NCBI RefSeq assembly: GCF_006345805.1
Contig: NC_043001.1
Location: forward strand, 47,368,001-47,432,000
Reading direction: 5' to 3'
Length of the DNA stretch: 64,000 nt
Origin: Octopus sinensis
Lineage: Eukaryota
Below the pieces are notes generated by a model that had not been told where the DNA came from, made no database searches, and saw only the letters and a program-made list of their open reading frames with translations. Both the position numbers and the translations under genes were made by a program. Shown here in pieces: positions 1-64,000 of the stretch. Position 1 is the first letter of the stretch, and each line of letters begins with the position of its first letter.

Positions 1-120
1 AGGCTTTGGTCGGCCCGAGGCTATAGTAAAAGATACTCGCCCAAGGTGCCACGCAGTGGGACTGAACCCGGAATCATGTGGTTGGTAAACAAGCTACTTA
101 GCACACAGCCATTCCTGCAC
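1..120 (-). mobile_element. tRNA-head SINE, family A (head only, cut by window edge)
   Basis: The reverse complement reads GGCTGTGTGCTAAGTAGCTTG...CCGGGTTCAGTCCCACTGCGTGGCACCTTGGGCGAGT (A/B-box-like head). The same sequence recurs at 19959, 24909, 25481, 35709, 40711, 52223 and 60200. Confidence 0.85.
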
Positions 121-148
121 CTCGCTTTTGTTGCTCAGTGTAGGACAA

Positions 149-333
149 GCCTTGTTAGCCACTGCAATCGTACTGGGAGGCTTCTGCAGCTTTATAGACT
201 TTGAAGATCACCCAACTATCTTGATGGTATTGGTAGAGACATACAACATGAAACTGAGAACATACAAAAGCTAATGGAAGACGAAGATTCCTGGCGCAAC
301 GTCATGAAACTCATCTCTGTGGCGTCCGCTTGA
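149..333 (+). mobile_element. RTE-clade LINE 3' remnant
   Basis: Manual translation gives DGIGRDIQHETENIQKLMEDEDSWRNVMKLISVASA*, resembling the RTE ORF C-terminus (D..D...M.DR..WR). Confidence 0.55.
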
Positions 334-1024
334 AAAGTTAATCATTTGCTTTTCACATTATTAATAAATAATTTAACAACCCCCCCAACCCCGATAGTAT
401 TGTGAGTTTTGTCCGTTTAAGCGTAGAGCAATGGACGAAAAAGCTTATTAAATTATTTAGCTTAATCTCTATAGATTCTAAATACAAGATTGGCTCGAGA
501 AGATTTTGTTCTTCTACTCTTCGAAATCGCTTTACGAAAAGTACTTATAGTATTCTGGAATTACTTAAATTCAATATATAACACTCTAATTGGGTCATGA
601 TATATCTCTAATTCTAATTTTGCCACCACCTCACTAGAAGGAATTGGAAAATATATTAACTGATAAAAAGCAATCAACCGAGCCGCAATACAGAATCTAG
701 ACTTCAATCTAGTAAATGTTAATTATTTTTACAAAGTATAATCTAGTTTACAGTTCTCTTTTACATCAAATTTCTATCGTTTGTCCTTCAAAAGAACTCC
801 TAAAATGCTATTTATGTTTCACAGTCCTTAAACGATCCATCTCTCTATCTCGAATACTGAGACAAGACGAGGAAGCCCAAATATAACCTCTTACCGACAT
901 GACCACGAATTAGTCATGAGAGTTTGTAGCTTGAGAAAAAAAAAGAGTCAAATCGACAAAGTACTGATTTTCCAGCCGCATTGTAGGTGGATTTTGTAAG
1001 TGTGTATTCGTATATGCATCTAAA

Positions 1025-1660
1025 TGCGAGAGTTCTACAGAAAGTAATGCAAAAGTGGGCATGAGTCTTTTTGTTATAGGTCTCTTTCTCTTGAGTAACT
1101 CTTCTTCTTGTTCTTCGTCATTGTAGAGAAATATTGGGTTCCAGGCGGAGCAGCGTGTCGTTAATAAGTTCTTCACGAAGGAGAGGTGTAGACTGTCCGA
1201 CATGTACAGAAGGCTATTGATTGTTTAAGAGAGATGATACCATTGGCAAGTGTGTGCACAGATGGATGAAGTTTAAAGAAGAGGAAACTGTCACAAAAGA
1301 CATTGAACACAGTGGGAGACCATCAACTTCGACCCGAATCATCAGCGAGTGGACGGCTTGATTCGCGCAGACAGACGAGTCAAAATCTGTAAGCTTGTTG
1401 CAAAACTGGACAGTGGTCACAATGCATTACAGAAGATGGTGGAAGACTTCGAGTATTGGAAGGTACGTGCAAAGTAGGTACTTCTGCAGTCGACACCTGA
1501 TTTGAAGGATAGAAGGTTAGAAGTCAACTCTGATTTTCTAGACGTCTGAGGTCAATGAAAACACGATTTTCCGATTCTGTTGCGCGATATAAAATGTGAG
1601 TATATCTTGGTTCATACGTTCTGAATAATTGATATAAAACATTACTTTCATAAGTAACAT
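1025..1660 (+). mobile_element. Decayed mariner (DD34D-type) element, N-terminal transposase half
   Basis: Mariner-like TIR GCGAGAGTTCTACAGAAAGTAATGCA near 1026. Broken frames read QAEQRVVNKFFTKERCRLSDMYRRLL, VHRWMKFKE..SGRPSTS and VDGLIRADRRVKICKL..EYWKVRAK*V. A partial right TIR (CATTACTTTC) lies near 1640. Confidence 0.75.
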
Positions 1661-1936
1661 GGTTGTAAAAAATTAGGAATATGTATCAAATGATGCACGA
1701 ACGCAGGGGAATATGTCCTATGTATCACATATGATGCACAGGACAAGCAAACTGAGTGCTAGTTTGACGCAGGTGACAACTTACCACAGTACCATCCTCC
1801 TATAAGAATACTATAAGAATAAGCGGAATATATTCGCTTTTGTTATTTATTTGCTTATCCACATGAAGTCTATTATTGCTAACGATGTCATTATTGTTGC
1901 GGTTGTAGCAAACGAGCAATTTATCATAACATTAGT

Positions 1937-2142
1937 TTCAAATTTTGGCACAGGGCCAGTAATTTCGGGGGAGGGGGCTAAGTCGATTGCATCGACTCCA
2001 GTATGCAACAGGTACTTATTTTATCGATCCCAAAAGAATGAAAGGTAAAGTCGACCACGGTGGAATTTGAACTCAGAACGTACAAACGGAGGAAATGCCC
2101 CTAAGCATTTTGCTCGGCGTGCTAACGGTTCTGCCAGCTCGC
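1937..2142 (-). mobile_element. SINE family N monomer (tail B)
   Basis: The reverse complement carries GCGAGCTGGCAGAACCGTTAGC...GTTCTGAGTTCAAATTCC...TTTCATTCTTTTGGGATCGATAAAATAAGTACC, shared with about ten copies in the window. Confidence 0.85.
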
Positions 2143-2986
2143 TGTCCTAAATTTATCATATTACTTTAAATTTTGTCTTAAAAGTAATATTTAAAGAGAT
2201 AGCAAAGACTAAAACAAAAAAATCTGCAACAATGAGTCTATCGCTCGTTTACCGCTACCTTTGTACCCAGTACCCATTTAAAATTTCTCAGGGCCTCTCC
2301 CCACCCACACGTAGACACCAGGGGGCGGTAACGCTCACTTTGAAAAGCACTGCAGTAGACTGAGTTGATTTCGCGAGGTAGATAAAAGGAAACACTACGT
2401 TTAATCAGTTTATCTCTACGCCGAAAAAACGAAAACCCACCCACATCTATTAATATATTTATGCTATTCAACTCGAGTACAATGCAATTTTGATCATAAT
2501 GCAGCTCATACTTTTTCTAGACATAAATCAATAATATTTTATTCTCTTCTCTTTTACATACGAGAATACTGCTATCCTGCTCCGAATTAGATCCTGTACT
2601 AATTTTCTCGCATTATCCACGAGAAAATACTGTAATTGAGATGTTCGACTAGTTAAGGTGCTGGATTGGACAACGTACTTTTACTTTATGAGTTCAAATC
2701 CATACATAGTGTGTGATTTTTTTTAGCATAACCTTGAAATCTATATTGCCTTTATTCACCTAGCAATCGGAATTAGTCAGACTAATTAGACAGCGCATGA
2801 AAGCAGAGTTTATCAGTTGTCTTGGTCTACTTTGTCATTCGATTTGGGATCTGGTTCTGACAAGTGGATCCGTACGTTCGCAAAATCACACTCGACGTTA
2901 ATGAAGCAAACTCAAACTACCTAGTTGTTGTTTGCATCAGTTCAGTTCACAAAATTGAATCATTCCGTTTGTCTTGAAGATGTGAT

Positions 2987-3008
2987 ATATATATATATAT
3001 ATATATAG

Positions 3009-3053
<45 letters not shown>

Positions 3054-3364
3054 GTATATATATATATTATGTATATGTATATATCTATCTATATATATAT
3101 ATATATCTATATATATATATATATATATGTATATATCTATCTATCTATATATATATCTATATATAATATATATATATATATATCTATATATATATATATA
3201 TATATCTATATATATATATATTTATCTATCTATATATATATATATCTATCTATATATATATCTATCTATATATATATATCTATCTATATATATATATCTA
3301 TATATATATATATATATACATATATATATACATATATATATACGTATATATATATATATATACA
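2987..3364. repeat. Compound (AT)n/(ATCT)n microsatellite
   Basis: Directly visible; it produces the YIYI pseudo-ORFs. Confidence 0.97.
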
Positions 3365-3366
3365 TA

Positions 3367-4291
3367 CAGCGTGTTTAAAAAAGTTTGATATCATTTCGCA
3401 ATCTAATAACTTTGCCAGTTCTTGTTCAAATGACTTCAAGTTTTAACAGCATGTGTAGAAACAGGTCAAAATTTTATGTTTAATGTTTGCTATGTTTATC
3501 TTTTCAGGTAGAGAAATGGTATTCACTAGAAGAGAAAAGGCGTGTTATGTGTTGGAGTATGCTCGAACACAGTCGAACAAGACTGTGCAGCGTGCATTTG
3601 TAAGAGAGTTCTCTAAAACGTCACCAACGGCAATGCAGATTTGGACATGGCAAAAACATTCAAAGAGAAAGGCTGTCTGCGCAGAGCAAAAGGATCTGGA
3701 CGACCACTAACATCGAAAGGGACGGTTGAGCAGGTTCGCCAAAACTCTTGCGAAGCCTCAAGAAGTCCATAAGAAGAACAAGTCTGAAACCTAGATTCCT
3801 CCAACGACAGTTTGGAGCATCCCGAGGAAACACTTGCTAATGAAGCCCTACAAGTTGCAGCTCTTTCAGGCCATAACGGAATATGACAGGCGAAAGCGCA
3901 AACACTTCTGTGTTGATATGCAAGAGAAACTTGAAGAAGCTGAGTTCAGGGAACGTCTTGTTTTCAGTGATGAGGCCACATTTCATACGAATGGCAAAGT
4001 CAATAAGCATAATGTTCGCATTTGGGGCGAAGAAAATCTCTATGCCACAGTTGAGTATGAGAGGGACTCACCAAAAATGAATGTGTTCTGCGCCATCTCC
4101 AAGAAGCATCTTCATGGCCCGTTTTTGTGAAATCGTTCATGGAATCCACACACCTTTGAATTTCTCATTCAAATTTGGAGAATAAATCTTATGTTGCTCA
4201 ACATTAAGCCTGTTTAGTTTCATTTCCTTTGACTATGTAGTTTCTGTGATATATACATCTCAGATGATATCAAATTTTTTGAAACACCCTG
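3367..4291 (+). mobile_element. Internally deleted Tc1/mariner element (DUF4817-type N-terminus, DD41D/rosa-like motif)
   Basis: TIRs CAGCGTGTTTAAAAAAGTTTGATATCAT and CAGGGTGTTTCAAAAAATTTGATATCAT, with TA at 3365-66 and 4292-93. ORF pieces read VFTRREKACYVLEYARTQSNKTVQRAF and LVFSDEATFHTNGKVNKHNVRIWGEEN..GPF. The second and third catalytic residues are missing. Confidence 0.9.
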
Positions 4292-4335
4292 TAAACACAC
4301 ACACACACACACACATTATGAATATACATACATAC

Positions 4336-4366
<31 letters not shown>

Positions 4367-5219
4367 CACACATATGACTGCTACTAAACTCAATCAAGAA
4401 AAATATAGCATCAACAGTCACACAACACAGATAAAAAAAAACGTCAACAGAGTACTTTAATTTAAACACAAGAGGTTATGTTTATAACTTTTATCAAGCC
4501 CTATACTACACAAACGGAAATGAAATGCTTGCTGCAGAGCTTTTTCATAGATTAAGGAATATCTATCTTACGCAGCCGCACTGTGACACGGACACACACA
4601 CTGATACTCCTCGCCCATACATATCATACAGGCACACATGCACTTGGATAAAAGAGACATTTGGTATTATCCCGATGACCCTGCGTAACCTGTTACTTCA
4701 ACACAGATGACACAGCTACTTCAGTTATCAAAATATTACTGATAACTTATCTTTATGGCCAACAAGAAAGCTATGTCAGTAATTCTTTGGCTTACCCTGC
4801 TGCTCGGCTTATATCATAGAATGCCGGGTAAGTCGCTGATGACGAAGAATAAATAAATGAAGAGACAGCTTTCTATGTGTGCATATATGTGTGTGTGTAT
4901 AAATATTTATCTAGCAATAAAGGTATGCATGTGTATGTGTGTTTGTACATGTATGTGTATATCTGAGTCCATGAATGTACGTGTAATGTATAAATACGTG
5001 CGTGGCTTACGCATATGTGTGTGTGCGTGTTTGCGTACGTGTGTGTGTGTGTATTTGTAAATGTATGCGTATATATTTGTCCATGAATGTACGTCTAATG
5101 TATAAATGTGTGCATAGCTTAAGTACACACACACACACACCACACACATATATCATTCGCCATGATAGATCGGTAGCCACCACACACATTTTTTTCTGTC
5201 CTTGTTTCTTTCTGTGTTC

Positions 5220-5255
5220 CTTTCCGTGGAAGAGCGTAGGCTCGAAAAGTAAAAG
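5220..5255 (+). ncRNA. Minimal type I hammerhead-like motif, subfamily 1 (degenerate), in a Penelope-like 3' fragment at ~5150-5330
   Basis: CTTT-CCGTGGA-A-GAGC-GTAG-GCTC-GAAAA-GTA-AAAG, with helix I CTTT/AAAG and helix II GAGC/GCTC. Confidence 0.5.
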
Positions 5256-5324
5256 ACTTTTTCTATTCCTGTTTGTTTTCTACACCACCAGGCTTCGTCT
5301 TTTGTTTTATTTTTCGTGAATTCT

Positions 5325-5398
<74 letters not shown>

Positions 5399-5759
5399 TC
5401 TAACGTTGTTCGGGATTTAAATGGCATAGTTTGTATATATGGTACAGTTAAGTTGAAACATTTGATTCGGGGAAGTGCAGCATTGACAACAAAACATTTG
5501 TGGAGCAAATGAAGGGCTAATTCGAATAAATGATACGCCATGCATCTGTTTGCGAGATTCCAAGCCCTAACCTTGTCATGGAAAAGTGGGTGGGGGTACG
5601 TGATTTTTGAACGCACCAAAATGTTCTCTGTGGATATAATTCTCTTTTGCGGCTGTCGGTGCCGTCGCTACTACGCTGAACAATCAGCTGACACAAGAAC
5701 TACATATATGTGATAAATTAAGACCGTGGGCGCGCTCAACAGCACTTCATGAGAGAAAT

Positions 5760-5999
5760 CTATATGAAGGAAATGATGTGGTAAGGGGTGGAGATTGGCT
5801 GAAGTGTTAATGCAGTATTCCTGACCAGGCGAATACTACGCTGCTCATCAGTTTCCATTGCTCTTGCAGTAGTTGTACATGCAGCATTCTGTGATTGTTT
5901 AATTGAAGTTTCATGTGACGAATCGTTTGCTCTCCTTCTTTTCAATTTCTCTGCTGCCGCCGTTTTCCGACTGAGGGAGGATCTCTTTTTTGGAGACAT
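5760..5999 (-). pseudogene. Helitron Rep-helicase N-terminal (STPR-like) fragment, copy 1
   Basis: MSPKKRSSLSRKTAAAEKLKRRRAN..ARAMETDEQRSIRL resembles the basic/ETxEQRxxRL N-termini of animal Helitron proteins. No Rep or helicase motifs follow. Confidence 0.4.
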
Positions 6000-6544
6000 T
6001 ATGTCAAGAAATGTGACGTAATAAACTACGATGACAAACTTACTTCCTTCTTATTCTCCTCTCTTATTTCACTCATACATCTACTATCAGATGTACGTAC
6101 ACAGAACCTAATTATCATCCCACATAGCTCCACCCAATTCGAAAAAAAAAAACCCAACTTACCTACGACTATATAAAGCTAAGATAAACCCAAATGTCCC
6201 ACAATCCGACGAAGGCTACCGTACTGATACTTCTAAGTCAATTTTACCCCTCTTCTAGTAAATGTATAATAAATATGTACTCTACAAATATTATTAAGTA
6301 ATTCTTTTCAATTTAATGTTAAGTTGTTTATTTTATAATTCAGCGTAAGACCAAACATTAGTGTATATATCGGGGATAGTCATAATTTTCCAATTAAACA
6401 CGGGCATTATATATTTAGGTCTTCATTTCACCTTCATTATTATGATTATTTTAGTTTCTTTGTCAAAGCTCCTTCGTCACACATCCTGTGACCTATCAGC
6501 GACTCTCTATTCCGCTTGTCTCCTCTTGTTCTACTTATTCCATT

Positions 6545-6628
<84 letters not shown>

Positions 6629-6737
6629 TGTCTGTCTGTACGTATGTGTGTGTGTGTGTGTGTGTGTGTATTTGTAAATGTATGCGTATATATTTGTCCA
6701 TGAATGTACGTCTAATGTATAAATGTGTGCATAGCTT

Positions 6738-6775
<38 letters not shown>

Positions 6776-6841
6776 CATTCGCCATGATAGATCGGTAGCC
6801 ACCACACACATTTTTTTCTGTCCTTGTTTCTTTCTGTGTTC

Positions 6842-6877
6842 CTTTCCGTGGAAGAGCGTAGGCTCGAAAAGTAAAAG
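6842..6877 (+). ncRNA. Hammerhead-like motif, subfamily 1 (duplicate of 5220)
   Basis: Identical to 5220-5255 within the tandem duplication. Confidence 0.5.
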
Positions 6878-6947
6878 ACTTTTTCTATTCCCTGTTTGTT
6901 TTCTACACCACCAGGCTTCGTCTTTTGTTTTATTTTTCGTGAATTCT

Positions 6948-7012
<65 letters not shown>

Positions 7013-7282
7013 TAACGTTGTTCGGGATTTAAATGGCATAGTTTGTATATATGGTACAGTTAAGTTGAAACATTTGATTCGGGGAAGTGCAGCATTGACA
7101 ACAAAACATTTGTGGAGCAAATGAAGGGCTAATTCGAATAAATGATACGCCATGCATCTGTTTGCGAGATTCCAAGCCCTAACCTTGTCATGGAAAAGTG
7201 GGTGGGGGTACGTGATTTTTGAACGCACCAAAATGTTCTCTGTGGATATAATTCTCTTTTGCGGCTGTCGGTGCCGTCGCTA

Positions 7283-7612
7283 CTACGCTGAACAATCAGC
7301 TGACACAAGAACTACATATATGTGATAAATTAAGACCGTGGGCGCGCTCAACAGCACTTCATGAGAGAAATCTATATGAAGGAAATGATGTGGTAAGGGG
7401 TGGAGATTGGCTGAAGTTGTTAATGCAGTATTCCTGACCAGGCGAATACTACGCTGCTCATCAGTTTCCATTGCTCTTGCAGTAGTTGTACATGCAGCAT
7501 TCTGTGATTGTTTAATTGAAGTTTCATGTGACGAATCGTTTGCTCTCCTTCTTTTCAATTTCTCTGCTGCCGCCGTTTTCCGACTGAGGGAGGATCTCTT
7601 TTTTGGAGACAT
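7283..7612 (-). pseudogene. Helitron N-terminal (STPR-like) fragment, copy 2
   Basis: Same as 5760-5999, but one extra base near 7419 extends the ORF to 109 aa. Confidence 0.4.
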
Positions 7613-8156
7613 TATGTCAAGAAATGTGACGTAATAAACTACGATGACAAACTTACTTCCTTCTTATTCTCCTCTCTTATTTCACTCATACATCTACTAT
7701 CAGATGTACGTACACAGAACCTAATTATCATCCCACATAGCTCCACCCAATTCGAAAAAAAAAAACCCAACTTACCTACGACTATATAAAGCTAAGATAA
7801 ACCCAATGTCCCACAATCCGACGAAGGCTACCGTACTGATACTTCTAAGTCAATTTTACCCCTCTTCTAGTAAATGTATAATAAATATGTACTCTACAAA
7901 TATTATTAAGTAATTCTTTTCAATTTAATGTTAAGTTGTTTATTTTATAATTCAGCGTAAGACCAAACATTAGTGTATATATCGGGGATAGTCATAATTT
8001 TCCAATTAAACACGGGCATTATATATTTAGGTCTTCATTTCACCTTCATTATTATGATTATTTTAGTTTCTTTGTCAAAGCTCCTTCGTCACACATCCTG
8101 TGACCTATCAGCGACTCTCTATTCCGCTTGTCTCCTCTTGTTCTACTTATTCCATT

Positions 8157-8236
<80 letters not shown>

Positions 8237-9269
8237 TTGTCTGTCTGTACGTATGTGTGTGTGTGTGTGTGTGTGTGTATTCGCTTTTGTATGTTGCTTC
8301 AGATGAAACGTGTGTACATATACATAGCTATGGAAAGGCATTAAAAAAGATACGAGTTTTAGTCTTGTAAGGTAAAGTAACAACCAAACCAATTCACAGA
8401 ACAACCAAGTCACAGAACGTGTGTGAGAGTTAAATATTTATTTACGTATGAGTTCTTGCTTTTGTGCAAACACACACACTCTCACACACACCCACACTTA
8501 CATTATATATTTATATATATCCACTAACACATGAATACACACATACATAGACAAACACATTGACAAACACTTATAGTATTTTAAAACTTTTTATGATCTA
8601 AAAATACGTATTTTTCACTCTCTCTCTCTCTCTGTATATATATATATATATATATAGTATCGAATTCTTTATCAGATAACGCTTGAAACGTTGTTAACAT
8701 ATTCTCATATAGGTTAAATGCCTATACATTCTAATATATACATCCCTCTATAAATATATATTTATATAAGTATATTCATGTGTGAATATATATGTATATC
8801 ATACGTACATAGATTTATATTTATACATACACGAACACGTATGATGATACATTATAAATGTACGCACATACGAATAGTGTTACAGTAAGAATCTAATCTT
8901 ATCTTCTTCCACGGTAATCCTCTTATATAGTTTATCGCTTCAATTAAATTAGCATCTTCTGATACAAATGGCTGCCACACTGTAGTTGGATTCTTATTTA
9001 ATAAAATACTATTAAATCTCTCTCTCTCTCTCTCTCGTTATGTGTGTGTGCGTGCGTATATGCATATATGTGTGTACGTGCATGCATACATATATATATG
9101 TATATATGTATGTATGTATGTATATATGTAAGTATGTATGTATGTATGTAAGTATGTAAGTATGTATGCATATATGTATGTATGTATGTACATATATATA
9201 AACATGCAAGTATTGGGTACTCTTCGTTTTTGTATTTCCAAACATACACACACACACACATACACACAG

Positions 9270-9323
<54 letters not shown>

Positions 9324-10683
9324 GCAGAGAATTAGAGAAAGAAAAAGAGAGAGGGAGAAAGAGATAGGAGAGTGTGAGGTATGTAGATAGATAGATAGAT
9401 AAATAAAGAGAGAGAGAGAGAGGTGGGGGAGCAGATTTAAATGTGTAGTATTGAAAATCAAAATTTAGTGGTGGCAACCATTTATGACACAGTTTAATAT
9501 TAAATCACGTATACGTACTATATCATATCATGCAGTCTCGCGTCAATTGAAATCGGCTTCTCACCAAGATCGATTGAATATTTCTGAAAGAAGATTGCTT
9601 TGGAGCTCAAATAACCGATGAAAGCCAATGGGCAGATAGTCATTGTAGCTGAGACCAGCTCACGGTCGCTGTGATTAACAAGAGCCTGCAGATAGGAGTC
9701 TATATCAGTGCATGATGCTCCAATTAGGTGAAGGGTATAGGCTAGAGAACAAAAGTCTTTTACCCTAAGGTACCTGCTGAAGTTGCAGAAAGATTCTAAG
9801 CAATGCAATAGCTTCAGGCAGAGGAAATAATAATTTATACAATCACACGAGTTAAGCTACAGTAAGTTTTGCTATAGGATTTTCCCCCAGTATATACTAG
9901 GTGTTGCATTTCAGTTCACTCTAATGCAAAGTTACGAAATCTTTTGATATGTACATATACGAAAAACTGAGGACTTTTACTCAGTACACGTAAAGTCAAT
10001 ATAATACTTCCTTTTTTGGTATTGAGTGCTAGCAGTTATTCTAAATATTAGCGCCACCAAAAAAAAAAAAACCACCCTCCTGGAATTTCTTAAATGAATA
10101 ATTTTTAATAAAATGAAATTTTCCGGAGATACCGGCCATAATTTAAGAAAAAATTACCAGAGTTGAATTTGTTGGTACGGCTGATTTGTATGATATAGGC
10201 ATTAGAATATACCCGCATAATCCCTGTTATTTCTAGCATGGCTAAGCAACCTTGAAGTTTATTTAAAAGTGAGAGATAAAAAAATTAAAAAGAAATATCT
10301 AAAAAGCGAGTGAGTACTATTCGACAAATATAGGATACAAAGGTAAAATTGACGTAACAGAAAATTTACTCAAATTGGGAAACAAGTGTGAAAATATTGT
10401 TAGGGGAGTAGTAGAAAACCGTCAAGAGGGCGGTTATATATATATATAAGCGTGTGTTTGTGTTTTGTGTCTGTTTGTGTGTGCATGTGTGTATATACAT
10501 ATGATACATATTTTTTATAATTTTGTACATATGTATATATAGGTGTGTGTGTATGTATAATCTGCGTGATTGTGTGTGTGTGTGTGTGTGTATGTGTGTA
10601 CGAACTTGTGCACGCGAGTATGATTATGCATGAAAAGTATGCAAGGCCTTACCTTGAAATATGATGGTGGAAGGACATGTAAA

Positions 10684-10744
10684 ATGGATGCCAATCCAGA
10701 TTCTCCATTGTCGCTTGTGACGTCAGCTATGTCGCAAATAGCAG
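10684..10744 (+). CDS. Candidate coding exon MDANPDSPLSLVTSAMSQIA(phase 1)
   Basis: Unique non-repeat island, open frame, donor GCAG|GTAATG. Its phase matches the exon at 16023. An alternative minus-strand reading (10757-10653, donor CAAG|GTAAGG) also exists. Confidence 0.35.
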
Positions 10745-13044
10745 GTAATGGCTTCAACTACATTTGTTGCCTAATATACTAGAACTTTAGGGGTTTTCAC
10801 TCTTAAAGCTGTTTTATATATTTCTCTGCATATGAGTTTTCAATTGTGAGTGTGTGTGTGTATTTATGTAAGTATTCCTCGAAGTTTACTTTTTAGGTTT
10901 GGCTAAATCAGAAAGTAATTCCGTGAGATAGAGAAATAATTGTATTATCTCTTATCTATTGTAAACGCAATATTCCTTAGACACCCAGGCAAGTTTCAAT
11001 GTAAGTGAGGCGTTTTCTTTTACAATTATTTTTACTTTTCCTCACGCTTTGCTAAATTCTAGCAAATTACAATTTTGTTGCAGTGAAGCAAGAAAACAAG
11101 TGGCAAAATTCTTCACCAAAAAAAGAAATAACAGCAACTCTTTGATGCTGTATACTACTATTACGTCTTATACAATATATATGCAAGCACGTATATATAA
11201 CTTGACAGACACAAAAGCTAAAACTATGGCAAGTTTTCTCAAGCCTTTTTGCGATGCCAACTGAGATTAACAGCTGGCGTTGCTCACACTTCTAAGAATA
11301 TGCGAGTCTATGGAGGAAACGGAATGGTTAATCAGAAGTTATCTATTCACAGCCAATGGCTAGCCCCCAAACAGACGTCCAGATTGAATGTATTTATTTA
11401 TTCTCCTTCTAGAGCCACCGACGATCATGCGCAAAGGTCAGAAAGTTTAAGACAGACAAGATGTTCGTAAGCTGACATAACATTTAGAATAGAAGAAGAA
11501 AGAAACAGAAGTGAAAATCGTGATAAGGCGGACGCGGGCAAGATAGAGTCAAGATATAGAACGAAGGATATACATATATAAACATACGTTCAGGCATCCG
11601 CTTTCTAACCTCCTCATCCTTGTTTCTCCCTCTATGCGTGCGAGCACGCACGCACACACACAGACGACCACATACACACACACTCACATATATTATACAT
11701 ATATAATATACGTATATATACATATACGTATATATATACATATACGTATATATACATATACTTATGTATATATGCATACATATTTGGATGCGTATATACA
11801 TACATTTACAAATATGAATTTATACATGCATACACACAGATATACGTGTGTATTATTTTCATGCGTAACTTCAAACGTATGCAAAAATACACAATGTGTA
11901 CGTGCATGTTTAATTTGCGTGTGTTCGTATATATATTTTGGCCAAATCTTTAATTTGACCGAACATTCAGAAGAACTCAATACTTATATAAATAACAATA
12001 AAGCAAAAGTTTATAACAAATGTAAATAATTTAAGCAACGCAACTATGCTTTCACCCAAAGTGGGATTCTCAGAAACCATAACACTTTGTATCTTTGGCT
12101 CGCCGTATAATTATTTAAGACATTTTTCAAGTGAGTATTTGTACCATTTTCGAATAAATATTAAGTCTGAAATACAGAAAGTTAGAAACAGATAATATTT
12201 TTAGCCGACAAATTCATTTGAAAAAAATGAGAAAGATCGCCAGAGAAGCTAATTATGTGACTTGCGAGCCTACTACAACCTCTCATGCAAATATATATAT
12301 GCTTATCCGTTTATGTACAACTATATACACACGCACGTTATGTTAATTCTTGCCTATTTTTCTCTCTTGTCAAATGACGTTATAATCTCTCTTATGACGT
12401 TTTCTTGGATTGGAATTTTATTTATTCATTATAGCTTTGTAAATTTTAACCATTATTTTTTTTTTCGAATATGGTGCAAAATACTTGGAATCGGCTGAAG
12501 CCCTTTTGTAATGATTATGCTACGTCTAACAAATCTAAAATTTTCAACCTCTAAGTGTAAGAGCAAAGATTTTTCACAATAACAAATGTATTACGCGCGC
12601 GTGTCCCTTTTATCGCCTTATTAGAAACCCATACGGTTATATCTACACACTCGAATCAGGGGAAGATAAAACACAAGAAAGAAGGGATGTTGCTGTTGTT
12701 GTTGTTGTTGCTGTTGTTTTTGTTATCATTAATGGTGATGGTGATGATGATGAAGATGAGGATGATGGTGATGATGATGATAGAACGAATTAAGAGTTAA
12801 AGAAACAGTAAAAGTAATGTAATGGACGGGAGAAGGAATGAGTTGACCATCAAGATAGCACTGCATGTTCTAAATGAAAGGCAATATGGAATGGAATGCC
12901 GGAAATCATAAAACCTTAATTTAGAACACGAAGATGGAAGATGTGGTTTATAAACTCATATTTGATAAACAAATTAAACAAAACTATAGAAACAAGTTGT
13001 TATTGATTAGCCATAGGTCAGACTTGACAGTGCAGATCTAATAT

Positions 13045-13611
13045 CCTTTCTACTATAGGCACAAGGTCTGAAATTTGGGGGAGGAGAATAGACGATTACA
13101 TCGATCCAAGTACTCAGCTGGTGCTTATTTTATCGATCTCGAAAGGATGTAAGGCAAAGTTGACCTCAGCGGAATTTGAATTCAGAACGTAAAGACGGGC
13201 AAAATACTGCTAAGCATTTTGCCTGGCATGCTAACGTTTCTTATTTCTTTATTGCCCACAAGGGGCTAAACATAGAGAGTACAAACAAGGATAGACAAAG
13301 AGATTTAGTCGATTAGATCGACCCCAGTGCGTAACTGGTACTTAATTTATCGACCCCGAAAGGATGAAAGACAAAGTCGACCTCGGTGGAATTTGAACTC
13401 AGAACGTAACGACAGACGAAATACCTATTTCTTTACTACCCACAAGGGGCTAAACACAGAGGGGACAAACAAGGACAGACAAACGGATTAAGTCGATTAC
13501 ATCGGCCCCAGTGCGTAACTGGTACTTAATTTATCGACCCCGAAAGGATGAAAGGTAAAGTGGACCTCAGAACGTAACGTCAGACGAAATACCGCTAAGC
13601 ATTTCGCCCGG
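13045..13611 (-). mobile_element. SINE family N trimer with 16 bp TSD
   Basis: Three head-to-tail core units; AGTGCAGATCTAATAT at 13029-13044 and 13612-13627. Confidence 0.92.
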
Positions 13612-15734
13612 AGTGCAGATCTAATATAAAGAGACACTCTAGCCGTGACTATCCGTCTCTCTGTGACTGCATTGTCCAATGTATCCTCTTTAAAAAAAAA
13701 ATCCAAAGTTTATTTCTTATACTCTTTGATAGTTCACCATTATTATAAAACATTCTGCAATCATTCCCCGCTTAATCTACCTCATCTCAATTAAATTGAT
13801 ATTCATAACCAAGGCCTTCTCTACCCACTGAGATGCACCAAACTATATCCATGCCCGTCGGAGGATTTGAGACCTGAAAACTGTAAAGTTAACGAAACAT
13901 TCGTTATTATTCAGTACTTCTTTCGTCTGTCCCTCTGTCAGTCTCTGTCTGTCTATCTGTCTCTCTCTCCCAGTTTACAGCTACATGAAATGAGGCATTT
14001 AACGTTTAAACGTTTTGGTCAATGTACGACCAGTGTTGAGAAACCAACTACCACCTTTTCGGTTCATAGGCTAACATCTTATCGACTTTGCCAGTTGTGG
14101 CAAGCTTAATATTATATTCTATATCAAAACAATAAAAATATTGTATATATTGGTTTATAAAAGAAATCCATCAAACTCCACAACATAAAATATTCCTGGA
14201 CACTATATTAGAAACTATATTCTAATAGTGTTAAGTGTACCGATTCTAATATTCCGATACTGTAGGGTGTACCGATCAAGAAACATCATCGTCTCTTCTT
14301 TTATGGTTGATTAAGTACTACAGTAAACGAAAATATTCCACTAATCTATTATCATAAGTTTAACCTAAAAAGGTTTATTATTATTATTACTTTAATTTTT
14401 ACATACATGCATAGCTAGACATATATGGAAATGAATGTCAAAGTTCTTGACGTTTGGCTTTTTGAAGATCATATTTAGAAAGAGAAACTAAGCCTAGCAT
14501 TTGGTTTCCCGACTATATCGCTATTAAGATATTTCTTTAAAGGAAATATTTTCAATCAACTCATATTCTTGCTAAACATCATAAAATCTGTTTTTTTGAG
14601 GATAAAAGCACACTCGTCCCCTTCAGCCACGTTAGTAAAAGTAAAGACAACTGCGAATTTACATAACACGCAAATGATTATTATGTATACAAAGCTGTAA
14701 ACACCCATGCCTACAAACAGACCTACAAACAGATATCGAACTACGCAAAAGCTGATAAAGGTGTTTATGGTTCTGTTAAATGGAACATCACCTGGGGATA
14801 GTTGGTGGCCCAAAACAAGTTTGAGGTTTATGAATATCTCTTCAATGATAAGCCCTCATATACATTAAATCACATAGTTTCACATATTATATCACATATG
14901 CATTACATCACAAGCGTTTCAAAGTTTTAACTTAACACCTGTACCATAAAACAAAAATGTGTACATTGAATCAGTATATCGAAAGTCTGCTATAAATGTT
15001 ATATCTTGATTGAAATTTTGAAGGAAAATATTAATTTATTCTTCTAGTTGATCAGTCATTGGACTACAGCTACATCGGGGCACCACCTTAAACTTAGTTA
15101 AAGACAATCTCTGACGATCTATTACGGTGCCCCAAAGACTAAACTTCCTTTTCAAGACCAGACAATACTTCAAATCTGATCAGTTTCTGTCCATCTGCAA
15201 AGCTCAAGAAAAGACTCACGTTGAAGCACTGTTCACACAGTTGAAACAGTGCTATTGTTACACACACTATATTCTAGACCAGATAAATACAGAATTTCAG
15301 TTGATTGTCAAAGTTTCCTTTGTCGCTATAACCAGATACAACATTTTCGAATCACTATTTTAACAGTGTTTGCTTTCCTGAACTGCCAAGCTACATAACT
15401 CCTTCACGCATATTTATCTAACAACAGTTTTCTTTTCTTCTCGTCACCTACTATGTTTCTCCACCGTAGTTCAACATGAAATATATCAACAAATCCTTTT
15501 TTTCTCAGAAATACACTCCCGGATCTCATCTCATCTCGTTTACTTTTTTCTTGCAGACAACGCTCTTGAAAAATTATCTAATGTACTATATATGTCGATG
15601 ATTACAGGTTATTAAGGATCTATAAAACAACCGACCTTTGCAATCAGGTGTCTCTATTATTCTGAGAAGTTGTTCTAATTACAACTGGTTTGCAAGGAAA
15701 CACACTGATCTTACTTGGTATCAACTCCATCAAA

Positions 15735-15994
15735 ATGTCGCAGGCACAACGGCAACGAATGAAATATGAAGCTAGGTTCAAACTGAAAGTTGTACAATAA
15801 GTCAAAAAAATACAACAGCACCGCTGACAGGCAGTTTATGACCAACGAAAAGCAAGTCATTTTCTTCTGATTAAAAATACATTTTAAAAGATGTTCAAAA
15901 ACAATTCATACATGACTCGCAAATAAACTGAGATAACTTTTTCAAGTTTAAAATCTGGGACCAAATTTTCGGCTTATATGCCGGCATGTAATAG
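15735..15994 (+). mobile_element. pogo-type non-autonomous remnant (Brinker-DBD-like N-terminus)
   Basis: MSQAQRQRMKYEARFKLKVVQ*VKKN..ADRQFMTNEKQV matches the Y.A.FKL.VV..A....N..A.R.F...EK.V pattern. It ends in CGGCTTATATGCCGG, typical of pogo TIRs. Confidence 0.55.
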
Positions 15995-16022
15995 ACTTTG
16001 GCACTTTGTGCTAATTCAACAG

Positions 16023-16087
16023 CGATGAGTGGAGAATCCCATAATCTACTGAGATGGTGTAACCAGATCACTGAAGATTATCTTGAG
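16023..16087 (+). CDS. Candidate exon encoding the first helix of a calponin-homology domain: MSGESHNLLRWCNQITEDYLE
   Basis: Acceptor CTAATTCAACAG| and donor GAG|GTATGT. LLRWCNQITEDY fits the LLxWC-x3-T-x2-Y motif of the CH domains of MICAL, EHBP1, smoothelin and actinin. The following CH exon (SWxxG) was not found. Confidence 0.5.
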
Positions 16088-17907
16088 GTATGTACCGCAG
16101 GCAAAGAAATCTGGTGGAACCCGTATATAGCCCCATTATACCTATATGAGGATTTGAACTTAATCTTGCTAGCTGACGAACCATTTGTCAGTTTTAATAC
16201 GTTGCCTCCATTTGAAGTGTTAAGTTGTTCATAATAATCTGTTGCACCTCTTGAATGAATTAAGTATTTCCATTCTAGACAAAACGCAATGCTGATAAAG
16301 GATACGGACAGGATGCTAGAAAACAACCACTCGGCTTGTTTTTTAGTATTCTGTCCACACAGCTGGAATCTCAATTTAATAGTTATGTGCAATAGTTAGG
16401 TTGAGTTAAAATCCAAACTAAATAATTAAGCCTGATATTTTACAAGTGAACCATCACTGTGCATAACTTGCATAATTTCATATCTTAGACAGACTTAGGT
16501 GTGCCAATATATGTGTACGTTTTGCTAATCGTGTAATAAGGTGTACTAATGAACGCCTGTTCACCAGATTAGCTTAATTACCGATACGACAGCATACAAG
16601 ATACGAACGATAAGCTATTTTCCACATGCTCTCATAAATTAACTTATCTGCAGTATGTATACGTAATATCATATTGAAATAAACAGGTTGTGAATTAGTA
16701 AATCAGTAGAGCATTGGATGAAATGTCTTCCGGTATTTAATTACATCCTTTTACATTCTGAACCCAATCACACAGTGGTTGACTTTACTAGTCATCCATC
16801 TAGAGTTGATGAAATAATCACTAGCAACGTACTGGGACCGAATTAATTGACTAAACTACTCATCTACCGTGTGTGGCTTTGTTTCTTCTGTTGGAGTTGT
16901 ATTTACCTCTCAGTTCTCCAGTGATCAATGCATTAACTAATAGTGATGTATCAGTTGGTTTTTATAGATTCCAATCCCCTCTGTGAAGACACTTATGCCA
17001 AGTGAAAAGAAGTCTATGATTACACCAGCATAGCGGTGAGGTTTTAGTAAAAGCAGCACACCATCGGTATAAATGTATTATTTTAGTTTCATTCCTCTTA
17101 GTCCTGAATTCAGATCTCATCCAGAATGACCTTAGAAAAAAATAAACCTAGAGCCAAATTTAGAGAACTCAGCATTACACCTATGTTAGTTATTTCTAAC
17201 ATCTAAGTTTGCAAAGAGAAAAGAAAAATTAACTATTATATTTAGCACAAGTGACACGGCGAAATGTCCGCAGCAGCTTTCACTGCACCACTTGGAGATC
17301 AATACTGTACCTTCTCAGCCAATTTGTCTCAACTCTTCAGAAATTTTGCCTTCAGCAGCTAACAACGAGATGGCTTTGCAAATACAATCACTATAATGGA
17401 TTGATTGGAACTGAATACACACTAAGATGGGAATATGGTTATGGGTGATATTAAAGCGAACTGACGTAAGCAATTAAGATTAAAATGGTTCTTCAGGCTG
17501 TCAATACTAAAACAATGATGGTTACTGCTTATAGGAAAATGAAAGAAACGTCCTAATAACCTTTTAAAGGTTTTATGGTGAATGACAATCTTCCTCAATA
17601 GACGTATCAAATTTCTAATTGACTGCTAGGCATATATTATTATGATACATTTGTTAGTGAGCGCTATTGGCTGATTCGTATCCTGAAATTGGCACCACCT
17701 GTGTCCTTGGCCAAGATATTTAGCTTTTCCCAGTCGAGTTTATTTATGGTAGAAACCGTTAATGGCTGATTCTTATCCAGAAATCGGCACCACCTTTGTT
17801 CTTGCTCAAGATACAGTCGGGTCATTATGTGTTTTACATATGTAACTGCAAGGCGGTGTAGCTTTACCATAGTGAAGCCCTCAAGGGAGCCTCTACACGA
17901 TCTATCG

Positions 17908-18087
17908 ACCTGCAAGGAATAGCATTCAAATCTTTATCAAATTGCACGCTACCGCCTTAAAAAGAAACTACACTTGGATAATGTATGTATGACTAAGACG
18001 GAACACTTATTCATACGGCTTATTAACACGACTGGAACACCTTTGATCATATATCTGATCGGTCAGAGTTATAAATAACAACCACAG
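17908..18087 (+). repeat. Interspersed repeat family B (unclassified, (AAC)n tail), degenerate
   Basis: Shares GAAATAGCAGCCAAATCT..GGATAATGT..TTTGATCATA..GATC with copies at 18736, 22783(-), 24190, 26240, 47231 and 55915(-). Confidence 0.6.
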
Positions 18088-18735
18088 CATTGTTGAACTG
18101 ATGAGTTAAAATTCTTCTCATTAATTAGCAACAGTTCTAATTAAACTGTCTTATCCGCTTAACGCTACGAAGATAAGCACTACCTGAGTTGATTCTTATG
18201 ATTCACAGAAAGGAAAAGGACCTAGAAACATTACATGTATGAACTGATTTGTACATTAAATCTATAACTTTTATCTTATCTAGAAATTAACAAACTAATT
18301 AACCGGGGTAAAAAAAACTGTCTTTAGCTATGGAAAAATCTTTGATATTTATGAGCAAAATTCACTGAGATCCGTGAAGATAATAAAAGTTGATTTTTTA
18401 AAAATAAATTCTTCAAATTTTCCAAATATTTATATTTTATTAACGTTGAAAAGACGTAGGCGAGAATGCCAGACTAAATGTCTTATAGTTTTAGTTTAAT
18501 TTCTCCTCTCTCTCTCTCTCTCTGCCTCTGTCTCAATGTTTCTCCTACTGTTATTACGATGGTCCTTGATCTGTTCAACAGACAAGTTGTCTTCAACCTT
18601 TGGCTAATCCTCTCCGATACATTAGTCTCTCCACCTCTTCTCTTCTGATCATCCGTACTTAGTCTCTCTCTCCCTCAATCCTCAGCGACTCTGGAACTTA
18701 CTTTTATCTTTTTATGCACGTTACATGTCATCCTT

Positions 18736-18941
18736 CTACCTGCTAGATAGAAATAACAGCTAAATCTCCCTCAAATCACACTATATTGTCTTGAAAAGGA
18801 AAAACGCATAACATATGTAACTTAGACACATCAAGATTTTTCTCTTTAAAGAAAAAATATAGGATAATCATAAATTTATAGCTGGCACTCCTTTTATAAT
18901 AGGTATTCTAGATCAGGGCTGATTTGAGGCAAAACAACAAC
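18736..18941 (+). repeat. Family B copy
   Basis: GAAATAACAGCTAAATCTCCCTCAAATCACAC...GATCAGGGCTGATTTGAGGCAAAACAACAAC. Confidence 0.7.
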
Positions 18942-19285
18942 CGCAAAAAACATCAATGTGAAGGATTCGAGTCATCAGATAAAAACACCTCGTCAAAAAA
19001 ATTATGTGATTTTACTGTTACATACTATTGTAGTTACAAATGGCTTCTACGAAGGCGACAACGCCTTATATATCTAATAATCTACATAGAATAATTAGCT
19101 TATATGTCTGTTCGCTATCACATAGAGATAATGACTGAGTTTAACAGTAACAGAAGTAAAATGAATGTTAGTAAAAGGATGAAGTGCTAATCCTGTTCTG
19201 ATATTTTACTTTCCTTTTAGCTTATATAAAGTATATTACGCGGTGTAGAATATGTTATTTTTCAAATGGAAGAATAGAAATCCGG

Positions 19286-19480
19286 TCATTCATTTTCTCC
19301 CCCTAATATTCCGAGGAGAGTTATAGGGCACCTCCTCCAAAGGGTCTTATCAGAAGCTGCCATTCTTACACTTTCTGACAGGATTCCCAAGTGTAACCAA
19401 CTGAGACTATGGATAATGTCCAACAATCTTAGTCTTGGTTTACTCATCAGTCTTCTGCTAGTTGACACGGCTTGAAAAAT
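19286..19480 (-). mobile_element. RTE-clade LINE C-terminal remnant
   Basis: SKPRLRLLDIIHSL..VRMAASDKTLWRR resembles the RTE GRP..RWLD.I..A.DR..WR motif. Confidence 0.5.
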
Positions 19481-19958
19481 CTGTCTTGCCATAATTTATT
19501 TTCTGAGCTAAAATCTCGCGTAGCTCGACTTTGAATCTATGATAGAAATATCACCCAAGAATAAGTACAAAAGAAAATATTAGGCTATTTATTATAAACA
19601 ATAATATCTAAAATGCTCTGTGAATTTTGATAATCCTTATATTTTCATGTTTTTAAGTGATTTTGTAGGTTTTTTTTATTTATTTAACTAAAAATGAACC
19701 ACTTATTCCGATAAAAATAATCTTCTTTTCAACTTAGTTACCTAATTAGATGTTTGTTTTTGATTTATTGATATTTCAATAACTGTACTTACGCTGATAT
19801 ACGCAGTCCGCATTGAAATTATAGTATTGCTCATTGACAGTAGATTTCACGTTGCTGTTAATCTGAAGTTATTAGCAGTGAAATACGAAGTGGTAGATCA
19901 AGGCCGGCTTGAATCTGATCTGTCGAAGTTATCAAATACCAAGCTCTTACTATAGAAT

Positions 19959-20117
19959 CGCAGGCATGACTGTGAGGTAAGAAGTTTGCATTCCGACAAC
20001 ATGGTTCGGTGTTCAGTCTCCCTGCGTGGCACTTTGGGCAAGTGTCTTCTACTATAGCCTCGTGCCGACCAAAGCCTTGTGAGTAGATTTGGTAAACGGA
20101 AACTGAAAGAAGCCTGT

Positions 20118-20189
<72 letters not shown>

Positions 20190-20650
20190 TATGTATATAT
20201 CATTATGTTAAACCGTTAATCCCTACACATTTTTTCTCTTTCTCTCTCTCTCTCCGTTTTTTGTTCTCTCTCCATTTTCCCTCCTCTCATCCCTTTCCGT
20301 CGAAGAATATAGGGTCGAAATGTCGAAGACTTTTCCGGTCTTCCTAAGCATCAAACTAATGCACCTGCTTGCTGTTCCATCACCTGTCTTCGTCTTTTGT
20401 TTTCTGTAAATTTGAACTTTATGTATGTGTGTGTGTGTGTGTATGTGATCCCACTGCTTGACAACCGGTATTGGTGTGTTTATGCCCTGTAACATAACGA
20501 TTCAGCAAAAAAGAGCGATAGAATAAGTACCAGGGTTTTTTTTAAAAAAAAAACAAGTACTGGGGTCGATTCATCCGACTAAAAGTTTTCCGAAGTGGTG
20601 CCCCATCATGGCCTCAGTTTAATGATTGAAACAAGTAAAAGATGAAAGAT
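19959..20650 (+). mobile_element. SINE family A, full bipartite copy with a nested Penelope-like fragment (~20230-20420) in its internal microsatellite
   Basis: Head 19959-20120, then (AT)n, a foreign insert, (GT)n and the 3' part 20448-20650. Confidence 0.8.
20293..20328 (+). ncRNA. Hammerhead-like motif, subfamily 1 (decayed helix II)
   Basis: CTTT-CCGTCGA-A-GAAT-ATAG-GGTC-GAAAT-GTC-GAAG. Confidence 0.4.
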
Positions 20651-20770
20651 AAAATCAAACGCATCATCTTGATACCTACACAGATTCTAACAAATTACAT
20701 ACACAGCGATATAGTACATTCGACATTTAGCTATGAGTGTGAATGTGTATGTCTGTGGGGAGAGAGAGAG

Positions 20771-20820
<50 letters not shown>

Positions 20821-21430
20821 ACAGAGAGGAAGGCGGGGAGGGGATACAAAAGAGAAAAGAATGTAACTTCAAAATATTCTGAAGTGGGGATGAGATGATG
20901 AAGTGATGTTGGCAATCAAGACTGGCAATATTTACTACCGAAAGTGGAATTTTTCGCTCAAATACATTCTTCGAAACGAATTTGTTCAGCAAGCAACAAT
21001 GCCGCTAGCCATTAGAGTTATCGCAGACAAATTTCCATCTATCTATCACCAGTGCAGTTGCCATGCAAAAACTTTCAAATTGCGATCATCCGAAATTTCT
21101 ATTTCTGGCCTTTACAATTTACCTCTCCTCGTAAATAGCTCAGTATTATACTTTGAACACTGCTGCTTTTCGCCTGCTATTTATTAGATGTTTTACGTTG
21201 ATCGCTTACTTTTTGATCTACAAGAAGTTCATAAATTTACCTTTAAAATTAGAAAAACTCAGAAAAAAAAAATGAAAAGAAAGGATACCGCACCAGAGTT
21301 TATTGGAAAACTTAGGCAAACAAATAAAATTTTGTTAAAAACATCGGAACAACTCCAAGCGGGCTCCATTGGCTGTACGAATCACATTCTAGACGAGACA
21401 TTTAACTATCTCACCATTTATATCGTTTTT

Positions 21431-21620
21431 TAAAGCGGTGAGTAGATTCAATTGCATGCCTGACAAAATTCCGAGCAACAGTTCTTTTATCATTACATTC
21501 TGAGTTCAAATGCTGCCAAGGTCAATTCTGCCTTTCATCCTTTCGAAATCGATAACATAAGTCGATGTATTCGACTTACTCCTCCACTAAAAGTCACTGG
21601 CCTTGTATCAAAATTTAAAA
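21431..21620 (+). mobile_element. SINE family N, degenerate
   Basis: TTCTGAGTTCAAATGCTGCCAAGGTCAATTCTGCCTTTCATCCTTTTCGAAATCGATA core. Confidence 0.7.
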
Positions 21621-21674
21621 GTATTACCTATTTTATTCTTTATTTATTTCACCGCATTTATTTAAGGACACATG

Positions 21675-21835
21675 CATGACCGTGTGGTAGAGAATTTCGC
21701 TTCAAAATCACGTGGCTCGCACCCTATCATACTGCACGGCACTTAAGAAAAATGTATTTTCATCATAGCCTTGGATCGACCCAAGCCTTGTGAAAAAGAT
21801 TCAGTGGACGGGAACTGTGTAAAAAGCTCGTCAAA
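21675..21835 (+). mobile_element. SINE family A head, degenerate
   Basis: GACCGTGTGGTAGAGAA...ATAGCCTTGGATCGACCCAAGCCTTGTGA. Confidence 0.6.
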
Positions 21836-22324
21836 TAAACTGCGTCCGTAACTTGATGGTAACTGTAATCCGTCGACTGGTTTACTATCACGAGTGCGTT
21901 TAGCGGAGTTCACTATACTATAGTCACTCGGATCAGATCTCTGGACCATTGATAACCTCCTTTCACTTGTTTCGGAGAATCTAGAAACGGTCATGGGCAC
22001 TGCTCTTCTTTTTCTGACCAACACATTTAAAATGCGAAACTAAAAAGAACATAAAAGTAGTCATTCAGCTCAAATATGTTCGCCTATAAGTTACATATGA
22101 AATATTAATTTCATTGTTATTTTTTCTTCTTTTAATATCTCTACCTAGCTCACTGAATTAGCGAGTTAGTGGCTGAAGATTCCAAAGATACGTTAATTTA
22201 ATACTTCATGCGCTTCTCAGTGTGACAAGACAGGATCTTTGAATTACAGATGCAGTCTATCTGATGGGCTTCTAAACATTTCCTGTCTGTCCCGTTTTAC
22301 TCACAAAGTATGAGTGAAACCGAG

Positions 22325-22492
22325 AAGGAGGAGAGGAGGAGGAGGAGAAGAAGAAGAAGAAGAAGAAGAAGAAGAAGAAGAAGAAGAAGAAGAAGAAGAA
22401 GACAAAGAAGAAGAAGACAAAGAAGAAGAAGAAAAAGAAGAAGAAAAAGAAAAAGAAGAAGAAGAAGAAGAAGAAGAAGAAGAAGAAGAAAG
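22325..22492. repeat. (GAG)n/(GAA)n trinucleotide tract
   Basis: Directly visible; source of the poly-R/E/S/L pseudo-ORFs. Confidence 0.97.
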
Positions 22493-22678
22493 CGTTTGGT
22501 CAAGGTGCCATGCATTGGGATGGAACCCGGGATGTTGCGTGTGGGAAAAGAAATTTTTAACCATTCTGATTCTATAACTTCATCTGTTATAGAACACAAA
22601 TAATGATAGAGCCTGACCAACCCAGATGTTTTACAATATGTAATTTGATATAACACGAAATTTTACATCATACAATCT

Positions 22679-22744
22679 TTTTTATAGGTATTAGGTCCAG
22701 TGTAAAGCAACTTTGCTTAACACTGGACCTAATAACCATAAAAA
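22679..22744. other. 66 bp hairpin (32 nt arms, 2 nt loop)
   Basis: TTTTTATAGGTATTAGGTCCAGTGTAAAGCAA-CT-TTGCTTAACACTGGACCTAATAACCATAAAAA; 29 of 32 positions are complementary. Confidence 0.9.
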
Positions 22745-23054
22745 ATGTAATAAATATGACTAATATAAATGCAAGCAGTTCATGCTGTTGCTTAGAACTA
22801 AGTCAACGCCGATCGAGCAGAACTATGACACAAAGCGTTCCAATAATGGTCATCCCGTCTTGTATACTTAAGATTACCGACTCTGCGGAGGATGTAAAAC
22901 TCTGTTGCCTTCCTTTTCCCACCTCCTCTCATCGAGACTTTGAAGAAGGACTATGTTCAAAATGTTGGATGCCCACCCGACTGACACGGCATCTCAGTGT
23001 ACGTGTTCTATTGGTTTTTCTATGTAAGCATATGTGTATGCATGCATATAATTA

Positions 23055-23262
23055 AGTATGTATGTATGTATGTATGTATGTATGTATGTATGTATGTATG
23101 TATGTATGTATGTATGTGTGCGTGCGTGTGTGTGTGATAAATAAGTAGATGGATAAATATAGATATATAATAATGAAACTGTATAAAATATATCAATAAT
23201 ATATTTTACATAGTACAACCAATATCATAGTACAACCACTATGAGTAGCGTGGATAGATATT

Positions 23263-23336
<74 letters not shown>

Positions 23337-23377
23337 AATATATATATATATACACATACATACATACATACATATAT

Positions 23378-23414
<37 letters not shown>

Positions 23415-23481
23415 CATACATATATATATACGTACATACATATATATATATACATACATATATATATATATGTATATATAC

Positions 23482-23518
<37 letters not shown>

Positions 23519-23600
23519 CATACATACATACATACGTACGTATGTACATGCACACATACGTACATTTATACATACAAGCATACATACATACTAACATACG
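23055..23600. repeat. Compound (TATG)n/(AT)n/(ATAC)n microsatellite field
   Basis: Directly visible. Confidence 0.95.
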
Positions 23601-24189
23601 TACATACACACACGTTTTTGAGAATCTAGATACGTATAATGTTATGTGATTAGATAAACAAAACATATCTTATAAATATGTATTTACAGAGTCACCCATA
23701 CATAAATTCACAGACACTCACTCATACACACACACACAGACACACGCACATCTAAACACAGGACTAAGTGATTCATGCTTTATGATTTGGTCCTTCGTGT
23801 TTACCATGGGATCATAACAAATATAGACAGACGTTCTACATAGAGTAAACAATACAAAGTACGACATAACGTACGAATAGTCTCTTTTTTTTTTACCTCT
23901 CATTCGCCACCCCATTCTTGTTTCCTTTGCCTCACTCACTCACAAAGTTTTGTAGCTTCCAAATAGCTTTGTATGTTCTTTTTAGATTGCCATTTAAATA
24001 ACATACAATACATTCAACTGCTGCTATGCTGACATACCAAATATTTATAGAAATACCTACTCTGCTCTCAGGTAAAATAAAAAGAAAAACAATAAATAAG
24101 TAACAACCACAAACAACAAAAATAGAATTTCAGAGAATGCACTAGAAACTTCTGTCTTACATCCCACCAGCCAGCAGCCATCTTGAGAA

Positions 24190-24425
24190 GCGCCTGTTTG
24201 TGGTCGCTCATTTTCCTTGAAATAGCAGCCAAATAACTCTCATGATGCGTTGCACCGTATTAAAAAAAAGTTGGAAGGACATTTAGGGCAATGTTGTCCT
24301 AGATACATATAAAAGAGACAGTATGGTCACGGTCGAAAGGGCTTCGACTGTAAGGCCTACGCAATCAGGGCTTATCTTTGTAAAAACACTACCACCACCA
24401 CCACCACCAACAGCAACAACAACAA
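24190..24425 (+). repeat. Family B copy with (CAC)n(CAA)n tail
   Basis: GCGCCTGTTTGTGGTCGCTCATTTTCCTTGAAATAGCAGCCAAA; the same start occurs at 26240. Confidence 0.75.
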
Positions 24426-24908
24426 GCTAACTAGCTGGTTCCCCCTCCTCCCCCAAAAAGAAACAAAAATTCTGAGATACTATGGATGGAATAGAAGAAT
24501 CGGTGGAGCACCGAATAAATACTTTTGGGTATGTACAAACGTCCTTCTTAATCTAGCCATGATCACCCTGTCAGTTTTATATATCTAAGTTAACATTGTC
24601 TAATGTGTCCTTTATTCCTTTTTCTTCTTTTTCTGCCTTTCTTTTAATACGATGCAGAATATTATGTGAATGATTCGGCTACTATTTCTACAAAATCGAG
24701 AGACCACGTAAAGGCCCTCTATCGATGATTGGTAGCTTGTTGAATGATTGATGTTCCCTTCAATGTCGATAAAATAAGTATCAAGTAGTATACAAAACGC
24801 AGAATGGATCGACTAAATACCATAGTCAGTGGATTTATGGCCTTGAATTACTGTAAGCCTATCTTTTTCCCACTCCTTTCCTAGTTTATATATAATTTTG
24901 TTTCTTTT

Positions 24909-25292
24909 GCGTACGCATGTAGTTAAGAAAATTGCTTCCCAACCACGTGGCCTTGGGTTCAGTCCCACCACACAACACCTTGGGCAAGTGTCTTCTACCA
25001 TAGTCTCGGGTTGACCAATTCTAATACCTTATGAGTGAAACTGGTTGATGGAAGGTGTGGAATCTCATTGTGTGTATGTGTTCGTTTGTTTATTTGTTTC
25101 CTTACCACTGCTTCTCAATCGGTGTAGGTTTATTTACAACCCATAACTTAGCGGTTCGGTAAAATAATTTTGATATAAGTACCAAACATTAAAAAAACAA
25201 AACAAGTATTTTGGTCGATTTGTTAGATTAAAATCTTTCAAGGCGGTGCCCAAGCATGGCTGCAGTCCAATGATTGAAACAAGAGAAAGATA
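24909..25292 (+). mobile_element. SINE family A, full copy
   Basis: Head GGGTTCAGTCCCAC..CCTTGGGCAAGTGTCTTCTAC and 3' part AGGCGGTGCCCAAGCATGGCTGCAGTCCAATGATTGAAACAAG. Confidence 0.85.
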
Positions 25293-25480
25293 TTAAAGAA
25301 TATTTTTCTATGCGTTTTTTATTTTTATTGTATGAATGACTGGGCTCCAATGATTGTGATAAAGAACATATAACTATTATAACTTTTTATTATTATTTAT
25401 GGGGTAGTAGATTTCCACCGAGGTCAACTTTGCCTTTCATCATTTTAGCATCAATAAAATAAATATCAGTTGAATATTGA

Positions 25481-25758
25481 AGTCGACCCAGCACTTATGT
25501 TTTAAAACCTGGTATTTATTCCATCGGCTTGTTTTGCCGAACTGCTATGTTACGTAAAAAAAAAACAATAGCAGTTGTCAAGTGGTTGTAGGGAACAAAC
25601 ACAACGCAAACACAAACACACACACACGCACACGACAGGCTTCTTTCAGTTTCTGTCAGCTAAATCCACTCACAAGGTTTTGGTCACCCTGGAACTATAG
25701 TGGTAGACACTTGCTTAAAGTGCTGTGCAGTGGACTGAACCGGAGACCCATGGTTTGG
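25481..25758 (-). mobile_element. SINE family A, inverted relative to 24909
   Basis: Plus strand CTTCTTTCAGTTTCTGTCAGCTAAATCCACTCACAAGG..GGACTGAACC. Confidence 0.8.
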
Positions 25759-25805
25759 ATATTAAATAATTTTTTAAAAAGAATTTAGTTATTATCATTA
25801 TTATA

Positions 25806-25987
25806 GAAAGCGGCAGTTGGCAAAATCGTTACCACGCCGAACAAAATGCTTAGCGTCATTTCTTCCGGCTTCACATTCTAAGTTCAAATTTCGCTGAGGT
25901 CGACTACGTCTTTTAGCCTGTGCGTGTCGATAAAATAACCTTTTGTGTACTGGGGTCGATGTAACCGACTGCACCCCTTCCCCAAAC
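25806..25987 (+). mobile_element. SINE family N monomer
   Basis: AAAGCGGCAGTTGGCAAAATCGTTA..GTTCAAATTTCGCTGAGGTCGAC..ACTGGGGTCGATGTAACCGAC. Confidence 0.8.
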
Positions 25988-26189
25988 GACTGAGATTCTA
26001 GATTTGACTGTAACAATCTTGGCTATAACGTCTGTAGACATCCGCCGGTGCTTTCTTTATGCTTGGTTGGGAACATTCTAGGATTGTAAACAGAATTTTG
26101 CCATTGCAAAGTAAGCGACGGGCGTCTACTATCTCGCCAAAAGATCTGGACAAAGTTATACAACATGGTAGAGAAAGAAGGGGGAGAGG

Positions 26190-26233
<44 letters not shown>

Positions 26234-26326
26234 GAGAGAGCGCCTGTAAGTGGTCGCTCATTTTTCCAGAAATAGAAACGAAATCACTTTCAAATTCACC
26301 GTATTAAGAAAAAGGACACTTAAGAC

Positions 26327-26700
26327 AATTTTGTCATAGATATATAAAACATACAATATGTCTTATTAGCTTATATGCAAGGACAATATTACCCTATGTG
26401 ACGGTACAATTTTGCCCTATCATAGTGTTGTTCTAAATACATAAAACAAATACTATGTCCTATCACCCTATGTGTTGGGACAATATCGCACTCTCACATG
26501 GTCAATGTTATCCTAGATGTATAAAAAAAGCAGTGTGTCCTATCACATTAAGCGGTAGAACAGTATTTCTATATCGCATAGGACAATGTTGTCTTACATA
26601 TAGAAAACAGACAGTGCGTACTATTACTCTGTGTGATGGGATAATCTTGCCCTGCCACATACGATGATGTTGTCCTACATATATAAGACAAACAACATAA
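26327..26700 (+). repeat. Degenerate ~80-95 bp minisatellite (about 5 units) derived from a family B internal segment
   Basis: Unit (C/G)AATGTTGTCCTA(G/C)ATATATAAAA..CAGT(A/G)TGTCCTATCAC near 26327, 26423, 26504, 26584 and 26667. Confidence 0.7.
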
Positions 26701-27249
26701 CAAATAATCAACTGGATGCCGTATAATATCCAATTGCTGTTATGCAACATTGACTTCAAATCTGAGAATGTATGCACAACTAACCTTCCCGAAAAGCATG
26801 GCCTGTAAAAAGGGAGGGACTTTAGCCAGACGGTATATTGGTCTACAGTCCAGAGAGCAAAATAAATAAATAAATAAATAAATAAAATTTTAAAAAACGA
26901 GAAACACTTGACAGCCTCATACCCGAAGCACGTGATGAAAGGATAAAGAAAAATGTTTTGAATACTTTCTTATCCCACATTGCAAAATTTATCTTGGAGA
27001 CCCTGTAAATATGATATCAAAAACATGTATACATACAAACGAGCAAACAGTTATGTGTGTGTGTGTGTGTGTGTGTGTACGTACATATAGTGTTTAGGTC
27101 ATAAGAATTTAGAAACTTTGAGAGAACGCGAAATAATTTGTCTTTAGTTGTAGAATTCGAAGTTGATGAAGATCTAACTTACTGCATCATGTAAATATTA
27201 AATTAAAATCTCTTTCAGATAGAAAAAAATCGAAGGCTTCTCGTGCATG

Positions 27250-27360
<111 letters not shown>

Positions 27361-28636
27361 CACACACAAACGTGCTCGCACTTAATCACGTTAAGTAAAC
27401 TCCATTAAACTTTATAGATTATATAAATTTTCTTTTTTCCCTACCTCTTTCCTACCCGTTATTATTTTCTTCATTTCGTTATGTTTTTCATTTTTCTTTT
27501 TGTCAAACAAAGCCATAAACAACAGAGGAACAAAAAAGAATATTTTCTTTTCAAGTCTTAACTACGTACCTCTAAACAATCTATCAGCGCGAAATCCAAA
27601 CTATTCCAGTAAATGCCTTCGCTAGCAACAGAGAAGAGTCACAGCTGTGTAGAAATTATATGAATAAAGCAGGTTTGGGGCTGTGCCAACTAGCAGATTG
27701 AGAATCAGATACCTCATTACCAGAACAAACTAGAAGAAAATGAGAAAACACGTAACAGGGAAAACTATTTCGTTAAACCATTTGAACATAGCGATGTGAC
27801 TGATTAATGATATATGTATGAATATATTATGCATGCATGTCTATCTATATATCTATCTACCTATCCTACACACAAACACACACACACACACACGTAAACA
27901 CACACATATATATGCTCTCCATTTGGCATAGCATTTGAGAAAACAGAAAAGCAAATTTAAAACAGAAAATACAGTTTTCTTTTAAAATCATATCCCGCCT
28001 ACAGTTAATATATATTCAAAATTTCGATACGTGGTGAAGGGTGGTGCTGATTTCAGAAAAATCAGGCATTTTTATCACAAGTATAACTTGCGCACCGTCC
28101 TTCTTCCTCACTCTGCACACGTCTATAAGTTTTTCTCTCAAGTGCATTCTCTCACTCAGTCTCTCTCCCTCACTCTCTCTTCATATGTATGTATGTATGT
28201 GTGTATGGGGGGGGTAGCTGTCTTTCGTGACATATATGTAATTATTTAAAACGTGACTATAGTATATTTTCAATAGTTTATCTCCGAAGTTTTTTGTTCT
28301 TTTTCATCACAAACGCACCTGTCTCTATGGTTAAATCAATCATCGAACAATTTTATTACACTGTAAGCAGGGGGTCATTAATTAATTAAACACAGTTACC
28401 GAAAGTCAGAACAAAATTTGACGCAAAAATATGTAAAATGCGGTAAAATCATTTTACAAAACTACAATATTCGATGCGCGCACATATACTTACAGGGATA
28501 GACACATATATATGATGGCAGTTTCCTAGTGTTCGAAGACCATGAGAAAGAGCACCGTGCCCTCAAGTGACCATGTAAATCGATCCCTGATACATTAGGG
28601 CTTTCAATTTTGCTAATGCTTAGTAGTTTTTAAGTG

Positions 28637-28877
28637 TGGAGGCGCGAGGTTTAGTGGTTAGCGTGTCGGACTCATGACTGTAAGATTGTGGTTTCGATTC
28701 CTGGACCGGGCAATGCGTTGTGTTCTTGAGCAAAACACTTCATTTCACATTGCTCCAGTTCTCTCATCTGGCAAAAATTAGTAATCCTGCGACGGACCGG
28801 CGTTGCACCCAGATGGTGAATTAAAACACCATGAAACCGAACCGGCATGACTCGAGAGGGTAACTTTTACCTTTACT
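28637..28877 (+). mobile_element. tRNA-head CORE-like SINE (family C) with 13 bp TSD
   Basis: Head GGCGCGAGGTTTAGTGGTTAG..GGTTTCGATTCC; body GTTGTGTTCTTGAGCAAAACACTT (CORE-like); tail ACTTTTACCTTTAC; TSD TAGTTTTTAAGTG at 28624-28636 and 28878-28890. Confidence 0.85.
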
Positions 28878-29368
28878 TAGTTTTTAAGTGAGAGTCCCAC
28901 TCTAGACTTGGAGATGATCTGACCGCAGTGGATCAGCTGTTTAAGACGGCTGCGGTGATTGGCAGCTGTAGGTTTTTACACCGGAGTGGACTTCTCCTAT
29001 GTGAATTGGTTTACGTTGCTGGACAGTTCAACTTACTCTGGAGTTGTCAAAGAGAGCACTGGATCTCTTAAGAGACTCAACTCCTTGGTTTGCTGTCGAG
29101 GTTGACAACCCCAAACCTTTTCCTTTCCCAAGGTACTCACAAAGTAATAAGGGTTTATGTCTGGAGTTTCTTCCATGACATGCTAATTAATCCATAGCTG
29201 GGGGCCTGAGAAGAGCCCCTGTTCCGTGCCAGACCTGGAAACAATAGTAGCTAAGAGATGGTCCCACACTCCTCAAAATCCAAGAATTCTTGAAACAGGG
29301 CCCCATTACCAGATACAGTTCAAAGTCATATCCAGAACTGCACATGCATATACAGACATACAAACATA

Positions 29369-29575
29369 CGAGGTGGGTGCTGAAAAGTCCCTGACTTTAA
29401 GAGTGTCGCGAAAGGCCTAGTTGGAGGCCCAATCTTCCGAATTCTTTTACAGGGCTTAGAAAAACTGAAGTAATAAGTGTGTGAATCTAAGAGGGAAATA
29501 TGTATAAAATCATAATTAACTGATCCTCCTGTATTTTCTTTTACTCAAAGCCATGAACTTTTCAGCAGCCCCTCG
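29369..29575 (+). mobile_element. Mariner-derived MITE (207 bp)
   Basis: TIRs CGAGGTGGGTGCTGAAAAGTCCCTGACTTT and CGAGGGGCTGCTGAAAAGTTCATGGCTTT. The interior retains the C-terminal GLEKL..KCVNLRG.Y remnant. Left TA at 29367-68. Confidence 0.8.
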
Positions 29576-30257
29576 TGCACAAATACATACACAGTACTCC
29601 AGCATGGCCCCAATACAGGTAAAAAATAATATATATATATATATATATATATAATTACATGCACGCACAAACACAAACACACATATACATACATGCAAAC
29701 ATACATACACACACATACATACATGCAAACATACATACACACACATACATACATGCAAACATACATACATACATACATACATACATACATACATACATAC
29801 ATACATACATACATACATACATACAAATTTCAACGTCTGTATGAACGTACGTACGTAGATGTGACTACGTATACAATTTCTCCGGAGACAAACTACATAA
29901 CAGTTACGCATGCTGTGAAACGTTTCCCAAACAGAACCGAAACTGTCGGAAAAGACGTTGCTCCTTGCTGAACTTGAAGAAACAGTAAAAAGTTATACAC
30001 ACTGCAGCGACAGCTGATAAACTGACATAGAATTCTATCGCATATAATAATACACGCATCTAAACGCTAACATTCGTTCCTGAGTAGCTTCTATGCAACT
30101 GATGCCGCTGAAAATAGTGATACTAAATAGTGATATATATTGATCTCCAATCGATAGTCGACGATCAAGGGAATTCTCTGTTCGTGTCAGTTTGTTTTCG
30201 CCTGGCATTGCACGTGCTTTCCAAACAAGTGCACGCTTGATGCCAAGGTTGATATAC

Positions 30258-30326
30258 ATCTATCTATCTATCTATCTATCTATCTTGTCTGTCTGCCTGC
30301 CTATCTTGTGTGTCTGCCTGCCTGCC

Positions 30327-30362
<36 letters not shown>

Positions 30363-30512
30363 ATGTATGTATGTATGTATGTATGTATGTATGTATGTAT
30401 GTATGTATGTATGTATGTATGTATGTATGTATGTATGTATGTATGTATGTATGTATGTATGTATGTATGTATGTATGTATGTATGTATGTATGTATGTAT
30501 GTATGTATGTAT
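30258..30512. repeat. (TATC)n-(TGTC)n-(TATG)n compound microsatellite
   Basis: Directly visible. Confidence 0.97.
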
Positions 30513-30517
30513 CAACC

Positions 30518-30700
30518 GAATCGTTAGCACGTCGGACAAAATGCTTAGCGACATTTCTTCTGGATCTTTACGTTCTCAGTTCAAACTCGCCGAAACCAAC
30601 TTCGCTATTTGTCTCTTCGGAATCGATAAAAAAAGTAGTAGTCAAGTGCTGGGGCGGATACGATCGATTTGCTTCCTCTTCTAACAATTTCTGGCCTAGA
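30518..30700 (+). mobile_element. SINE family N, degenerate
   Basis: GAATCGTTAGCACGTCGGACAAAATGCTTAGCG..TTACGTTCTCAGTTCAAACTCGCCGA. Confidence 0.75.
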
Positions 30701-30797
30701 ACCCTTCAACGGATCACATTTCAGGAGGAAATGTGATCTCGGCCAATTATACGCCACAGAAACCGCCTAACCTAGTTATGAGTCCTAGGACATGAGC

Positions 30798-30847
<50 letters not shown>

Positions 30848-30895
30848 CTCTGTCTATCTGTCTATCTGTCTGTCTGTCTTTACACATGTATGTAT

Positions 30896-30932
<37 letters not shown>

Positions 30933-31004
30933 TACATACATACATACATACATACATACATACATACATACATACATACATACATACATACATACATACA
31001 TACA

Positions 31005-32271
31005 TAGATATTGGACAAAATAATGGAAACACCTACCATCATAGCATCATAATTTTGAAATATCTATAAAACCGCCAAAAGCTTGTTTATTTTTGTGTTT
31101 TGATTTATTATTAGTGCTGCTTAATATGTTTTGCTAAAATTGCTGTTTCTTTTCAGATATCATCAGGAAATGGTATCATTAAAATGACAGATCTACCGGA
31201 CTTTCAAAGAGGTCAAATTGTTGGTGTACGTATGGCAGGCGCTAGCGTAACGAAAACAGTCGAAATATTTGGTGGATTAAATTCTGTCTCGAAAGTAATG
31301 ACAGCTTTTCAGAAAGAGAGAAAAACCTCCTCGTCGAAACAAAACTCCGGAAGAAAATCAAAAGTTTCAGATAGGGACCGTCGAACTCTTACGCAAATTG
31401 TCAGAAAGGATCACAAAAGTACAGTGCCCAAAATTACTGCAAAGCTTAATGACCACCATAAGAACCCAGTTTCCACAAAAACCGTTCGCCGGGAGCTGCA
31501 CAAAACTGGATTTCACAGGAGGGCAGCAATCAGAAAACCACTACTTCCAAAACCAAACTTCGCAAAGCGTTTAGAGTGGAGTAAAAACCTACAGAATTAG
31601 TCCCCAGAGCAGTGGAAAAATGTTATTCTCTCGGACGAGTTATCCTTTACCTTATTTCCGACAACCGACCGAATATACGTGTGGAGACAGCCGAAAGAAG
31701 CATTTCACTCAGACTGCCTTCTTCCAACTGTTAAAGATGGAGGAGGATCTGTGATGATCTGGTGGAGGGGGAGGGGCTATATCTTGGAAATCAGCCGAGC
31801 CAATGGTTTTCCTTCATGGCAGAATTAATAGTCAAGACTATTTAAGCCTTTTAACTGATCAAATTTATCTTATGGTTGCGGAACTGTTTCCAGAGAGAAA
31901 TGCAATCTTTCAGGATGATAGTGCACCAGTTCACACAGCTAAAGTTGTTACTGAATGGCACAAGGAACATTCTAGTGAAGTTGAACATATTATCTGGCCA
32001 CCACTGTCCCCAGATCTCAATATTATTGAACATTTACGGTGCACTTTAGGAAAACAAGGAAAGAGTCGATATCCTCCACCATCATCACTACAAGAACTGG
32101 AGACGGTTTTAGCTGAAGAATGGATAAAAATTCCTTTGGAAACAATTGAAACTTTGTACAAGTTCATACCTCGTAGAATTCAAGCTGTAATTACTGCCAA
32201 AGGCGGTCCAACCCCATATTAAAATATATTTGTTTGAAATTTTAAGGTGTTTCCATTATTTTGTCCAACCC

Positions 32272-32274
<3 letters not shown>
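31005..32274 (+). mobile_element. Near full-length Tc1 transposon with DD36E transposase pseudogene (31184-32222)
   Basis: TIR TTGGACAAAATAATGGAAACACCT at both ends. The transposase is interrupted by TAG at 31598-31600 and a 10 bp insertion at 31763-31772. Motifs: ILSDE, TVKDGGGSVMIW, FQDDSAPVH, WPPLSPDLNIIE. There are 36 residues between the second D and the E. Confidence 0.93.
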
Positions 32275-32321
<47 letters not shown>

Positions 32322-32347
32322 GTATATGTATATACTCACATCTATAC

Positions 32348-32382
<35 letters not shown>

Positions 32383-32384
32383 TA

Positions 32385-32950
32385 TGTGGGCACAGGACGT
32401 TATGAAACGTGTGCAACAAAAAGTACGAATCAAGAGTACATGGAACATGAACTATTCTTTCGAACAACGAAAGACACAAATGGAAAACAAAACAAACATA
32501 AAGAACGACCCTTCATCAGTTGTTGGCTGTTTTTCTAGTCTGTATTTCGAGCATTTAACAACAATATACGCTTTCGATAAAACAGTTGCTTCCGCAAAGC
32601 AAATTAAATAAATTTTGAGATTTTGCGGAGGGTCAAAATAGGTAATACAAACAGGACAGTGAAAACAAACAGGAAGGGCTGCTAAGCCTAAACGAAGTTG
32701 TGGTGGCGAAAGCGTAAATCAAGCTAGGACAGGAGACAAACAAGAACACGTCTTCCTTGTTCCAGCTACAACAGAGAGAAAGAAAGATGGCCGATGGTCA
32801 CGTGGGAGCCACGTGAGCAAAGGAGGAGAGTGATGGAGAATGAGCGACAGAGTAATAGGATAGAATAGTGGCAGAAGAGGAGGTAAAAGAATAAGAGAGA
32901 GAAAAACGAAAGAGTAAAAAGATCGCATAGAGTGCGCAACTTAAAGTTGG
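32385..32950 (-). repeat. Unclassified repeat, possibly a Penelope-like 3' region
   Basis: Pyrimidine-rich minus strand, contains CTGATGAAGGG and ends at an (AT)n tract like the other Penelope-like fragments. Confidence 0.35.
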
Positions 32951-32966
32951 TATGCGGTGCAGAAAC

Positions 32967-33063
32967 AAATGTTGTGATGTTCTATTAAAGCCTCCATCCT
33001 CGTATTATATTATATATCCTCAATCTTCGTGTTATATTATTCTTGCATGTGTGTGTGTGTGTG

Positions 33064-33130
<67 letters not shown>

Positions 33131-33857
33131 AACATTTACTTATAAAAGGAGTCGATAGTTTTGGTAGGATCAGATTTATCAAATATATACTGGTGATGAC
33201 ATCTCTGAAGGTGATTTTAACTGACAAACAAGGATTATAGAGTAAATACCATTGGACTAGCTCCGGCAGAGCAACGACCATCTCGTTGTAGAACTGAGAT
33301 GTACAATGAACAATCATGACCATGCTATGTAGAACTGTAAAACCGCAATGTCCAATTGTAATCTTCGTTTTAACAAGATTCCTGTCACAACCATCCCATC
33401 TAGCATTACATTATCCTATCTAATCGTCTAACTCTAAAGATAGTACGGATAATGTAATGCTAGATAGGATGGTTGTGACAGTAATCTTGTTAAAACGAAG
33501 ATTACAATTGAATATTGCGGTTTTACAGTTCTTATATAGCATGGTCATGATTGTTCATTGTACATCCCAGTTCTACAACGAGATGGTCGTTGCTCTGCCG
33601 GAGCTAGTCCAATGGTATTTACTCTATAATCCTTGTTTGTCAGTTAAAATCACCCTCAGAGATGTCATCACCAGTATATATTTGATAAATCTGAATCTAC
33701 CAAAACTATCGACTCCTTTTATAAGTAAATGTTTCGCTCTCACGCGCGCGCACACAAACACACACACACACACACACGCAAGAATAATATAATACGAAGA
33801 TGGAGGATATATAATATAACACGAGGATGGAGGCTTTAATAGTACATCACAACATTT
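32967..33857. repeat. Long inverted duplication (arms 32967-33416 and 33447-33857, 30 bp spacer)
   Basis: Mirror ORFs 32985-33323(-) and 33457-33792(+) give nearly the same translation. The arms differ by roughly ten point changes plus microsatellite length. Confidence 0.97.
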
Positions 33858-34176
33858 TTTAGATTTTAATTATTTATGTGGAAAGTAACACTAGCGATAG
33901 TCGAGGGATTACTGTACTCATCACAGCCTTGTTACTGTTATTGATATTGTTGTTGTTGTTGTTGTGTCTGCTGACTAACCTTGCTTGACAATGACGTAAA
34001 AAAAGAACATTCTGGAAGGTGACGACTTTTCTCGAAATGATTCAGAAAAATATTGCGAAAACCGTCTTTCTTACGCTACAACCGCCGCCGCAGCCAACTC
34101 AAATGCAAATACCAGCATACTTAATTACATATTTCTTTGTTTATTTTTAGTCTTTATTTATTTATTATTTATAATA

Positions 34177-34236
<60 letters not shown>

Positions 34237-34471
34237 ATATATATATATACATATGTATATATGTATATATAGATATATGTATGTATATACATACGCACAC
34301 ACACATACCCAAACATACACGCAGATACCTCCTTCTCTTACACTGTCCTTCTTGGAAAGAACTTTTTCTTCACCCATTCCTATCCGGTCATTTCAAAATG
34401 TAACCACATGCGGATCGTGCCAATTTTTTTTCCTCCGTCTTCCTTTTCTCTTGGACTTTACTCCGTATCCT

Positions 34472-34506
34472 GTTTCTGACAAAGAGCTTTGCTCGAATCG
34501 TAAAAC
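34472..34506 (+). ncRNA. Hammerhead-like motif, subfamily 2 (decayed), in a Penelope-like fragment at ~34385-34610
   Basis: GTTT-CTGACAA-A-GAGC-TTT-GCTC-GAATC-GTA-AAAC. Confidence 0.45.
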
Positions 34507-34637
34507 TACCTTTCTTTCCTTCCTTGAGCGTTTGCTAATACTTTGTATGTACGACGTCCCCACGTTGTTGTTTTTTCTTGTGCTTCTTTTCGATTTTTAT
34601 TTGAGTTAACTATGTATATATGTATGTATGTATGTAT

Positions 34638-34694
<57 letters not shown>

Positions 34695-35035
34695 TCAATA
34701 CGAAGCAAATGATTCACGAGAAAAAATAATTCACGAAAAAATAATTCGGCGCAAATCGAATCAGTTGCAGCGCAGACTTCAACACGACAGGTTGGGAGTC
34801 CCTGTCACAGTAACATGTGCTGAGGAAGCTGAGGCTATTTGCCAGTACAGAAACCAGTCGACGTGAGTCAAATACTTGAATGTATGCTGGGAGTTTGTTT
34901 TAGCCGGTTTACCTTTGGACGTTTGATTTTGTAGTTATTATCAGTGTATTCTGGCGATTTAAGTAAGAGTTTTGACTGTTGTTTCCAGCAGGTAGACATA
35001 CCTAGTATGTCCTGTCATTAATTTTAATCTTTCAC

Positions 35036-35069
<34 letters not shown>

Positions 35070-35217
35070 TTACATACATACATACATGCATACATGCATA
35101 CATACATGCATACATACATACATATATAGTTGAAATTTACAGAAAAACAAAAGACGAAGACAGGTGTATAAACAATAAACAGGTGTATTAGTGTAACGCT
35201 CGGGAAGGTGAGAAGGT

Positions 35218-35253
35218 CTTTTACGTTTCGAGCCTATGCTCTTCAACAGAAAG
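35218..35253 (-). ncRNA. Hammerhead-like motif, subfamily 1 (best copy), in a Penelope-like fragment at ~35128-35300
   Basis: Minus strand CTTT-CTGTTGA-A-GAGC-ATAG-GCTC-GAAAC-GTA-AAAG. Confidence 0.6.
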
Positions 35254-35345
35254 GAAAACGAAGAAATAAACAGAGAGAGAACAAAGAGAGAGAGAGAGAT
35301 TTTGAGAGATTTTGAGAGAGAGAGAGAGAGAGAGAGTATATATAT

Positions 35346-35389
<44 letters not shown>

Positions 35390-35708
35390 ACGTGTAGTTA
35401 TGTATGTGGAATTGCAAAAGCAAGCGTAAAAGTCGGTGAATTGGCGGAGCCGGTATTTTATCTGAGTCTTGGCGTCCTGAGTTCAAATACTGCTGCGGCC
35501 TTCTTGGGAAGAGTCCAATCTGTTGCAAGCATTCCAACCAGAATTCTGGTTTATGGATACCTCCAACCCATCCTTACGAGTCTATGAAGTCGTGTAAATG
35601 ATCATAAAACACTACCCTTCCTGCCGACAAAGCAGTAAAAGAAAGGTTGAAAAAATAAGGAAATGAAAGAGAAGTGGAAGGTTTTTTAACAAAGAAGTTA
35701 CTGTTTTA

Positions 35709-36081
35709 CTCTTTTACTTGTTTCAGTCATTTGACTGTGGTCATGCTGGAGCACCACCTTTAGTCGAGTAAATCGACCCCAAGACTTATTCTTTGTAAGC
35801 CTAGTACTTATTCTATCGGTCTCTTTTGCCGAACCGCTAAGTTACGGGGACGTGAACACGCTAGTATCGGTTGTCAAGCAATGTTGGGGGACAAACACAG
35901 ACACACACATACATACATATATACGACGTGCTTCTTTCAGTTTCCGTCTACCAAATCCACTCACAAGGCTTTGGTCGGCCCGAGGCTATAGTAGAAAACA
36001 CTTGCCCTAGGTGCCACACAGTGGGACTGAATCCGGAACCATGTGGTTCGTAAGCAAGCTACTTACCACACAGCCACTCCT
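35709..36081 (-). mobile_element. SINE family A, best-preserved full copy
   Basis: Head, short internal CA/TA tract and 3' part are all intact. Confidence 0.92.
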
Positions 36082-36400
36082 AAAATTGGCGAAATATGAG
36101 TGAATGAAGCAGACAGTTAAAACTTATACTGAAAAATAAGAAAACGAATTTGAATAAACCGCAAATAGAGCTGTATAGTGTTAAATTTATACGGTTAATA
36201 CTACATTAACCTAAATTCGTTGCTTCATAGTCACCATTCATGTAATTAATTATATTCTTCAAAATATTCTTTAAAGCGTTTATTTAATTAGTCGTTATTT
36301 TACTTATTAATTAATGGTATTATAATCGCTTATGTTCTCAACCGCCATTTCACTTGGTTAAAGATTGATATAAGTGTTGTTTCCAGACAAATCATACTTT

Positions 36401-36910
36401 CGACCAAGGCGAAATTTGACCTCAGAACGTAACGGCAGACGAAATTACTATTTCTTTACTACCCACAACGGGCTAAACACAGAGAGGACAAACAAGGACA
36501 GACAAATGGATTAAGTCCATTATACCGACCCCAGTGCATAACTGATACTTATTTAATCGACCCCAAAAGGATGAAAGGCAAAGTCGACCTCGGCGGAATT
36601 TGAACTCAGAACGTAGCGGCAGACGAAATACCGCTAAGCATTTCGCCCGGCGTACTAACGATTCTGCCTGCTCGTCACCTTGATGATGATGATCATCATC
36701 ATGGTTTTAAATTTTGGCACAAGGCCAGCAATTGTGGGGGAGGATGGAAGCCGATTACATCGACTCCAGTGATCAACTAGTACTTGTTTTAGCGACTCTA
36801 ACAGAATAAAAGGCAAAGTCAACCTCGGCGAAATTTGAACTCAGAATATAAAGCCAGATGAAATGCCGCAAAGCATTTTGTCTCGTGTGCTAACAATTCT
36901 GTTTGCTCGC
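36401..36910 (-). mobile_element. SINE family N: tail-A unit with partial second unit (36401-36677) plus tail-B monomer (36704-36910)
   Basis: Same core and junction sequence as the 13045 trimer. Confidence 0.85.
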
Positions 36911-36917
36911 GGGCTTG

Positions 36918-36968
<51 letters not shown>

Positions 36969-37523
36969 GTAACAAACTTGTCTCTTGAGGTCTTTGGGTG
37001 AGACTTGGAGCCAACTTGTACAAATGTAAAGCAAAAGTCAAACATGAAATAATAATAATAATAATAATAATAATATGCTACCTAACTCAGATACCAGGAA
37101 ACCCCAAAATGGCAGAAATTCAAAAGATAGTGCTCATGGGAACTGCTCATATCCTACGCAAAATACTCTCTATGTAATCCCAAGGTTTAAAACAAACTTT
37201 TTTTTATTCTTATTTTTATTTTTTTATTTTTATTTATTTTTATTTTATTTTTATTTTATTTTATTTTAATTTATTTATTTAATTTTTTTATGTATTAGAC
37301 ATTCACTAGTACAACACCAAAAAAACCCCCCAAATATATGGCACAGAACTTCCAACCTGTTGTCTCTTGAGGTCTCTGGGTGAGACTTGGAGCCAACTTC
37401 TACAGACATAAAGCAAAAGTCAAACATAGAATAATAATAATAATAGTAACAAACTTGTCTCTTGAGGTCTTTGGGTGAGACTTGGAGCCAACTTGTACAA
37501 ATGTAAAGCAAAAGTCAAACATG
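36969..37523 (+). mobile_element. R4/Dong-like (RLE) non-LTR retrotransposon 3' fragments in a (TAA)n tract
   Basis: 37079-37177 translates to YLTQIPGNPKMAEIQKIVLMGTAHILRKILSM*, matching the R4-clade QK..L.GTA.ILRK.L C-terminus. The 3' UTR GTCTCTTGAGGTCT..GAGACTTGGAGCC..AAAGTCAAACAT occurs three times, each followed by (AAT)n. Confidence 0.75.
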
Positions 37524-37524
37524 A

Positions 37525-37562
<38 letters not shown>

Positions 37563-38060
37563 GAAGAAGAAGAAGAAGAAGACGAAACACCTCTTAACCT
37601 GTATTCATCTAATAATCCAAAATAACGATAATTAATGTAAATGATTATATTCAAATTACGCAATATAATCAACTCTATATTAAAATTTGAACGTATACAA
37701 CAAACTAGCTTCGAGGCATATTGTGATTTTAAAACACACACTACATGTATAAAGGTATTTTTCCCGAGATGACCACTGGAGCTTCTATTTTTTCATTGAT
37801 ATGACGTACGTTAAGTATGCGATATAGAAAAAAATTTAATCTAGAGTTACTTCTATTGCATAATTTGAATATTATTTAGCCCAACGGTCTCTTTTGCAAA
37901 AAATAGTGTATTATTTATTCATCTTACAATATACTTCAGTCTAACCGAAGAGACTTCTTATCAAGCTGATCTGAGTGCGTGGTACTGACAAGCTGCAAAA
38001 ACTACGAAATGCGCATCTGTCGCTCCCTGGGTTGATTTCGTTTAATCTAGCTCTGTAGTA

Positions 38061-38611
38061 CAGTTAACTGCCGAGTATCCAGCATGGTTGAGACCCCGAG
38101 AGTTGCGGATTTGTGATTTTGCCAGATTATCAATTATCTTTGACTGACTTTTAAAGAAGAAACGGAGTAACTGGTCTTTCTGCTTTTTTTTTATGTCGTA
38201 AACTGTCGAATATCCAACGTTATATAATTCACACAACCTTTTCACTCACACACCGCTGCCAAGTCTTTTCAACAGTTCAACTTTTTCTTTGATAGACACT
38301 ATACGGTGTTTATTTACGCTTTACACAATGAGAAGCACTCCCTTTATGCTTTGGAATTATGGCTGGGGCTAACAATGAAAAAGGTATAACGATAAAACAA
38401 ATTATAAAACAAACTTTGTAAACAAAGCCCTGCAATTGTTTACAAATGATGCGTGTGTGCTTATGCAGCAAGTAGCGGCAACAAATCGTAGCGGCCGGTT
38501 GGTGCGGTGACCCGGGCAATTTGAAATTATTTGAAAATTTTCTTGCCGAAATTAGTACCGGATTACTGATTTTGCTGGATTACAGGTTGTCGGATAAGTG
38601 GCAGCCTACTG
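38061..38611 (-). mobile_element. Tigger/Jerky-type (pogo) non-autonomous element, 551 bp
   Basis: Imperfect TIRs CAGTTAACTGCCGAGTATCC and CAGTAGGCTGCCACTTATCC, TA on both sides. Broken frame KRKHRIVSIKEKVELLKRLGSGVSVKRLCELYNVGYSTVYDIKKQK is a CENP-B/psq HTH. Confidence 0.85.
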
Positions 38612-38746
38612 TATATTGTGATTTTAACACACACTACCTTATAAGGGCATCTTTTCCGAGATGACTACTGAGCCTGTAGCTTTTCAACGATATGAATGCG
38701 TTATGTCTGTCATATAAGATAAATGATTATATTATTCAGACTACAG

Positions 38747-38788
<42 letters not shown>

Positions 38789-38858
38789 GAGACATCGTGA
38801 AGACCACTTGCATTTTTTTCCCTCTGTCCTCCCACCTCGAGATCTTTCTTTCTCCTAT

Positions 38859-38893
38859 GTTTCCGACGAAGAGCTCCGCTCGAAACGTCATAC
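38859..38893 (+). ncRNA. Hammerhead-like motif, subfamily 2, in a Penelope-like fragment at ~38790-38990
   Basis: GTTT-CCGACGA-A-GAGC-TCC-GCTC-GAAAC-GTC-ATAC. Confidence 0.6.
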
Positions 38894-39285
38894 CCTCCTT
38901 CTTCCCTTCTTTCCTGAGCGCCCAATAATACTTTATTTGTTCCACATCCTCGCGTTGTTGTCTTTTTGTTTTCTTGTTTGGATTAACTTTATATATATAT
39001 ATATATATATGTTTAGAGAAAGATAATACGAATACGAACCCAATGGAATGACTATGAAAGGCACACACAATTAAATAAACATTAAGCTGGGGAAATGTAT
39101 ATTAAAAGCCTAAGACATTATATCAACATTAATCGCGAAATGACAACTAAGAAAATAAATATTTTAAAGAATGTTTTAAGGAACAGTTAATTATATGAAT
39201 ATTGACACAAAGAAGTAACGGATTTAGGTTAATAACAGCCGTTTAAATTTATTATTGCAAAACTCTTATTTATGTTCTATACACA

Positions 39286-39775
39286 AATATTTTTTAAACT
39301 GACTTCCCCCCAGGCATCGTAATTTCGAAAATTTTAATTAACATAACCCGTCTATTACGTAACAACGTTTTAAACTTCCTACCCCTATTACAATTTCTTA
39401 CTCTTTCTATAACCCCTCCTCCTACATTTCTAGTCTCCCTACAATTTTATATCTCTCTCAATTTCATACATCCCCAATATATCTTCTTTCACTCCCCATC
39501 TAATTTTTTTAAGAAATGAGTAATATTTTTTAAAACTGACTTCCCCCCAGGCATCGTAATTTCGAAAATTTTAATTAACATAACCCGTCTATTACGTAAC
39601 AACGTTTTAAACTTCCTACCCCTATTACAATTTCTTACTCTTTCTATAACCCCTCCTCCTACATTTCTAGTCTCCCTACAATTTTATATCTCTCTCAATT
39701 TCATACATCCCCAATATATCTTCTTTCACTCCCCATCTAATTTTTTTAAGAAATGAGTAATATTTTTTAAAAACT
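39286..39775. repeat. Near-perfect 237 bp tandem duplication
   Basis: GACTTCCCCCCAGGCATCG at 39301 and 39538; AATATTTTTTAAA(A)CT at all three junctions. Confidence 0.95.
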
Positions 39776-40710
39776 AAATTTAATACGATTTGCAATGATT
39801 TGAAAGACGAAACTAGAGCATTCAGGAATTTTTTCAGCGTTATCCCTCATGTGTGTGTGATTGTGGTTGTGTTGACGTGAATATTACTATGTTGTGTGAA
39901 GTCAATGGTTGATTGCAAGTGTTTGTGAATTCATACATGTGTACATTCGTGCTCCGTGTGAACGTGTGTGCATTGTAGGTGTTATGTTTTACTGTGAAGT
40001 GGAAATGTGGTAAAGTGTGAAAGTGGAATATATATGTGTGTGGATGTATGTGCGTGTGTAGGCAGTGTGTATGGAGGTGGGGATACCGAAGGAGGTGTTA
40101 TGTATAGACATGTATATAGCATGTATGTATGTATGTATGTATGTATGTATGTATGTATGTATGCATGTATATGTATCCGTTTAATTGCCATTCCATGCTT
40201 GTAGTTGGAGGGCTTCCGTGGTTCAATAACTCTAAAAGCGATGTAGTCGGGAGTCTAGTGCTCCTGGTAGAGCCATCTATAGCGGTGAGATCGAAGAAGA
40301 GAATCCAGAGTTAATAAGCTCAGCGACCCTCCAAGACCCCGACGGAAGGCAGACAACAACAACGCTCGATTGCAATAACGTTTGAACTGGTACAGAGGGT
40401 TTATTTTCCTTCGGATCATTTAAGAAGGCGTTACTCAAGACTTCAAACAAATCAGCGCCAGTCCGTTCCAATTTCATTAGCTGAAAATGCCTGTATATGC
40501 GACGAGAAAATGGTCCTAAAACCAAATTGTGTGAACAACCTGCAAAAAAAAAACAACAACAAAAAACAACACCCACCCTCACCTCATAGAAATAACAAAA
40601 AAACTGCTCATATTTTCTCCAATTGAGAGAAATTGAAACTCTCAGACACAAGAAAGAGCCAATAACAACGATATATGCATCATATTTTTGTGTGTTTTAC
40701 GCGGTCTTGA

Positions 40711-41043
40711 AGGGTTGAGTCGAACAAATCGACCTAAATAAGTATTTATTTCTTAAGTTTGGTACTTATTCTATCGATTCTCTCTTACGAACCTCTAAGT
40801 TATGGAGACGTAAACAAACCGGTGACAGTTGTTAATCAGTTGTGGGGTGAACACAAACAAATGCAGATGCCTACATGCATGCACACACGCATACACACGA
40901 CGGGCTTGCATACAGTTTCCGTCTGCCAAATTCGTGGGTCCGGGGTCATAGTAAAAACAACAGTTACCCAAAGTGCCGCAGAGTGGGACCGAACTCGAAA
41001 CCACGTGATTGTAAAGAAAGCTTATAACCACGTAGCTATGCCT
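40711..41043 (-). mobile_element. SINE family A, degenerate full copy
   Basis: TTACCCAAAGTGCCGCAGAGTGGGACCGAACTCG head; GAACCTCTAAGTTATGGAGACGTAAACA 3' part. Confidence 0.8.
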
Positions 41044-41044
41044 T

Positions 41045-41187
41045 CACGTATGTGTGTGTGTGTGTATGCGCGTGTGTTTTTGTGTTTGAGTGTGTGTATG
41101 AGTGTGTGTGTGAGTGTGTGCACGCGCGTGTATACATACATACATATATATACACGCACGCGTGCACATCCAGTATATATGTATAAA

Positions 41188-41234
<47 letters not shown>

Positions 41235-41322
41235 TATGTATGTATATATATTATATATATATATATATGTATGTATATATATATATAATATATATGTATG
41301 TGTATATATATATATATATATA

Positions 41323-41359
<37 letters not shown>

Positions 41360-41466
41360 TGTATATGTATATTATATATATGTATATGTATATATATGTA
41401 TATATATATATATATGTATATGTATATGTATATGTATATATATATATATGTATATGTATATGTATA

Positions 41467-41522
<56 letters not shown>

Positions 41523-41570
41523 ATATATGTATATATGTGTGTGTGTGTGTTTGTATGTGTGTGTGTATTC
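41045..41570. repeat. (GT)n/(AT)n/(ATATGT)n microsatellite field
   Basis: Directly visible; source of the 272 aa pseudo-ORF. Confidence 0.95.
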
Positions 41571-42077
41571 CTTATAATACGCACACGTTACTAATGTTTT
41601 ATTATTTTACTCATTCCCTTTTCAGAGCGTGGAATTTATAACCGTCGGTCACACACACACAGACAGACACACACACACACACACACACATTGTTATTCAG
41701 TCTCTCTCCACCCTCTCTCTCTCTCATGTTTCTATCTCTGCCCTCAGTATTCGCTGGTTAGAGAATACAATTGCCATATGCCGGATGCTAAACAAACCCA
41801 AATAACGATAATCTTCTCTACAGGTGCGAGGCTCATTGTTTTCTTTCTTTGCATAAAGGATTTGAAATTCAGATGATTGGATTGACGTCACCACAACATT
41901 TGCTCTTGCTCAATCTCTGCCTTTTTCAAAGTTAAACATCTTTCACCCGCAATGATTTTTCATATTCTGGCATTAATGAACATTGAGGACAAACAGTTAA
42001 AAGAATGTCTGGAAGGTTACATTCTTTGGTTACATTCTTTGCAAGGATAGTAACACAAATGAATCTAAAGACGCGAC

Positions 42078-42137
<60 letters not shown>

Positions 42138-42139
<2 letters not shown>

Positions 42140-42541
42140 TCCTTTCTACTAAAGGCACAAGGCCTGAAATTTGGGGGGGGGAGGGGAGTAATTGATTGCA
42201 TCGATCCAAGTATTTCACTGGTGCTTAATTCATCGACCCCGAAAGGATGGAAAGCGAAGTCGACTTCGGCGGAATTTGAACTCAGAACGTAGCGTCGGGC
42301 GAAATACTTATTTCTTTACTACCCACAAGGGGCTAAAGACACAGAACGGACAAACAAGGACAGACAAACAGATTAAGTCGATTATATCGACCTCAGTACG
42401 TAACTGGTACTTATTTAATCGACCCCGAAAGGATAAAAGGCAAAGTTCACCTCGGCGGAATTTGAACTCAGAACGTAGGGGCAGACGAAATACCGCTAAG
42501 CATTTTGTCCAGTGCACTAACGATTCTTCTAGTTCGCCGCC
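42138..42541 (-). mobile_element. SINE family N dimer (tail A unit + tail B unit)
   Basis: Two cores with internal TTTCTTTACTACCCACAAGGGGCT; ends against (AAT)n. Confidence 0.88.
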
Positions 42542-42580
42542 TTTTCATTAACCACAAAGGTCTACATTAAATAATAATAA

Positions 42581-42765
42581 GACAAGCGTTTGGTGGATAT
42601 TGGAATAGAATGCCCTTAGTTTGCCTCTTAGGGACAGGAAAGATTATCAGGAGGGTTTTCGGCACTTGGAAGATTATTGAAAGCTTGTGGATATCTTAGG
42701 TTATTGGTAGTAACCCTCTACTAACATAAATTCTAACAGAAATAAGAACGAACCTGAGTCAAATC
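42581..42765 (+). mobile_element. Second R4/Dong-like 3' fragment
   Basis: LVDIGIECP / VCLLGTGKIIRRVFGTW, bounded by AAT repeats on both sides. Confidence 0.65.
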
Positions 42766-42773
42766 ATTAATAA

Positions 42774-43354
42774 TATTACTATAATGGGCAATTATGTCCG
42801 TCTGTCTGTCTGTTTCCTCTTCACGGTCAAACGGCTGGATCAACGGTCACGATGTTTTTCGAGATTACGAAGGAGGTAATCAGGAATGTTTTTAGCGAAC
42901 AAAATGTGAAAAACTATGATTATTTAGTGGATATTGAGTTTTGTATTAATAAATCACCTTTGATTTGTTTTTTGTTAAAATTCCGATGACGAGGATTAAC
43001 TCTGGATTTCCTGTCCCCCAGCACAGTTCGTGAATTTAGAGGGTTTAGATTTGCGATACTATCCCTTTATTTCTCATCGTAGATGGGCAGATTTGCTATC
43101 TTACTATAATGGGCGTTAAGTCCGTCTGTCCTTTTCTTTGTCTGTTCCCTCTTCACGGCCAGACGGCTGGATCAATGGTTACGATATTTTTCGGGATTAC
43201 AAAGACGGTCGTCAGGAAAGGTTTTAGCATTAAATTTCTCTAGGACATCGCCCAGTAATCTATCAAGTCTATTGACACATGGCTCCATACATACAGCTGT
43301 TATGACTTCCCTCCTTTATTTTATAATTCCATCGTAGATGGATAGATTTGCTAG
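42774..43354 (+). mobile_element. Head-to-tail dimer of a non-autonomous Helitron
   Basis: 5' T(C/A)TTACTATAATGGGC..GTCCGTCTGTC..ACGGCTGGATCAA at 42774 and 43099. 3' hairpin CATC-GTA-GATG followed by ATTTGCTA(G) at 43098 and 43354. Flanks are A and T. Confidence 0.8.
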
Positions 43355-43410
43355 TTATGATAATAATAATAATGATAATAATAATATAATAATAATAATA
43401 ATAATAATAA

Positions 43411-43882
43411 TTCTTTCTTTATTGGCCACAAGGGCTGCATGCAAAGCAAATCGGACGATACAAAGAAAAGAATTGTGAGGGTTTACATAAAACACCTGTA
43501 AACAATAAAACACAAAAAAAATCAATAAAATAATAAATAAATATTTCCCCAAAAGGCGAGAGCATCATCAAGGGGCAACCAAAAACCCTACACACTGTGA
43601 ACAACCCAACCACCTTGATCAACTCTGGGAGGTACTCCTCTTCATCACCTCCGGCCTACTGGCGTATGCTCAGGGTAGGCCCATTCACATGTGTATCCTC
43701 GTCACAATACACCAACCTTCCAACAAAAATACTGGGGGAATGGGAAGCACTTCCCTCTCCATCCTCATTTCTCGATGAGAGTTTGGCCGAAGAGGAAAGT
43801 ATCTGTTCTCAACCCTTTCGACATCGTCCAAAATACTGCCTCTTTCGCTATAGCCATCACGCAGACGAAAACTACCAGCGCA
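43411..43882 (-). mobile_element. Tx1/L1-like LINE 3' end
   Basis: Broken frame VMAIAKEAVFWTMSKGLRTDTFLFGQTLIE / MRMEREVL..EGW, followed by a 3' UTR ending GCAGCCCTTGTGGCCAATAAAGAAAGAA and (ATT)n. It sits between (AAT)n and (AAG)n. Confidence 0.6.
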
Positions 43883-43972
43883 AGAAGAAGAAGAAGAAGA
43901 AGAAGAAGAAGAAGAAGAAGAAGAAGAAGAAGAAGAAGAAGAAGAAGAAGAAGAAGAAGAAGAAGAAGAAGA
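43882..43972. repeat. Pure (AAG)n tract of about 30 units
   Basis: Directly visible. Confidence 0.97.
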
Positions 43973-44062
43973 ATTCTTTCTATTTTGGGCATAAGGCCAG
44001 TAATTTTGAGAAAGAAAAGCAAAGTCGACCTGCAAGCATGCCGCCTTAACAACAACAACAAC

Positions 44063-44119
<57 letters not shown>

Positions 44120-44289
44120 TATAATAATAATAATAATAATAGATGATATTTCTAATTTAGGAACCAGGCCAGAAAATATAGAATGAAGTGGCGTTAGTCG
44201 ATACGAAACGACTCCAGTATTTCATAGGCACCTAGTTTGTATTTACATTAGAATCATGGAAGGCAAGGCTGTCCAAGACGTATTTTTTT

Positions 44290-44960
44290 TCACATTCTCG
44301 AAAAGTTTGTACAAAGCGGTAGAATTTTCTTTGTCTCGACATCTGAAGAAGTGGATATGCTGCTACATCTCTCCTTGATGTCATTAGCCGTCATGGCCGT
44401 GTAGTGTGTCTTAATATCATCAGCTAGTAGGAAGTTGGTTCAATAGACCTTCGAGAGGTAAGATCCTCCCAGTGTGAATGCGGGCTTGCTTCTATGGAAT
44501 CGTGCGATGGTTGAAGCGATGTATTTTAGATATGAATAGGCAACCTTGACATTATGGTAATTGAGAAGTTTATGGTATCTGTGAGATCCAGAGAAATGTC
44601 GTATAAGTTCAGAAAGCTTCTGGCTATTTTGGTAGAACATCTAAGTTGAATGGAGAATTGTGCAAAGTAACCATTCGTTTTCTAATTCTCTTATACTTTA
44701 AAAATGCAGCAGGGAGTTCTCCAAGTATACTAACTTGTTAGTAAAGTCACACCTCTCAGGAGCTTCATTGTAATGGGGTGCTGCCACGTTAAAGATATCT
44801 CCATTTGACGACAAATTGGAAATTCTGTTGCTGATACCTGCTGATGATAGTTAGAGGGTGGTTGGAATGTTTATGAAAGTAAACCATTTCCTCGTTGTGT
44901 TTTCTTTAGAGGTAGTTTTTACCCGTCTTTAGGTCTAGGGTAACATCCAAGACATCGGTC
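44290..44960 (-). mobile_element. Penelope-like element remnant (RT C-terminus, linker, start of GIY-YIG)
   Basis: LDVTLDLKTGK..YFHKHSNHPLTII; RISNLSSNGDIFNVAAPHYNEA; RHFSGSHRYHKLLNYHNVKVAYS; HYTAMTANDIKER..NSTAL. Confidence 0.85.
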
Positions 44961-45031
44961 TTTATTAAGTTATGAACAGACCGAACTCTTCACACACACA
45001 CACACACACATCTGTTTCTCTCTTTTTCTCC

Positions 45032-45062
<31 letters not shown>

Positions 45063-45229
45063 CATACATACACTGGTATGCACTTTATCCACTTCGAAAG
45101 GGCGCTAGAAACCCCACCTCTTTCTCTCTTAAAAATATATGTGTATGTATGTGTATATGTATATATGTATATTCAGAATACTGTGATACTGTGAACATAC
45201 ACACATGCATGCATACATACATACATACA

Positions 45230-45261
<32 letters not shown>

Positions 45262-46201
45262 CACATACACACATGCACATATATTTTATGAGAGTGAGAG
45301 AGGGGTGATTGTAGCGTCCCTTTGAAGAAGCAAAGTGCATACCAGTATTTAATCCAGTACACTCCCTCGCTTATACATTCGAGAAGTTGTCCCAAATTTA
45401 GAAATGAATATTATCCACAGACTGAGAGACATCTAAACTTCAAGGCAGTAATCGATAATTCAGTTGGAATAGAATAAAGAAATGAAGCATGTGTGTGTCT
45501 GTGGAGAGAGAGAGAGAGGGAAAGAGATAGAGAGATAGAGAGAAAGAGAGAGGGGAGAGGGGGGAGTGAATGTGGGTAATAGGCCGTGAGATAGGAAGTA
45601 ATTACATTTGGATACTTAATTAGTAAATGTGTATTGCTTGAGATTCCCTTATTTAATCTCCTGGTCGATGACTCAATCTTGCCCCGAGTGAGTCGTTCCC
45701 AGCTCTGAGTCAGTTACTCGAGCTGAAAAAAACAAAAAGGGTTCGTCAGACGAAAACGTATTGAAAATGTCCTTTCAATGAGAAAATGGGAACACCTGCC
45801 GGGACAGGATTTCTACTAACATGCAATATCAGAAAATTATAAGTCAGACAACAACAAAAACATTATTGTTGTTGCTGTTGTTTTTATTATTATTATTATC
45901 ATTATTACCACCAAAAATAATGATAATTGTAAAAATAGTTCTTTTTATGCCGGTTGGAACCGGTGTTATTTAGCGGAATAAAGGGAGAAAGTTGTAAGTT
46001 TCAAAGCGGTTCCAACTGAGAAATTTGAATGAAACTGAGTTGCAGTTTTATTTTGGTAACAACCTGCCCCTTCTCAGCCACTTTTATAATGAAATACGAA
46101 ATCAATAATAACTGAGTAAGCATTAAACTTGATGCTTCTAGGAAAGTCTTATACGATGATTTTGCCAAAGTCATTGATTAACTTTATAGCACTGTCTGGA
46201 A

Positions 46202-46224
46202 CAGTGGTTCTCAACCTGGGGTCC
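46202..46224 (+). mobile_element. Solo hAT-Charlie-type terminal inverted repeat
   Basis: CAGTGGTTCTCAACCTGGGGTCC; no partner TIR found. Confidence 0.55.
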
Positions 46225-47230
46225 GATTTTGGATGCCTTAGTTCATATTAGTGGAAGAAACTATATACCAGATGCTGGGAGTTAGCAGTCGCCTACAAGA
46301 AGCCGATCAGGAATCGGGACTTATGTAATATTTACTTTACATAAGCGATTTTGCGGAGACAGCGAAGGCATCGGAAATTTTTTCTGCAATTGAGTGGCAA
46401 ATCGCCAACAATTTTAGAAATTTTTACACCAAAATATAATCGTATGTTCATAGTGGGTATTTGTATGCATACGCATTTCTCACGTGCATTGCCGTAGAAT
46501 ATAGTATGCTGGTAGCTTGGCAATAACCTGTCTAGACATGCACAGTAAGGTCACACTCGCGGGTGCACGCATGCGTATACAGCGCACTGTATCGGCCGTT
46601 TTGCTGGCAATTTTGGTCTCAAATGAGTGGTCTGTGATTATGGATGCAGCTTTAAAACTCTATTATTCACAGTGCAATTTGATTAAGCAGACTTTCCTTT
46701 TTGCAAGTGGTCTTGTACGCACGTGTGATTTCATCAACTTCAATTGGTCTCAGACGATTTACCGTTACAGAGAAATTCATCATCTTCGTAATCTAATGTA
46801 AGTTTACATACACTGTTTTATATTATTGTGCGTTAGGGTTATGATTACTCGATCATAGTTATTTTCAAAGTAAAATAAAGCTATCAAGTCGAATAATTTT
46901 GCCAAATCGAATGTGAAGATGTAGTTTATCAATTACCATTAGTTGCACGGTTGACACCATGTAAATTTCTGTTTTTTAGAATGAATCCAAGAAAGAAAAT
47001 GGAATATGACATATCCTTCTTGAAATTTGGCTTTACTGTTATAATTTCAAATGGGAGGATACCACTATTCGGTCAAAAAGCGATAATACTTTCAAGGAGT
47101 GCTTTTTGTGCAAAACATTATACAAAACGGAATATTAGGTTGTTTTTTTTTAAATTTCGACACAAAACCACACGTTTAAAAAAAAACAAGAATGCGATCA
47201 GCACGAGCTATTGAGGAAAAGCTCTATGCG

Positions 47231-47416
47231 GTCAGCTCACCAGACAAAAATGACAGCCAAATTTCTCTTAAACGTTGCATCGTATTAAAATATAAACACA
47301 GGACATTTTAGATAATGTAGTTAAACACGTTTCTAAGACGCCGAGATGATTGTAGCTGGAGTGCTATTAATCATAGATCTGTTTCATGAAGGCTGACCTG
47401 GAGCTCAACAACAACA
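47231..47416 (+). repeat. Family B copy
   Basis: GACAGCCAAATTTCTC..GGACATTTTAGATAATGTAG..GGCTGACCTGGAGCTCAACAACAAC. Confidence 0.7.
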
Positions 47417-49643
47417 AATGAAATGAGATTGTCTGTAGTTAATTCATTTTTCAAAGTCATTAGCAGCTTAAAAGACAGAAGTAAATAGTGTAGTATATGG
47501 GTATATATGGCATCAGGACAACCACTTTATGAGTCTTAAGTTCAAATCTAGTAGTTGTGTATTTAGACACCATGTCTCATTCTGCATGCCTTAGTTCATA
47601 TTAGTGGAAGAAACTATATACCAGATGTTGTTGTTGTTGTTAAGCAACAAGACGGGTAAGGGTGATTAGGTGATGGTCTAGGGCTTAGGGGCGGGAGACC
47701 CCAGACCTTGGGAAAAAAAACTTTGGTCGTCTTTTTGTAGTCGAGGGCTCTTCGTTGACGCCCGACATCACTGGGAGGTGGCCCTCGAAGTCGCTGGAAA
47801 TGGAGATCTCCAGGTCCAAATTCTTGAACGGCTATACTGGGAGTTAGCAGCCGCCTACAAGAAGCCGATCAGGAATCGGGACTTATGGGATATTTACCTT
47901 ACATTAGCAGTGTTAGAAAACTGCATTGATTATTACAGAGAACTTAAACCGGATCGTTGACTAGGTTTCCCTAGGAATTTACCACTTCCTACAATAGCGA
48001 GTAAACTGTTTCAGTGTGTTTAAATGAAAATGCGTAACTCATTTTATTGTGTTCGAAAGTAACACTCAAATGCGTTTCTCCTACCATGTTTCAAAATAAG
48101 GAAAAATCATGTATTCATGTAGTCCTTAGATCTGTATGATGTCGGCTATATATTTACTGTGTATTTGCGTGAAAAGTTTGACATTTAAACAATTAAACTG
48201 ATTTTAATTTACAGAGAGTGTTTGTTGCGCCAACGTTGTTGTTTATTGTGAATTGACATTTATTGCCTGAGATGTTATAGAGTAAAAGAGCGCCGATATT
48301 CACGCCTTAGAGTTTACGCACACACATATGATACTCACACAAATATGATACTCACACACATATGATACTCACACACACTTGCACACACTAACACACACAC
48401 AAATATGAGATAGAAAAAGGTGAGAGAGAGAGAGAGAGAAAGCGTGAGAGAGAAACAGAGAGACGTAGAGATTGAGATTTACAGGGTAAGGGTCGTTCAA
48501 AATCTATGATTTATTCAACAATTATTAAATTAATCAACGAGTGTTAATTAACATCAGGCAAAGTAAATATAAACAACAAAATTGAATACTTATTTCTAAT
48601 ACCGCACGAGGAAATGGTAAACATTTTAAATTGAATATGAAATAAGGTAAAACGAAAAGAACAAGCTTGGATGCAAACTGATATTAACTTCACCTTAAAA
48701 TTAAAGATTAAAAATATATAAAGAGAAACCAGGTTAATATGTTTTTTGGTGGTAGTGGTGGTGGTGGTTGGGGATATATGTGTGTAAATAATCTATGGTA
48801 ACTGCGGGAAATTGTATGAGGAAACTTCGCCAGAACTTTTAAAATTATAAGGGATAGACTGTAACAGAAAAGAAAACTGAATAGTAGTGAAAATATTTGC
48901 TTGCTTAGTCGAAGACTAGTTTAGCAGAGCCTTTGTAATAACTGCATCGTTTGCGCAGATGGATTAGACATGAACAAAAAAGAAACCCATCCTTAAAAAA
49001 AATGGCTATTATTAAAATAAATGTTTGATGTTTGAGCTTGAACCACGGAAAAGAGATTGGATTTTTACGAAACTTTGCTTCCATTGTCAACAGCATCTTT
49101 TTGTTTTCTTTTTTCCTGAAGCTCACCATAAAGCGACATCATTTTCTTTTTCAGGATCAGGAACGAATGTCACGATTATTCGTTCACAGAATATCATTTC
49201 CATGTCTCTGCGCAATGTTTACCAGTTTCTTTGAGCTATTGACATAACACTATCGGCTCAAATTACAAAATATATTAAAAGATGAGAACGATTTTATATT
49301 TCTATTAACTTCAACAGTAATCATTCACTGGGTCGATTACACTTCTTTGCGAATTAACATTTTGGCACGCGATGTCTGAGAATAAGATTGATTCCCAGAA
49401 GTATTATAGCACACATGATTCTCAGAATTATTATAACATATATATATATTATTATATATATTGTATAATGATATTACTCCCAGATGCATTACGACATATA
49501 AAACGCAAGGACCTGGAAAGTACTCTAACAGCGGTTACATACATGATCTGATAAGCTTTTTCCTATTTTAAGTTAAAATTTCACAGGGACAATTTAAACT
49601 TTTATCTTTCAGGCTGATCAAATATAAAGTATGCAATATATGC

Positions 49644-49649
<6 letters not shown>

Positions 49650-49705
<56 letters not shown>

Positions 49706-49749
49706 TATATACATATATATATACATATATATATACATATATATATACA

Positions 49750-49780
<31 letters not shown>

Positions 49781-49792
49781 CATATATAATAC

Positions 49793-49827
<35 letters not shown>

Positions 49828-49901
49828 CATATTTTATATATATATATACATATTTTATATATATATATATATATATATACATATTTTATATATATATATA
49901 C

Positions 49902-49944
<43 letters not shown>

Positions 49945-49995
49945 TATATATTATATGTATGTATGCATGTATGTGTGTGTGTGTGTGTGTGATAC
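49650..49995. repeat. (AT)n-rich compound microsatellite
   Basis: Directly visible. Confidence 0.95.
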
Positions 49996-50167
49996 GAATG
50001 CAAGTAACAAATCCGATTTTAAAAGAATCTTAAATCAGTGGTTTATGCTAACAGACCAAGAACACTACAAGCTCTAAAAGATAACATCACCCAAGAAATT
50101 GAAACCGTAAGAGGGACTAACTCTATGCTCAGAAATGTGCAAAGATCATGTCTCTCGAGTAAGAAAG

Positions 50168-50350
50168 TGTCTGGAAGAGGGTGGAAATCAACTGAACACT
50201 TATTGTAAACTGTAAATTGTTATATAATGAATTGCCTATAGGTCCAAACGCTTGCATGGAAGAAGGTGGAAGTCAGTTCGAACACTTATTGTAAACTATA
50301 AATTGTTATGTAATAAATTGCTCATTGGTCCAAACTTTTGCACCACTCTG
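50168..50350 (+). mobile_element. Tandemly duplicated 3' end of a Tc1/mariner element
   Basis: CLEEGGNQ and CMEEGGSQFEHLL* are 85 bp apart; ends with TIR-like GGTCCAAACTTTTGCACCACTCTG. Confidence 0.7.
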
Positions 50351-50564
50351 GATATAATATATGATAAAAGTTTAAAATATATGGTAAAAATTAAATATTA
50401 ATCTTTTACCAGTGGCCAGCGTGAGTGAAAATGTCCGTAGACTGTAAATATTATCATATTATATGTGTGTATAAGAGTATATATGTGGGAAAGCTACTAA
50501 GTGGTTTTCAATCACGTTAGAAATGGGCGTTAAATCACAAACCACGAAAAAGCTATTCTTATAC

Positions 50565-50581
50565 ATACATATAATATATAT

Positions 50582-50617
<36 letters not shown>

Positions 50618-50835
50618 CATACATACATACATACATCATATATATACATATATACATACATATATATATACATATATACATACATATAATATACATATAT
50701 ACATACTATATATATACATATATATATATACATACATATATACATATATACATACATATATACATATATACATACATATATACATATATATATAATATAT
50801 ATATATATATTATATAATATATATATATATAATAT
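50565..50835. repeat. (AT)n/(ATAC)n microsatellite field
   Basis: Directly visible. Confidence 0.95.
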
Positions 50836-51555
50836 ATGAATGAATAACCAAGAGTGGATCTCTATAAGTTGGGTCGTGTTATCTGTATACACTGCAAGAA
50901 TATTATGTGCAAACACTTCTGCACAGATTTTGATATTCAGCTGATATTGTTTGAGTATGCAAATTAGATCGACCTAACAAGGTGCCTAAATTTAAGTACC
51001 TAATTCAACCGAATCTTATATATATATATATATATGTCAATAAAATCTAAGTAAACACTTTGTAGTGCTATATATATATATACAAAGCTAAGTGTAGCTA
51101 CACCGCAACAACAATAAAAAGATCAATAAAAACCGTAACTAGAACATTTTATATTTGCAATCATTAGGCACAGATACGAGGGTGCTATCATAATTAGACC
51201 AGCGGACACAGAAAAAGTATAAAACCGTTGATGAATTATTGAAAGGAATATTATTGATAAATGTTATTGCTGAGTAACATAAATAAATAAGTAAATAAAT
51301 AAAGCGGAGTAGAAAGAAACAAAGATGTAAAAAGAAATGTGCATGCTGTGCCATTTCTATTAATTATGACGTAATTATATAAACATGAGTGAAGTAGATA
51401 AAGTTGGTGGAGGAAGGGTAAATCTATCAGTCTCTTTCAATAACATCAAAGGCAACTTTGTGAAAAATGAGACTAGCCAATGTTTTATAACGCGAGCTGT
51501 ACTTTTGCTGGAAGCAATCAAATGTTTTAGTCTTATGAAAGAACCAACATAAAAG

Positions 51556-51766
51556 CGGCGAGCTGGCAGACACGTTAGCACGCTGGGCGAAGTGCGTAGC
51601 CGTATTTCGTCTGTCTTTACGTTCTGAGATCAAATTCCGCCGAGGTCGACTTTGCCTTTCATCCTTTCGGAGTTCGATAAATTAAGTACCAGTTGTGTAC
51701 TGGGGTCGATCTAATCGACTGGCCGCTTCCCCAAAAATTTCAAGCCTTGTGCCTAGAGTAGAAAAG
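51556..51766 (+). mobile_element. SINE family N monomer (tail B) with 18 bp TSD
   Basis: AAAGAACCAACATAAAAG (51538-51555) and AAAGAACCAACTTAAAAG (51767-51784), one mismatch. Confidence 0.9.
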
Positions 51767-51808
51767 AAAGAACCAACTTAAAAGATGCACTTCGTACGGA
51801 CTTTTAAG

Positions 51809-52177
51809 CTAGTTGTAGCAGAGGGCTAACTGGGTCTGCGACCCAAAACTAAAGAGGGCGATAATAATAAGCATTTATTGGTATCTTACCAATATGTATT
51901 ACTATAAATTCAGTTTAAATGAAAAACTTGTAAATTCACAAATTTTTTGAGTTCTTTAACATTTGAATTTTCAACTGTTAGCATGTAACAAATTCCTATC
52001 CAGACCTGATCTCAATGCTGGATGTTCAAGAGTCAAATAAAGGGCGGATTTTTCATCCCGGGATCACTCTCATTTCAAACAAGTATAATATATCTATGTA
52101 AAGCAAATGTAGTCTAAGATACAGGGGTCCCGAACAGGCGGACAGACAGAATTTCGGGTTTATTATTATAAATAGGA
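51809..52177 (-). mobile_element. Probable non-autonomous Helitron
   Basis: Minus strand begins TCCTATTTATAATAATAAACCCGAAATTCTGTCTGTCCG and ends with hairpin GGGTC-GCA-GACCC then CTAG. The 5' flank is not A. Confidence 0.5.
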
Positions 52178-52222
52178 GGAAGGCAAGAAAGAAGAGAGAA
52201 AAAAGGAGACAAAACCTATAGT

Positions 52223-52580
52223 CAGTCATTGGACTGAAACCATGCTTGAGTATAGCCTTTAAAGGGTTTTAGGTCGAACAAATCGACCTCAGTACATTAC
52301 ATTTTCTATCGGATTTTTTTTTACCGATCTGCTAAGTTACGAGGATGTAAACAAACTAACACCGGTTGTCAAGTAGTAGGATGACAAACATAAAGACATA
52401 CATATATAGACACCACACACACACACACACATGTATATATATGACGGGCGTCTTTCAGTTTCTGTCTACCAAATTCATTTACATGGTATTGGTCGGGTCG
52501 GAGCTAGATATTTGCTCAAGGACTGAACCCAAAACCACGTGGTTACAAATCAATTTTCATAACCACACAGCCATGCCTAT
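52223..52580 (-). mobile_element. SINE family A, degenerate full copy
   Basis: GACGGGCGTCTTTCAGTTTCTGTCTACCAAATTC..GGACTGAACCC..AACCACACAGCCATGCCT. Confidence 0.8.
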
Positions 52581-54142
52581 GCTTATTTGGTGGCGTTAAG
52601 TCAATAAAAACAATAGCTAAAAGACACAGAATAGACTGGATTAAATAATGTGTATTATTGGTACTTTATTTATTAACTCCCAAGGAAAATATGAGGAAGA
52701 TTCTATCTCAGTAGGTTTTGAACACAGAACAGAGTAAGATAAATTAAAATACTGAAAACTATTAGGTGCTCTAATATGATTTTTTTCCTTGGGTAGCCAC
52801 TGATATTTTCTATTTGCTTACCCTTAGAAAGTATGAAAAATGGCTAATATTTCCTTCAAACTTTGCTTTCTTACATTTATCCAACCCTCAAAGAATTCTT
52901 CTCAATATATAGCTATGGTGCCCCCTCCCTCATTACTTCTGTTCATGGCTTGAGATGAACATATTGTCAGCCACTAAAGGCCATGCTCAAATGGTTAAGG
53001 TCAAGCAACTTGACAAGCAAATATGTGGCACTGAGCAGAATATTTGTTGTAACAATATTTCTACTTCAGCAACTCGGCGCTGGATCTGTGAAATGTAATG
53101 GAAAATTGGTCAATTTCAAAACATTGCTGTCCAGGTCTCAAAAGCAAAGTTTGAAGGGAATCGTAGATATTTCCTTTGATTTCTAGATAGAAGCAAATAG
53201 TAAATAACACTTACGGACCGAAGACAAATAAAATAAAATAAAACCAAAAAAAAAAAAAATGTTATACAGTGTTATTAGCTATACAAATATCAGTACGCGC
53301 ATTTGGGAGTGTAGTTATAGTCGATAACATCTTATTTTGTAGACCTTCGAAGTCGACCCGTGCAGGATTTGAACTCCAGACACAAACGGTTGCAACTAAA
53401 TACTATCAGGCATTTTGTCTGATGTTCTACTACGTCTTTCATCCACCTCATTTAACCCCTTATCCAGTGTATTATATGTAGTACACAGCGTATATTTCCC
53501 CGGACTCATGCATCATCTATGATACACATTACCGATTGTTTTCAACCACCAGAATAACGGGGCTGATCAAAGGAAAACTTTATATTATTCAGAATGTATG
53601 AAGGATGGGCTAATTAAAGTCAGAAAGCAAGTACGAACGTTTGGCTCAAACTTATGAAAAGGATTTGTACAAGCAATGGGTCGTTATACTAACATAACTT
53701 TTTTCTCAAATAACCTGAACAATTTTATATTCGTAACGTGATATAATTGCAACTGGAATCCAGCTAGATTGGAACCCACAACATAGAAGCTTGGAAGTGA
53801 CTGGTCTTTCGTTTCGTTTCATGTAACAAAGAAATACCACGGGAGCATAATTATCACTGCAACATAGAACATTCGAGCAAGCAAACAGACATAAAATTAG
53901 ACTAATATGACCTCTTAGCAAACTTTCAGAATAAATAGAAAATATAAAAATAAAAAGCAAATAAGAAAACAAAAAAAATAATAAATGACGTTTCTCATAG
54001 GTCAGTTTAAGTAACAAAAACAATAGCAAATTGCGAACATGACTTCGGAACATACAGTCCAAATGTCAGAATTTGTTTTTATATTCTATGGTTATTGGAT
54101 GGTGTATAAAATATTTTGGAGCAATTTCCACACAATGGGGTG

Positions 54143-54194
<52 letters not shown>

Positions 54195-54919
54195 ATTGTG
54201 TGTGTGTGGTGTGTGTGTGTATTATGAACTTATTTCGTCGTAGATAAAATGCATTAAAGATATTATCGTTGTGTGATATAATCTAGGTCAAGACAAGCCT
54301 AGCAAAGTCTATCCCAATTCAAATGCCATTCACAAGAGAACTTCGGCCCAACATTGCAACTAAGTCAGTCTCACCCGACTCGACCGCGAGACCTTTCAAT
54401 AAAGTGCTGTACATCTCATGGTAATTATTTGCCAATGAATCAATTTGAGAAACTAGGGTTTCAGATATGGAAAAACGGTAAGTTAGTGATGGAATACGAA
54501 CCAGCGATATTTCGTTCAGCATTCCAAATAATTAGATGCAGGCATTAAATAACACGGTATTTAAAAAAAAATAGGTTTCGCTTTAATGCTTCCTACATCT
54601 TAGCTTATATTTCAAACTTAGTACTTTCTGGGTGGTTTATTTTTCTCTTTTACAATGAAAATATCTCTTCATCAGTTAAAAGAGGTCATTTGATATCAAA
54701 CTAAGTAACCTCCCCCCGCGCACACAGACACGCTTAAGCATACACATACACGCACAAGTACATACAAAATTGATTTTGTAGTACAGTTATAGACTATCGC
54801 ATTTATTGCAACAAGGAAAAGCTTCGCAATGGCTTCGAAGTTTCAGTTCAGTTGCCTTTGATTGCTAGATTGTCTGACGATTCTGTGCCGAAACTTCGAA
54901 ATCACTGTTAACTTTCCCT

Positions 54920-54957
54920 GATGCCGACGAAGAGCAATAACTCTTGAAATATGCATC
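54920..54957 (+). ncRNA. Decayed hammerhead-like motif (third variant)
   Basis: GATG-CCGACGA-AGAG-CAATAA-CTCT-TGAAAT-ATG-CATC; helix I GATG/CATC. Confidence 0.3.
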
Positions 54958-55100
54958 CCGATAAATTACTTGTTCTGGTCCCTGAGTTAAAGCCCCCTCT
55001 GAAAAGTCGCTACAATTACAGACGATAAAACAGAAGGAAAAATATCATCTCGTGAACTGTGCATTTTTGAAAAGCTTTCTACGTACAAAAAAATTTAAAA

Positions 55101-55154
55101 AACCGTTTGAATGAGTGTATAAACAGTGGAGGGAACTACTTTGAAGGAGACAAG
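55101..55154 (+). mobile_element. Mariner transposase C-terminal remnant
   Basis: NRLNECINSGGNYFEGDK. Confidence 0.6.
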
Positions 55155-55914
55155 TCTAATGAAAACTTAAATAAAGCTCGAAGTTTTGTTTCTTCAGGAT
55201 AGGCTTCATATGTATGTATGCGCGCGCGTGTGGTGTGTGTGTGTACGCTGGCACTCACTTAGTGGTCAGCCACTTGGAACCAATCAGAGACCCCACGGAC
55301 GCTTATCTATGAATACAAGTGCCATCGCCCAGGTGTGTTCTTCAGCCTGAATGTGCATGCTGAGAATTAGCCCGCGCACTCAGGCCATACTTTGCACTCT
55401 CACCCTCTTCTCAGCGAATTCACTCAAAAGCAGCACCTCCTTCTCTATACTTATCTTCCATGTAGTACTTGAAAAAGACGGCGACGGATTGGCCGAAAGG
55501 TAAAGTGTCTGACCTCAGTTCTTTCATGTTATTCACCATAATAACGATAACAAGTAAATAAATGAATAAATAAATGGTAAATATTTCATTATCCCACGCA
55601 CTAATACGATTACATAGATCAAATGATAGCCGTCTATGAATATCATTGAATAAGTAATTAGCCTTATTAAATCCAGTTTGAAAGAAAATAGATGTCCATC
55701 AAATGGGTTGTCGACCCCACTTAATTCAAACAGTGAGAAAGATCGATATGTAATCAGCAATCAGTCTTAATGATTTCAGGAACTGGGAAAATAGAAGTTA
55801 AGATGTTCACGCTTCTTCTACAAGGAATAAAGGAAATAACCACCACAATGATTTAAATTTGATTAACGGGAACTGCAACACATTTGTTCTTTTGTTCTTG
55901 AGATGTTTTTATAA

Positions 55915-56080
55915 TATTGTTATTGTTCAGCAGCACCATGTCAGCCCAGAACGCTGTGTATCCGGGATCGCAATTATCCCGTGTGTCGTCCCCTTTTAAA
56001 GATGGCAGAATGTGATTTGAGGGAAATTTGATTTTTATTTCAAGTAATTCGAGTACCTGCGGAGAAGCATCCCCATTGGT
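55915..56080 (-). repeat. Family B copy
   Basis: Plus strand TGTCAGCCCAG..TTTTAAAGATGGCAGAATGTGATTTGAGGGAAATTTG. Confidence 0.6.
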
Positions 56081-56254
56081 TTGCCTAAACTTTTCATGCA
56101 ACAGCGGATCTACATCATTGTTGAAAACTTCAATGGTTTATTTGGTATGTATTTAGAATTTCACGTGATTAATATTGTAATCCCATGAATAGTAATGTTG
56201 ATTATAAACAAAACGTTAATTCATTTATTCATAAAATAAATGTAATAAAATAAT

Positions 56255-56468
56255 GGGTTTCAAATTTTGGCACAAGACAGCAATTTTATTGGTGGGGAGT
56301 AAGTCGATTACATCGACCCCCATTACTCAACGGGTATTTATTTTGTCGATCCTGGAAAAGTGAAACCTACATGTTGGCGGAATTTGAATTTAGAACGTAA
56401 ACCTTTAGAACGTAAGGCCGCAAAATATTTTGTTCGGCATGCTAATAATTCTGCCAGCTCACTGCCTT
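56255..56468 (-). mobile_element. SINE family N monomer
   Basis: TTTCAAATTTTGGCACAAG..GTCGATTACATCGACCCC..TTCTGCCAGCTCACTGCC. Confidence 0.8.
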
Positions 56469-57527
56469 TAACAGTATTGCAATAATGAAATTAAGATATC
56501 ATCTCGTTGTAAAGACTAGCTATTCGGTATAAGAAGTATTAATCTGAGAGATATGTACGGAGAGGCAGGTAAACGAAACCATTCCACAGGGAACTGAAAC
56601 TTAATTGCAAACGCAGTTTTGTGGGAGCCTACTAAACCGCTAGAGTGCAAGCACGGTTTCATTATAAACAACCAGAATATCAGATATCTTCTGATATTCA
56701 GTCTGTTTTACATGTTAGAGTTACGTTATACACTTGTTGGCTTTTATTTTGGAACATTTTCAATAAAATTATTTTGATGTACCACAATTCAAAGGCTTAA
56801 AATCCCTAGTATCTGCATAGATTTTTATTATAGGTTAGAACCTAGATCATTCATCACAACAACACTGGGAGTTAATCTGACTAATTGGTAAATATTCTTC
56901 CATCAACATGCAAATAACCACCAACCAAACCACCAGCCCTTATTACATGCGGCACACTATCTGCTGAAATAAATATAATAGCTTCTACTCCTTTGAACAA
57001 CAAAGCTGCGTACCGCCTCAGTTCAAGCTCTACCAATTCACTTGTCTCTTTTTCTTTTTATTATCTGAAAAACCGCATCAAACTTTTCGTTCAGCTCTAA
57101 ACTTCCACCCCGACTTTGCAGCCTTTTGGATTTATCTACATTTTTACTATATATTTTTCATTTTTCACAAAAGGCATTAAACATGAACATCAGCGATAAA
57201 ATCACCAATCCTTCCCCTGCAACTGATATGATATATTAAAAGCTTAACGTTGCATTGATTGAATATTCTACATCTCAACAAACAGTAACATTTACTAGTG
57301 TTTTTTTCTGTTGAGCTTTGTACTGAGTGGTTTTGGAAACGACAAATATATTTTTACCATTCGGTTCTGGTGGTAGCTCGGAGCAGCATATTGAAATTTA
57401 CTACCTGAAGGATGGTCGAGATATCATGTTACCCTTACTTTTACTGAGTAGCTCTTAATATCTTTTTACTTTAACTTTCTCTCTCTCTCTCTCTCTCACA
57501 CATACACACTTCATTTCTATCTGTCTT

Positions 57528-57562
<35 letters not shown>

Positions 57563-57870
57563 GCATCGTGGAAGAACCGTTTTATCCATTTAAGTCGGTA
57601 TAAAAAGGTTACATTCACTTCTCTTTTACCTCTTAATGGTACTGTGATGTGTCCTAAAGTTTCGTCGCAGTTCTGCGACCTGGTACCACAACATTTTTCA
57701 AGAGGCATTTGAAAGACATCACTGATTAGGTCGCACAAACTTTTATACACTTTGTTTCACTTCATAATAAAGAGTACCCATAAAAAATACACAGAAACTT
57801 AATGTAACCGCTTTGTCTTTAATTCTGTCTATTAAATACCCAACTATATAACTATGATACTTTCTCTCTC

Positions 57871-58270
57871 AAAGCGGCAAGCCGGCAGAAACGTTAGCAG
57901 GCCGGGTGAAATGCGTTGCCGTATTTCGTCTGCCGTTACGTTCTGAGTTCAAATTCCGCCGAGGTCGACTTTGCCTTTCATCCTTTCGGGGTCGATTAAA
58001 TAAGTACCAGTTACGCACTGGGGTCGATATAATCGACTTAATCCGTTTTTCTGTCCTTGTTTGTCCTCCGTGTGTTTAGCCCCTTCTGGGTTGTAAAGAA
58101 ATAGTTATTTCGTCAGTCTTTATGTTCTGAATTCAAAATCCGCCGAGGTCGACTTTGCCTTTCATCCTTTCGGAGTCTATAAATTAAGTATCAGATGCGT
58201 AGTGGGGTCGATCTAATCGACTGGCCCCCTCCTCCAAAATTTCGGGCCTTGTGCCTAGTGTAGAAAAGAA
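57871..58270 (+). mobile_element. SINE family N dimer (tail A + tail B)
   Basis: Two copies of CCGCCGAGGTCGACTTTGCCTTTCATCCTTTCGG, with internal TTTAGCCCCTTCTGGGTTGTAAAGAAATAG. Confidence 0.9.
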
Positions 58271-58587
58271 TATATATATATCTCCTCGTACACATACACA
58301 CACGCACACACATACATATCTACAGAGAGGGAGGAAGGGGGGAAAGCGCAAAAAGAGAGCGCGGGAGGAGAGAGAGAGAGAGAGAAATACAGATTAAAAA
58401 AAAAAATCAATTTTGGATTTACGAAAATCATCTCAGATTCTTTATTCTTGAGATAATCTCTCCTCCGATGGAGCTGTTCTCAATTGCCATTTAGCAACTG
58501 TGTCACATCTTTTAGAGACGAAGGTTTTAATAAATGAAGAATTTATGTTTTATGGTATTTAATATACCCGTATTTGTTTTGTTCTTA

Positions 58588-58892
58588 GGCGCGTGATTTA
58601 GTGGTTAGGGCATTCGGCTCACGATCGTAAGGTCATGAGTTCAACTCACGGCGACGTGTTGTGTCCTTGAGCAAGACACTTTATTTCACGTTGCTCCAGT
58701 CCACACAGCAGACAAAAATGAGTAGTACCTGCATTTCAAAGGTCCAGCCTTGTCACGCTGAATCTCCCTGAGAACTACGTTGAGAGTACACGTGGCTGTG
58801 GAGTCCTCAGCCACTTATACGTTAATTTTGCGAGCAAGCTGTTCCGTTGGTCGTATCAGCTGGGACCTTCATCGTCGTAACCGACGGAGCAC
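58588..58892 (+). mobile_element. tRNA-head CORE-like SINE (family C)
   Basis: GGCGCGTGATTTAGTGGTTAG..GAGTTCAACTC head; GTTGTGTCCTTGAGCAAGACACTTTATTTCACGTTGCTCCAG shared with 28637. Confidence 0.8.
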
Positions 58893-59664
58893 TTCTTTTT
58901 TTCTTATATTATATTATATCATATACCGGCTTATTTCTCTTTGGATGGTGACATCTGTTCTAATGCCAACCATAGAAATAACTATGTAAGTGAAAAGGAA
59001 TGGAAATATTTTTAGTGCAACTTGCAATCCACTAGAACTGAAGGTATAAACCAAATCCTCTCCCGCCTGTTCACCATGAATGTAAATAAACAAGGACACA
59101 TTTTAGAATATACACTCATCCTTTAAACACACACAGAAATACGCCTACATGCGCACACTCTTGTACACACGCATTCTTTCCATCGTTTGGTTTTACCTCC
59201 TATATCTTACCCCGTGTTATTTTAATATTCTGTTTTCCAGTTTTCTTTAGTGACGGTTTATATGAAAATAATGGCCTTTAGATTAAAGAGGAAAAAGAAA
59301 ATACATGACTCAACGGTAGCTTAGAATTAATTGACACTTGAGTTCAGAGCATTAGTTTCTGATTCACGAAATATTATGTCCTAAATCTAATAAACTGGCT
59401 CTAAAAAAACACCACGCCATACGTTTTATGATGTCAATCAAAAAAGGACTGTTTATGATTTTTCTGTAATATTTATTTTCTAAAGTTTTCTTCGTGAAAT
59501 CTTCATCTCTCTCTCTCTCTTTCTTTCTCTCTCTTCATATATGTATGTATATATATTATATATAAAGTTAATCCAAACAAGAAAGAACAAAAAAACACAA
59601 CAACGCGAGGACGTGGAACAAATATAGTATTATTGGACGCTCAGGAAAGAAGGAAAGAAGGAGG

Positions 59665-59699
59665 GTTTAACGTTTCGAGCGGAGCTCTTCGTCGGAAAC
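59665..59699 (-). ncRNA. Hammerhead-like motif, subfamily 2 (all helices intact), in a Penelope-like fragment at ~59563-59790
   Basis: Minus strand GTTT-CCGACGA-A-GAGC-TCC-GCTC-GAAAC-GTT-AAAC. Confidence 0.6.
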
Positions 59700-60199
59700 A
59701 TAGGAGAAGGAAAGATCCAGAGAAGGGAAGACAGAGGAAAAAAACGCCAACGGTACACACGAGGTCACATTTTGAAAGACCGGAAGGAAATGGGTGAAGA
59801 AAGGTGTTTTCAAAGACAGGATAGTGGTTCTGTCAAAGATATATAATATTATCTGGGTAATAATAGCCTGCCTTCCAAAGCCTCTCTCCGGGTGTCAGTT
59901 ACCAGATACTACGATGCAACAAGACTTCTCCTTGTACTGGATATACATGTGGAAAACCGTGTGTATCCATGGAGTCTATACAAAAGAATTTTAAACTGAG
60001 AATATGGAATGAACAGGCTGTATTACACATCACTGCAATTGTTTCAGCGCATCAATATCAGTTGGTAATCGCTGAATATTGCATATATTATACACATTAT
60101 TGCAGTAATATGACCCAACAATAGCTGTATACATGCACATCTTCAGATGAATAAGGTCCAAGGCATTGTAGTGATATATATATATATATACATATATAT

Positions 60200-60586
60200 T
60201 CTTTTACTTGCTTCAGTCATTTGACTGCGGTCATGGTAAAGTACCGCCTTTTTGTCGAACAAACCGACCCTAGGACTTATTCTATCGTTATCTTTTGCTG
60301 AACCGCTACGTTACGGGACGTCAACAACCCCCACTCGGTTTTGTCCTAAACGATATGGGGGGAGGAGACAGAAAATTATAGACTACAAATATAATACAAA
60401 ACATAGACAAAAAGATAACATTAGACGGTTTTCTTTCAGTTTCCATCTACCAAATCCACTCACAAGGCTTTGGTCGGTCTGAGGTTGAAGTAGAAAATAC
60501 TTGCCCAAGGTGTCATACAGTGGGACTGAACCCGCAACCATGAGGTTGAAAAGCAAGCTTCTTACTACACAGCCACACCTGCTCCT
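60200..60586 (-). mobile_element. SINE family A, full copy
   Basis: Same head and 3' part as 35709. Confidence 0.88.
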
Positions 60587-60692
60587 GTATATGCATGTAT
60601 TATGTATGTATGTATGTTGTATGTATGTATGTATGTATGTATGTGTTATGTATGTAAGTATATATCTATGCCTGTGCATCTTTGTGTTAGTG

Positions 60693-60866
60693 CCACCATC
60701 ATCGCTTGACAACCGGTGTTGGTGTGTTTACGTCCCCGTAAGCCAGCGGTTCGGCAAAGAGACCGATAAAATAAATAATAGGCTTACTAAAAATAAATAC
60801 TGCGGTCGAATTGTTCGGCAAAAACATTTCAAGGCGGTGCTCCAGCATAACCGCATTCAAATGACT
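60693..60866 (+). mobile_element. SINE family A 3' part, inverted relative to 60200
   Basis: CGCTTGACAACCGGTGTTGGTGTGTTTACGTCCCCGTAA..AGGCGGTGCTCCAGCAT. Confidence 0.8.
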
Positions 60867-60888
60867 ATTCTATTAAAAAAATAAAAGA

Positions 60889-60929
<41 letters not shown>

Positions 60930-61673
60930 TGTGTGCGTGTGTATGTATGTTCGTCCCTGTGTTATGTATGTGCATGTGTATGTGTATGTGTGCATGTACG
61001 TGTGTGTAAAAACAAAATACACTCGAGTACACGCCCGAGCGTATTTACATATATTTGCAGCTCCCATCTCGGAGCAAGGGGTCTGGACAGTCCTGGAATA
61101 CTTAACCGTTACGCAGTCTGTCACAAACCGTCGTATTATCCAGTCTTTTAGTAATGTCATACAACAATGTCATAAAAAATGCCAAGTAATCATGTCATGA
61201 CATTTATGTAGCTTGTCATGTCATAGACATAGACACTGTATTCGTGTTGTCTTATCGTATCATGTAGTTATGTCATAACGTTACGTCATAGTATCATGTC
61301 GCTTAGTCACAGCGTAATTCTATCATCTGGTTATTTTATGTATCTGTGTCTCATATAGGATGTTGAGAAGTCAACTTTGCTGGTGGCAGAGAAGGGGGCT
61401 ACCATTCCTCTCTAAGCTGTAACGGATTAGATTGGAAGAATTATGTTTAATATCAGTAGGTACTAAAACCCTAGCAAATTACCAAATGCTCTTAGTGTCC
61501 GTGACTGACATTAAATAGCACCGAGTGATAATATCTATTTACAACTAGGCGAACTGAACCAGCAAAGGGTAGGGTGTTGGCATGCTGGTTGCAAAGGAAG
61601 AAAAACTGTTGCAATGGTGACAGGGTATTTGTTTATCTCTTCAGGTAGTAGAGCCGAATATCTAAATAAATAT

Positions 61674-61677
<4 letters not shown>

Positions 61678-61716
<39 letters not shown>

Positions 61717-61822
61717 AGAAGAAGAAGAAAAGGATGAAGAAGAAGAAGAAGAAAAGGATGAAGAAGAAGGAAGAGAAGAAGAAGAAGAAAAGGATGAAGA
61801 AGAAGGAAGAGAAGAAGAAGAA
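61678..61822. repeat. (GA)n plus interrupted (AAG)n tract
   Basis: Directly visible. Confidence 0.9.
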
Positions 61823-63896
61823 ATGGTACACGGAAGGGGTAGAGATAATGAGAGTGAAAGGGTTTAGAAGGTGGCGAGAACGAATTAGAAAGACAAAGAT
61901 TATGAGCGTGTGTATGTGAAAAAGAAACATATATGTACCATATATACAATATACACACACATATACACACACTGAGATAAAGAGAGAAAGAAAGAGAGAG
62001 AGAGAAAAACAAGGAGAAATAAAAATGTGAAATAGAGAGCGGTAGAGATAAAAACAGAAAAACATAGATGTGGTACAAAGAGAAACGAGAAGAGGCTGAG
62101 AAGACATGGAGAATATTGAGAAGAAACAAGAAGAGAGAGGTAGAGAGATATGGAGAGAGAGACAAAGAGGAAAACAGAAAGAGAACGTACTAGAATCGAG
62201 AAAGAAATGAGAGAAAATTAACACTACCAACACATTTTCTTGGCCCACGGGGAGTCAACTTGGAAAAACAAACCAATACAACTACTTTATGAGTGAATTT
62301 GTAAACACTAACAGTACGTCTATCAACAGAAATAATAAACATGTTTCAAATGATGACATTTGGAGTTGAGTGGATAAATACTATAAATATATATTTTTGG
62401 CATTACTTTAGTGGATCAAAAACAGTGTGTGGGCAACAGTGGAAGAAGGAAAGAAAACAGAAGAAAATTGAAACGACATTTATACGTAACAAAGGGCCTT
62501 GTCAACACGATGACCTCACATATATAAAACAAGCACACATAGGAAGCTGTTACAGAAGCGAAGCGGTGCTGAAAATACTGCCATAACGTGGAATTCCTTA
62601 ATGCATTGCTTTTTTTCCCCCGTTGCCTAAGGAAGAAGATACAAAAAAAAGGAAAGAAAAACTGGAAAAAAAAAAAAAGTAAGGAAGAATGGATGAAAAG
62701 AGGAAATAAAGATAGAATGAAAGGAAAAAAAGAAAGAACGGAAGGAAAAAAGGGTGAAAGAAAGATAGCAGAACGAAAGAAAGAAGCATCAATAAAGAAA
62801 AATAACGAAAATAAAAAATAACAAAGGGAAACAAAGAAAAATAACAAAGAAAAAAGGAAAAGAAGGAAGAAATAAAGAAAGGAAAAAGAAAGACATAAAC
62901 ACAGAGAGAGAGGGGGGAGAGGAAAGAAAAAAGATAGAAAGGGACAGCCGTGATATTTGCATCAACCAAGTCTCCTGCAAAATAAACTTATGATTGTTCA
63001 CATATAAATTACATAATTGCTGTTTCCAATATTCATTAATTTATTCACGCCTTTCATCGTTAGGTGGCGATTGTGTCCTCTTAGTGTGTGGTCTCTCAAA
63101 TTTGTTTGCTATTTTTATTCCCCCTCCTCCTCCTCCTTTTTTTCTTTCCGCTATTCCTATTTTGTTCTTTAACTTTGCTGCAATAGAAATTCTTTGGTCA
63201 TTATATGTATTCCATTATTTGTGACACAGTTTTAGTGATAAAGGAATCCTCACGATGAGGAAGCGCTACGTTGCTGAATTTTTTTTTACTGTAAAGTGGA
63301 ATTTCGAAACGCGAAACCCACTTCCGTCATTGACTAATTTTTCTTTCTTTCTTTTTTTTCTTTCTTTCTTTCATTAATTATTCTCTAAATTCACCAGCTA
63401 TGTTGCATATGTTGGCAAGCATGCAGAACAGCTTGAAACCATCACACTCACTCTCAACATTTTCTTCACCATCTCACATCACTAATAAGACCCTCACCAC
63501 CACCACCACCACCAACAACAAAAACAACCGTCTCCATCATCATCGTGATGATGATCATCATCTTCATCATGATCTATATTATGATATAGAATGAGAACAC
63601 CGGCTGTTTCAAGAAATTCCGTAACGCAAAACGTTACGGATTCCTACATCATGGCCTGATTAGTTGATGAGGAAAGTGGATTTCCCGTTCCGAAATTCCA
63701 CATAACAGCAAAACATTCAGAAGCACAATACACCTTCATCACGAGAGTTTTTGTGTTGCCAAATCTGCATCATAAAGAATAAGTAGGCTAAGAAATAACG
63801 GAACGCATAAAATGTCCAATGAATTTGTATTACAGCAGTTAACAATAGAACAACAACAAAGCAAAAACGAAAGAACGGAATATCTTTTATCTTTAA

Positions 63897-64000
63897 CTAG
63901 CAGTATCGCCCGGCGTTGCTCAGGTTTGTAAGGGAAATAACTATAAAGCATTTTTAGAGAGTTATAGCCAAAAAATAGCAAAAAAATGGAAAAAAATTAT
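63897..64000 (-). mobile_element. Helitron 3' terminus (element runs off the window)
   Basis: Minus strand CCTGAGCAACGCCGGG hairpin-like motif, then CGATACTG-CTAG-T. Confidence 0.7.

What the first reader, a model, noticed from the sequence alone, without database searches (positions are those of the whole stretch)
32967..33857. ~890 bp quasi-palindrome with 30 bp spacer
Seen: two arms of about 410-450 bp that are nearly identical, including a mirrored microsatellite, with no TSD or transposon-type termini. Known: such palindromes are unstable in DNA, and if transcribed they give long dsRNA, a substrate for Dicer (hpRNA/endo-siRNA) and ADAR, which is very active in coleoid cephalopods. Inference: it formed by fold-back template switching. 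The ~10 arm differences argue against a pure read artefact.
Basis: partly seen in the sequence, partly recalled or inferred. Interest (0 to 1): 0.7.

Follow-up and report, generated by a model that had tools for sequence, protein, structure and literature searches.

The report
Real 897-bp non-coding DNA quasi-palindrome
The reported hairpin-shaped stretch of DNA is real and not a sequencing error, but it looks like an ordinary old inverted duplication in gene-poor, repeat-rich DNA, with no sign so far that it does anything.

Summary
Window 32964-33860 (897 bp) is a quasi-palindrome with a 458-bp left arm (32964-33421), a 16-nt loop and a 423-bp right arm (33438-33860). Outside the microsatellite the arms differ by 14 substitutions (9 transitions, 5 transversions) and two small indels over 371 columns (K2P 0.039). 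The left arm also carries a (GA)~31 expansion that the right arm lacks. This is mutation-like divergence, not read error, so a fold-back read artefact is unlikely.

The arm has no other copy in the 64 kb, although two dispersed repeat families have 7-10 copies each. It matches no Rfam family, tRNA, Pfam domain or protein. The only candidate target-site duplication is a 3-bp AGA. The window also holds two further unrelated palindromes (45072-45346 and 22678-22745).

Best reading (about 0.5): a several-million-year-old, one-off local inverted (fold-back) duplication, neutral by default. Main rival (about 0.3): a low-copy foldback/MITE-type transposon. Copy number in the host genome, transcription, small RNAs and editing could not be tested here.

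The host is not identified, and named relatives of the neighbouring transposons are all arthropods, so the cephalopod/ADAR framing is unverified. If the host is a mollusc, published surveys find no endo-siRNA pathway. Ordinary; low interest.

The parts
32964..33421 (.). Left arm of the quasi-palindrome (458 bp)
   Evidence: Gapped local alignment against the reverse complement of the right arm; ungapped inverted-repeat blocks I1, I2 and I13.
33422..33437 (.). Central unpaired loop, 16 nt (AATCGTCTAACTCTAA). The ungapped spacer is 33417-33446 (30 nt) and includes the 6-bp inverted repeat CTATCT/AGATAG and a 4-bp TACG bulge.
   Evidence: MFE structure; centre sequence; no similarity to long-read adapters recalled from memory.
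33438..33860 (.). Right arm of the quasi-palindrome (423 bp)
32986..33039 (.). Two tandem 27-bp subrepeats near the outer end of the left arm (81% alike)
   Evidence: Direct-repeat family D9.
33784..33837 (.). The mirrored two tandem 27-bp subrepeats near the outer end of the right arm (85% alike)
   Evidence: Direct-repeat family D8.
33048..33127 (.). Left-arm microsatellite: (TG)9 at 33048-33065, then (GA)30.5 at 33067-33127. The GA run is expanded in this arm only and forms an internal bulge of about 57 nt in the hairpin.
   Evidence: TRF; alignment gap of 40 columns; MFE structure.
33738..33779 (.). Right-arm counterpart of the microsatellite: degenerate CTCTC-AC-(GC)4-(CA)n. Only the CA/TG part mirrors the left arm.
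   Evidence: Sequence; alignment; mismatch list.
32961..32963 (.). AGA immediately outside the left arm: one half of the only candidate target-site duplication
   Evidence: an exactly adjacent direct repeat of 3 bp or more occurs in 2.8% of random position pairs; allowing +/-5 bp of slop, 74% of random pairs do as well.
33861..33863 (.). AGA immediately outside the right arm: the other half of the candidate 3-bp duplication

Best explanation
This is a genuine germline quasi-palindrome, made by a single inverted (fold-back) duplication of about 440 bp of local non-coding sequence.

Inferred mechanism: a 3' end, either at a stalled fork or at a resected break, folded back on a short inverted microhomology. 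That microhomology is now the CTATCT...AGATAG pair around the 16-nt loop. The end copied its own strand backwards for about 440 nt and then rejoined the original template, which inserted an inverted copy next to its source without loss of flanking DNA.

The ancestral unit already carried the two 27-bp subrepeats and a (TG)n(GA)n microsatellite. Since the duplication the arms have drifted apart by about 3.9% (roughly 2% per arm), the (GA) run has expanded in one arm, and a 4-bp indel has arisen near the centre.

It encodes nothing and belongs to no known RNA family, so by default it is neutral. Only if a transcript happens to cross it would it form a dsRNA hairpin of about 420 bp (longest perfect run 87 bp) that ADAR, or Dicer where an siRNA pathway exists, could act on.

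Shown: the structure, the divergence spectrum, single-copy status within the window, and the lack of coding or RNA-family content. Inferred: the fold-back mechanism, the age, and neutrality.
For: - Structure and significance.
- Arm differences are 14 substitutions (9 transitions, 5 transversions) against only 2 small indels in 371 columns, K2P 0.039, with independent microsatellite remodelling. This indicates real, aged divergence.
- There is no other copy of the arm's unique 80-bp and 310-bp parts anywhere in the 64 kb, even at word size 7. Two dispersed families have 7-10 copies each in the same window.
- The immediate flanks are unique.
- No TSD of 4 bp or more.
- A very short loop centred on a 6-bp inverted repeat matches the snap-back geometry described for palindromic duplication: 5-9 bp inverted repeats with short spacers (PMC7999016). 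Template switching is known to create reverse-complement repeats in one event (PMC8794818).
- Two further unrelated single-locus palindromes of different ages lie in the same window: 45072-45346 at about 77% arm identity, and 22678-22745. That points to a recurrent local process rather than one mobile family.
- No gene, RNA family or domain is present: Rfam, ARAGORN, Pfam, protein searches.
Against: - Copy number in the host genome could not be measured, because none of the searchable DNA collections holds animal genomes. Pattern scans and exact ORF look-ups were empty but uninformative. A family with hundreds or thousands of copies would usually show no second copy in 64 kb.
- The exactly adjacent AGA/AGA has only about a 3% chance expectation, so it could be a real 3-bp TSD.
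- Paired 27-bp subterminal repeats resemble transposase-binding subrepeats.
- Documented template-switch events are mostly under 100 bp, much shorter than these arms.
- The 4-bp bulge next to the central 6-bp repeat needs a second event under the simple snap-back model.
- No outgroup locus shows a single-arm ancestor.
Confidence: 0.5

Rival explanations
1. It is a low- or moderate-copy non-autonomous DNA transposon of the foldback/hairpin-MITE type. The element is essentially two long terminal inverted repeats joined by a short loop, and it inserted here with a 3-bp target-site duplication (AGA).
For: - Sharp, symmetric outer ends.
- A direct repeat AGA exactly adjacent on both sides, chance about 2.8%.
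- Two tandem 27-bp subrepeats close to each terminus, as in many elements with subterminal binding sites.
- The surroundings are transposon-rich: a Tc1-like element at about 30960-32315, a second transposase remnant at 3459-4127, and abundant dispersed repeats.
- Palindromic repeats of this kind are known and are heavily edited in frog (PMC5625713).
Against: - No second copy or fragment in 64 kb.
- No TSD of the lengths or sequences typical of the common animal superfamilies (TA, TTAA, TWA, 8-9 bp). AGA does not fit the TWA preference of PIF/Harbinger; this point rests on my own knowledge of the superfamilies.
- The termini (AACAAATGTTGTG...) match no canonical terminal motif that I can recall; no repeat library was available to test this.
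- No related ORF calls were found in 5.8 billion proteins, which include ORF-called megabase-scale eukaryotic contigs.
Confidence: 0.3
2. It is an assembly or sequencing artefact: a fold-back chimeric long read (or a fold-back join of two haplotypes) built into the contig.
For: Fold-back reads are a documented artefact, at about 0.55-0.6% of ONT genomic reads (PMC12870357). Whole-genome amplification also creates palindromic chimeras (PMC6218980). No raw reads were available to check.
Against: - The arms differ by Ts-biased substitutions, not the indel-type errors of raw long reads. The microsatellites differ in structure as well as length.
- Polishing a fold-back of one molecule would make the arms identical.
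- The palindrome is short, lies inside the contig and has unique sequence on both sides. Artefactual fold-backs instead run symmetrically to the read ends (PMC12870357).
- The loop has no similarity to SMRTbell or ONT adapters, which I recalled from memory.
- HiFi data show virtually no fold-backs (PMC12870357).
- A divergence of 3.9% is high for two haplotypes.
Confidence: 0.07
3. It is two independent head-to-head insertions of the same dispersed repeat (an inverted-Alu-type pair).
For: This is the commonest source of dsRNA-forming inverted repeats in many animal genomes (PMC5625713). The window is repeat-rich.
Against: - The arm is not a member of any repeat family seen in the window.
- The arms begin and end at exactly the same positions and meet at a 16-nt loop.
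- Neither arm has its own flanking duplication or a terminal tail; the microsatellite lies 80 bp inside the outer end.
Confidence: 0.05
4. Whatever its origin, the locus is a functional hairpin-RNA gene: a source of endo-siRNAs (hpRNA) or a dedicated ADAR substrate.
For: The stem of about 420 bp, with an 87-bp perfect run, is in the size range of Drosophila hpRNAs, whose stems of several hundred bp are diced into siRNAs (PMC12553114). The hairpin forms on either strand. A minority of intergenic inverted duplicates in mammals are expressed (PMC5398296).
Against: - No transcription evidence is obtainable here.
- The arm has no similarity to any gene or protein that it could target, nor to anything else in the window.
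- The arm divergence shows no sign of pairing being maintained: every one of the 14 differences breaks or weakens a pair.
- The Rfam miRNA hits are generic hairpin matches on both strands, far below threshold (62.7 bits against a gathering score of 139).
- If the host is a mollusc, endo-siRNAs were not detected in 32 species (PMC12479628).
Confidence: 0.08

Closest known systems
Snap-back / fold-back inverted duplications and replication template-switch mutations (Butler, Deng and Tanaka models reviewed in PMC7999016; Loytynoja & Goldman PMC5453318; PMC8794818)
   Same: An inverted copy lies directly beside its template. The spacer is very short and centred on a short inverted microhomology. 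There is no target-site duplication of transposon type, and the structure is a single locus.
   Different: Documented template-switch mutations are mostly tens of bp, and snap-back palindromic duplications in yeast or cancer cells run to chromosome scale. Here the copy is about 440 bp with both flanks retained, which needs a second, return switch or an end-joining step. No ancestral single-arm state was observed.
Foldback elements and hairpin-forming MITEs (for example the palindromic Harbinger-derived repeat of Xenopus noted in PMC5625713)
   Same: Almost the whole unit is two long inverted repeats. It has subterminal tandem subrepeats, no coding capacity, and a size under 1 kb.
   Different: No second copy was seen, there is no canonical TSD (only AGA), and there is no recognisable terminal motif. 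Family membership is untested because no host genome or repeat library was available.
Drosophila hpRNA loci (endo-siRNA hairpins; PMC10317233, PMC12553114)
   Same: An inverted duplication giving an RNA hairpin with a stem of several hundred base pairs.
   Different: hpRNAs derive from, and target, protein-coding genes, and they are defined by Dicer-2/AGO2-dependent 21-nt siRNAs. Here no gene-derived sequence was found and no expression data exist. The host may also lack the pathway (PMC12479628).
Inverted Alu pairs and other ADAR-edited inverted repeats (PMC5625713)
   Same: A close-spaced, about 96% identical inverted repeat of roughly 300-450 bp per arm, which is the preferred ADAR substrate geometry if it is transcribed.
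   Different: The arms are not copies of a dispersed family, as far as the window shows, and they arose together rather than by two insertions.

Membership tests
Fold-back (snap-back / template-switch) inverted duplication | Inverted copy immediately adjacent to its template, with a short spacer | tested here: met
   The arms 32964-33421 and 33438-33860 are separated by a 16-nt loop.
Fold-back (snap-back / template-switch) inverted duplication | Short pre-existing inverted microhomology at the centre that primes the fold-back | tested here: inconclusive
   CTATCT...AGATAG (6 bp) brackets the loop, but it cannot be told apart from the innermost part of the arms, and a 4-bp bulge (TACG) separates it from the rest of the right arm.
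Fold-back (snap-back / template-switch) inverted duplication | Unique locus, with a single-arm ancestral state in relatives | not testable with these tools
   There is no second copy in the window. No host or sister-species genome could be reached.
Foldback / MITE-type DNA transposon | Terminal inverted repeats and no coding capacity | tested here: met
   This is trivially met by any palindrome.
Foldback / MITE-type DNA transposon | Target-site duplication of superfamily-typical length or sequence | tested here: inconclusive
   Only a 3-bp AGA lies exactly adjacent (2.8% by chance). There is no TA, TTAA, TWA or direct repeat of 4 bp or more within +/-5 bp.
Foldback / MITE-type DNA transposon | Multiple dispersed copies with the same ends | tested here: inconclusive
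   There are no extra copies in 64 kb, whereas two other families have 7-10. The genome-wide count could not be obtained.
Foldback / MITE-type DNA transposon | Terminal motif matching a known superfamily or autonomous partner | not testable with these tools
   No repeat library (Dfam/Repbase) is available. The arms are unrelated to the neighbouring Tc1-like element.
hpRNA (endo-siRNA hairpin) locus | Inverted repeat folding into a stem of hundreds of bp | tested here: met
   MFE -659 and -676 kcal/mol, z -61 and -76. The longest perfect run is 87 bp (33210-33296).
hpRNA (endo-siRNA hairpin) locus | Arms derived from, and complementary to, a target gene | tested here: not met
   There are no protein relatives of the arm's only long stop-free frame, no Pfam domain, and no other similar sequence in the window. 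Targets outside the window were not searchable.
hpRNA (endo-siRNA hairpin) locus | Transcribed and processed into 21-22-nt Dicer-dependent duplexes | not testable with these tools
   No RNA data. The literature reports no endo-siRNAs in 32 molluscs (PMC12479628), and the host taxon is unknown.
Known miRNA / Rfam RNA family | Score at or above the family's gathering threshold | tested here: not met
   The best hit is MIR5512 at 62.7 bits against a gathering score of 139, found on both strands. There are no matches at gathering level in the whole window.
Long-read fold-back / chimeric assembly artefact | Arms identical after polishing, or differing by random indel-type errors | tested here: not met
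   14 substitutions (Ts:Tv 9:5) against 2 indels, plus a structurally different microsatellite.
Long-read fold-back / chimeric assembly artefact | Adapter remnant at the turn | tested here: not met
   The best local score against SMRTbell and ONT adapter sequences is 5-8. The adapters were recalled from memory.
Long-read fold-back / chimeric assembly artefact | No independent reads spanning both arms and both flanks | not testable with these tools
   No read data. The window's ORFs are absent from the public protein/contig index, so no second assembly could be fetched.
Inverted pair of dispersed repeats (IRAlu type) | Each arm is an independent copy of a dispersed family with its own insertion signature | tested here: not met
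   The arm is not repeated in the window, and neither arm has its own TSD or tail.

The most novel reading that the evidence does not exclude
The three unrelated palindromes in one 64-kb window, two of them built around mirrored microsatellites (32964-33860 and 45072-45346), could mark a recurrent, microsatellite-associated fold-back duplication process in this genome. Such a process would continually seed long dsRNA-forming loci. The youngest one, described here, would then be an expressed hairpin feeding ADAR hyper-editing or a small-RNA pathway.
Probability: 0.1. Interest if true: 0.5.

Novelty: new member of a known kind. Interest (0 to 1): 0.2.

Why it matters
On its own the locus matters little. 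It is one more long inverted repeat in non-coding DNA, a class known to be common and mostly without function. Its value is practical.

- It is a clean, dated example (about 4% arm divergence) of a close-spaced palindrome that has persisted despite the expected fragility. That makes it a usable test locus for palindrome stability, by looking for presence/absence or centre-deletion polymorphism in populations.
- If the host turns out to be a heavy RNA editor, or to have an siRNA pathway, it is a ready-made candidate dsRNA source.
- The co-occurrence of three palindromes in 64 kb suggests that a genome-wide census in the host could say whether fold-back duplication is unusually active there.

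Tried and rejected
1. Search for other copies of the arm. BLAST of the whole unit against the window returned only microsatellite hits. The unique 80-bp and 310-bp parts at word size 7 matched only the partner arm.
2. Public DNA. Exact scans with invariant 22-25-mers of the arm in JGI metagenome contigs (twice) and IMG/VR found nothing. These collections are not expected to hold the host genome, so the negative carries little weight.
3. Reaching an independent assembly through exact ORF look-up. None of 10 ORFs in and around the palindrome, including two clean ATG ORFs of the Tc1-like element, is in the 15-billion-protein index.
4. Arm as a gene fragment. The word-indexed search found nothing. 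The exhaustive phmmer search gave two hits that are spurious: P0024 is a translated 92-aa tandem repeat in which one 27%-identical match is counted 13 times, and P0025 is a GPCR at E 2.5e-4. The Pfam hits are only the (GA)n-encoded 'ERER' run.
5. RNA families. The sub-threshold miRNA hits are generic hairpin or microsatellite matches on both strands. Nothing reaches gathering level, and there are no tRNAs.
6. Link to the neighbouring Tc1-like element. The element was bounded at about 30960-32315 by its TIR matches to ENA contigs. It ends about 650 bp before the palindrome and shares no sequence with it, so this idea was rejected.
7. 'Empty site' search. The flanks 32390-32963 and 33861-34150 have no paralogue in the window.
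8. Host identification. Two transposase fragments gave only 70-82% relatives, mostly on anonymous ENA contigs, with named hits from an amphipod, a sea spider and a cockroach. A Pfam scan of 150 stop-free segments found no host gene. The microsatellite spectrum was uninformative. The taxon remains unresolved.
9. Adapter in the spacer: none.

Full report
**1. The observation**

Reading 32700-34100 and the repeat finder show three collinear inverted-repeat blocks:
- 33123-33331 / 33533-33741: 209 nt, 98% complementary.
- 33331-33416 / 33447-33532: 86 nt, 95%.
- 32964-33090 / 33734-33860: 127 nt, 87%.

A gapped local alignment of the left half against the reverse complement of the right half joins them into one palindrome: left arm 32964-33421, right arm 33438-33860, with 393 matches, 25 mismatches and 45 gap columns. 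Forty of the gap columns and ten of the mismatches lie in the microsatellite.

The left arm has (TG)9 followed by (GA)30.5 at 33067-33127. The right arm mirrors the TG/CA part but has only a degenerate CTCTC-AC-(GC)4 stretch where the GA run should be.

Each arm carries two tandem 27-bp subrepeats near its outer end (families D8 and D9).

The ungapped spacer is 30 nt. A further 6-bp inverted repeat (CTATCT/AGATAG) with a 4-bp bulge reduces the loop to 16 nt.

The structure is far beyond chance. The self-BLAST E-value is 0.0. The RNA fold is -659 kcal/mol against -205 +/- 7.5 for dinucleotide shuffles, z = -61; the other strand gives -676 kcal/mol, z = -76.

**2. Real or artefact?**

Outside the microsatellite the arms differ at 14 substitutions (9 transitions, 5 transversions) and two indels (1 bp and 4 bp) over 371 aligned columns, giving K2P = 0.039.

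That is the spectrum of accumulated point mutation. It is not the indel-dominated spectrum of raw long-read error. A fold-back of one molecule would also be polished to identity.

The microsatellites differ in structure, not only in length. The palindrome is short, lies inside the contig, and is bounded by sequence that is unique in the window on both sides. Documented fold-back read artefacts instead turn at the read midpoint and run to the read ends, make up about 0.55-0.6% of ONT genomic reads, and are virtually absent from HiFi data (PMC12870357).

The loop has no similarity to SMRTbell or ONT adapters, which I recalled from memory. I put the artefact reading at about 0.07. Only raw reads can close it.

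**3. What the arm is not**

- It matches no Rfam family. The best hits are generic miRNA hairpin matches on both strands at 60-63 bits, against a gathering score of 139. Nothing reaches gathering level in the whole window.
- There is no tRNA-like head.
- The one long stop-free frame through the arm (111-112 aa, the same frame in both arms) has no relatives in the word-indexed search of 5.8 billion proteins.
- The exhaustive phmmer search of 1.84 billion representatives gave only two hits, both spurious. P0024 is a translated 92-aa tandem repeat in which one weak 27% match is counted 13 times, and P0025 is a GPCR at E 2.5e-4.
- The Pfam hits are only the (GA)n-encoded 'ERER' run.

So the arm is not a recognisable gene fragment, unlike the arms of Drosophila hpRNA loci.

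**4. Surroundings**

The window is AT-rich (about 35% GC), and microsatellites cover about 10% of it.

It has no detectable host gene. Among 150 non-low-complexity stop-free segments, only Tc1-type transposase domains register.

A frameshifted Tc1-like element lies upstream. Pfam gives HTH_Tnp_Tc3_2 at 1.9e-14 and DDE_3 at 1.4e-9. Alignment to two ENA contigs bounds it, with its inverted termini, at about 30960-32315. It ends about 650 bp before the palindrome and shares no sequence with it.

A second transposase remnant lies at 3459-4127.

Two dispersed repeat families have 7-10 diverged copies each in the window. The palindrome arm has none, so it is not a member of a family of comparable abundance.

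**5. Transposon or one-off duplication?**

I scanned every boundary offset within +/-5 bp for flanking direct repeats. The best is 3 bp (AGA), which 74% of random position pairs equal or beat. There is no TA, TTAA, TWA or longer duplication.

However, AGA sits exactly adjacent to the alignment-defined ends on both sides, and that happens in only 2.8% of random pairs. A 3-bp duplication of arbitrary sequence is produced by only a few rare animal superfamilies, and AGA does not fit the TWA preference of PIF/Harbinger; both points rest on my own knowledge. The AGA is therefore about as improbable under 'transposon' as under 'chance', and it decides nothing.

The subterminal 27-bp subrepeats lean slightly towards a transposon.

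Three things lean towards fold-back duplication:
- The loop is very short and centred on a 6-bp inverted repeat.
- There are no other copies.
- The same window holds two further, unrelated, single-locus palindromes of different ages. One is at 45072-45346, with arms of about 100 bp, about 77% identity in the unique part, and a mirrored (TATG)n/(CATA)n core. The other is 68 bp, at 22678-22745.

The geometry matches published models. Inverted repeats as short as 5-9 bp with short spacers can prime snap-back synthesis and palindromic duplication (PMC7999016). Replication template switching creates reverse-complement repeats in a single event (PMC8794818, PMC5453318).

I therefore favour a one-off local fold-back duplication (about 0.5) over a low-copy foldback/MITE element (about 0.3). 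The decisive test is a BLAST of the arm against the host genome and its relatives, which could not be run. The searchable DNA collections do not contain animal genomes (searches were empty), and the window's own ORFs are not in the public protein/contig index.

**6. Age and stability (inference)**

K = 0.039 between the arms means about 2% change per arm. At neutral rates of a few 10^-9 per site per year, a figure that I am assuming, the palindrome is several million years old, or older if the arms have gene-converted.

Long, similar, close-spaced inverted repeats are expected to be fragile (PMC7999016). Here three things all lower the chance of hairpin or cruciform extrusion and may explain its survival: the bulge of about 57 nt from the one-sided (GA) expansion, the central 4-bp asymmetry, and the 4% mismatch.

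**7. Function**

Nothing shows that the locus is transcribed.

If a transcript crosses it in either direction, it will form a hairpin of about 420 bp with perfect runs of up to 87 bp (33210-33296). That is a good ADAR substrate in any animal, because editing is concentrated in dsRNA-forming repeats across Metazoa (PMC5625713). It would be a Dicer-2 substrate only where an endo-siRNA pathway exists (PMC12553114).

All 14 arm differences break or weaken pairs. There is no sign of selection to keep the stem.

**8. The host**

The nearest relatives of both transposase remnants are 70-82% identical and lie mostly on anonymous ENA contigs, some of them megabases long (ERZ21867824, ERZ22157276, ERZ25067582). 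The only named relatives are arthropods: Trinorchestia, Pycnogonum and Blattella.

This is weak evidence, because transposons move between lineages, but it matters for the interpretation.
- If the host is a mollusc, a survey of 32 species including Octopus bimaculoides found no endo-siRNAs (PMC12479628). Octopus is also reported to be unusually rich in long, near-perfect dsRNA-forming loci (PMC5625713), which makes the locus ordinary there.
- If the host is an arthropod, the siRNA route is open, but the ADAR-in-cephalopods argument falls away.

**9. Verdict**

This is a real, aged, non-coding quasi-palindrome, and it is a new instance of a well-known kind. Interest is low (0.2). The most novel reading still open is a recurrent, microsatellite-linked fold-back process that seeds expressed dsRNA loci. 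I give that about 0.1.

Noticed in passing
window 45072-45346 (plus 45011-45065 / 45489-45543): A second, older quasi-palindrome with left arm 45072-45170 and right arm 45245-45346. The unique outer part of about 60 bp is about 77% identical, the inner arms are a mirrored (TATG)n/(CATA)n, and the spacer is 74 bp (self-inverted BLAST E 1.9e-22). It is flanked further out by mirrored (TC)n and (GA)n runs. It is not repeated elsewhere in the window and is unrelated in sequence to the main palindrome.
   Followed up: partly
window 22678-22745: A small 68-bp near-perfect palindrome (88% self-complementary, E 1.5e-17), with arms of about 33 bp (TTTTTTATAGGTATTAGGTCCAGTGTAAAGCAA...). It could be a tiny MITE or a hairpin.
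   Followed up: no
window ~30960-32315 (+): A degenerate, frameshifted Tc1-like DNA transposon with recognisable inverted termini. Pfam gives HTH_Tnp_Tc3_2 at 1.9e-14 and DDE_3 at 1.4e-9. It is 84% identical at the nucleotide level to ENA contig ERZ17090559:NODE_631457 (L002) and 79% to ERZ21867824:ctg99217l (L001).
   Followed up: yes
window 3359-4293 (+): A second transposase remnant (ORF pieces 3459-3707 and 3795-4127; no Pfam hit at 0.01). It has 144 relatives at 55-82% identity, mostly on megabase-scale ENA contigs (ERZ25067582, ERZ22157276). The named relatives come from the sea spider Pycnogonum litorale and the cockroach Blattella germanica.
   Followed up: partly
window 1935-2194, 13039-13617, 25789-25986, 30514-30697, 36400-36937, 42134-42544, 51545-51768, 56256-56464, 57869-58270: An abundant dispersed repeat family of about 170-400 bp, 70-89% identical, in both orientations (SINE- or MITE-like; unclassified). 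A second family lies at 19960-20643, 24918-25290, 25480-25744, 35704-36081, 40706-41031, 52298-52496 and 60197-60886.
   Followed up: no
window 5018-6672 / 6633-8281; 39286-39535 / 39522-39772: Two young tandem direct duplications: 1.65 kb at 98.2% identity and 250 bp at 99.6% identity.
   Followed up: no
window 46897-47211 (+): A stop-free segment containing '...MEYDISFLKFGFT...', which I recall as reminiscent of hAT-derived (ZBED/GTF2IRD2-like) transposase N-termini. There was no Pfam hit at 0.001, so this is a resemblance recalled from memory only.
   Followed up: no
window 33004/33031 versus 33820/33793: Within the two 27-bp subrepeats the A/G difference is swapped between the arms: the left arm has outer A and inner G, and the right arm has outer G and inner A. 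This may be a trace of conversion or misalignment between the subrepeats.
   Followed up: no
window 37644-37688/37831-37875; 52801-52869/53141-53209; 63284-63338/63659-63713: Three more close-spaced short inverted-repeat pairs (45-69 bp, 74-84% identical, spacers 143-321 bp).
   Followed up: no
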